Positions 1-64,000 are shown, counted from the stretch's first letter. The stretch: 64,000 nt of DNA from Piromyces finnis finn (GCA_002104945.1 MCFH01000093.1:55147-119146), one strand, 5' to 3'. Program-made: numbers and translations. The notes: generated by a model not told the origin, from the letters alone.

Positions 1-3000
1 TACTATTATTAACTAAATAACTATCTAAATTAAAATTATTATCTTCACTATTGCTATTACTACTATTATTATTAATATTATTAAAATTATTATTATTAAT
101 ACTAAAGTTACTATTACTACTACTACTACTACTACTACTATTATTATTATTGCTAAATTTACTAATGTAAATATTTTCATTATTATTGATGGGATTGTTG
201 GAATTACGTTGACTGAAAAAATTTAATAGTTGGATTATATAATTTAATTGTAATGTTTAATATGGACAATCTAATAACCAATATTTAATACTTTGATCTT
301 CACTCTTGAAACATGGACAGTAGTTAGGGCAAACTGAATCACTTGTGAGTTAAGTACTAGCTTTTTGAAAGGAATAGGAATATTAGGATTTCTTAAGAAT
401 TTGCTGACAGAGAAAAGTCCTTTCAAAACCTTGTTATTAAGAGCTTTAATAACCCTAGTTTTCCTGCTAAGTAAAATGTTGGATCTTTCTTGCTCTGATT
501 TTCTAATAATTCAGGACGAACCACCATCGTTGAACATTTCTGGATACTAAATTCCATTTCATTATACAAAGTCTATTCATTAACTCTTTTTAGCATCTTT
601 TTTTTAAGCATCCTCTTGATGGAGCACAAATAACTATATCATCTGCAAAAAGTCCACCACAGCATCAAGTGCCACCTAAACTGACTCCGAGATCTTCGCA
701 CTCTTTAAAAATATCATTAATAAAGAGATTAAAGAGAATAGGAGAAAGAGGGCATCCTTGACGGACTCCTTTCTTCACATCAAAAGATTTCGAGAATTGT
801 CCATCTAATTTGACATTAGCCTTAGATGTTAAATATAAATTTTTGATAAATTGTAGACTCTTACCTCGGATTCCTAAACAATCTAATTTATGGAGAATAT
901 TACCGATTGGGACTGAATCGTATGCTTTCCTGAGATCTAAAAAGGCCAAATATGTCTCTTTATTATCTAATTGACGTCTACGGCATATTTCTTGGATTGA
1001 AATGAAAAGACTAATACTTTCTTCCTTTTTTCGAAAACCAAATTGTTCAGGTCTAATGAAATTATTCTTTAGACCATATTCTGAGATTCTAGTGGTGACA
1101 ATTTTGGAAATCAACTTAATACCATTATTGATAAGTGATATACCTCGATAGTTATCACAATCTGTCAAATCTCCCTTCTTAGGAATAGAAACAATACTGG
1201 ATTCATTCCATGAGTTGGGGAAATCTCCATCCCAAATACGGTTGAATAATTTAAGAATAAAATTTAAACCATGAGCATCATTATCTGAAGTAGTATTACC
1301 AGAAGAATTATTATCTGTAGCATTATTAGAATCATTACTTGATGGAACTAATGCTTTGTAAAATTCAATTGGAATACCATCCGGACCTGATGCTTTATAA
1401 TTTGGAGTAGAGAGGATAGCTGACTTGACTTCATCAATACTAATATCTTGGTTGATATCCCACTCATCAAGCATAGGAAGTGAAAAACGTTTATTCGTTG
1501 GTTCTTCATACCAATGCTCCAAATCAAGACTTACACCACTTGGATCTGATGCAAGCTTTTCGAAATGATCATGCCACACTTCTAGTTGTTCTTCCGTAGC
1601 AACAACTAATTCTCCATTTTTATTTTTAATTGGTTGAGCAATAAAGAAAGAATCTTTTCCAATTTTTGCAGTTTTCTTGATCCATTTCCAGGCCTTCTTA
1701 GGATTATGACTCTTCATATACTCACATCCTGTTTTAATCCAATGAAGATATTCTTGCTTCCTAAATTCATTACATCTTTTGTGGATGTAATCAATGAGTT
1801 TACGGTAGATTTTAATTCTTTTAATAAATTCATCTATATCATAAATTCTTTCTTTTTTAAATCTCTTATACAACTTCATTTTGATTTTTTGAAGATTAAA
1901 AATTTGTTGTGAAATATGAAATGAAGACTTTATAACATTATTTGCTGAAGTAATACTGAGCTCGTCTGCAATTGAAAAAGCAGTTGAAGTAAACTCTTTG
2001 GAAAGTTCATCTGTAGAAACATTAGGATCGTTGAATTTTGCTGAAAGTATTTGGAATTTATTATGACTGAGAATAGATTCCTTTTCCTCAATACATTTTA
2101 ATCTATTCCATTTCAGAATTTTCTTAGGAACATTAAAGTCATTAGAAAAATCTTCCATAGGAATAATTTTACCATTAATAAGAAGTGGCTTATGGTCTGA
2201 TACTGGATAAAAATTATTTATAAATGATCCTGAGTGAATAAGATCTTTCATCTTCGAATTGATAAGAGCATGGTCAATGTCGGAAGATTGATCACCTCGA
2301 GTCCAAGAGATAGTAGACCCTCTAAGCGGAAGAATTTCCCGATCTCCTAATCCATTAGTTGATAACCAGTTGGATAATTTTACTTTAGACATATTAAAAT
2401 CACCAACAAGAATCGATGGATGGGATGAATGAGTTTGTAACCACAAGCGAACTTCTAACTTTGCATGATCAACATAGATGTTGTGATGACTATGAGGCAT
2501 ATAAACATTTCCAATCGAGCATTTAAATCTATTCCAGAGACTAAAAGTATAAATAGAAATAATATACTTTCCAGAGAAGTTTTCAAGTGAGGCTTGACAC
2601 GAATTGTGAAAACCTAAATATAAACCTCTCATTCCAGGAACTGATTCGTCAGCTTTCTTGAAAAAGTGTCTATAGTTTCGCAAAGTAACACGACAAGGAT
2701 AATCTGTATTCGAACCAGAACCATTACCAGTTTCTTGGAAACATAAAAATAATGGTTTGAAAATAGCTGTGAAATAGCTAATACTATCTCTCTTTTCGTG
2801 ATTCCACCCATTGGTGTTCCAACTAAGACAAAAAGAAAAGTTATCAGGCTTGTTGGATGAGGAAGAATCGTTGCTATTATTATTATTATTAAAGTCATCG
2901 TTATTAATGGATGATGCATCAGAGGAATAAGTAGAACTATTACTAGATGGCTGTGAAACTGAAGAACTATCAACTATTGAACTTTTATCAGAGTTGATAG

Positions 3001-4234
3001 AACTATTAGAATTAATTGTTGAATGTTGAGATTGAAATTGTGTTTGTTGTAGATCTGGAATATTTTCATGATGGGAAACTTGTTGAAGATCTTGTTGAAG
3101 ATCTTGTTGAAGATCGGATTGTTGATGAGATTGTTGAACTGATTGTTGAAATGATTGTTGAATAGAATGTTGATGTTTATTAGAAACTAAAATTTTACGT
3201 TTGAGAGTGGAAAAAGTGTATTTGTGATTCCTTCTACTACGAGCTGAAAAGGAAATTGAGGTAACTGAAAGTTTCTTCTTTAACATGTGTAAGATTTTAA
3301 TACAATCTTTTGATGAACCATGAACCTTGACTAAGAAAAAGTGATCATTGAAAGTCTGAAAATATTTAACACTAATAATTGAATTAAATTTATCTTCTAG
3401 AATAACCTCGAGTTTTTCCCATAGCATATTTACTGACCATGATCGAATACCACGGATAAAGAAGGAGCGAATATCATCTAAGGGGATACCATAAGACCGG
3501 GTACCACGTCTGATATAATTCTTATCTTTAATATAAAGGACTGACATGATAATTAATTCTAATTAAAAAATATTGAATATAAAATAAATACTAATAAAAA
3601 TTATAAATATAACGTATATGGAAAAAAATTTGTCTCTCTCTCTCTTCTTAAAAGTACTGGATAGTACAAAAATTGTTACGATGCTTTGTTTAAAGTTTCT
3701 TTTTTTTTTTGAATTCTAGTTGTAAATTTTCTTTAAAAATTCTAGTTTTGGTTTGTTGTTAGTAAATTCGATTCGCTTTTGACACTAAACTTGTTTGACT
3801 TTACTTTTCATTAAATATTTAAATTGGTAAAAAATTTGAATCAAGAATGTCGACACCAGAAAGCTTGTGAATAGTATTTTTACATGATGTAGAGTGAATC
3901 AGTCTCTTACAAGAACAATACAACAATAGCTACATGAATATAAAAATACAATGCAAATGCTAAAGTTGACTACATTGGATTCTTACAAGAGAAGAGTAGT
4001 ACTACATGAATACATGAATAAAAGAAAAAATACAGCAACAAAATGTATTACTCTTCTAATTAAATACTATACAAACTTACCTGAATATCAAACATTCAAC
4101 TTATTCATCAAATACTTAAATTCGATGAATAAAATGTTTTTTAATCGCTCAGTACCATGAGCTTAGTCCTAATAATTTTCCCTTAAAGACTAACCAAGCA
4201 TCCATTGCGCAATACTTGGATTTAATTCTTTCTA

Positions 4235-4237
<3 letters not shown>
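1..4237 (-). mobile_element. Non-LTR (LINE-type, APE+RT) retrotransposon copy D; 3' end runs off the window; mosaic of a near-identical 5' part and a diverged, deleted 3' part
   Basis: About 720-4237 is nearly identical to copy A by eye. About 1-715 is the same family but carries many substitutions and internal deletions. The 5' UTR ends inside repeat unit 2 at 4237. Confidence 0.93.
665..3547 (-). pseudogene. Truncated LINE polyprotein ORF (960 aa): RRM-like, APE endonuclease, N-terminal part of RT; premature stop just before the FADD motif
   Basis: APE motifs SWN, QET, GDFN, IDH, SDH. RT motifs GPDGIP, YRGISL, QFGFR, LDLRKAYDSV, GVRQGCPLSP. The CGA (Arg) codon of copy A is TGA here. Confidence 0.9.
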
Positions 4238-4277
<40 letters not shown>

Positions 4278-4838
4278 GGCATCAAATATTTTAAACTTTA
4301 TTATTAATTTAATTAAAATTATAATACATGTAATATAAAAATTAAAATAAAATAAAAATAAAAAAAATATGTTTAAATAAACACAAATGAATAAAAATTG
4401 GGTATAATGTATTCTAGTAATTTTAATTAAAGTAAGAAAGCCACTATCATACTAAAGTATAATAATTGTATTTGACTTCCAATGGGACACCGAGCCAAAG
4501 ATCAAAATTTTGTCATGGAACAAAATTATGATCTCCATTGGTTGCGCTGGCCCTCCTGGCCTGTCTTACTGTTTCTTCAGCATTGACGCTCTTGGATGTT
4601 GCTTCAAACCTTTTGAACATTGACCATTGCTGGCCAATAGCAAAAGGCATGATTTTGGTTAGAAGTTCCGCGGTTACCGTCAAGAATGGTATTCCTTCGT
4701 TAGTACCAGATTGAATCTGACGCTTACAAAGTTCTTTCCATTCCCTTGAATTGTAATTAATATTATTAAAACTTCTTCCCCCAAGAAGGAATTTAAATAT
4801 TTTACTGCACACACTAGAATAATCATACACATTAATAT
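4238..4838 (-). mobile_element. 5'-truncated LINE copy E (about 600 bp: last ~105 codons, 3' UTR, poly(A))
   Basis: T-run 4238-4274, then the family 3' end (aacggcatcaaat...). The match to A stops at ...cacattaatat (4838). The ORF at 4513..4830 is the polyprotein C-terminus. Confidence 0.93.
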
Positions 4839-4861
4839 AGGTGTGATTTGACTCGGTAGGA

Positions 4862-5048
4862 TTTTTTTTTTTTTTTTTTTTTTTAAACTTTATTGTTAAT
4901 TTAATTAAAATAATAATAAAGCTTATAAAAAATAAAATTAAAAATAAAACACCGAGGCAAATATCAAGGAGTTAAGAATATTTTAAATAGGTATTATTTA
5001 CATTTTTTTTTTTTCGTGCTTTTGTACTTTTGTAAAATGAAATAAACC

Positions 5049-5052
<4 letters not shown>
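4862..5052 (-). mobile_element. Relic F: 3' end of a related poly(A)-tailed retroelement; its continuation lies at 18135 onward, after removing insertion C
   Basis: 23-nt T-run (4862-4884). Next, aaactttattgttaatttaattaaaat matches the main-family 3' UTR at 26/27. The motif acaccgaggcaaatatc (4949-4965) matches main-family acaccgagccaaagatc (4487-4503) at 15/17. Confidence 0.6.
5041..5052. repeat. TSD of copy C (aataaaccaaga), partner at 18135-18146
   Basis: Identical 12-mer (13 with the ambiguous T) next to the poly(T) at 5053 and next to the 5' junction at 18134. Confidence 0.9.
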
Positions 5053-5094
<42 letters not shown>

Positions 5095-6588
5095 GGCATC
5101 AAATATTTTAAACTTTATTATTAATTTAATTAAAATTATAATACATGTAATAAAAAATTAAAAATAAATAAAAATAAAAAAAATATGTTTAAATAAACAC
5201 AAATGAATAAAAATTGGGTATAATGTATTCTAGTAATTTTAATTAAAGTAAGAAAGCCACTATCATACTAAAGTATAATAATTGTATTTGACTTCCAATG
5301 GGACACCGAGCCAAAGATCAAAATTTTGTCATGGAACAAAATTATGATCTCCATTGGTTGCGCTGGCCCTCCTGGCCTGTCTTACTGTTTCTTCAGCATT
5401 GACGCTCTTGGATGTTGCTTCAAACCTTTTGAACATTGACCATTGCTGGCCAATAGCAAAAGGCATGATTTTGGTTAGAAGTTCCGCGGTTACCGTCAAG
5501 AATGGTGTTCCTTCATTAGTACCAGATTGAATCTGACGCTTACAAAGTTCTTTCCATTCCCTTGAATTGTAATTAATATTGTTAAAACTTCTTCCCCCAA
5601 GAAGGAATTTAAATATTTTACTGCACACACTAGAATAATCATACACATTAATATTCACCGGATTATTAGAACTATTACTATCATTAACTAAATTACTATC
5701 TAAATTAGAATTATTATCTTCACTATTGCTATCATTATTAATATTATTATTTCTATTACTACTATTGTTATTATTACTATTGTTATTATTACTATTGTTA
5801 TTATTATTATTGTTACTATTACTATTACTGTTATTGCTATCTCTACTGACATTATCAATTTCATTATTATTGATAGGACTATTGGAATTACGTTGACTGA
5901 AAAAATTTAATAGCTGGACTATGGAATCATAATGTTTAATACGGATATCTCTAAATGTTGGACAATCTAATAACCAATGTTTAATACTTTGATCTCCACA
6001 CTTGCAACATGGACAGTAGTTAGGACAAACTGGATCAACAAATTTAGCAGCTTTGGCAACTCTAGCATCCAACTTATATCCGCTTCTTGCTTTCAATAGC
6101 CAGTAGAAGCCATAGGCAAACTCTGGGTACTCATAACATAATTTAATAAAATCTTTAGTTTCAATAAATTTATTATCATCATAATATTGCGCTTTGATTG
6201 AATTCCCTTTGAGATCTTTCCAATAAAAGTTTTTAACTGCTTTAACATCTCCATGCTTCTTTAGTTTTTTTTCAAGTGTCCTACTTGATTTGCACCACGT
6301 GTATTTTCTAAATTTAGGAATGTAATTGACAAGGTGTGAGATAATACAATTTGAGTTTTTCCATTTGTTAAAACATCTAACCTGAGCTAACGCACATTTG
6401 GCTGACAATGGAGGAATATTCAAATCTTTTGAGATAGAGTATAAAGATATAAACGATACGGCTTTATGAACTCCGGCAACCCATCGTATTCCTTTGTTAA
6501 CATGCTTCTGAGCAATCCTAGACCTAGCTTTGTTGGATCCAAGTAATGGTGCAAAGTATGAAACTCTGCTAATCACTTGAGAGTTAAG

Positions 6589-6591
<3 letters not shown>
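5053..6591 (-). mobile_element. LINE copy C, 3' segment (5'-truncated copy split by insertion of copy A)
   Basis: T-run 5053-5091, 3' UTR, and ORF C-terminus 5329-6591 with the CPCCKC...HWLLDC finger. The poly-K start of the listed ORF 5329..6639 is just the poly(A) tail of copy A. Confidence 0.93.
6580..6591. repeat. TSD of copy A (agagttaagtac), partner at 17992-18003
   Basis: Identical 12-mer (13 with the ambiguous T) at both junctions. Confidence 0.9.
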
Positions 6592-6631
<40 letters not shown>

Positions 6632-6869
6632 GGCATCAAATATTTTAAACTTTATTATTAATTTAATTAAAATTATAATACATGTAATAAAAAAATTAAA
6701 ATTAAAATAAAAATAAAAAAAAATATGTTTAAATAAACACAAATGAATAAAAAATTGGGTATAATGTATTCTAGTAATTTTAATTAAAGTAAGAAAGCCA
6801 CTATCATACTAAAGTATAATAATTGTATTTGACTTCCAATGGGACACCGAGCCAAAGATCAAAATTTTT

Positions 6870-9800
6870 TCATGGAACAAAATTATGATCTCCATTGGTT
6901 GCGCTGGCCCTCCTGGCCTGTCTTACTGTTTCTTCAGCATTGACGCTCTTGGATGTTGCTTCAAACCTTTTGAACATTGTCCATTGCTGGCCAATAGCAA
7001 AAGGCATGATTTTGGTTAGAAGTTCCGCGGTTACCGTCAAGAATGGTGTTCCTTCATTAGTACCAGATTGAATCTGACGCTTACAAAGTTCTTTCCATTC
7101 CCTTGAATTGTAATTAATATTGTTAAAACTTCTTCCCCCAAGAAGGAATTTAAATATTTTACTGCACACACTAGAATAATCATACACATTAATATTCACC
7201 GGATTATTAGAACTATTACTATCATTAACTAAATTACTATCTAAATTAGAATTATTATCTTCACTATTGCTATCATTACTAATATTATTATTTCTATTAT
7301 TGTTATTATTACTATTGTTACTATTACTATTGTTACTATTACTATTGTTATTACTACTATTGTTACTATTACTATTAATGTTATTACTATCTCTACTGAT
7401 ATTATCAATTTCATTATTATTGATAGGACTATTGGAATTACGTTGACTGAAAAAATTTAATAGCTGGACTATGGAATCATAATGTTTAATACGGATATCT
7501 CTAAATGTTGGACAATCTAATAACCAATGTTTAATACTTTGATCTCCACACTTGCAACATGGACAGTAGTTAGGACAAACTGGATCAACAAATTTGGCAG
7601 CTTTGGCAACTCTAGCATCCAACTTGTATCCGCTTCTTGCTTTCAATAGCCAGTAGAAGCCATAGGCAAACTCTGGGTACTCATAACATAATTTAATAAA
7701 ATCTTTAGTTTCAATAAATTTATTATCATCATAATATTGCGCTTTGATTGAATTCCCTTTGAGATCTTTCCAATAAAAGTTTTTAACTGCTTTAACATCT
7801 CCATGTTTCTTTAATTTTTTATCAAGTGTCCTACTTGATTTGCACCACGTGTATTTTCTAAATTTAGGAATGTAATTGACAAGGTGTGAGATAATACAAT
7901 TTGAGTTTTTCCATTTGTTAAAACATCTAACCTGAGCTAACGCACATTTGGCTGACAATGGAGGAATATTCAAATCTTTTGAGATAGAGTATAAAGATAT
8001 AAACGATACAGCTTTATGAACTCCGGCAACCCATCGTATTCCTTTGTTAACATGCTTCTGAGCAATCCTAGACCTAGCTTTGTTGGATCCAAGTAATGGT
8101 GCAAAGTATGAAACTCTGCTAATCACTTGTGAGTTAAGTACTAGTTTTTTGAAAGGAATAGGAATATTAGGATTTCTTAAGAATTTACTGACTGAGAAAA
8201 GTCCTTTCAAAACCTTGTTATTAAGAGCTTTAATTACTGGTTTAAGGGACAGATTCTTATCAAATGGAACACCAAGATAAGTATAGCAATCAGTAGTTGG
8301 AATGGGTTGTCCTGCTAAGTAAAATGTTGGATCTCTCTTGTTCTGATTTTCTATTGATTCAGGACGAATCACCATCGTTGAACATTTCTGGATACCAAAT
8401 TCCATTTCATTATACAGTGCCCATTCATTAACTCTTCTAAGCATCTTTTTTAAGCATCCTCTTGTTGGAGCACAAATAACTATATCATCTGCAAAAAGTC
8501 CACCACAGCATCGAGTGTCACCTAAACTGACTCCTAGATCTTCGCACTCTCTAAATATATCATTAATAAAGAGATTAAAGAGAATAGGAGAAAGAGGGCA
8601 TCCTTGACGGACTCCTTTCTTCACATCAAAAGATTTCGAGAATTGTCCATCTAATTTGACATTAGCCTTAGATGTTAAATATAAATTTTTGATAAATTGT
8701 AAACTCTTACCTCGGATTCCTAAACAATCTAATTTATGGAGAATATTACCGATTGGGACTGAATCGTATGCTTTCCTGAGATCTAAAAAGGCCAAATATG
8801 TCTCTTTATTATCTAATTGACGTCTACGGCATATTTCTTGGATTGAAATGAAAAGACTGATACTTTCTTCCTTTTTTCGAAAACCAAATTGTTCAGGTCT
8901 AATGAAATTATTCTTTAGACCATATTCTGAGATTCTAGTGGTGACAATTTTGGAAATCAACTTAATACCATTATTGATAAGTGATATACCTCGATAGTTA
9001 TCACAATCTGTCAAATCTCCCTTCTTAGGAATAGAAACAATACTGGATTCATTCCATGAGTTGGGGAAATCTCCATCCCAAATACGGTTAAATAATTTAA
9101 GAATAAAATTTAAACCATGAGCATCATTATCTGAAGTAGTATTACCAGAAGAATTATTATCTGTAGCATTATTAGAATCATTACTTGATGGAATTAATGC
9201 TTTGTAAAATTCAATTGGAATACCATCCGGACCTGATGCTTTATAATTTGGAGTAGAGAGGATAGCTGACTTGACTTCATCAATACTAATATCTTGGTTG
9301 ATATCCCACTCATCAAGCATAGGAAGTGAAAAACGTTTATTCATTGGTTCTTCATACCAATGCTCCAAATCAAGACTTACACCACTTGGATCTGATGCAA
9401 GATTTTCGAAATGATCATGCCACACATCTAGTTGTTCTTCCGTAGCAACAACTAATTCTCCATTTTTATTTTTAATTGGTTGAGCAATAAAGAAAGAATC
9501 TTTTCCTATTTTTGCAGTTTTCTTGATCCATTTCCAGGCCTTCTTAGGATTATGACTCTTCATATACTCACATCCTGTTTTAATCCAATGAAGATATTCT
9601 TGTTTCCTAAATTCATTACATCTTTTGTGGATGTAATCAATGAGCTTACGGTAGATTTTAATTCTTTTAATAAATTCATCTATATCATAAATTCTTTCTT
9701 TTTTAAATCTCTTATACAACTTCATTTTGATTTTTTGAAGATTAAAAATTTGTTGTGAAATATGAAATGAAGACTTTATAACATTATTTGCTGAGGTAAT

Positions 9801-11393
9801 ACTGAGCTCGTCTGCAATTGAAAAAGCAGTTGAAGTAAACTCTTTGGAAAGTTCATCTGTAGAAACATTAGGATCGTTGAATTTTGCTGAAAGTATTTGG
9901 AATTTATTATGACTGAGAATAGATTCCTTTTCTTCAATACATTTTAATCTATTCCATTTCAGAATTTTCTTAGGAACATTAAAGTCATTAGAAAAATCTT
10001 CCATAGGAATAATTTTACCATTAATAAGAAGTGGCTTATGGTCTGATACAGGATAAAAATTATTTATAAATGATCCTGAGTGAATAAGATCTTTCATCTT
10101 CGAATTGATAAGAGCATGGTCAATGTCGGAAGATTGATCACCTCGAGTCCAAGAGATAGTCGACCCTCTAAGCGGAAGAATTTCCCAATCTCCTAATCCA
10201 TTAGTTGATAACCAGTTGGATAATTTTACTTTAGACATATTAAAATCACCAACAAGAATCGATGGATGGGATGAATGAGTTTGTAACCACAAGCGAACTT
10301 CTAACTTTGCATGATCAACATAGATGTTGTGATGACTATGAGGCATATAAACATTTCCAATCGAGCATTTGAATCTATTCCAAAGACTAAAAGTATAAAT
10401 AGAAATAATATACTTTCCAGAGAAGTTTTCAAGTGAGGCTTGACATGAATTGTGAAAACCTAAATATAAACCTCTCATTCCCGGAACTGATTCGTCAGCT
10501 TTCTTGAAAAAGTGTCTATAGTTTCGCAAAGTAACACGACAAGGATAATCTGTATTCGAACCAGAACCATTACCAGTTTCTTGGAAACATAAAAATAATG
10601 GTTTGAAAATAGCTGTGAAATAGCTAATACTATCTCTCTTTTCGTGATTCCACCCATTGGTGTTCCAACTAAGACAAAAAGAAAAGTTATCAGGCTTGTT
10701 GGATGAGGAAGAATCGTTGCTATTATTATTATAATTAAAGTCATCGTTATTAATGGATGATGCATCAGAGGAATAAGTAGAACTATTACTAGATGGCTGT
10801 GAAACTGAAGAACTATCAACTATTGAACTGTTATCAGAGTTGATAGAACTATTAGAATTAATTGTTGAATGTTGAGATTGAAATTGTGTTTGCTGTAGAT
10901 CTGGAATATTTTCATGATGGGAAACTTGTTGAAGATCTTGTTGAAGATCTTGTTGAAGATCGGATTGTTGATGAGATTGTTGAACTGATTGTTGAAATGA
11001 TTGTTGAATAGAATGTTGATGTTTATTAGAAACTAAAATTTTACGTTTGAGAGTGGAAAAAGTGTATTTGTGATTCCTTCTACTACGAGCTGAAAAGGAA
11101 ATTGAGGTAACTGAAAGTTTCTTCTTTAACATGTGTAAGATTTTAATACAATCTTTTGATGAACCATGAACCTTGACTAAGAAAAAGTGATCATTGAAAG
11201 TCTGAAAATATTTAACACTAATAACTGAATTAAATTTATCTTCTAGAATAACCTCGAGTTTTTCCCATAGCATATTTACTGACCATGATCGAATACCACG
11301 GATAAAGAAGGAGCGAATATCATCTAAGGGGATACCATAAGACCGGGTACCACGTCTGATATAATTCTTGTCTTTAATATAAAGGACTGACAT
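6870..11393 (-). CDS. Intact single-ORF LINE polyprotein (1507 aa): RRM-like N-terminus, Q/S/N-rich linker, APE endonuclease, reverse transcriptase, CCHC zinc finger, Asn-rich spacer, C-terminal domain
   Basis: Uninterrupted ORF with APE motifs (SWN, QET, GDFN, IDH, SDH), RT motifs (LDLRKAYD, GVRQGCPLSP, FADD, YTYLG) and CPCCKCGDQSIKHWLLDC. Confidence 0.95.
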   Translation of the reverse strand: MSVLYIKDKNYIRRGTRSYGIPLDDIRSFFIRGIRSWSVNMLWEKLEVILEDKFNSVISVKYFQTFNDHFFLVKVHGSSKDCIKILHMLKKKLSVTSISFSARSRRNHKYTFSTLKRKILVSNKHQHSIQQSFQQSVQQSHQQSDLQQDLQQDLQQVSHHENIPDLQQTQFQSQHSTINSNSSINSDNSSIVDSSSVSQPSSNSSTYSSDASSINNDDFNYNNNSNDSSSSNKPDNFSFCLSWNTNGWNHEKRDSISYFTAIFKPLFLCFQETGNGSGSNTDYPCRVTLRNYRHFFKKADESVPGMRGLYLGFHNSCQASLENFSGKYIISIYTFSLWNRFKCSIGNVYMPHSHHNIYVDHAKLEVRLWLQTHSSHPSILVGDFNMSKVKLSNWLSTNGLGDWEILPLRGSTISWTRGDQSSDIDHALINSKMKDLIHSGSFINNFYPVSDHKPLLINGKIIPMEDFSNDFNVPKKILKWNRLKCIEEKESILSHNKFQILSAKFNDPNVSTDELSKEFTSTAFSIADELSITSANNVIKSSFHISQQIFNLQKIKMKLYKRFKKERIYDIDEFIKRIKIYRKLIDYIHKRCNEFRKQEYLHWIKTGCEYMKSHNPKKAWKWIKKTAKIGKDSFFIAQPIKNKNGELVVATEEQLDVWHDHFENLASDPSGVSLDLEHWYEEPMNKRFSLPMLDEWDINQDISIDEVKSAILSTPNYKASGPDGIPIEFYKALIPSSNDSNNATDNNSSGNTTSDNDAHGLNFILKLFNRIWDGDFPNSWNESSIVSIPKKGDLTDCDNYRGISLINNGIKLISKIVTTRISEYGLKNNFIRPEQFGFRKKEESISLFISIQEICRRRQLDNKETYLAFLDLRKAYDSVPIGNILHKLDCLGIRGKSLQFIKNLYLTSKANVKLDGQFSKSFDVKKGVRQGCPLSPILFNLFINDIFRECEDLGVSLGDTRCCGGLFADDIVICAPTRGCLKKMLRRVNEWALYNEMEFGIQKCSTMVIRPESIENQNKRDPTFYLAGQPIPTTDCYTYLGVPFDKNLSLKPVIKALNNKVLKGLFSVSKFLRNPNIPIPFKKLVLNSQVISRVSYFAPLLGSNKARSRIAQKHVNKGIRWVAGVHKAVSFISLYSISKDLNIPPLSAKCALAQVRCFNKWKNSNCIISHLVNYIPKFRKYTWCKSSRTLDKKLKKHGDVKAVKNFYWKDLKGNSIKAQYYDDNKFIETKDFIKLCYEYPEFAYGFYWLLKARSGYKLDARVAKAAKFVDPVCPNYCPCCKCGDQSIKHWLLDCPTFRDIRIKHYDSIVQLLNFFSQRNSNSPINNNEIDNISRDSNNINSNSNNSSNNNSNSNNSNSNNSNNNNNRNNNISNDSNSEDNNSNLDSNLVNDSNSSNNPVNINVYDYSSVCSKIFKFLLGGRSFNNINYNSREWKELCKRQIQSGTNEGTPFLTVTAELLTKIMPFAIGQQWTMFKRFEATSKSVNAEETVRQARRASATNGDHNFVP

Positions 11394-12162
11394 GATAATA
11401 AATTCTAATTAAAAATATTGAATATAAAATAAATACTAATAAAAATTATAAATATAACGTATATGGAAAAAAATCTGTCTCTCTCTCTCTTCTTAAAAGT
11501 ACTGGATAGAACAAAAATTGTTACGATGCTTTGTTTAAAGTTTCTTTTTTTTGAATTCTAGTTGTAAATTTTCTTTAAAAATTCTAGTTTTGGTTTGTTG
11601 TTAGTAAATTCGATTCGCTTTTTGACACTAAAATTGTTTGACTTACTTTTCATTAAATATTTAAATTGGTAAAAAATTTGAATCAAGAATGTCGACACCA
11701 GAAAGCTTGTGAATAGTATTTTTACATGATGTAGAGTGAATCAGTCTCTTACAAGAAACAATACAACAATAGCTACATGAATATAAAAATACAATGCAAA
11801 TGCTAAAGTTGACTACATTGGATTCTTACAAGAGAAGAGTAGTACTACATGAATACATGAATAAAAGAAAAAATACAGCAACAAAATGTATTACTCTTCT
11901 AATTAAATACTATACAAACTTACCTGAGTATCAAACATTCAACTTATTCATCAAATACTTAAATTCGATGAATAAAATGTTTTTTAATCGCTCAGTACCA
12001 TGAGCTTAGTCCTAATAATTTTCCCTTGAAGACTAACCAAGCATCCATTGCGCAATGCTTGGATTTAATTCTTTCTACTCTCTCAGTACCATGAGCATGA
12101 GTAGACCCCTTGAGAAATTACATTTATTAAATAAATGAAGGCACGTTCCTAAGAGGGCACCA

Positions 12163-12175
12163 AGCATCCATTGCG

Positions 12176-12176
<1 letters not shown>
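12163..12176. repeat. TSD of copy B (agcatccattgcgc), partner at 17872-17885
   Basis: Identical 14-mer. The repeat unit is interrupted at 17870 (gaggg-at-agcatcc instead of gagggcaccaagcatcc), which marks the junction. Confidence 0.88.
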
Positions 12177-12212
<36 letters not shown>

Positions 12213-12445
12213 GGCATCAAATATTTTAAACTTTATTATTAATTTAATTAAAATTATAATACATGTAATAAAAAATTAAAATAAATAAAAATAAAAAAAA
12301 TATGTTTAAATAAACACAAATGAATAAAAATTGGGTATAATGTATTCTAGTAATTTTAATTAAAGTAAGAAAGCCACTATCATACTAAAGTATAATAATT
12401 GTATTTGACTTCCAATGGGACACCGAGCCAAAGATCAAAATTTTG

Positions 12446-15400
12446 TCATGGAACAAAATTATGATCTCCATTGGTTGCGCTGGCCCTCCTGGCCTGTCTT
12501 ACTGTTTCTTCAGCATTGACGCTCTTGGATGTTGCTTCAAACCTTTTGAACATTGACCATTGCTGGCCAATAGCAAAAGGCATGATTTTGGTTAGAAGTT
12601 CCGCGGTTACCGTCAAGAATGGTGCTCCTTCATTAGTACCAGATTGAATCTGACGCTTACAAAGTTCTTTCCATTCCCTTGAATTGTAATTAATATTGTT
12701 AAAACTTCTTCCCCCAAGAAGGAATTTAAATATTTTACTGCACACACTAGAATAATCATACACATTAATATTCACCGGATTATTAGAACTATTACTATCA
12801 TTAACTAAATTACTATCTAAATTAGAATTATTATCTTCACTATTGCTATCATTATAATATTATTATTTCTATTACTATTGTTATTATTACTATTTTACTA
12901 TTACTATTGTTATATTACTATTGTTATTATATATTGTTACTATTACTATTAATGTTATTACTATCTCTACTGATATTATCAATTTCATTATTATTGATAG
13001 GACTATTGGAATTACGTTGACTGAAAAAATTTAATAGCTGGACTATGGAATCATAATGTTTAATACGGATATCTCTAAATGTTGGACAATCTAATAACCA
13101 ATGTTTAATACTTTGATCTCCACACTTGCAACATGGACAGTAGTTAGGACAAACTGGATCAACAAATTTGGCAGCTTTGGCAACTCTAGCATCCAACTTG
13201 TATCCGCTTCTTGCTTTCAATAGCCAGTAGAAGCCATAGGCAAACTCTGGGTACTCATAACATAATTTAATAAAATCTTTAGTTTCAATAAATTTATTAT
13301 CATCATAATATTGCGCTTTGATTGAATTCCCTTTGAGATCTTTCCAATAAAAGTTTTTAACTGCTTTAACATCTCCATGTTTCTTTAATTTTTTATCAAG
13401 TGTCCTACTTGATTTGCACCACGTGTATTTTCTAAATTTAGGAATGTAATTGACAAGGTGTGAGATAATACAATTTGAGTTTTTCCATTTGTTAAAACAT
13501 CTAACCTGAGCTAACGCACATTTGGCTGACAATGGAGGAATATTCAAATCTTTTGAAATAGAGTATAAAGATATAAACGATACAGCTTTATGAACTCCGG
13601 CAACCCATCGTATTCCTTTGTTAACATGCTTCTGAGCAATCCTAGACCTAGCTTTGTTGGATCCAAGTAATGGTGCAAAGTATGAAACTCTGCTAATCAC
13701 TTGTGAGTTAAGTACTAGTTTTTTGAAAGGAATAGGAATATTAGGATTTCTTAAGAATTTACTGACTGAGAAAAGCCCTTTCAAAACCTTGTTATTAAGA
13801 GCTTTAATTACTGGTTTAAGGGACAGATTCTTATCAAATGGAACACCAAGATAAGTATAGCAATCAGTAGTTGGAATGGGTTGTCCTGCTAAGTAAAATG
13901 TTGGATCTCTCTTGTTCTGATTTTCTATTGATTCAGGACGAATCACCATCGTTGAACATTTCTGGATACCAAATTCCATTTCATTATACAATGCCCATTC
14001 ATTAACTCTTCTAAGCATCTTTTTTAAGCATCCTCTTGTTGGAGCACAAATAACTATATCATCTGCAAAAAGTCCACCACAGCATCGAGTGTCACCTAAA
14101 CTGACTCCTAGATCTTCGCACTCTCTAAATATATCATTAATAAAGAGATTAAAGAGAATAGGAGAAAGAGGGCAACCTTGACGGACTCCTTTCTTCACAT
14201 CAAAAGATTTCGAGAATTGTCCATCTAATTTGACATTAGCCTTAGATGTTAAATATAAATTTTTGATAAATTGTAGACTCTTACCTCGGATTCCTAAACA
14301 ATCTAATTTATGGAGAATATTACCGATTGGGACTGAATCGTATGCTTTCCTGAGATCTAAAAAGGCCAAATATGTCTCTTTATTATCTAATTGACGTCTA
14401 CGGCATATTTCTTGGATTGAAATGAAAAGACTGATACTTTCTTCCTTTTTTCGAAAACCAAATTGTTCAGGTCTAATGAAATTATTCTTTAAACCATATT
14501 CTGAGATTCTAGTGGTGACAATTTTGGAAATCAACTTAATACCATTATTGATAAGTGATATACCTCGATAGTTATCACAATCTGTCAAATCTCCCTTCTT
14601 AGGAATAGAAACAATACTGGATTCATTCCATGAGTTGGGGAAATCTCCATCCCAAATACGGTTGAATAATTTAAGAATAAAATTTAAACCATGAGCATCA
14701 TTATCTGAGTAGTATTACCAGAAGAATTATTATCTGTAGCATTATTAGAATCATTACTTGATGGAATTAATGCTTTGTAAAATTCAATTGGAATACCATC
14801 CGGACCTGATGCTTTATAATTTGGAGTAGTGAGGATAGCTGACTTGACTTCATCAATACTAATATCTTGGTTGATATCCCACTCATCAAGCATAGGAAGT
14901 GAAAAACGTTTATTCGTTGGTTCTTCATACCAATGCTCCAAATCAAGACTTACACCACTTGGATCTGATGCAAGGTTTTCGAAATGATCATGCCACACAT
15001 CTAGTTGTTCTTCCGTAGCAACAACTAATTCTCCATTTTTATTTTTAATTGGTTGAGCAATAAAGAAAGAATCTTTTCCAATTTTTGCAGTTTTCTTGAT
15101 CCATTTCCAGGCCTTCTTAGGATTATGACTCTTCATATACTCACATCCTGTTTTAATCCAATGAAGATATTCTTGCTTCCTAAATTCATTACATCTTTTG
15201 TGGATGTAATCAATGAGTTTACGGTAGAATTTAATTCTTTTAATAAATTCATCTATATCATAAATTCTTTCTTTTTTAAATCTCTTATACAACTTCATTT
15301 TGATTTTTTGAAGATTAAAAATTTGTTGTGAAATATGAAATGAAGACTTTATAACATTATTTGCTGAAGTAATACTGAGCTCGTCTGCAATTGAAAAAGC

Positions 15401-16972
15401 AGTTGAAGTAAACTCTTTGGAAAGTTCATCTGTAGAAACATTAGGATCGTTGAATTTTGCTGAAAGTATTTGGAATTTATTATGACTGAGAATAGATTCC
15501 TTTTCCTCAATACATTTTAATCTATTCCATTTCAGAATTTTCTTAGGAACATTAAAGTCATTAGAAAAATCTTCCATAGGAATAATTTTACCATTAATAA
15601 GAAGTGGCTTATGGTCTGATACAGGATAAAAATTATTTATAAATGATCCTGAGTGAATAAGATCTTTCATCTTCGAATTGATAAGAGCATGGTCAATGTC
15701 GGAAGATTGATCACCTCGAGTCCAAGAGATAGTCGACCCTCTAAGCGGAAGAATTTCCCAATCTCCTAATCCATTAGTTGATAACCAGTTGGATAATTTT
15801 ACTTTAGACATATTAAAATCACCAACAAGAATCGATGGATGGGATGAATGAGTTTGTAACCACAAGCGAACTTCTAACTTTGCATGATCAACATAGATGT
15901 TGTGATGACTATGAGGCATATAAACATTTCCAATCGAGCATTTGAATCTATTCCAGAGACTAAAAGTATAAATAGAAATAATATACTTTCCAGAGAAGTT
16001 TTCAAGTGAGGCTTGACACGAATTGTGAAAACCTAAATATAAACCTCTCATTCCCGGAACTGATTCGTCAGCTTTCTTGAAAAAGTGTCTATAGTTTCGC
16101 AAAGTAACACGACAAGGATAATCTGTATTCGATCCAGAACCATTACCAGTTTCTTGGAAACATAAGAATAATGGTTTGAAAATAGCTGTGAAATAGCTAA
16201 TACTATCTCTCTTTTCGTGATTCCACCCATTGGTGTTCCAACTAAGACAAAAAGAAAAGTTATCAGGCTTGTTGGATGAGGATGAGGAAGAATCGTTGCT
16301 ATTATTACTATTATTAAAGTCATCATTATTAATGGATGATGCATCAGAGGAATAAGTAGAACTATTACTAGATGGCTGTGAAGCTGAAGAACTATCAACT
16401 ATTGAACTGTTATCAGAGTTGATAGAACTATTAGAATTAATTGTTGAATGTTGAGATTGAAATTGTGTTTGCTGTAGATCTGGAATATTTTCATGATGGG
16501 AAACTTGTTGAAGATCTTGTTGAAGATCTTGTTGAAGATCGGATTGTTGATGAGATTGTTGAACTGATTGTTGAAATGATTGTTGAATAGAATGTTGATG
16601 TTTATTAGAAACTAAAATTTTACGTTTGAGAGTGGAAAAAGTGTATTTGTGATTCCTTCTACTACGAGCTGAAAAGGAAATTGAGGTAACTGAAAGTTTC
16701 TTCTTTAACATGTGTAAGATTTTAATACAATCTTTTGATGAACCATGAACCTTGACTAAGAAAAAGTGATCATTGAAAGTCTGAAAATATTTAACACTAA
16801 TAACTGAATTAAATTTATCTTCTAGAATAACCTCGAGTTTTTCCCATAGCATATTTACTGACCATGATCGAATACCACGGATAAAGAAGGAGCGAATATC
16901 ATCTAAGGGGATACCATAAGACCGGGTACCACGTCTGATATAATTCTTGTCTTTAATATAAAGGACTGACAT
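12446..16972 (-). pseudogene. Frameshifted polyprotein ORF of copy B
   Basis: 1-bp deletion at about 14708 (tctgagt versus tctgaagt in A and D) and disruption in the Asn microsatellite at about 12910-12930. These split one ORF into the three listed pieces. Consensus errors cannot be excluded. Confidence 0.85.
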
Positions 16973-17622
16973 GATAATAAATTCTAATTAAAAATATTGA
17001 ATATAAAATAAATACTAATAAAAATTATAAATATAACGTATATGGAAAAAATCTGTCTCTCTCTCTCTTCTTAAAAGTACTGGATAGTACAAAAATTGTT
17101 ACGATACTTTGTTTAAAGTTTAAAGTTTCTTTTTTTTTGAATTCTAGTTGTTAACTTTTTTTAAAAATTCTAGTTTTGGTTTGTTGTTAGTAAATTCGAT
17201 TCGCTTTTTGACACTAAACTTGTTTGACTTTACTTTTCATTAAATATTTAAATTGGTAAAAAATTTGAATCAAGAATGTCGACACCAGAAAGCTTGTGAA
17301 TAGTATTTTTACATGATGTAGAGTGAATCAGTCTCTTACAAGAAACAATACAACAATAGCTACATGAATATAAAAGTACAATGCAAATGCTAAAGTTGAC
17401 TACATTGGATTCTTACAAGAGAAGAGTAGTACTACAAGAATACATGAATAAAAGAAAAAATACAGCAACAAAATGTATTACTCTTCTAATTAAATACTAT
17501 ACAAACTTACCTGAATATCAAACATTCAACTTATTCATCAAATACTTAAATTCGATGAATAAAATGTTTTTTAATCGCTCAGTACCATGAGCTTAGTCCT
17601 AATAATTTTCCCTTAAAGACTA

Positions 17623-17869
17623 ACCAAGCATCCATTGCGCAATGCTTGGATTTAATTCTTTCTACTCTCTCAGTACCATGAGCATGAGTAGACCCCCTTG
17701 AGAAACTACATTTATTAAATAAATGAAGGCACATTCCTAAGAGGGCACCAAGCATCCATTGCGCAATACTTGGATTTAATTCTTTCTACTCTCTCAGTAC
17801 CATGAGCATGAGTAGACCCCCTTGAGAAACTACATTTATTAAATAAATGAAGGCACGTTCCCAAGAGGG
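17623..17869 (-). repeat. Two tandem 124-bp structured units forming the LINE 5' end (copy B); equivalent in A at about 12035-12176 plus 17872-17990; partial in D at about 4185-4237
   Basis: Direct repeats 17623-17745 and 17746-17869. Each has several inverted repeats and the palindrome ATTGCGCAAT. Confidence 0.92.
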
Positions 17870-17871
17870 AT

Positions 17872-17991
17872 AGCATCCATTGCGCAATACTTGGATTTAA
17901 TTCTTTCTACTCTCTCAGTACCATGAGCATGAGTAGACCCCCTTGAGAAACTACATTTATTAAATAAATGAAGGCACGTTCCCAAGAGGGA
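17872..17991 (-). mobile_element. Displaced extreme 5' end of copy A
   Basis: 12158-12162, the 14-bp TSD and 17886-17990 rebuild an exact 124-bp unit. It ends in ...cccaagaggg, the same terminus as B. Confidence 0.88.
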
Positions 17992-18134
17992 AGAGTTAAG
18001 TACTAGTTTTTTGAAAGGAATAGGAATATTAGGATTTCTTAAGAATTTACTGACTGAGAAAAGTCCTTTCAAAACCTTGTTATTAAGAACTTTAATTACT
18101 GGTTTAAGGGACAAATTCTTATCAAATGTCCCTT
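17992..18134 (-). mobile_element. LINE copy C, 5' segment
   Basis: Encodes LKPVIKVLNNKVLKGLFSVSKFLRNPNIPIPFKKLVLNS, which joins seamlessly to VLNSQVISR at 6591. Bounded by the TSD copies at 17992-18003 and 18135-18146. Confidence 0.9.
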
Positions 18135-18652
18135 AATAAACCAAGATAACATCAAAATTAAATTTTATAATGTGTTTCTCTCTCGCCAAACAATGCAAAT
18201 TCTTAATACTATTTAAAACCTTCTTCCTATTTCTTTCCTTTAAAAATTCCTAAATCTAAAACTTCATCTCAAAACTATATAAAATTTTCAACCTTTTATA
18301 TTTATATTATTACACTCTATTTTATTTTTTTCTTTATTTAATAAATTAAGGATAAAAAAAAATAAAAACTTTATTAATATTATTGTTTATTATTAAAATT
18401 ATATTTATTTCCTTTGTTAATAAATTAATTTCATTGTTAATAAATTAATTTCATTATTTTCTATTCTTTTTTTTTATTATTTTTGTTTATTGTTTGTATG
18501 ATTATGTTATAATTTATTAAATTGATTTTATTTTTATTTTAAATTATTTTAATATACTTTATATAAATGCCAAAACACATTGTTATAAAGCTATTATTGC
18601 ATTAATTGGATTTATATTTTTATTTTCTTAATTTAATATAAATATAGTTCAA

Positions 18653-19364
18653 TTAACATAATTTGTCATCGTTTTGAGCCTTGGTATTTAAGATAAGGGC
18701 AACAATTAAACCGTAAAGACCTAAAACTTCAGCGAAAATAAGAATAAGAATCATACCGACGTATAACTTTGGTTGTTGAGCAGTACCACGAACACCAGCA
18801 TCACCAACAATACCGATAGCAACACCAGCAGCGAGACCAGCGAGACCGACAGAAAGACCACAAGCTAAGTGAATGAAAGCGTCAGATAATAACATTCTAG
18901 CCTTAATACCACCGGAACAGATAACAGAAACAATTAAACCGTAAATACCAATAATACCAGCCATAATAACTGGAATAATACACTTCATGATTAAATCTGG
19001 CTTCATAACACCCATGACGGAGATACCGACACCAGACTTAGCAGTACCATAAGCAGCACCAAAACCTTTTTATTTTCAAATTATAATTATTTTATTAGTA
19101 TATCTTACCATATTTTTTATTTTATTCTAAATCATTTTAACTATTTCCAATTTTTTATACTATTTTAAATATTTACAGGCAAAGACAGTAGCTGCGGCAC
19201 ATCCCATAGTACTGAAGAATGGAGCGTAAGCTGGGCCTATATATTTATTTATATTTATTTTATTTTATATACATTAATTATTACACTTCAACATTTTTCT
19301 TTATTTATTTTATTTAATCTATTTTATACTAACAGGCGTCAGAGAAAGTTAAAGCTTGAGACAT
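18653..19364 (-). CDS. VMA3: V-type ATPase 16-kDa proteolipid subunit c; exons 19334-19364, 19177-19236, 18653-19065
   Basis: Spliced translation [63 protein letters not shown]...[20 protein letters not shown]. Canonical GT-AG introns and the conserved Glu. Confidence 0.97.
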
Positions 19365-21323
19365 TTTTAATATTTTATTTTTCTATTAAATATATGTTTT
19401 ATTTTTTTCGAATTATGTAAATTGATTGATTGAAATTGATTTAAATAAATTATTTTTTTTAAATTATTTTAATTTTTTTTTATTTTTTTTTTTTTGAGAA
19501 TTTTCGTTTATTTATATATTTGTATATATTCAAATTATATTAAAATAAAAAAAATATTTATTAGTTTTACTCCAATATTTTTTTTTTTTAAACTTTTCCA
19601 AATATTTAAAAAATTATTTATTTTAAAAATAGGCAATTACTTTTTAGTGTTTTGGTTTTCTTTTCTTAAAATTTTTTTAATTTTTTTGTTTATTATTATT
19701 TTTTTTTTTCAAGAAAATGTTTTTAAACTTAGTCTTAAGAAAAAAATATTTTTTATATTAGGATTTGAAATTCTTAATAATATATTCAAAATCAATTACT
19801 CTAATATATTAAGATCATTATCGTGATGTCATTCAGCCAAAATTTATAAACCAATCATGAATGTAACTGTAGTATTTTTATTGGATTTCCATCAAATCAA
19901 AGTATTAAATAATTTTGGGCTGAAATAATATATATAATAAATAAATCCTTTTTTTTCATACAAAAATCAAATTTATTTTTTTTATCCATAATTTAATTAT
20001 TTAAAAATAGATAAATTTAATTTGATAATAATATAAATTTTTATAACTAATATACTTTGTGTAATATTAAATTCTGACTAAATAACCAAAATTAAAAAAA
20101 AATTAATAATATATAGACTCTTAAAATTATTCTAATCTATCGTTAATTATCATTGTTTAACTTATAAATACATTTTGATAATTACATTATGTAGTTAAAT
20201 GTATTTAAAAATGGATATAATTATTGGTTGAGGTTTTGAATATAATATGATGGTTGGATAAAAAATAGTATCAAAAAATACTATTAATAATTATAATATT
20301 ATCTATTATATATTGTGTTTAAAAAAAGATAAATAAAAAATTAATCGATAATTAATTCAAAATTTGGAATATGTATATTAAATAAATATGATAAGATAAT
20401 AAATAATTACCTAATTATTTTTATATTTATAATTATTATAAATAATATAAAGAAAAAAAAATATATAGTAAACATTTTAAAAATTTATATATATTTTTTA
20501 ATTTTACAATGGTTTTATTATTAAAAAAAAAAAAGTGTGACATATTAAAAAGTATTCATGTTAAAAGTATGTACATAGTCACCAAATATTTCATCGAATT
20601 TTTATAGATTAATATTTATTTCTGGGAAAAAAGTTAACAACAACAACACTTCAATATCTTCAATATACTCTTTCTAAAAATGAAAAGTTTAAAATATTTT
20701 AAATTTTATTCATTATTAAATTTTAATAAATAATAAAATGAAATTGATAAATTATGATTTGATGACGATTTCTAGATAGATAAATTTAACTATTTAATAT
20801 TTTTTAATTTTGATTGAATGGTTGAAGTAGGAATAAAGGAAGAGCGAGTTAAACGTTTGTGGTTAAGGTTGAAGGCTTATTATATATAATGAAAATAAAA
20901 AAATATTTTTATAATTAATGCAATATGCCAATAAACTTTAAATTATAGAAAACCAAAAGAATACAATTATTTTTAACTTTGATTTTATTTTTTTAAAATT
21001 ATAGTAAATGCGTTTTATTTTTTTATAATAAACTAACAATATCATGATAAGCATTAATATGTCACTTTTTAATTTACATTCCTCTTGAATAGTGTACTTT
21101 TTTAAAATTTTATTTATTATTCAAAGTATTATTATTTTCATTTAATACATTACCTTTTATGTTAAAAAAAGGTAATATTCATAATTAATAAATAAAATTG
21201 TTTTTAGCATTAATGCATATATTAATGTGCTTATTATGTACTAAAAATTTTTATATATTAAATTTTATTATTTATTATTTAATAAAATTATTATGGACTA
21301 TTAAAATTTTTTTAACTTATATA

Positions 21324-21767
21324 CTACTAATACTACCTACTAATACTAATACTAATACTAATACTAATACTAATATAATACTAATACTAATACTAATACT
21401 AATACTAATACTAATACTAATACTAATACTAATACTAATACTAATACTAATACTAATACTAATACTAATACTAATACTAATACTAATACTAATACTAATA
21501 CTAATACTAATACTAATACTAATACTAATACTAATACTAATACTAATACTAATACTAATACTAATACTAATACTAATACTAATACTAATACTAATACTAA
21601 TACTAATACTAATACTAATACTAATACTAATACTAATACTAATACTAATACTAATACTAATACTAATACTAATACTAATACTAATACTAATACTAATACT
21701 AATACTAATACTAATACTAATACTAATACTAATACTAATACTAATACTAATACTCTAATACTAATAT
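21324..21767. repeat. (ACTAAT)n hexanucleotide microsatellite, about 70 units
   Basis: Direct reading. Near perfect, with interruptions near 21376 and 21753. Confidence 0.97.
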
Positions 21768-23503
21768 TATTGAAGTATTTTTTTTTTTAAAGAAAATCTG
21801 GGCATTTTTATTCATATATATTTACAATTCCTTTTTTTGCAACTTAAGAAGGTTAATTTGAATTAAAGACAAATAAAAACTAATACAATAAACTTAATGT
21901 ATACATTTCACATACATTCATTGTTTTATAATAAAATTTTTTTTGGCGCATCTTCATAAATATTTAATTAAAGTTTAAATTGGAAAGTATTTTGTGAGAG
22001 ATTAGAATGAATATTATTGGCTCTGTATGACTTGTGTAATTAGAAATTTTTAATTTAATAATAATGTATTATATTAAATATAAAAACAATATATTAATAC
22101 AATACATTTTATATATTTTTTAAACAACTTTAATTATTTTTTATTAATTTTTAAAATTTGATAAAATTAAACTACATTTACATTTTATTTACATTTTTAA
22201 ATGCTTAATAAATAATGTATCATATTGTAGTTGTTGGGAATTAATTAATAATAGAAAAAAGAAAGAATAATTTTTAATATTATTAATTATATTTTATATT
22301 AATTTATACTAATTTATTATATATTTTGTGTAATGGCTATTTAACAATATTCATCATTACAATAACCCTTTATTTTGTAAAGAAAAAAAGAGCAAATATA
22401 GATAAAGTATTAATAAAAAATAAAAAATTATTAATTATTATATATTTAATGAGTAATAATTAGAATCATATAAAATAAATAGTTTGTGAATTTTTTTTAA
22501 AAAATGAATAAAGCTCTTTATTAATTATAATTTTTTAATTAAAATTAATTAGGCTTTTAAATGAATTAAATATTTCATATTATATCATATGAAATATTGG
22601 TAGGAATCTATTAATAAATGTTAAATTAGTGTATATTTCTAATTTATTTTTTATGAATAATTAAAAATAAAACAGTAGAATAATGGCAAATTAATAAGAT
22701 AATAGCAATTTTTAATTATGTAATACTGAAACCAATATTAATTCCGATTATTACCAATGATAAATATATTAATTTTTATTTTTATGCTGTTCATCTTATA
22801 TAGTTGAATATAGGTAACGCAAAAAAGTTTTCTCATTCTTTAATTATTCACATCTTAATGAATTTATCATATAATTTTCTTTTATAATTTCTCATAGTGT
22901 TAATTAGGGAAGTGAGAGAAACTACTTTTAAATATAGAAAATAGTAAAATAGAAATGATAGAATGACATTATTAAGCTATGATCTAGACAGGTTTATATT
23001 TTTATATATAAAATTATCTTTTAAGCAGAGTCATCAAAGATAAAATTCTCTTCCTCCTTCTAAAACCCAGAAAATAAAAATATTAGAAATAGGAATAGAT
23101 TTAATCATGTGCCACAAATTCTATGAAACTTATTAATTATTTATTATAATATTTTGTTTAATATAATTTTTAATATTTTCTAAAAGTATTAAATAATCTT
23201 ATTTTATATAATTAAAAATTGTCAAAATTAAATAAATTATAATAATTTTTTTTTTTTTTTTCTCTTTAAACCAAAAAAAAAAAAAAAAAAAAATTAAAGA
23301 AAAAAATAATTTATATATTTATATATTCTAGTATATATAATTATATAAGTAATTTAATTATTATTTTTTTTATTTTTATTTATTATCTATTTTTTTTTTA
23401 AAAAACACTTGTTTTTTTTGATTTATTTTAATTTTTTGTTTTTAACAAAAAATATAAATAATTGAAAAATAAATAAAAGAAAAAGTAAAATCTAAAAGGA
23501 AAA

Positions 23504-26546
<3,043 letters not shown>

Positions 26547-29068
26547 TAATAATAATAATTATAATAATAATAAAAAAGAGAATCATATAGTTATTGATAA
26601 TTGATTTGTTAAATATTAAAAAAAAGGGGGATAAAATCAAAACAAAAATACAATTATTAAAATGATATATTCAATATTAATTTCATATATATAAAATACT
26701 TTTTTTTTTTTTCTTTCTTTCAATTAAAAAGAATATTTTTTTTTAAAAAAAAAATAATAATATCAATATTAATAGATAAAATAAAATATCTTTATTTTTT
26801 ACATATTCCATATTAGTTTTTTTAAAAACATAAATCATAATTTTTAACAATTATCCATTAATACCATTTTTTTTTTATTCATTTACATACAAAAAAAACA
26901 CTACCAAATAATCATCACCAATTCATTTACATAAAAAAGAATAAAAAAAATAATAATAAATCATTAAAATACTATAATCATGAATGTAAAGTTTTATATA
27001 ACTATTTATATTAAAACTTTATATTCATAGTTTTTAATATTATTTTAAAAAAACAATAACAAAAAAAAAAAAAAAAAAAAAATAAAATAAAAAATAAAAA
27101 TAAAAAAAATAAATAAATAAAAAAAAAAGCTTTTTTTATTTTTCACAAAGGTAAATCCTTTTTATCCATTTATCATTTGTTATAATTTTTTTTTTAAATT
27201 CAATAACTCTCTGTGAAAACATATCTTGTAAAATATCCACAATATTTATAAAACATTATAAGCGATGTTTTTCTATTTCCTTTTTTAAAAAGAATTGTAA
27301 AATTTCAAAAAAAAAAAAAAAAAAAAAAGATAGATTTAAGTGAGAAAGAGTTTATAAAAAAAAAAAAATTAGAAGATTATAATAATGATAATAATAAACA
27401 TATATATTTTTTCTTTTTAAATAGTTATAATTATACAAATTATACAATAAATAAATAATAATAATAATAAAAAAACTATCAATTTAAAAAGAAACCATAA
27501 CAATATTTTAATCTTATTTATTCTAATTATTAATGATTTATTTTTTTTTTTTTATAAAAATAGAGTGCTTGATATATATATAATAAATGGAAAGAATTGA
27601 TAGTCATGATAAAAATTAAAAACTTTTCATATACCTACATTCTATTATTATTAATCTTTTTATTATAATAATTTATTATTATTATTATTATTATTATTCA
27701 AAAAAAAAAAAAGTTTTTTTTTTTTTATATTCTTTTATAACCTTGCTTTTAAATGATATAACTTTAAAATAGTAACATAGTAACATAGGATATTAAATAT
27801 ACTTATTCTTTTTCTTTCTTTTTTTTTATTATTTATAAACGTGTTAAATATATATTGTACAGAAAAAATGAAATCTATTAAATTATATAATAATTAAATC
27901 TAAAATATATTATATATATTTTAATTTCCTTTAATTTATTAATATGCGGAAATTCGATCAGGCTATTTTATTAATTAGCAATTACTTGCTACCATTTCAA
28001 TCAAATGAATAAATTTTCTTTTTTTTTTTTTAATATATATATATTTAATTAATTACTTTATTCTTCTTGAAAAGTTTTTATAGTTAGAGTAGATACTATA
28101 CACACACCCACTAATATTTATTATTTTAATATATGTATAGATTTAATTAAAAAAATAAAAAACAATTAATAAATATATTATTAATAATAAAAAATATTAA
28201 ACTTTTTATTATAAATTAAACTTTACACTAATTAAAATTTTTAACATTTTTTTTAAAATCTTAAAAACTCATATATATTAATTTAAATTGGAATTATATT
28301 ATTTTATTAATTAACACTTTCTTTTATTATATATTTTTTAAACCTTTTTTTTTTTTCCCATTCAATATAAAAATATTAATTTTTTTTTTAATATTTTTAA
28401 TTTATTATTCATCATTGTCAATAATAATTTCATTTTTTTTAAAATTTTATCCCTTTCTTTCATTCACCTATTATAAAGTAATAATATATACCTTTATAAT
28501 AATTTAAAAATCTTATATATATGTGTATTATAGTTTAAGTGATTAAATATTCAATAGTGAAAAAAAATATATAGTTCAATAAAATAAAAAATATCGTATA
28601 TTATGTAAATATTTTATTAGGAACAATAACAATACATTGAGAAATAACAACAATAACAAAAACAACAACAACAATAATAATAAAGCATTTATATAAAGTG
28701 TAAAACAAATTTTGTATTTAAGAGAATAAACTTTTATATATAAAAAGAGATAAATTAAAAAAGATAATCTTTCATTGAAATAAAATTAAATGCTAAGTAT
28801 AGTTTTAAAGAAATATTAATTTAAATACTAATATTTTTAAAACAAAAGTAAAATATATAAATATATATATATAAAACCCAAGTATTATATATTCTTTTTT
28901 TTTTTTTTTTTTTTTTTTTAATAATTATTAAATTTTTTTTTAAAACAACTTATTAAAATATTATTAAAAATATTAAAAAATAAAAAATACAAATAATAAA
29001 ATAAAATAGTTTACTTTGCAAATAATAGTGGAAATTATATATTATAAAAAATTTTTATTAAATTTATA

Positions 29069-29753
29069 ATGTCTTGGAATGAAGTAAAGAAGTCTTCTGG
29101 ACAAAAAAAAGCAGCTCACGCTCACAAACAAAAACAAAATATTATTGATAATGAAGATTTAGGAAAACTTAATAACGATTCTATTTTTAGTGCTTTATCC
29201 AACATTGATAACAAAGAACAAAAAAAGATTGAAGAAAACGCCAATAAGGAAATGAAACAAAACACTTCAAACAGTAGTTTACCATCCCCAAAAACTCCAA
29301 AAAAAATTCAAGATACTCCTACAAAAACAGCCCCAATTGAAGAATTATCAAAATTAAATGTTACTGATTTTATTAGTAAAAACATTAAAATTAATGATAA
29401 TGAACAAGATCAAGTTGATCAATTAAAAAAGCTTTGTAATTACATTGAAACTGAAATTACTAACAAGTTATTCTGTTGTACCACAAAGTTTTCTCATAAA
29501 AGTTTTGATATTGACAGTGCAAACTTTAAAGGTAAGATTAATTTAAATGTAAAATGAAACAACACGTATTTTTATTTTTTTTAAACAATTATTATTATAC
29601 TATTATTATTTATTATTAATAGTAGTAGTATAATATATATATTTTTTAAAAAAAAAGTTGAAAAGAAAAAGTAAATTTACGTGTCTTTATTATTATGAAA
29701 ATAGTTTTCTTTTAACAATTTTATTATTATTAATATTAGTATTATAATAATGT

Positions 29754-29846
<93 letters not shown>

Positions 29847-32800
29847 GGAATAACTTAAACAATTTTCTCATTATATATATTTTATATTAAATAATTAATA
29901 ATAGGTCCAATTAGTTATTTAGCTCCAAAACAAAGAAAAGAAATTGAAAATGTATTTTCAAAATGTAAGGAATCTGTAATTAAAAAATTATTTGTTTTAA
30001 TTACAAAATGCATTTTTGTTGGTGAAAAGAAAGGTAAGATACATTTTAAAGTGTGAATGTCCACTAAATATTATGCTATTTATTATATATATATTAATAT
30101 CAATAAATAAAAAATTTTATATTATAAATTTTTTTTTTTTTTAGCTGTAAACGTTCAAACTATCTCTAATACCATTGCTCATCAAGTAAATTGTTCAATT
30201 TAATAAAAATTTAATTATTTTATATGAATTATATAAATTTATATAATATTAAATTAAATTTATTTTATTATTTCATATTAATTCATTTTTTGAATAGCTT
30301 TGTGTCCAAATTATTTCAAATTTATACCCAGGAATCTTTTACAAGAAGAGTAAAGAAGGAAAGAAGGTTTATGAACAAACCGTTAGTCACCACAAAAACA
30401 TTATTGAAAAATTACCAGCCATAGGTAAATATATCTATTGATTCTTTTAAATAATAAAATTCTCATTACCATTAATATATTAAAATATAATAACTACATT
30501 ATTTTATTAATAAATAAACAATTTTCTATTCATTTATTTTTTATTTATTTTTGTTGAAACTTTTTACAAAAGGCAATACCTTAATTTGGGTTTGTATGCA
30601 ACAACATTATAATGTTAATAAAAAAGAAATATGTTGTCCAGAATATGTTGAATTATGGATGGAATATTTCTTAAATGCATTAACCTCTAATGATGCTTCA
30701 ATTGCTATTCAAACTCAGTCTGTTAAATTATTAAATAAAGTTCTTGATAGGTAAATATTCTTCAATATCAGTACAAATTTATAGATTAGATATATGATTA
30801 TTAAAAAACTTTATTTTTTTCATTTCAACTTTATTTTTTAGTATCAAAGAAAATAAGAATAAATTAGAAACTAATATTAAAATCCCAGTTGAATCATTTA
30901 TTGCTCTCATTGCAATTTTAAATACTGGAAATGTTGTCTCTCAAATTAAGGTAAAGAAATATATAGATATATATATATTTTGAAAAAGAAAAAAAATAGT
31001 CTAACATATTTTATTTAATATCTTATAGAAACATGATAAATTATACGATGGGTATATATTTTATATGATTATATATATTTATATTGTTGAATAAAATAAT
31101 ACATATTTATATTATAATTATTAACCAATAATATTTATTTATGGAATGTTTATAGTGTTACCAAGGCTTATGAATCATTAAAGTCTATATTATTTGATAA
31201 CTCATCCAAGGTTTTACAATTTAATGTAAAAAATATGGATATGTTTGTAAAATTATATAAACTTTTATCTGATCCAACCTATGATCGTGCTGTTTATAAT
31301 GAAGTATGTTTTTTTTAAAATAAAGTTTAAATACAATTGTTATTATTCATTAATAATAAAATTTCATTTTTTTTTTAGTTCTTAAATATTATTGTTTTAA
31401 CATTTGCCAAAGATCAATCCTTATTTGATTCATGGGGTACTATTTATAAACAATATCAACCAAATAATCTTCCACCATCCAGTGCAATTGTTGAAGAAAT
31501 TAAAAGACAACAAACTGAATACTTCAAGAGTAAAAAGTATTGCCCATCTAGTAATTGTTGGGAAGAAGTAATATATTATTTTAAATTTTTAAATATATTA
31601 TTAAACATATTATAGCATTATTTAAATTACTAATATTTATTTATTTTTTAAATATTATAATATTTACTTGTAAAGCTTGGTAATATTTAATAATTCATTT
31701 ATTTATTTATAATTTATAACCTGAAATAATAAATATTTTATTTTAAAGCACTCAATTTTAACAAAAATATAATTTTATGTTTTAATAGATAATAATCGTT
31801 TAAGAAATACTTTCTATGAAATGATTGGTGTTAATGAACAACATCGTACAAAGAATAATGAAAATGAAATCAATAAGATGAACAAAAATATTAGAGTATG
31901 TATATGGTTAAAAGGAAAAAAATAATTTAAATAATAGTAAATAAAAAAAGGTAATTTATAATTAATTTTTTTTTCTATATAGGCCATTTTAGATAAGACT
32001 TCCAGTGGTAAAAGCAATGGTGGATTCTTTAGAGGATTCTTAATGAGATTAATTAAGAGATCTATTATATTAGTAATTTTATTAAGTTTATCCTTACACG
32101 TTTTTGATTCTGTTGATGAATATAACAGTAAAAATAGCAAGGGTGGTTTCAAACTTCCAGTTGGTCATCCAAAGATAACTGGCAATGAAACATCAAAATG
32201 CCCATACCAAGCCTTTAGAAATAAGTATACTAAATGTAATCAATGTCATCCAGTAATTAAATATGTTTATGATTACATGGAGGAACCATATAAATATATT
32301 GAAAGTCGTGCTGTTATTCCAGTATATAAGAATGTATGGAAGCCATATTGCTCAAAATCATTTATGATGAGTCTTGAAAAGGGTATTATTCCAACTTACA
32401 GATTTGTTAAGCCAATTGTTACCGAAAAGGTTGTTCAACCAGTTCAAGAAAATGTTGTTCCAAGAGCTGTAGAACTTTATGATACCTACGCCAGAGAGTA
32501 TGTTGAAAGAGCTAATAAGGATGTTTTCAAACCAGCTTTAGCTACTAGTTCAAAATATGTAAAACAAGCTTACATTGTAGCTAAGCCATATTCCATCAAG
32601 GCTAAAGATTTCGTTATTAACGACGTCGTTAAACCATCTATCCCATACATCAACAAGGCCAAGATTAGAGGTATTCAATATGGTAATCAATTTTTAGATA
32701 CTCTTGCTGAAATCCCATACAAAAGAATTATGAAGAATGGTGCCAGTAATTCTCTTAGATTTGTTGGTTACGCTGAAAATAAGATAGAAGAATTTTATGT

Positions 32801-34016
32801 TGCTTCTACTCCATATGTTAAGAAGTACTGGGATGTTCTTTCCAGAAAAACTAATGTTTTAATGCAACAAGAAAATGTTCAAAAGGTTATTACCAACCAA
32901 TACGTTAAGACAACTACTGATGCTATTAAGGATGCTTATCACATTTGGTGTGATGGTGTTAAGGTTTCCTATGTCTATCTTACTAACAGAGGTCCAGAAA
33001 CTGGTGGTGCTAAGAATTGGAAGGATGCTACCAGCAAGGTTAGCATTAAGAAGGATATTAGAAGTTCAATTGACTTTACTAAGAGTTTCTTTAAAAATGT
33101 CATTGAAAAATTAGAAAAGGAAGACAAACATTCTTTTGGTAGTCATGAAAAAAGAAGTGGTTCAAAAATTGTTAATGCTAAAAACCAATCCAAAGATAGT
33201 TCATTACCAACAAAGAAGGGTCCAAAAGTAGCTCCAGAAATGCAAAAGCCAAGTAATGGATACAAAATTGTTGTTAACAATGAAAATGCCAAGAAAATCA
33301 CCAAAGAAAGAGTCAATCAAGCCAATAATATTAATATGAATGATACTAAAAATATTGCCAAGGAAAAAGCTAAAATTAAGCAAGAAGTTAAGAGAGTTGT
33401 AAAGGAAGAATATAAGAACAACATTTCTAAGCAAATTGCTAAAGAAAAAACCGAAGCTGCCAAAAACATTGCCATGTCTAAGCAAATTATCAAAGAAGAA
33501 GTTGAAACTACCAAACAAGTTGCTATGGATAATGCTATTAATTCTGAAGCTAAGCAAGCTGTCGAAGATAACGTTGAAAATACTGAAGTTGTTATGGAAA
33601 GCACCTCTAGTTCTGATGATAATCAAGTTGTTAATGACAATGTTGAAAGTACTAAACAAGTTGCTATGACCAAGGCTGTTGTTAAGGAAGAACATGAAAC
33701 TACTAAACAAGTAGCAATGACTAAGGCTATTGTTAAGGAAGATCATGAAGCTACTAAACAATTAGCTATGGAAAACGCTTCTTCTAGTTCTGATGATAAT
33801 CAAGTTGTTAATGACAATGTTGAAAGTACTAAACAAGTTGCTATGACCAAGGCTGTTGTTAAGGAAGAACATGAAACTACTAAACAAGTAGCTATGACTA
33901 AGGCTATTGTTAAGGAAGAACATGAAACCACTAAACAAGTAGCTATGACTAAGCAAATTGTTAAAGAAGAGTATGAAACTACAAAACAAGTTGCTATGGA
34001 TAATGCTACAAATTAA
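29069..34016 (+). CDS. TMEM214 (DUF2359)-like membrane protein with a long repetitive C-terminal tail; ORFs 29069, 30551 and 32043 appear to be one spliced gene
   Basis: N-terminal WNEVKK. Helical segment LIWVCMQ...ELWMEYFLNAL...VKLLNKVL resembles the TMEM214 core. The exon at 31983 is in frame with 32043 (60 nt upstream). Hydrophobic segment SIILVILLSLSL. Internal exon boundaries are approximate. Confidence 0.55.
29750..29841. repeat. (ATA)n intronic microsatellite
   Basis: Direct reading. Confidence 0.95.
33480..34010 (+). repeat. Coding tandem repeats: 51-bp (17-aa TKQVAMTKAxVKEEHET) units plus a 177-bp higher-order duplication
   Basis: ctagttctgatgataatcaag occurs at 33607 and 33784 (177 bp apart). 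KQVAM recurs in the translation. Confidence 0.9.
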
Positions 34017-34096
34017 AAGAAAGGGATAATTTAAGAGCATATTTTTTATTTAAATCTGTAAACTTTTTATTATTTTAAGAAAATGCAAATATAACA

Positions 34097-34133
<37 letters not shown>

Positions 34134-35284
34134 TAGCCCCCATATACATTATTAACATATACTAAATTATTTTAATATTTTTTATTTTATTTGAACTACA
34201 ACTATATTATACATTATAAGATTAAAAAAAAAAAAAAAAAAAAATTGAAAATATACATTAATAAAGTTAAATTTTTTTTTTTAAAAAAAATGAATAGTAA
34301 AAATACTTTTTTTTTTTTATTTATATAGTGTAAAATACTTTTGTTTTTTTATTTAAATTTTTGAAAATAAAGGAGAAAGAAAGAAATGGAAAATGTGACT
34401 GTAATTTATAAATATATTGAAATGGAATCTATGATAATAAATAGATAAAAGTATGTACAGAACATAAGTAGCATTATATAGAATACTAAAAGAACCTTTG
34501 TAAAATGCAAAATTAAAATAGATACTTGCTTAACATTTTTATTTTTAGTAATCTGTGGGAAGTTTTTAAAGAAAATTCCTTTCTTTTTGATATTTACCAA
34601 TATTCATTAAAATTTAAAATAGCTATAAGTATGTCTCTATTGAAAAAAAGTTAGGATAGATTAGTAGAATTAGTAATGCCTAATATTTAAATTATAAATT
34701 ATATATAATTTGGTCTTTAGTTACATTAAAAAATCAAATATAATAATGTCACTATTATATATTCTTTGTATTATAGTTTTACATTAAATCCTTTTTTTTT
34801 TTTTTTATTTTTTTTTTTATTTTGTTCATTTGTATTTTATAAAGTTCTTTTTAAACTTTATTTATTTATTTTTTTTTTTTCTTTCATTTTTTTTTAATAC
34901 TTTGTGGATTTAATAATGATAATAATCATATTAAAGAAAGATACTGCTATTTGTGTAAATTATAAATTTATTTTATTTTTATTATATTCATTTTGTCAAT
35001 TAGTAAAATTATACTTAATATTCTAAACCACACCATATATAAATTATAAAAAATAAGTTTAGAAAAAAAAAAGTCAATTTTCAAATTTACATTTAAAATT
35101 AAGTATATTAATAAAAATATTAAATTAAATGGGTATATTTCAATTATTTTTATTATTATATATATTTTTTTAAAACTATTTGATAATTTTTATAAATAAA
35201 TAATATTGAATATATATATGTATTAAGTAAAAAAATAAAATATAAATTATATGGAAATTAGTTAAAAAAAATTAACTAAATTAA

Positions 35285-35315
<31 letters not shown>

Positions 35316-35648
35316 ATATTATTAAAATGGATTTCGTGTATTTTATGTTCTTAATATTAATTAACTGATAGAATAGTATATTATTATAGTTGCGTGATGT
35401 TATTTATGAAGCGATTTTAAGATATAATTATTCTATTATTATTCTGGTATAATTATAAAATAATTATTATATGTGCATAAACGATCTAGCATACATATAT
35501 ATATTTGAATATATAAATAAATATATATACATATAATATTAATGACTGCAATTTTCAATTTAATTATTGATGGAATTAATTATTGACCAACTTTATGAAA
35601 AACTTATTGTATTCAAATATATTTTTTGCAAACTTTCTTTTTTTTATT

Positions 35649-35729
35649 TTATTTTGAAATGTCCTCTAAGTTTAGATCTAACCATTTGTTTTCGTCAATG
35701 TTATTTGATTCTATTATGTATTATTAAAT

Positions 35730-35773
<44 letters not shown>

Positions 35774-36285
35774 TTATTTGAATAAATATTAAATTATTGG
35801 GTTAAAAAGAAATTATATTTTGTAAATGTATATTAAATATATATTTTAAATTTAATTTGGATTTCATCTAATTTACTAAATTCTATTTTATTGATTATTA
35901 AAACATTACCATCTTCAGAATCTTCAGAAGGAAGTTCTAATGAAACTGGAAATTGAATATCTATTGTACATAAATAGATTAATTTAATTAATTTTATTAT
36001 TTAAAAGTAAAATATTTAATTATTTAATTAATTATTTAATATATATATCCTTACTATCATCCGGTAATTTGTCAGCCATCCATTTACTATCTACAATTGG
36101 AAATAAAACTCTTGGAGCATGAATTTTTTGTGAGTAATTACTATCAGACTATATAGAATTATTTTTTAAAATTTCAGTATAATTAATAATTATATATTAT
36201 TTTTCCCACTTTTTTACATTAAATATTTATAATAAGCTATCATTAATAATTATTTTTTTTATTGAAATAAGAAACAACTTACCAT
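35649..36285 (-). CDS. APC13: Anaphase-promoting complex subunit 13 (Swm1/APC13); exons 36283-36285, 36055-36148, 35910-35960, 35649-35710; absent from the ORF track
   Basis: Spliced product MSDSNYSQKIHAPRVLFPIVDSKWMADKLPDDNIQFPVSLELPSEDSEDESNNIDENKWLDLNLEDISK. It has the APC13 hallmarks W-x-x-DKLP and KW-x-DL-x-L. All intron phases are consistent. Confidence 0.85.
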
Positions 36286-36533
36286 TTTTATTTTATAAAT
36301 TTTAATTCTTTTTCTTTTTCTTCTTATTCTTTTTTTTTTTTTTTTGCTAGAAAAAAATGCTCTTTCTAAATGAATTATTTCATTTATAAAAAATTAATTA
36401 AAATTTTTAAATTAAATACATTTTTGACCAATATATTTATTGAATAAATCAATATATTTTATAATTAAATAATAACAAAAATAAATTTTTAAAAAATAAA
36501 CAAAATTAATAAACAAAACAAATATATGAATGA

Positions 36534-36650
<117 letters not shown>

Positions 36651-37712
36651 ACTTAACCCTTATAATTTTTAATTTCTTAATTTGAATTCTAAAAGAAAGA
36701 TATTTCATAATTTGTTCCATTTCAAAATAAAGCAAGGAAAAGCTTTTAAATATATATAACATATAACAGAAATGTGGTTAAATAACAATTGATAATTTAA
36801 AGACCATTATTATACAGAATAAAAAAGAAATAAACTTTATTTATTTTATTTATAATTTATAATGCAAAAATGATATTCAAGTAAAAGGAAGATTTAGTTT
36901 TTTTTCTTAATTGCTTCTTTGTACTAAAATAAAATTTATCATTTATTTAAAGTAAAAGTTATTTTTTCTGTTATTACTATATATATTGTATTAAATAGAA
37001 TATAATAATATATAATAAAATATAAAATAAAAAATTGAATAATGCTTTTTTTTTTTTTTCTTTTTTTTTTAATTATTATAATTAATTCATAGGCTAAATT
37101 ATTATACTATTAAAATATTTAAGACTTTAAACATTACATATTTATATAAAGTTATTGTGCAAATCATATTATTAAAAAATTATTATTATTATTATTTTAT
37201 TTTATTAGCTACTTTACATAGTTTTCGAAAGTAATAAGATAAAAGATATAATTTTCTTCATGTTTTTATAAAAAAAATATTTTATTTCTCCAATTTATAA
37301 TAATAATATTGATATATTTTTAGTAATTAAAACTATTTTAATAGAAATTTAATATCATCTAAAATCCATTCATAAATAGTATAATATAATAAAAGTTTTA
37401 ATGAGAATTGTATTAGCAATTTAGAATATAATTATTTATTATCAAGAATTACAATATATAGTCTAGTATATTAAAATTTATTTTCCTAAATACAAAAGAT
37501 ATAATAAATAAATTAAGCATTACAATTACTATAGATACTTTTTTTTTTTTTTTTTAAATAAATTAATATTTTGATTATAAAGTGGAAAATCATAATAATT
37601 TTAAAATTATATATAATAATTAAAAGGTATACTATTTTAATAATATTATTTATAATTTTTTTTTCCCTTTAACTTTATATACATTACATTTTGTAAATAA
37701 GCTTGAATACAA

Positions 37713-38491
37713 ATGTTGATTACAGAAGGTTTAATTGATAAAGAGAAATAATTATTTAAATTATATATAATATAATTTTTTTTAAATTAATAAAAATAAT
37801 AATATTATTATTTCAAACAATATATAAGACCAGTATATTAATAGATTAAAGAATTCTCTACATGATGATGCTGATAATAAAAATGTCCTTGATGAGGGTT
37901 TTTTTGAATGGGAAATTAATAATTGGAGTAGTCTTAAAGTTTTTGAAGTAAGCCCAACATTTAATATAGGAAACTATACATGGTAAATAAATACATAAAT
38001 TTTAATTAAAAATATATAAACAACTTAAAAAATCCATGTTAAGTTGTTTATAAATAAATTTATAATTTATAAAGGAAAATTGCGTTAATACCCAATGGAT
38101 ATAATGATGGAAATGGAGAATATGTTTCTCTTTATTTAGGAAATCATGATGTAGAATTAAAAGATAATCTAAATGTTTATGGTAGTTTTGTATTTGCTAT
38201 GCGTAATTCTAATGATTATTCTCATCACCATATTGAAAGTAAAATATTTTATATATAAATATATCTACATATAATAGATATTTTGTTGAATTGACATTAA
38301 CTAATTTTAAATATAAATTAGAAACAAATGGAATTGAATGTTTCAATAAAAATAATGATGAACATCATTTTCCAAAATTTATTAAAAAAAGGGATCTATT
38401 TTCGAAAAACAAAAAAACAAATAAGCTATTAATTGAAAATAATAAAGTTGTTATTAGTGTTTATCTCCGTGTATATAGAAAAGGAAAATAA
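37713..38491 (+). CDS. Stand-alone MATH/TRAF-domain protein, 4 exons
   Basis: Spliced MLITEDQYINRLKNSL...EGFFEWEINNWSSL...SPTFNIGNYTWKIALIPNG...EYVSLYL...FPKFIKKRDL...LIENNKVVISVYLRVY. This is the typical MATH beta-strand pattern, as in the Ubp15/USP7 N-terminus. First exon is tentative. Confidence 0.75.
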
Positions 38492-41092
38492 TAATAAATA
38501 ATAGATTAGAATTAATATTTAATAAAACTTAAATATTTAAATAGTAATTTCAATAATATTTGAAAATAAAAATAACAGAGTATTAAAAGTTTAATTCGAA
38601 ATAAAATTCATATTTTATCTAACATATTTATTATATATCAACAAATAAAGTAATTATCACAAGGATGAAAAAAATGAAAGAAAGAAAAAAATTAATAATT
38701 TAAATATATATATTATTTTTTGTATTTTAATTAAATATATAAGATGATTGTTTAATTCTATTTGTCTTTATCCTACTATCAATAAAGATTCATTTTAAAA
38801 CTATATTATTGATTTTCTTTTTAGATTAGTATAATAATACACTTCTTATTTTTTTAATTTATAAAATTAGTTATTTAATTATTAAGTTAAATAATAAAAT
38901 AGATATAAAATATATAATAAAATGAAAAAGAATATTAAAATTATACAACTGTTTGATGAACTCTACAGACTATATCGTGTGGGATATATTCTAACTAAAT
39001 AAATCCAATAAAATAAAAAAAGTAATATCAGGTATGATGGTGTGATATCCACTAAACTCTTCCATGAGTCCTTAATAACTTTATTCGTTGAATTATTAAC
39101 AATGCATTTTTTGCATAGATTATTTAAAATTCTTTTTCCATAACGGTACGATATTGGTGTTATTAATTATGTTAAATGTCTTACTAAATCTATTTAAAAA
39201 AGTAATTTCATTGAGCTGCTAAAAATAGTGAAAATTCTAGTAAAGAAGATAGCAAGACTCTTTATGATGAACTATAAATTGTTCATTCAAATATTTTATT
39301 TTTCCATTTTAATTTGTAGTATATAATAAACTAGCGTTTTATCACGAAGGAACTATAGCTATAAGTTAAAACAATCTTTTTTACATTCTACTATATGTAT
39401 TTTACAATTATATATATATATATATATACTATTTATATTATTTAAATTATTGGCATTATATTAATTATGTATATATATTGTTATAATTTTCAGGGAGTAA
39501 TCATGTTAAAATCATATTCATATATTTATTATAAAAAAGTATAAAAAGATTACCAAGAAGGCCAAGCGAAGAAATTCTATATTGAATGAAAGTACAATAT
39601 TTTAAAATCTAATTATGAAAATATTGTTTATCAATACACAGACACGAGGTTAGTCAGGATTAATTTTATTACTAGTAATAATAATTCTGGAAGTGTTCTC
39701 ATAACCACAATAAATACAGATAATCCAAGTAATTTCTAAATTTAAGTGAGGTTTGTTAAAACCATAGAGTGTAAAGCTATTTAAATAAAGGAATTTACTA
39801 TTAGCATATTTAAGGTCTTTATTTCCATTATTGAGATTACTATTAATAGTATTTGTTAACTTTTTTAATGCTTTTAATATTAATTTAATAATAAACTCCA
39901 TATGTAAATCCTATAGTCCATAAATAATTAGATATGAGAGGAAAATAACGGACAAGATCTTTAACAATACAATTTGATTTCTTCTACTTAACTTATTGAA
40001 CAATGCAAATATTACAAAAAAGGGTATTATTGGGTCTAATGTAAGAGTATACAAACTGTTCATTTATGTAATTCATCATTATTGATAGAGAATTTGCTAG
40101 AAAACCTTTTTTTTTGAGGCCATAGAAAACATCAAAGATACTTTTTTTTAAACTTTCTTCTATAAAAAAATTCTTTGATGATTATAAATAAAATTAATAC
40201 ATTCTTTTTTATTATGAAAAATAAATTGGTCAGGATGAGAAGGTGTATTTTATTTATAATAAATTGTAATATAATTTTAGGACCAACATTTGTTATAGTC
40301 TTTCTTTTGAAATGGTGTTTTATTTCAAAGGAAAGGCATATTAGATTTTGTTGAAAATAATTTTAAGACATTAAGCATCAGATTGATTTTTAAAATCCGA
40401 TTAGAAATTCAATCTAGACCTAAAACCTTATTATCATTAATAAAAATCTCATGCTATTTAATTTATATGATTAAAGTGAAAGTCTCTTTCCTCAATAGTC
40501 ACGCTTTAAGCTGCAATTTGTAATATATTCTACAAGGTTTTAAGATTTTGATATACTAGAGTAGAAATGGGTTGTCTTGTTTCTAAAAATTTATATATAT
40601 ATATACTTGCTTATTGGAATAATGCTGGTTTTATATAAATATAATACCATTGAAATAAGATAAAACTCTTTCTTTATATTAAAAATGAAAAAAATCATTT
40701 ATATATATTTTTTATTTATCTTTAATATTTTTTAGCAACTATTTCATAATTAATATTCACTAATATCCAATATGATGAATTTATATATGTATTCTTATAT
40801 TTTAAAACAAATGATTTACTTATATAAAAAAAAGAATAAATACTAATTTTGGTGATAATATATATTTTTTATTTACAAATCTATAAATTTTATAAAGACG
40901 AAATAAATTATAACAAATACAAAAACTAACTTGTATTTATTATTGTTGAAAAATTATTACATGCTAAAAGTTCATTTTTAAATTATATACAATTATATAT
41001 TAAAAATATAAAAATATATTTTGAAACATATATAAATAATGCTTAATTGTTAATATAAAACCATGAATTTTGATTTGTGCTTTGTTTTTTTT

Positions 41093-44000
41093 CTAATCTT
41101 CCGTTTGAGTTGTTTCAATGAATCTGATATTAAGTTTATGATAGTTTTTGTTGTTAAGAGTTATTAAATTATTAGTAAAGAATATAAAATATATTAAAAA
41201 TATAATATGATTTAATATTTATATACCTTTTGAATTTTTCATTTTTGTTAACAATTGATTGAGGAACAAGGAATACAAATGAAACTAATGAATCCATTTC
41301 TCTAATTTTCTCATTATATATTTTATTGAATACAAATAAATCAAATATTAAAAATATTGCAATACCAAATATGATAAGAGTAGTTTCCGATTGAGAATTA
41401 CTTTCCATAATTTGGAATAAATAGTCTGTAAATTTATAATTTAAGTATTGTATATCACCGACAATATTATCAATTATACTTTCTTGGAATTTAAAGAAAT
41501 TATCATTCCAAATTTGATCAAATATTATTCTTATATTTTCCTTAGATGAAAATGGTAAACTAATATATTTTCCATCATCAACATCATTTATAAAATTCTT
41601 AACATAAAATAGATATGTTCTAATTAATTCATCCAATGGTAAAGTACCGACATCTTCCGAAAAACCTTGATACGATATATATATATATATATTATATTGA
41701 TTAGTACAAATATTCAGTTAATTCTTCAATAAAACTTTTTTAATTGCTTACCGTAACTACTGTCATAAATAACGTCATCACAAGTAGTACCAGAATGTGC
41801 TAATGCTAATCTATGACAACCATTTTCTTTAATAACATCATCTACAAATGGATATTTATTGAAAGTTGGACCACCATAAGAACCAGATTTTAATTCATCT
41901 TGAATAGTCTAATTATTAAATATATTAATAATATAAATATATTAAATTCTAAATAAATTGCAACCTAATTAAATTTAACTAACCTCAATTTTATTAACTA
42001 AATCATTTAAAATTCTATTAGGTTCATCTTCCAAAAAGATAGATCTATCTTGATTAATAACTTCATATGTAAAGTGTTGAATACTCATAAGTATTGAATA
42101 TCTATCAGACTATTTATATTATAAAATTTAAAAATAAATTCAGTTAATATTAATTAATAATATTTAAATATATAACAATTAAGTGATTTTAATAATTTAC
42201 AGATTTTGATAAAATGGATAAAACGTCATGAGAATCCGTAACTGTATTCTGTTTAAAAAAATATATTAATATAATTTAATGATGAACTTAAAATGTAATA
42301 CTTTTAATTATAATTAATATTTACAATCACTGGCAACATTGCAATAATAATATAAATCAAAATAGCAAAAAGAGACAATATCAGCTTCAAATTATTATTA
42401 CTATTACCATTCATAAGTTTACTCTTTATATTAGTTTCGTAATTTTCTTTATCAAGATCGAAACTTTGACATAAAGTTTCAATTTTTTCTTCATAATCTG
42501 TAATAACTTGTTCGAAATTTTCTAATAATATATGTAATTGATATTTTTCAATTTTAGTATTATTTTTCTTATCATACACATGAAAAATATTGTTTTATTT
42601 TTACCTTTCGAGAAATATTTGAATGTCTTGAAGGAAGAAAATACAATTTTACTTACTGATTTATTGAGAGGAACAAATGCTAGTGATAAAATTATAATAG
42701 TATTTTAAATAAGTTTAGTATGTATTAAGTAACTAATATTAAATATATAGCCTATTACAATAAAATTTAATATTTTATTTATATAGTTGATTTAAATAAA
42801 TTGAATATTTACTAATATAGGCAATTGCTAATGTTATTATTACTAATACTACTTCAAGACAAAAAACAATATATTCTAGATTAGTCAACAAGTCGAGAAT
42901 ATGATTACTTAATATTTCCTTGCATTGATTAAAAACATGATCAAAGTTACTTTTTGAATTTGCTATTAATATTAAAAAAGTGAAAATAAAAAATAATTAA
43001 TAATTCATTTATTTGTTAATTTTATTATTATTTATTATAATATTATTATTTTATTACCAATGAAATATCTAATAATAAAATAAATAAATAATAAGATTGC
43101 AAAAAAATAATTAGTTTAATGATAAATAAAAATAAAAATAGATATTTATTTTATATAAAAATATCCTTACTTGAAATGGGGTTCATATATAATATCATAA
43201 ACGGTTTCATTAGGAGTTAACATATCTATAAAAAAAAAATTAAAAAATTGAATTTAATATTTATAACTTTATTGAATATAATTTCTGCTGCTTTAATACC
43301 TCTATTAACGCAGTATAATGTATTTGAGATAAAGTATTTATAAGAATCAGCTAGAGTTAAAGTTTCATAAGAATCAAATGAATATTTTCCAACGGAAGTA
43401 ATTAATGGATTATCAATAGGAATATCCATATATGTTGATACGTTGTTCATGTTGGTATCAATTAAATAAAATAATGCACCTCTAAGAGTACCAATATTTT
43501 TACCATAATTTCTATAATCATTCAATATTAAGTTATAAGAAAGTTGTCTAATTCTAAATTGTATTGTTTTCATAGATGCTGGAATATTAACAGTTTGAGC
43601 ATGAAGATCTCCTTTTATTTTAACAGTATTAAATACCATAATTGTAATAATAGCTCTTTTATATTTTTATTAAAATTTAAATGCATTTTGATAAATTAGA
43701 TTAATATAATACTAACGTATATATATTATACTTATATTTTCGATACTTACTGTATACAGAATATAATGATAAATAAAAAGGTAAGAAAAGTCATTCTATT
43801 CTTAAGATTTTTAATTGGTGTAATGAATTTTTTAATCATTAAATTCCTATATAGGTAGTATTATAAAAGAATTAGTTAAATATTTATTTTTATTCTATAT
43901 AATATTGTGTAATGCACATAATAACAATTAAATATACTTTGAATTAATTTTCTTTCTAAGTTCTCTTCCCATTCCCGATGCTGAAAAGTCTTCAGAATGA

Positions 44001-47000
44001 GACATTGATCCTAATGAATTTGAAGATGAAAGCGATTTCTTATATTTAATATTATTTTCACTTGACATTTTTTCATTTGAAGGTGTCTTTTCACATTGAT
44101 ATGGATTCTAAAAGCAAATCAAATATAATAATAATATAATAATAATTAATACTTTTTAAACTTTTATTTTTTTTGAGTTTTTATTATATTACTAAATTAA
44201 TAATTTACCCCATTAGCATATTTATACTTGTTTATTCAAAATTACGTGATAAATGTATAAAATGATTATTTTCTATTAGAAAAGAAATATTTATGTTTTT
44301 TATTATAATATATCTTAATTTAAAACTTACAGCTAATTCATCTTTGTTCTATATATATTATTAATTATTAATATAAATAATTTTATAAATTATTAGCATA
44401 AATATATATATATATATATAAGTTAATAAAATCTTATTATTCTTACCATAACATCTATTAAGAATAAAACATAGAGTTTTATTACATCCTATAATATATA
44501 TAATATATATAAAAATATTTTAATGAGATTATACATTTTAAAATATAGTATATATGTATATATTGTATTGTATACATTTTTTATAGTTTATTTAAACATT
44601 TACCTTAGAATCTGGATATTGTCTAATAATTCTATTATATTGCGAATAAGTGGAATCTCGTAATTTGCAGATTTTTGTAATATTACTATTATATGTTGAA
44701 ATATCTTTTGTATTTGTACTACTTCTTAATTTTTTAAACAATTCTTTAATTTCTTGTAAGCATTGGATATGTGACACAGCAACTTTTGTTTTCAATTCTT
44801 CAAGTCGAATAGATGCTTCTCTAAAAATTTTAAATTGAATGAAAAAATAAAATGAATACATTTATATTTTATAAGAATATACATAGTTTCATTAATATAA
44901 TACATACACATCTGCTGTATTTATATTCATAGAATTTTCTCTTTTTTCAATTTCATTATAACATTCTGCTCTATTTATTAAGTATTTTTTTCTAGCATCT
45001 AATTTAAGGTCCATTGCATTATATAAAATATTATTACAATTGAAAAGCTCTGCATTGTAATCTTGTAATAAATTATTATCTCTATAAAATATTTTCATGG
45101 AATGAATGTAATACCATGCCATAATATAAACCTATTGGTTTTTTAATAATTTAATTAAATATGAAAAAATATTTGCAACAATTATATATAACTTACATCG
45201 GCTTCATGCTTAAATTGTAACATTCTGTAAATATCAATTAATTATTGTATTAGAATTTATTTTGAATGACATGATAATAATATATTAATAATATAATACC
45301 CTTCATCAAATATTTTTCTCATTAATGTAAAGGCTTCAAGATTTCTATTGTTTCTGTTAGTAGTAATCATTAATATATATTTAAATATTATATAATAATA
45401 AATATTAATATTTAAAAATTTTTATATTATAAATATTTTTTAATGAATCGTTTTTTCCTACCTTAGGAATCTACAAGAAAACTCACATTCATAGAAACTA
45501 TTAAACACTTTAATTTCTTTTTTAATGAAAACCTCATTTGCTAATATATATTTATTTTTATAATAAAATATAAGGTTATATTTATGAACAATAGAATAAA
45601 GAATTAATATATTTTAAATCATAAATAAATTAATTACTGATTCTTTCAATTGATTTATAAACATCTTTTTTCTGTAATTTAGTTGGTCCATATCTTAATT
45701 CATCAACGGAAGTGCTTTTTCTTAAATCACTAACCATTTTCTTTTCATTGAATTTCTTGAAAATTCTCTTTAAAGATTTTTTATAGTAATACTCGTTATA
45801 TTTATAGCTGATGACGAAAATAATTGCAAATATTATAAAGGAAGTATCTGCGATAAACTTGGTCTTATTAATATTAATTAAACATGTTAATAAAGAATAC
45901 AATGAAAATATAGCTATTGAAGAATAAACTGCAAATCTGTAATTATTAACTGTACTTGAATAATATGGTTGTGTTTTTAATTGAGAATAAGCAAAGTATA
46001 AAAAAATGACCATATTAATCAATATAAAAATACTTTGCATTTTTTCAAAATTAATTGAATTAGCTCTGAAAAAGTTAGGAAAGACATTATTATACATTGC
46101 CTATTGTTAATAGAAGAATGTTGCATAATATTAGTAAGAAGTTTTTAATTCTGCAAATATTTATATATAATTACCAAATAAAACTTTGTAAACATTAATT
46201 TATTATTATTTGCTCTATGAATAGATCCAAATAATTTGCTTTCAGATAAACAGTTTGTATTAAAGAAGAAGTTATTGTACTAAATTTTTATATTATTTTA
46301 TTAAAAAAATGCGTCAAATTAATAGTCGCAACAACAATAATAATAGTAGGAGTAATAATTAAAATGATAATTTTATTAATATTTATTTAGAATATTTATA
46401 AATACCATATAATTATAAAATATAATTGCAAAAATATTTCCATATGTAAGAAATACTCTATATATCATTAAATATATATATAGTTGTTAATATCATTGTT
46501 ATTAAAATAACAATACTATATTTAAGTTATTTTGTTTTTGTTTTTATATCCATATTATATATAAATATATTACAATATATCATTTTTTTGGCTTGAACAT
46601 TCATGAATACCCTCCAAGAAATATGAATGTTTACATACATATATAACATTTGTGAAGAAACTGAATACTATTATATATATATTTTCATTGAAAATTTACA
46701 ATTAGATAAAAAATACTTTAAATACTTAAGAATGTAAAATATACCAATTTACCAATTGATAACGAATATCTATCATAATGTACATTATATGTATAAATAA
46801 TTTTGTTAATATATAATAAATTTAAAAAAAATATATAATATATTTACCTAAATATTATATGGTAAAATGAATTATAAATCTATATATTATTTTATCAAAA
46901 TATGATATAGTGATGAGATATATGTTATTATATATATTATATTTTCATTTCATAATAAAAGTTATAATAGATACATATAAATGTTTCTTTGAAAGACTTT

Positions 47001-47683
47001 TTCTATTTTTTTTTTATTAAAGAAAAAAAAAATTGTTAAAATATTAACAATTCATATTAATTAGATATATCTATATATAATTTAAAATATAACCTTCCAT
47101 TTGACTGAATATAGAAACCTATATAAATAAGTATTATGTGTTATATATAATATTAATGATTGTCGTAAATGAAAAAGTGATAGATATAGTATTAAATTCT
47201 TACATAATATAAAGAATAAATAAAATAAAGCTAAACCAAGGAAAATATTAAAAAGATCTGTATATTATTTTTTATTAATTATAGTGAATTATAAAAATGT
47301 TTTTTAAATTATTTATATAATCATTCTATTTTATTATACCATAAAACACATTATTTGTAATATCTGGATTAAATAAGGCATATATATTTAAAACCCATTT
47401 TCTAATATTTGGAAATGATTTATTATTAATAATATATTGAAGATACTGTAAATCTATATATGAATATAAATAAATATAAATTTATTAAGAATTTTTTTTA
47501 TTTAATACTTGTTGTTATTTTAATTGCTCTTTTAATATATGTACCTTCAAAAACCATTAAAAATGGTATCAACCAATCTACAGGAACATCGTGTGGAAGG
47601 GAATTAAAGAAGGGTGAAACTCTTCTCTATTTTATATATATATTTAATATATTTAATCTATATTATTTTTTTTTCTAGACCAT
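41093..47683 (-). CDS. Large multi-exon TmcB/TmcC-like (tiny macrocysts family) multipass membrane protein; 5' end approximate
   Basis: In-strand exon ORFs at 45630-46097 (TM helices), 44892-45122, 44592-44861 (YSQYNRIIRQYPDSK, TmcB TPR-like motif), 43226-43639, 42304-42579 and 41172-41636 (terminal TM, then EMDSLVSFVFLVPQSIV). The last exon splices to a stop at 41093-41095. Confidence 0.6.
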
Positions 47684-48821
47684 TGATATTTTATTATTTT
47701 TTCTTTTTCCAATTTTATATTTTTAAAAGACTTACTTCAAACCCATTATATTTTATTTTACTAGTGGTTTTAATTGAATTATTATTATTCATTTTTACAA
47801 ATTAATAATAATAATGAAATTATAATTTATATATATTTTTTATAAAGAGATTACTCAAAGTTATATATATATAAAAAAAACAATAAAAAGAATAATAAGA
47901 TAAAATATATTCTTTAATTTTTTTAAAATAAAATTTTTAAAGTTAATTAGAGTATGAAGTTTATTTTTTTTAAAAAAAAAACCCTTAAAAACAAATTATT
48001 TAATTAAATCAATAAATAGATGAATTTTATTGCTTATTATTGATTACTGTTGTGTTAATACTAAAAAAAAGGTAATAGGTAATATTAAAAATTATTTATA
48101 AATTTCTTATTTAACATGAAGTCTTAAGTTTTAGACAAAAAACATATTTTTTTTTCCATTATTTTAACTTCAAAGTTTAAATTGTTTAACTTTATTTATA
48201 AAATTTATAACAATTCATCCTTTTAAATATTAATTTACATTAAAATGAAAAATGGAATCTAAATATTCTAACAATTAGCAATTATTAACATGTTCAATTT
48301 TTTAAAATTAATAAATTTTTCAATAGATATAAATAAAAAGAAATAGTAATTAAGAAATTTCTTAAAATATCTAAATTAAAAGAAATAAACTTAATTATAT
48401 TTGTTATTACCATCATAGGAAAACAATTAAAATATTTATAAAATTTCAGTAACTTTAAGTTTAAAAGTATCCTATTTATCAATTTATCTTTTAAAGAGAT
48501 CTAGAAAAGGTGCGTATCTTTTTTTGGGATCAAGATCGGGCCTCATAGCACCTTTCTCTAGATCTAAGATATTTTAAAAATAGAATGGAAAAAAAAATCA
48601 TATTAATTATTATAAAATTAATATTTTTTTATTTTTCTTTTTGGTTTATTTCAATTTTTATTTATTTTTTTTTTATTTCTAATTATAATTATTTTTTTTA
48701 CAAATGATATATAATTATTTTGGTATCTTATGGTTAGGTTAAATAAATTAATATTTTTATAATAAATTAGCTTTTTTTTTTTTAAAAAAAAATTATATTA
48801 TTATTATTTGAGGATAATAAA

Positions 48822-50620
48822 CTATTCCCAAAGACTTGGGTTATTGTAATATTCATCAACTGGTTCACTGAACCAACGACCATTTAAAACATTAGTAATT
48901 GCTAAAGTTTTTCCATTGTCAGAAACACTGATATCGTCTTCCATTCTACTAATAATTTCAGCAAAGGAAGTAGAGACATTTTTACATTGAGCAGTAGCCT
49001 TACCATCAACAGCATCTAATACCATACTTAATGGTTGACTTGGAGTCCATGGTTTCCAATCAGAATTTCCCTTTTCATTTGGATTACCTCTTCTAAGGAA
49101 GTTCTTTAATTGTTTGTTAAATATGGCAGCCATATCTTGGTATTCAGAACTTTCGAAATCGTAAATATCAGAATAGGTATTATCATTTGAAAGCATTGGA
49201 ATGAATATACCATGGAAGGAACCAACAACTTCAATTGGATAACCACTGTTTTGAGCTCCGAAATCAACTTGACAAACATAAATATCTGATTTATACTTGT
49301 TAAACATCTTTTCAGCACTACTTTGAGCGTTAAATATTCTGTACATATCAGAACCATAGGTACAAGCAAAGTCCTTAGCTGGTTGAAGGTCAGTTCCTAA
49401 AGCAAAAGCACTTGGAGTGTACCAAATACCAGAACCAAGGTTAAAGAAACTAAATTCAGTACTACCAGTTAACATAAGTACTGGAACATCATTCCATTTA
49501 GAAGTTGAAAATCCTTCTTCTGGAATAACAACACCATCATTAAATAAGTGTGGAAAAACACTCATACGAATACCAGCGTTACCCATAAGAGCACATAATC
49601 TTTCAGAACTAACACTGTATAACCATTCTTTAACATCCATACCATCAGTCATTAACCAAGTTTTAGCTTCTTCTTCGGTTGCTGCCATGTTATCTTCAAC
49701 AGCTAATGGAGCAACAGCAGAAGCGGTTCTCTTAATACTATCATTAACATCAGCAATAGTCATACCACCAGAGAAGACAATAGCTTTATGGAATTTTTTA
49801 GCGAAAAGTGGACTAATTAACATAGCCATAACATCTCTACCACCAGCTGAAAAACCGGATATAGTAATGTTGTTTGGATCACCACCAAATTCTTTAACAT
49901 TATTCTTAATCCAATCTAAAGCTTTAGCCATATCGAGTAAAGCATAATTACCAGTAGATCCAGCTTCAGTATGGAGAGCAGGTAAAATATTAAAACCAAA
50001 AATACCTAAACGATAATTTATACTAATGTAAATAACATTATTTCTAATGACAATGTCATTTCCTTTTAATTCCTTAGATTCACCAGTTTGATTGTTACCA
50101 CCATGAATATAAACCATAACAGGTAACTTTTTGGCATTTTTAGGAGCATAAATATCTAAATTTAAACAATCTTCTGTACCAATGATATTATCAGAATCCA
50201 TTTGTAATGCAACTTCACCTGGAACAGTACAATCAAGAATATTATTCCATGGTTGTGGATCTACTGGAGCAGCCCAACGAAGATTTCCAGTTGGTTCTTC
50301 AGCATATGGGATATTATACCAAACTAAAACATCACCATCATCAGTAATTTTCTTTGTACCTTCAACTGAACCAAATTTTGTATTACGAATAAGTTCATTA
50401 TTACTATTATGAATAAAAAAATAATTTTTTTTTTAATTTTATGGTTAAATTTAAAAGTTTATAAAATATACAATCCATAATATATTAATATAAGAAAACA
50501 AGAATGAAAAAGAACTTACAATTGCTTTCTTTTTCCGAATTTTCTAACTTCTCTGGAATTGGAAAAGTCAATAAAGAAAAACGAAAATAACAGAAATGAA
50601 ACTAAACTAAGAATTTTCAT
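48822..50620 (-). CDS. Secreted type-B carboxylesterase (COesterase family); exons 50520-50620 and 48822-50403
   Basis: Signal-peptide-like exon 1 (MKILSLVSFLLFSFFFID). Motifs IPYA..P.G.LRWAAP, EDCLNLDIYAP, VMVYIHGG, GNYALLD, FGGDPNNITISGFSAG (nucleophile Ser) and a candidate catalytic His in GSFHG. Confidence 0.92.
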
Positions 50621-51222
50621 TTTCTTCTATTTTTAATTCTATTATTATTATTATTTTAATATAAAGTTGATTTTGATTATTATTATTATTGTTGAATTTT
50701 AAAAAAAAAAAAAAGATAAACAACTATATTTATATAATTTTACAATTTTACCAATTTTTATAATTTATGATTTTATTTTAATTATTATTTTATTATCCTA
50801 TTTAATATTGAATAAATTATTTTTTTAATTTTTTTATTAATTGGATATTTAAATGATTTTTTCTTTCTTTCTTTTTTTTTTTTATTATTATTTTATTCTA
50901 TAAATATTCAAAAATTCATATTCACAAATAAAAATTTAAACTAACCAGTAATAATTCTAATTTAATTATAATTAATAATACTAATAAAATTAAAAATATC
51001 AAATATATTAATGAATTATTTTGAAAAATTTCTCATAAATTTGATAATATAAATGATAATTAGATTCATATAAAAACTTTTAAGTTGAAAGAAATAAAAT
51101 ATAAAATATTTCATAGTAGGAAGACCTTTTTATCTATTTTCATTCATTGAATTATATATAGATTATTTATACCCTTATATATATATACTTTTTTTTTTTC
51201 GTTTTATTTATTATTATTTTAT

Positions 51223-51256
<34 letters not shown>

Positions 51257-52155
51257 TTTTTTTTTTGGAAATATTGACTTTTTCATCAATAATATTACTT
51301 AAATTATATAAAAATTTAAAAAAAAAAAAAAAAATCTTGGTCAGATAAAATTAGAAAAGAATTTCTCAGTCCTGAAACCAAAACTTAATATAGTTTAAAC
51401 TTTTTATTTTATTATTATACATATATATATATTGAATAGATATTGTATGTGTTAAAAGTATGCTAAAAAATAATAAAATATAATAATTAATGCTTCAATG
51501 TAGAAAAAGTAATATAAATTATATATTACTTTAATATATTTATATATTTTTTCTTTTCGTTTTGATACTTTTCATTTTGTTAAATTATAAATTTTTTCTT
51601 TTATATTTATTTATATTTTTTTTTTTTTTTTTTTTTTATTTATAACATAAATAATTTTAAATAAAAATGATGATAAATTAAATATTTTAAATATTTATAA
51701 ATAGTGAGAATAAATTAAATGAATATTAATAACTCTTTTTTTTCAAAAAAAAAAAAAAAAAAAGAAAACCTATTTTATACTTAATTTATTGTTGGATATA
51801 TTATACTAAATATTTCTATTAAATAAATAATTTAAATATTCAATAACAATAATAATTATTGAATCATAAATAATAGATTATATATATTATATAATGTTGT
51901 TTTATAGATATCAAATCTACCTCTAAATAAACAAACTGTCTATTTTATAAAATTAGAATTTATGATAAATAAATTATTTATCTATCCTTAAACTTTCATT
52001 AATATTCCTTCTTTTTTTTTCTACTTTTCAGCGTTAATAATCTCTTTGTAATTTATTTTTTTAAAGGTTTCTTTTTTTTTTTTTTTCGAAAAAAAAAAAA
52101 GTAGTTATGTAGTTATACAAAATAATTTTTATAACTCTTTTTATTCGTATTTACT

Positions 52156-55100
52156 TTAAAAAAAGTTATTGGTAGTAGATGAAGGACTCATTGGTGAAAA
52201 TATATTACCTCCTAAAATACTGCCTTTTATATCCATAGCATTACTACTTTGATTACCTAATAAAGATTTGGAATGGGCATCATCTAATCCAAAGTGTTCT
52301 TTAGAAAACTTTAAAATACCTTCATCTGTAAGATTATTATTACTGAAAAGACGTTCTTCTTCAACAATATTTGGATGTCTACCTTCTGGTACAGTTGGTA
52401 AACGATTTGGCATTAATGAAGATTCTGGGAAACTCTTACGTCTTCCTGCATTAATAAAGTCATTCATACCATTAGTCATGTCATTTAATGTAGTAGTAGA
52501 TGACGGAAGTGGAGATCCTTGTATAGAACCATTATTAGAGAATGGAGAATCTGGAACACTTTCATTTATAGATTGTAAAAATGAAAATGTTGGCATTGAA
52601 CCTACCATATTATCTTTCGTAAAGTTTCCTAATTGTCCAAAGTCAACACTTTCAGATCTTACTTTATTATTAAGGAATGAATTATTAAATGAAGAAGCCA
52701 TTGAATTATTATAAGTAGCATTTGGTGAAGAAACAGGATTGCATGCACTTAAAAATGAATTCATACCGTTTGGACTTAACATGCCATAATCAAAACTTTC
52801 AGATCTATTTTTTACCATATTAATACCTCCCATATTCATACTACCAAAACCTCCATTACTTTTCATACTTGGGGTTGTGTTAATTGCACTAATATTACCA
52901 GTAGAAGGTCTATAAAATAATTGAGATGGACTTTTTATATTTTCAAGTGATTGAAGATTATTACTATTTTCACGAGCTGATGACATTTGCATCATGTATT
53001 GTGAAAGATCATTGGTATGAGAAAATGGGGATGCAGCAACATTTATTCCTGAACTAGTTGTTCTACTGAAATCATTAATAATATTATTATTACCGCTAAA
53101 GATTTCATCAATTGCAGATGGATTGAAGCTATTTGGATGATTTGGAGTATTTGGTAAAGAGGAACCCATTCTTGATTGTAATGGGGAAACACTATTATTT
53201 AAAAAACCATTAGAAATAGATTGTGGAGTTGATGGAAGGAATGATGAATTATTCTTTGGAGTTGATGCTTTTTGAGAAACCTTTAAAAACGAATGAGGTG
53301 TACTAATTTTTTGTGTATTAATAGCTTGCTTAGCAAATAGATTGTTACTTGGAGTAGATGGAGTATTGATTAGTTCTTCAGTGGCATTAGATAAAGTATC
53401 ATCTCCAAAATCACTATCTTTTCCAGAAACCGATCCTGGTCCTTTGAAACTTGAAGCTTCATCATCTATAATAGGAATAGATGGCAAACCCATATGTGGT
53501 TGTTTTGGACTAAGGAATAAACTTGGAGTTCCCGGAGTAAATGGAGAAGCTGCAGCCGTTGATTGATTTAAGAAAAGATTTGAACTAATTTGAGAAGTGT
53601 TAACGTTTAATGGCTGTTTCATAAAGATATTATTTTGATTAAAAGAAGATGATAATGGACTCATCATACTTTGATTATTTTGATTAGCACGTTGATTATT
53701 TGGAGCAGTTTGGATATGTAAATTCTGTAACTTATACATCATCTTTTCATCAAGAATATCATTAGCAGGTAAAGAAGTACTCATACCATGCTTATTTATA
53801 ATTTTCCCATTGACTTCACCATAGTTATTATTCAACATTAATTCAGTATCTAATGGTGATGTTGGGTTAAAAGCCATTGAATTCATACCTAAAACATTAT
53901 TATAATTATTATTACTATCAATATTTAAATTTATAGCGGTATTATTTCCTCTTGGATTTTGACGTTGTGGAGGTGAACTCATCTTACGACGAGGAACAAA
54001 ACCAGTATTTAATGGATTTCCCACCATGTTTATTGAACCACCAAAAGAGGTAGAATAATTGAATGCTTGGCTTGTTGGAGTTTTCGCCATTGGTTCAAAA
54101 GAAGATGATATACCCTTTGAAAAATTAGTTTTATTATTTGTCTTAATTGGAACGGAAATTGATGGAGTAACAGTTTTTTCCTTTTCAGTATATTTAGTAA
54201 TATTTTTTGATTCCTCCTTTTCTGATTTTGATTTTTCTTTACTTTCTTCAATCTTTTTGTTATCAACTTCGTTCTTTTCTTCTGGTTCATCATTCGAAAT
54301 AATTTCTTCAGTAATACTAGTAGCTGTAACACTGTCACTTCCACTACGACTACGGCTATTATTGGTTACTTCACCTTCTTCATTAGTAATTGCTATAGTT
54401 TCACCTTCTGATAAATTAGTACTATCAGTAGAATTTTCCTTCTTCTTATTTACGGTACTAATATCCTGGAAAGATTTCTTAACATTATTTTTAGAGGGAG
54501 TGGTTGGAGTTTGAGTGTCTTCTTTCTTAGATAAATCACGACGTGTATGAATAAAACAACAACGCTTACCATATGGACAGGTACCTTGTTCCCAGAATGT
54601 TTTACACATTTCTGTTTTATATTTTGGATGACGATCTACGTGACGTAGTTCACTTTCAGAGTGAGCAAATTGACATTTTGAACCATAACGACATTGACCA
54701 GTTTCTTCATAGGAACGACAAAGTTCAGTTTTATATAAATTTGCCTTTTTATTATTTTGAGCACCTCCTGTATTTTCCATTGCTACAGGACTTAATAAAT
54801 TATTGTTTTGATCTTTCATTACAGGATTCATTCCTACCATCATTTCTTCATTACCACGATTACCTCCATTCATGAATGGGCCATTTGTACGTATATATGG
54901 AGTAGGAGACAATAATGGCTGTTGATGGTCTCCATACATTTCATAACCATTACGGAATGGAACAGGAATACTGAATTGATTCATTTCATTGGTAGGATGA
55001 ATTGGAGTAGTAGGTGTTGTCATACCACGAGATATTTCCCATTTTTGCTTACTGTTAGTATTATCATTTAATTCATAATTTTCAATTGTATCAGTAGCTG

Positions 55101-55308
55101 TATTGTACATTGGTCCATTATTCTGTGGTACCATTTGATTATTTGGATAATACATACTATTATACATATTATCTACACCTTTACTTGGAGAAAATGGAGA
55201 TTGTTGATGATGACCACTGAAATAATCTTGAATAAATTCTTGATTATTTGGAGTGTTAATTCTTGGAGGAACATTACCTCTTGACTGTGAAGCTGTTTGT
55301 CTCTTCAT
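52156..55308 (-). CDS. Tristetraprolin/TIS11-family tandem CCCH zinc-finger mRNA-decay protein (1050 aa)
   Basis: [25 protein letters not shown] and [25 protein letters not shown] with canonical lead-ins and 18-aa spacing. The remainder is N/S/P-rich low complexity. Confidence 0.93.
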
Positions 55309-58300
55309 TTTATTATAATTTATAATTGCTAATATAATAAATTTGAACTATGTTAATATAATCTTCCAATTTATTCTGGTATTTATATTAAAACAAAACT
55401 TACTCTTAATTAAGTCTTATATTATCGTGTAGTGATTTATATACTTTTTATAAAACCTTTAAAATATTATCAATGCTAGCAAAGATATATTTAATAAACT
55501 TTTGGTTTTAATTATATTGTTATATTGTTAATAATGAATTTTAAGTTTAATATTGATATTTCTTTAGAAATCTTTTTTAAAGGAAATATCTATATATATT
55601 AAAATAATAAAATAAAACTATTTTAATTATTTATATTTAACTTATTTTATATCTATTAATTATATAACTAAATAACAATATTGCTTATTTAAATTATATT
55701 TTGATTAAATGAATTTAATATTTGTTATTTTCTTTTTTTTTTTCTTATTCTTTGAAATGATTTTTTATTTTTTATTTTTTTTTATTTTAATATATATTAC
55801 TTTCTTTTATTTTAAAATTTATCACTATAATTTTATCGCTATAATTTGATTTTATTTATTTTATGTTTAGGTATTTTTTATCTTACTACTTTATTTATAT
55901 ATATATTTAATTCTTAACCATATAATATTTACTTTATAGATAATAAATATAATAAACTTTATATTTACTTTTTACAAAATAGGAAAGATTTTCTATTAAA
56001 GGTAAATATATAAATAATTTATAAACAAAAGGTCTTTTGTGAATTTAAAAAAAAACTAAAAATTGAATAAATACAAAAAGATAATTTAGTTTTTTTTTAT
56101 TTTCTTATTACTATTAAGGATGAATCGGTATTAGAATTAATAAATATTAAATACTATAGTAATTATAAATAAATAATAAATAGTGTTGATATGGTGATAA
56201 TTTTAAATAAATAAATAAATAGTTTGTTTTATATTTCAACTTATAAATAAATAGTATTTAAATTTGACAGCTAACTTATTTATCAGAATGGATAGTAATA
56301 TATACTTATATATTGAATTTTTGTGTTGTTATTAATAGTGTTTTTAATTTTGTTTTATATTTACTAATACAAATAAATTACTGTTTTATATATTTCAAAT
56401 ATATATTATTTCTATTTATATTAGTTTTTTTTTCTTATATAGATTTTCGGTTTATTATATAAATTAAGAATATTTCTTTACAAAAATGATATATATTTTC
56501 TTAAAATATGCTATCTATAATAATTTGTTTTGTTTTTCTTTATATATATATATTTTAAATATTAAATTTATTAACTTTTCCATAAAAAAAAGTAAAAAAA
56601 AAAGAAGAAAAGATTAATTATAATAATCAATCAAACATTATAATCATTTAATAAGTTGCTTTAATCTTTTCTTTTTTTTTTAATATGTTTTTTTTTTTTT
56701 TTTTTGTTGTTTTTTTTTGTTTTAAGTTTTCTTAAATACTATATATAAATAAATATAAATAACAACAATAATTTCAAAGGAAAAAAAAAAAAAAGAAAAA
56801 GAATAAAAAACTTTTTATTTTTTTATATAATTATTAAATGGTGGGTCGTATAGGTAAGATGAATATTAAAAATATTTTAAATAATAGATTAATCCTATTC
56901 ATTACAATTAATAATTAAAAAAATTAACTTTATTTATTATAATTTCGATTTTAAAAGTTAATATAAATATTCTAATTCTAACAATATATTATATATGTTT
57001 TAATTTATTTTATTGTATATGTTATATATATTTATATTATTAATTTATATTTTAATATATTTTTGAATACAATATATTATTTTATATTAAATAAATTAAA
57101 ATATATGACAATAATATAACATATTTTAATTTATTATAAAATGTTAGTTGAATGATAAAAATAGATAAATGGAATTATTATAATAAAATTTATATTAATT
57201 GATAAGTATATAAAATATTAATATATGTAATTATATTAAAATATTTAAATAATATATATTATTATATAGAACTAGTAATCAATAAATATTTTAATATTTG
57301 TAATACCATTCAATAATAATTTATTCATTAAAAACTGGTGATGAATTATATATGACACAAAAGCTTAAAAGTATAGTATTGATTATTGAATGTGGTTAGA
57401 TGATATAATTAAAAACAAATTTTAATATAGCCAAAAAAACTAAAAATATCGTTTATAATTACTTTTATATATTTTACTTTTACAATATATTAGTTTATAT
57501 AAATAATATATTAAGTAATATTTTCTCATTTTAAAAAAAAATTTGAATATTGAGGTTTATTTATATATACGATAATGTGTTGTTGCAGTTGTTAAGATAA
57601 TAAATGTGGGATATAATAAACAAATGCCTGTCATTAACAATGTATATAAATTTAGATTATATTTTATCATAATAAATATAGATTTAATAGAACACCATAC
57701 AAACAAATGTTACTATAGTTATTTTCATAAAAAAATGATATATATAATAGAATATATGTAATAATAGATGTTTATTTAATAAAGCAAAAATAAATATATA
57801 AAACATATTTAATATACTATAATTATTTTAACTTTTTCCAAATAGTAATAAAATAGTCAAGGATTAAGAAGTATTTCTATTTTTTTTTCGAATATGAAAT
57901 GAAATAATTTAAAAAAAGCATATTTTCTCTACCTATTGATAATACCATGATTTGTTTAAATTGTCCATAAATATTCTACGCAAAATATACATTTTCTACT
58001 AACATTTTTAAACATTTTCTTTTGTGATAACAATCTCCTATAAATCAATAACTAATAGAACTTTTATTTAATCTAATTTTTTCTATAAAGAATATTCTTA
58101 TTTTTATATATCATTGAATACATTAATGTATATATATAAGTACATTAAATACAATTAAAATAGAATAATAGACATATTATAAATTTTATTATATTTTAAT
58201 GAATTAACACTACTATGTGACACTACATTAATTTATTAAAAAGGTGATTTTTTAAAAGAATGTTACATATACCACCATTCTATATTAAATTGTTTTGAAT

Positions 58301-59676
58301 TAATTATCTATTAAATTATAATAAATAATAATTAATTTTATATAATAAGTTTCTATCTTATTCTATATAAAAAATTTAATTTATTTTTTGTATATTACTT
58401 ATATTTAAATCAAAAAATATATTACTCTAATAAAACTTTTATTATATATATATTATTACTATATTAGTAATAATAATGTTTGAGTGCTTTTAAGTCAATT
58501 AAAGTTGTTACTTTATTTATTATTATTATAAAATAGATGATAATTCATAAGCCATAAATAAAATTAATTAGGTTTTACATAATAGAATTTTATAATATAT
58601 ATAATTAAGTACTAATCCTTTTACGATATTAAAATGGAATATCCATAGCTAAAAAGGATTATTAAAAGTAGCCTTATTATTATTACCTTTAAAATTTTGA
58701 TGATAGTATTTGATTCTTTACCAAATACATGTATAGGTTTAACTTTTCTCTTTCTATTGATATTAATATTATAATTGAATATGGTCAATAGTATTTAGTT
58801 TTTCAATCATTCATATTACTTTTAAAAATTTTTTGGAAATACTTAAAAAACTGATATTAATTTTTCTCAAATCAATATTCTATAATAAATAATATATTAA
58901 ATAAAATGTTTATACTTTTTTTTGTATTCAGAATATAAAATTGACATTTATACTTTATCTAATTTGTTATATAAATGTATTACTATATTTTATACTTATT
59001 GTTGATATTATTATTAATTTCTTTTCTTTTTTTATAATAAAATAGTAAAATGGTAATACATAAGATTTATGCTTCTTTATAAAAAAAAATACAGAAAACT
59101 AATTTAAACTCTTTCCTTTTATAGTAAGATTAGTTTTAAATTTAAAATATTAAAATTGTATATTTGATTAAATCAAATTTTTAAATTGTAATATAAATGT
59201 ATTATTATGTATGTATTTTTTTGTACATAAGATTATTGTTTTCTTTAAATTTTTAATTTTCTGTATATAAAAAAAACAAAGATTTCTATAATTATTTAAA
59301 TGCTATAAATGTATTATTTTATATAATATTTTTTTTTATTATTATTATGTTTTAAGCATTCCTAAAATTTGAAAAAGGGATTTAAATATTTATAATAAAG
59401 TAGGACTACTGTGTTGTGTACGTATATATAATGATATAAATTATCTTTATATATATTATATTTTTTATAACTATAATTTAATACTAAAAAAAAAAAATCT
59501 TGGTTAAAACTAAATTCTATTTGGAATATTTCCAATAGTATTATTATTATTGATGTTATTTGTTATTTTTATTATTAATAAATATGAATTTGTTTTATAT
59601 TATTATTATTTATGCTAATTTTCATCTGTTATAAATTATCTACTTTTTTTTTATTCATATTTCTTTTAATTTTAAC

Positions 59677-61136
59677 TTATTCTGCCTTTTTTACTATTTC
59701 TTTAGTTTCAACTGGAAGATATCTTGGGAAAAAGAATTGGTAACCAATGAACCAATATAATGCTGGGAATAAAAAGCCAAATTTTTTTCACGGAAATGAT
59801 GGTAATAGTAGTAGTAATACAGAGAGTGTAAAACCAGAGGAAAAACAATGATTAAACAGAGAATACAAGCACAACAAGTTTTTTCTTGCTCTTTGTTTCT
59901 TTTCAGGTAAAGTGTTTTTTATCTAAAGGTAACTAGCTTGCTTTCTAAGAATTGGCCAGATTCTTCTAAAAGGAAAAGGGAAGAATGGACAAGAAGAAAT
60001 ACATGTCCAGACACATCAACCAATCCAATGTCCTTATGAACTCTATGACAATGATTGATGTAGCAAAACAAAGGTATTCTCTTCACCATTTTTATTTGAA
60101 ACTTCACATTTACCATATTGAAGTTGAATACGATTGAAATACCTGGACCAAAAGCCCATTTACAAAGAATAAACCAATATAAGGAAGCAAATATAACGTA
60201 TTAAAGAAATATTTTACTTTTCTTGGTCTTTCCTGAAAAAAGATAAAATATGAAAATAACAAGGGTGGTCCATGCCTATTATTATCCAATATTACAGCAT
60301 TAATTATTGAAAAATTATTCATTTTAAATTTATTAATTAAGAGTATTGATTATGATTAAATAAAATAGAATGGTTAAATAAAAAGTGTTTTATTATATTG
60401 GTATTGTTAAAAATAATTTATTAATGTATTATGTAGAAGTATTATTATATTGGATTGTTAAAATAATTTTAATGTATTATGTAGAAGTATTAAAAGTATA
60501 TAAATAAATGGAATTAATATTTATTTAAAATGCATTAAACATAACTATAAAAGAGTAATAATAAGAGTAAATCTTGGAATTATATATTAAAGTAAAAATT
60601 ATATTTATTAATAATCCAACATTAGTTCTATTACTGTATTAATATAAAACACTGTTTTTTATATATGATTTTTATATAATAATTTAAATTGTAAATTATA
60701 TTTGTTAATGACAATTTTATTAATAATATTTATTTTCTTGTTGATTTGATTTTCTTTGTAACTTTTTTATTTTTTTTTTATTGATATTTTCTAATGTTTA
60801 ATTATATGGGTTTCAAGTTTATTTATTATTAAAATTATTTAAAAATTAAGTGATTTCTATCAAGATTCTATTTAATTTTCCTCACATTTATATATGTATA
60901 TATAATGTATAAATATAAATAAAAAAAACATTTCATAGTTACTAAATGGGTTATAAACTTACCCAACCTAATTTGGCAAAATATTGATTTATTACACTTT
61001 TCTTCTTTGTATAGGTACCATATGTATTTTCTGAGATTTCTTCGAAATAATACTTACGGAGAATTGAACCAACTAGTACAAGAATAAAATAAAAACTTAT
61101 AATTACTATTGGATTTAATGGTGGTAATGTTTTAAC
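59677..61136 (-). pseudogene. FIT/Scs3-family (fat-storage-inducing, acyl-CoA diphosphatase) gene with multiple 1-bp frameshifts in the last exon; start not located
   Basis: Exon NQYFAKLGW splices to AWTTLVIF. Fragments [37 protein letters not shown] and YHHFREKI are FIT motifs but lie in different frames. Confidence 0.75.
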
Positions 61137-61453
61137 CTTTATTTTAATATTATTTTTAATTTCTTTTTTTTTTTTTTTTTTTTAAAGAAAATTTTCACTT
61201 TTATTTATTTATATTAATTATAATTGATTTTTTGTTATAATAATTTATGTATAGTCATATGATTTAAGTCATAAAATAAAATTAAAAAAAAAAAGGAAAA
61301 TTTAAATATTCAACAGTTTCTTATGTGCAACGATAATTTCAATTCTTCTATTTCTAATTTAAATTCCACAATATAAGCATACAAAATAATTTATTTAAAA
61401 ATTTATAATAGAAATAATAGAAATAAGTTCTCGACTAATAATAATTTAAATAT

Positions 61454-61488
<35 letters not shown>

Positions 61489-62334
61489 TTAATAATAAAT
61501 TATAAAGAAAGAAGCAATGAAAAAGTATTTGAAATATATGGAAATATATGAAGTACGTGTTATTTATTTTAAAAAAAAAAGGCGTATGATTTACAAAAGA
61601 TACTGTATAATTCTATTAATTTTTAATATAAAAATATATATAATAATAGAAAAAGGTATATATTTAAATTTCGTTTTTTCTTTTACACAATTTATACTAT
61701 CACTTCGGAAAAAAACAATATAATTTACATTATTAAAAAGATGAATTTCTTTTTAAATAATAATATTAATTATGTTTTTATATCATGTAATTTATAATAA
61801 TGAAAATGAGTATTAAATTCATATAAACTATGAATTATCGATAGTTTCATTATTTTAATAATAAATTTGATAGTTATAATTTATTATAAAGAAGTATTAC
61901 TTTATTACTACTATTAAATTCTATTTATAATATTACTAAACTGTTACTAAAATTCCTATCACTTATTTTATTGTATATATATAATCTATGAAAAAATGGT
62001 TTAATTATTTATTTGATTATTATTTATATATATCATATATTTATGAACATATGTAGCTAATTAATATAAACACAAATATGTATTAAAAAGTGTTGTAAAC
62101 GTAATAGTTTTAAAGATTTAAAGATAGTTTTTTTTTTATTTTCATTTTATTTTTATCGTCACATGAATTTATACTTCATCATACAACTGTAATAGAAAAA
62201 GTTACATTGTTAATATTTAGAATGTAATTTTTTCTTTTTGTTATTTTTCACAGATTAAGTCTCAAACTTTAATTAATATTAAAATTTCTTAAAAAAAAAT
62301 TAAAAACAAAAATTTTTGTGTTAAATAATATAAT

Positions 62335-63400
62335 ATGTCAACCAAATCATTTTAGCCAATGACCAACGTCTTCATGGCAAGTCCAACTTTGATACTTATA
62401 GTCTTTTAATCAAGGCGGCCACTTCAAGAAGAAAAGGAAGAAGTAATTGAAAGAGACATGGATAAAGAGGACTTTTTATATAACGACAAGGAATTAGTAG
62501 AAAAGACTAATAAAAAGACAAATTTGAATTCTCAAAAAGAAGAAAATTTTAATACAAAAATAAAAAACATAATTCAATTGAAGTTAACAATAATTTAAAA
62601 AGTAATTCAAAAAGCAATTTAAAAACATTTTTAAAAATATTCATAACGATACCAAAATATTAAAAACGAAAATAACAAATTAAACTCAAAATTGAAAAAG
62701 GACAATTTCACCGAAGACACTTTAAAAGAAATTGCAATTAACAATTACAATTATAAAAAGAAACATAACAAAATAACAAATATTAAAAATAAAAATAATA
62801 ATTACCAAAATTCTGAAATTCCTAGTTCTAGTATTTCAAATTTTGTTGAAAATAATAGATTTACTATTACTGAAAGTCCTGAAAATAAAAATAATTCTCC
62901 TGTTGAAAAGTCTACCATAGTAAAGTTTAATGATACCAAGAAAATTAGTGATAATTACTTCATCATGAAAAAGTGATTAAAAAATTATATATTAGCCTTT
63001 ATACGTTACACAACACCATACTATCTTATTAAGAAAGCCACAAATGTATAATAAAAGAATTTAACGCCGCAACATATAAAAAGGGAGACCTGATATTTCT
63101 TTTGCTGTCCGATCTTGTGAAAATCCCACTGTCTCCGACTGGCACTATGTTCTGTTATTTTAAAATACTTACTCAACGCAATTAGTTAAAAACTGAAATG
63201 TGATGTAAAAGGCTTTATCACAGCCTATACAGGTGCAGATTTTGCAGGGACACTAAAGACAGGAAATCGATATAATACTTATAGGGAACTCTACTCTATG
63301 TCAGTTTTTGAAGAAACAATCTATAATTGTTACACCAATTGCAGAAGCAGGAATATATTAATTGTTAACAATTTGAATAAAATTTAGAAAATTTAGACTT
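62335..63400 (+). mobile_element. Degenerate, internally deleted Ty1/copia LTR-retrotransposon relic
   Basis: Gag-like LHGKSNFDT. RT-end RPDISFAV (63086-63109). RNase H-start ITAYTGADFAG/DTKDRKS and KKQSIIVTPIAEA. Many frameshifts; no LTRs identified. Confidence 0.7.
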
Positions 63401-64000
63401 TAATGAAAAACGTAAAAAGAACAAAAAAAAACAAAAAAAAACAAAGAAAAAAAAACATATATTATATATATTTCATATTATTTTATTTTACTTTAATAAT
63501 ATTTTAAAACAAAGCTTCTAAACATTATTAAATTTCAAATAAAGTGAATGTTAGAAAATCATAAACTTTATTAATTAGTAAAATATATTTAACATAATGT
63601 AATGTAATAATAATGCATGTAATTTAGCATAAGCCATAAATTTTAGTATAAATTGTTAATAAAGTAATGAAAATATAATAAATTACCATAATAAATAAAT
63701 ACTAAAACCTAAAAATTTAACAATATGATTAATTATAATAAATTAATATAAATATGATTAATGATTAAAATTAAATTATAATAATAAATTTCAAATCATA
63801 AAACAAATTTTATTTAATTTATGAATTTTATAAACTTTATATATAATAAAACTTTTTATAAAGTAATATAGTATTGCTGTAGATTACACTATATAAATTA
63901 GTTTTTTGTTTTTTCTTCTTTTCCTCTTTTCCTTTAATAATATTAATACATAAACTGCAAAACGAAGTAAACAACATAAAGGAAAATTTAAATTAGAATA

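Follow-up and report, generated by a model that had tools for sequence, protein, structure and literature searches.

The window, a 64-kb stretch of Piromyces finnis DNA, holds six co-oriented copies (A–F) of one LINE family that inserted, as the preliminary description had proposed, by successive TPRT events into or next to the family's own copies. Three levels of nesting are proven by exact target-site duplications (TSDs) and pure T tails, with B inside A inside C; no support was found for a fourth, outermost level in which C would lie inside F. We lean towards reading the array as a pile-up of a young, abundant Neocallimastigomycota LINE with a loose tendency to land on itself.

Architecture of the nest

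Each proven level is bounded by its own TSD, and the three pairs described earlier were exact at all six sites. The duplications measure 12 bp for C (aataaaccaaga, identical at 5041–5052 and 18135–18146), 12 bp for A (agagttaagtac, identical at 6580–6591 and 17992–18003) and 14 bp for B (agcatccattgcgc, identical at 12163–12176 and 17872–17885); since the next base is T, the duplications of C and A could both extend by a further 1 nt. The pure T tails of E, F, C, A and B (37, 23, 39, 37 and 33 nt) agree with the homopolymers of 23–39 nt first noted, and a blastn map likewise placed all six copies (A–F) on the minus strand. The features are as follows.

1–4237, minus: copy D (mapped by blastn against copy B), the oldest LINE copy, extending past the left window edge
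4238–4838, minus: copy E, a T37 tail (4238–4274) and a 564-nt 5'-truncated 3' fragment
4839–4861, no strand: 23-nt orphan filler between the E 5' end and the F tail, unique in the window
4862–4949, minus: F, a short old tail fragment
5041–5052, no strand: left copy of the C TSD
5053–6591, minus: 3' part of copy C, with a T39 tail (5053–5091), ending with the left A TSD (6580–6591)
6592–12176, minus: 3' part of copy A, with a T37 tail (6592–6628), ending with the left B TSD (12163–12176)
12177–17871, minus: copy B, full length, with a T33 tail, body, two 124-nt monomers and 5' terminus
17872–17991, minus: right B TSD (17872–17885) and the first 5' monomer of A (17886–17991), reaching the canonical 5' terminus of A
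17992–18134, minus: right A TSD (17992–18003), 5' part of C (18004–18128) and tccctt (18129–18134)
18135–18146, no strand: right copy of the C TSD
18346–19366, minus: VMA3, the neighbouring gene (Pfam ATP-synt_C and RNA contigs)

Two copies lie inside members of their own family, C being the host of A and A the host of B; each guest has its own TSD, and guest and host share tandem orientation within this window. Without its insert, A becomes a colinear 5,654-nt element with 0.85% mismatch to the 5,662-nt B; it is full length, carries an intact 1,507-aa ORF and sits in the ORF of C. Its 3' part runs from the tail through the ORF (6870–11393), the 5' UTR and a degenerate monomer to monomer 2. 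Copy B, inserted in the first 124-nt 5' monomer of A, is full length but frameshifted, its ORF interrupted at 14707, where 1 nt is deleted, and again near 12860–12940, where a low-complexity region carries indels; its 5' terminus is the canonical ...cccaagaggg plus two extra nucleotides. C, which landed in single-copy DNA, is a 1,631-nt 3' fragment (~1.63 kb) that is colinear with B after insert removal and, like D and E, 5'-truncated, here within the ORF near sense position 4020. The tccctt at its 5' end is an inverted copy of aaggga at 18107–18112, 16 nt away, and loose contig ends at 18128 represent the normal continuation of other LINE copies. Both copies of the A TSD carry an 'a' specific to C where intact copies have 't' (contigs of other LINE copies read ...CACTTGT before 17993), which ties both junctions to one host copy.

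To the left, copies D, E and F follow one another head to tail, and no TSD can be demonstrated for them within the window. The 5' end of D is cut within monomer 2 (sense position about 203), and internal segments of ~530 bp and ~64 bp have been lost from D. The tail of E adjoins a D monomer after ...ttctttctactc; no TSD is recoverable for E. In a DNA contig from another locus, the corresponding monomer position is linked to a LINE 5' terminus (17870 to 17902), which suggests that this site is used repeatedly. F, previously taken for the relic that hosts C, resembles the LINE solely over its T23 and ~65 nt at 77% identity, and C inserted ~90 nt beyond this 88-nt tail fragment. Local alignment, word-7 blastn and tblastn found no LINE similarity past 4949, and no DNA or protein similarity spans the C insertion site; on these three alignment searches we rejected F as host.

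On the right, the nest borders single-copy DNA (18200–18600 in DNA contigs) and then VMA3, which encodes the V-ATPase proteolipid subunit c (Pfam ATP-synt_C, E = 1.5e-26). The gene is spliced (intron joint 19063 to 19175 in RNA contigs), very highly expressed and oriented like the six LINE copies. Its stop codon lies 507 bp from the nest, as the earlier estimate of about 500 bp had it, and its mRNA poly(A) site, marked by a T18 loose end in RNA contigs at about 18346, lies about 200 bp away.

The element, its age and its abundance

The element spans 5.7 kb and comprises two 124-nt 5' monomers, an 898-nt leader, a single ORF and a tail of ~A35. Besides a ferredoxin/RRM-like N-terminal domain and a conserved C-terminal region, the ORF encodes an APE endonuclease, a reverse transcriptase and a Cys motif. 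Pfam matches cover the reverse transcriptase (RVT_1, E = 7e-36, 124 bits, residues 788–1043) and, N-terminal to it, the endonuclease (PF03372, 31 bits against a cut-off of 24.5, residues about 241–452; precomputed in most homologues), together with a weak zf-RVT match. Poly(A) tails, variable TSDs, 5' truncation and the lack of LTRs are all present as marks of APE-type LINEs. By its reverse transcriptase, APE domain, tails, TSDs and truncation, the element is an APE-type non-LTR retrotransposon. Among solved structures, human L1 ORF2p comes closest (E = 3e-33), the PDB containing only L1 and R2 among LINEs; with the weak zf-RVT match, this is an indirect hint of the L1 clade. The N-terminal domain has a good predicted fold (pLDDT 84) and the conserved C-terminal region a poor one (pLDDT 57); a structure-based search for a targeting domain, Foldseek with the N-terminal domain, returned generic ferredoxin-like folds (best E = 1.8e-3, TM 0.4–0.5).

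Relatives of the ORF, at 40–69% identity, came only from gut and rumen metagenomes, Orpinomyces and Neocallimastix. A search of JGI metagenome contigs with two 3'-end patterns returned no family members and two chance hits in unrelated DNA, and a paper search gave no literature on LINEs of the anaerobic gut fungi phylum.

The copies are young, in line with the initial impression of recent insertion. Private substitutions rank D (2.0%) above C (1.1%) and C above A and B (0.3–0.5%), an order that agrees with the nesting. Contig depth summed over the LINE is ~2000x that of the single-copy flank, equivalent to roughly 10^3 copies and perhaps 10–25% of the ~56 Mb genome. Full-length copies dominate, DNA depth being flat across the 5' 3.9 kb. 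Contigs from RNA runs also cover the LINE, all with the frame-intact base at 14707 that accounts for only about a quarter of DNA contig depth there; the family appears to be transcribed.

Landing sites and competing explanations

The nest arose by three ordinary TPRT insertions: C entered single-copy DNA, ~200 bp beyond the poly(A) site of VMA3 and ~90 nt from an old LINE tail fragment, A entered the ORF of C, and B entered the first 5' monomer of A. Under our preferred account, the pile-up with loose self-landing, the underlying tendency would be a loose, non-sequence-specific and orientation-biased landing in or beside resident copies, strongest at the promoter-like 5' monomer region, as in Zepp and Cnl1, and high copy number would amplify it. 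In our preferred guess, recognition would depend on the DNA or chromatin of resident copies, whose monomers might bind a promoter factor or lie in open chromatin; avoidance of the surrounding 12–20% GC DNA might act alongside this or instead. Base pairing with the incoming RNA we do not favour.

Two of the three LINE-hosted insertions in the window (A, B and E) fall within monomers, which occupy ~4% of the length of the element (P ~0.006 under uniform sites). One orientation for all six copies has a chance of 1/32. DNA contigs from run X1 contain nine further joints between a canonical 5' terminus and a lower LINE coordinate, usually with 1–5 extra nucleotides between the partners. Seven of these nine lie in monomers, three at one shared 30-nt offset, and each occurs at single-copy depth and hence comes from another locus. 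Their coordinates fit co-oriented nests, though the joint table gives no strand and hence shows no excess of co-oriented joints relative to inverted ones. Together, these positions argue for a narrower signal, a preference, if not an exclusive one, for the 124-nt 5' monomers. The A-in-C site and the C site lie outside monomers and share no motif.

Some monomer-to-monomer joints in X1 could be array variants, not insertions.

As first described, there is no fixed target sequence: the nick contexts differ (gtac/tag, gcgc/aat and aaga/taa), the three proven targets are unrelated in sequence with no single conserved target, and no shared motif is evident among 4–5 nick sites.

With roughly 10^3 copies, chance alone should produce a few co-oriented three-level nests in the genome. 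That the family targets itself, as had been proposed, cannot be concluded from the nest alone when copies number ~10^3 and fill 10–25% of the genome. Chance with retention is a possible, if less probable, explanation: a low-specificity endonuclease without targeting would insert into tolerated DNA of which the family already fills a large share, new copies would often strike older ones, and inverted nests would be lost, as close long inverted repeats are unstable, while co-oriented nests stay. The ~2000x depth fits this, as do the three nick contexts without a common motif, and N(f/2)^2 with N ~1000 and f 0.1–0.2 gives about 2.5–10 co-oriented three-level nests. The window was moreover chosen post hoc for its striking look. 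Against chance, uniform insertion would not lead one to expect the monomer excess seen in the window and the X1 joints. The adjoining 46 kb, mostly non-coding at 12–20% GC, holds zero LINE copies by blastn, so that free space was not limiting; the same copy-free DNA weakens the earlier safe-haven argument. All five later copies landed within ~200 bp of LINE DNA (P ~3e-5, assuming uniform insertion within the window and leaving orientation out).

A more ambitious reading seems unlikely to us: the RNP would be steered, always in one orientation, to promoter monomers in resident copies that may themselves be transcribing, and a transcription-coupled or RNA-guided step would do the steering in place of a sequence-specific nuclease. 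If true, LINE homing would have a mechanistically new form, in which the element makes its own landing pads.

Guidance by RNA in particular, a conjecture in which pairing of LINE RNA with DNA (R-loops) or co-transcriptional tethering leads the RNP and fixes orientation, we regard as improbable. All copies are co-oriented, the family is apparently transcribed (RNA-run contigs, frame-intact base at 14707) and the preferred region, the 5' monomer, is a likely promoter. However, the sites (monomer, mid-ORF and unique DNA) bear no fixed relation to a homologous segment, C sits in single-copy DNA, and the TSDs and extra nucleotides resemble ordinary TPRT. The nicked strand would also be the RNA-pairing strand of the R-loop, and a strand paired with RNA is an unlikely substrate for APE-type LINE nucleases.

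Similarly doubtful is regional targeting, in which the 3' flanks of highly active Pol III or Pol II genes would attract the family, with arrays growing at a small landing zone and self-nesting a by-product of repeated hits. The array does begin ~200 bp beyond the VMA3 poly(A) site, co-oriented with a gene among the most highly expressed here. Yet A and B landed 1.5–7 kb, by present coordinates, away from the first landing point, their hosts are older copies and not the gene flank, and the window lacks tRNA or other Rfam RNA genes.

An assembly artefact, with reads from different LINE copies threaded into a false nest, is very improbable: the copies are 98–99% alike, the 13-kb nest exceeds many reads of the period, independent contigs show only the C 5' junction and the sampled B-junction words occur in no listed run, but a mis-join would not leave canonical termini and tails flanked by matched 12–14 bp duplications, one host-specific variant is shared by the two A TSD copies, three 5' junctions and unique flank lie within 275 bp, and insert removal gives back standard-length elements. 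Direct read-contig support thus covers one of six junctions, the C 5' junction, which record 5 of the X1 contigs bridges (18100–19434, 0 mismatches, single-copy depth); for the B 5' junction, a k-mer search of public runs with two sampled words listed none.

TRF called 17623–17991 as a single three-copy array. We rejected a reading of B plus the A tip as a single three-monomer element with a truncated copy behind it: at 17869–17871 the sequence has the canonical terminus plus two extra nucleotides in place of the internal 'cacca' linker, this boundary is succeeded by a TSD, and A returns to standard length without B. Nesting in monomers mimics monomer-number variation in this way and misleads repeat annotation and assembly.

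Relation to known self-nesting and targeted LINEs

AT-richness and modular 5' repeats suggested Dictyostelium TRE5-A. Like the present case, the tRNA-gene-targeted LINEs TRE5-A and TRE3 involve an AT-rich compact genome, head-to-tail LINEs with modular 5' repeats and repeated stacking at one landing zone; here, by contrast, there is true nesting, and no Pol III gene lies within about 50–100 bp of an element end, ARAGORN and Rfam each giving 0 hits in the 64 kb. We rejected the assignment on the gut-fungal protein relatives of the ORF, the lack of a tRNA gene and the report that TREs do not integrate into each other (PMC5391098). R2, R1, Tx1L and TRAS/SART share recurrent fixed-orientation insertion in repeated host sequence, but each has one defined target, whereas the three proven sites here are unrelated. 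Mouse L1 resembles this element in its tandem promoter-like 5' monomers (here 2 x 124 nt) and precise terminus; mouse L1 is not known for preferential insertion into its own monomers.

Tandem-oriented self-nesting has precedents in Zepp and Cnl1 (PMC8226300; 10.1101/2022.06.10.495668), and Zepp forms clusters of nested elements (PMC3446292). By analogy, the nesting seen here probably represents the Zepp/Cnl1 habit and no new targeting principle. Zepp and ZeppL are L1-clade LINEs of Chlorella, Coccomyxa and Chlamydomonas that form one cluster per chromosome, at the centromere or telomere, mostly of 3' ends, whereas full-length copies dominate here. The 3.4-kb Cnl1 of Cryptococcus neoformans and C. 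deneoformans builds subtelomeric arrays; the gut-fungus LINE, from a distant phylum and with no Cryptococcus proteins among its ORF homologues, is 5.7 kb long, has 5' monomers and roughly 10^3 copies, and its array is internal, beside a housekeeping gene. This array is not a telomeric or centromeric cluster, lying next to VMA3 with genes on one side, but that restriction concerns location only and is no argument against shared behaviour. If the bias holds genome-wide, the hundreds of full-length, young, TSD-bearing copies that this genome offers would form a natural data set for self-targeting by a nuclease without sequence specificity. The junction-by-junction record presented here points to the 124-nt 5' monomers as a favoured landing zone and describes a previously undescribed, very abundant gut-fungal LINE that acts like Zepp and Cnl1.

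Junctions and order of the nested copies

The LINE copies were mapped by blastn, comparing the window with B, the copy that lies innermost. They are confined to 1–18134 and lie on the minus strand throughout, and the same search found no LINE copy in the other 46 kb of the window.

LINE copies in the window, with identity to B
1–4238, minus strand: copy D, 78–98%
4242–4838, minus strand: copy E, 99%
4862–4949, minus strand: copy F, 77%, short match only
5059–6600 and 17993–18128, minus strand: copy C, 97.9%
6596–12176 and 17872–17991, minus strand: copy A, 98.7%
12177–17871, minus strand: copy B, the reference
4238–4274, 5053–5091, 6592–6628 and 12177–12209: T tails of the four young copies, uniform and pure
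Insertion site of C, as empty-site sequence: aataaaccaaga

The preliminary description had claimed a four-level nest, F > C > A > B, and its three target-site duplications (TSDs) all proved exact. Removing B with one TSD copy leaves an A of 5654 nt, colinear with the 5662-nt B at 0.85% mismatches, and removing A leaves C as a colinear 1631-nt 3′ fragment. A and B share a canonical terminus (...cccaagaggg, plus strand), followed by 1–2 extra nucleotides and then the TSD. In each of its two copies A's TSD starts with 'a', a position occupied by 't' in other copies across the genome, so both A junctions derive from one host copy; loose ends (...CACTTGT) before 17993 show the 't' of the other copies in all four runs. 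Private substitutions amount to 2.0% in D, 1.1% in C and 0.3–0.5% in A and B, a divergence order that agrees with insertion of C, then A, then B. The three-level nest is real, a kind of behaviour already known.

The outermost level did not hold. F consists of a T23 tail and ~65 nt resembling the LINE 3′ end; past 4949 neither DNA nor protein comparison showed any similarity to the element, and the DNA contigs show 18200–18600, to the right of C, to be single-copy. C therefore lies ~90 nt from a tail fragment and not demonstrably within an element. Head to tail, D, E and F make up a chain from which no TSD was recoverable within the window, and a unique 23-nt filler parts E from F. The five pure T tails measure 37, 23, 39, 37 and 33 nt, the 23-nt tail belonging to the older F and the 33–39-nt tails to the four young copies.

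Reading B and the tip of A as a single three-monomer element was rejected: their boundary (17869–17871) lacks the internal 'cacca' linker and is terminus-like. TRF reported 17623–17991 as one array (121-nt unit, 3.0 copies, 97% match), whereas its true make-up is the two monomers of B and the first of A, with terminus and TSD between. An insertion nested in monomers can look like monomer-number variation, and such mergers can hide nests.

The C 5′ junction (18104–18134) carries six extra nucleotides, tccctt, which repeat in inverted form the aaggga found at a distance of 16 nt; the pair gives a small fold-back (snap-back) signature at C's truncated cDNA end. D has an internal deletion of ~530 bp at 330–460 with ATCA microhomology at its edges, the right edge lying 10 nt from the position at which A entered C, and a second deletion of ~64 nt that spans C's truncation point. 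These matches are probably coincidence.

The element, its protein and its neighbours

Copy A contains one intact ORF of 1507 amino acids with an APE domain, RVT_1 and a Cys motif that matches zf-RVT weakly. Its 5′ end comprises two 124-nt monomers and a degenerate third, and the ATG is at sense position 898. A first reading of the element as Dictyostelium TRE5-A was wrong: relatives of the ORF, which share 40–69% identity with it, were found in metagenomes of gut and rumen, the named ones being Orpinomyces and Neocallimastix. The closest solved structure is human L1 ORF2p, a match that alone assigns no clade.

Two regions of the protein are conserved among these relatives. Residues 1–130 (11004–11393, minus strand) are confidently predicted as beta-alpha-beta-beta-alpha-beta followed by a helix (pLDDT 84, pTM 0.70), and Foldseek against PDB returned generic ferredoxin-like matches only; this domain may correspond to the RNA-binding portion encoded by a separate ORF1 in other LINEs. 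The C-terminal ~110 amino acids (residues 1395–1507; 6873–7211, minus strand) are kept in relatives down to 40% identity, with LLG and P invariant; helical and poorly predicted (pLDDT 57), they are a candidate region for recognizing the target or the RNA.

B, being innermost, is the youngest copy. Its ORF is split into 762 and 553 amino acids by a 1-nt deletion at 14707, and it has further indels (low-complexity region, 12860–12940). The intact form at 14707 occurs in A, in D and in every RNA-run contig, and in X1, a DNA sequencing run assembled into contigs, the intact base accounts for only ~24% of depth. Possibly B was already dead on arrival (mobilized in trans) or belongs to a frameshifted subfamily, or the deletion may be an assembly indel.

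Genes in the window
18346–19366, minus strand: VMA3 (V-ATPase proteolipid), introns 19064–19174 and about 19235–19340
32043–34016, plus strand: signal-peptide protein with long TKQVAMTKAxVKEEHE-type repeats, no Pfam match
48822–50201, minus strand: carboxylesterase
52156–55308, minus strand: CCCH zinc-finger protein, 1050 amino acids

In RNA runs VMA3 is spliced and, at very high depth, very strongly expressed, and its poly(A) site, near 18346, is separated from the nest by about 200 bp; words from this stretch were found in runs including sheep-gut, pig-gut and faecal samples. Since the LINE array starts 200 bp downstream and is oriented the same way, read-through from VMA3 would enter the LINEs in sense. 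Spacers between the other three genes have a GC content of 12–20%.

Abundance and probable transcription in sequencing reads

Summed X1 contig depth was 3.3–5.4 × 10^5 for the LINE versus about 85–290 for the flank and VMA3; such sums are inflated by overlapping unitigs and are not copy numbers, and they indicate ~10^3 copy-equivalents. Depth was flat across the 5′ 3.9 kb, so the majority of copies appear full length. The C 5′ junction is bridged by an X1 contig of 1382 nt that extends from 18100 into VMA3 at depth 155 without a mismatch. The contigs were built from 31-nt words and, judging from word length, should break off at any T run exceeding 31 nt; support for the 3′ junctions was therefore not expected. 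A look-up of the B 5′ junction in public runs, sampling two words only, listed no run; the A and B junctions accordingly rest on internal logic.

RNA-run contigs also cover the LINE, always with the frame-restoring base at 14707, and one RNA run is 3′-biased over the LINE where the DNA profile is flat. Together these suggest that intact copies are really transcribed, DNA carry-over being possible for so abundant a repeat.

Insertion mechanism and possible site bias

The insertions are ordinary TPRT. The 3′ ends at the nicks read ...gtac, ...gcgc and ...aaga; none is rich in T, and T:A annealing is therefore not required for priming on the tail. As the preliminary description had already stated, the three sites have no motif in common, which excludes R2/Tx1-style fixed-sequence recognition.

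We do not conclude targeting from the nest alone: with N(f/2)^2, N about 1000 and f 10–20% of the genome, chance would produce ~2.5–10 co-oriented three-level nests, and a striking appearance was the reason for choosing the window. Other observations point to a real bias. Monomers make up ~4% of element length and host two of the three LINE-hosted insertions in the window (B and E; P about 0.006), and all five later copies lie within about 200 bp of LINE DNA despite the adjoining 46 kb being mostly non-coding. At least nine further X1 joints connect the canonical 5′ terminus to a lower LINE coordinate, usually with 1–5 extra nucleotides between, and each is at single-copy depth and hence from another locus. 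Seven of nine among those listed fall in monomers, three of them sharing an offset of 30 nt relative to the terminus, in a table that gives no strand and in which some monomer joints are possibly array variants. The joint 17870→17902 matches the meeting place of E's tail and D, provided that the TSD there is 11–12 nt.

At 1-kb resolution, no non-genic DNA in the window other than that of the LINE exceeds 25% GC. If the element avoided hyper-AT DNA, or required DNA that is nucleosomal or promoter-bound, this would therefore suffice by itself to bring new copies into old ones, and is a cheaper account than RNA guidance. Guidance of the RNP to resident copies by R-loops, as suggested earlier, is conceivable, but nothing supports it, and the hybrid would contain the very strand that is nicked.

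Our literature search found no paper on LINEs of Neocallimastigomycota. To the known behaviour of self-nesting LINEs such as Zepp and Cnl1, the window adds a non-exclusive preference, since ORF and unique-DNA sites occur too, a divergence order that equals the nesting order, and indirect signs, from other loci, of hot spots in the monomers. TREs of Dictyostelium stack but do not enter one another (PMC5391098), whereas copies of the gut-fungal LINE lie inside copies.
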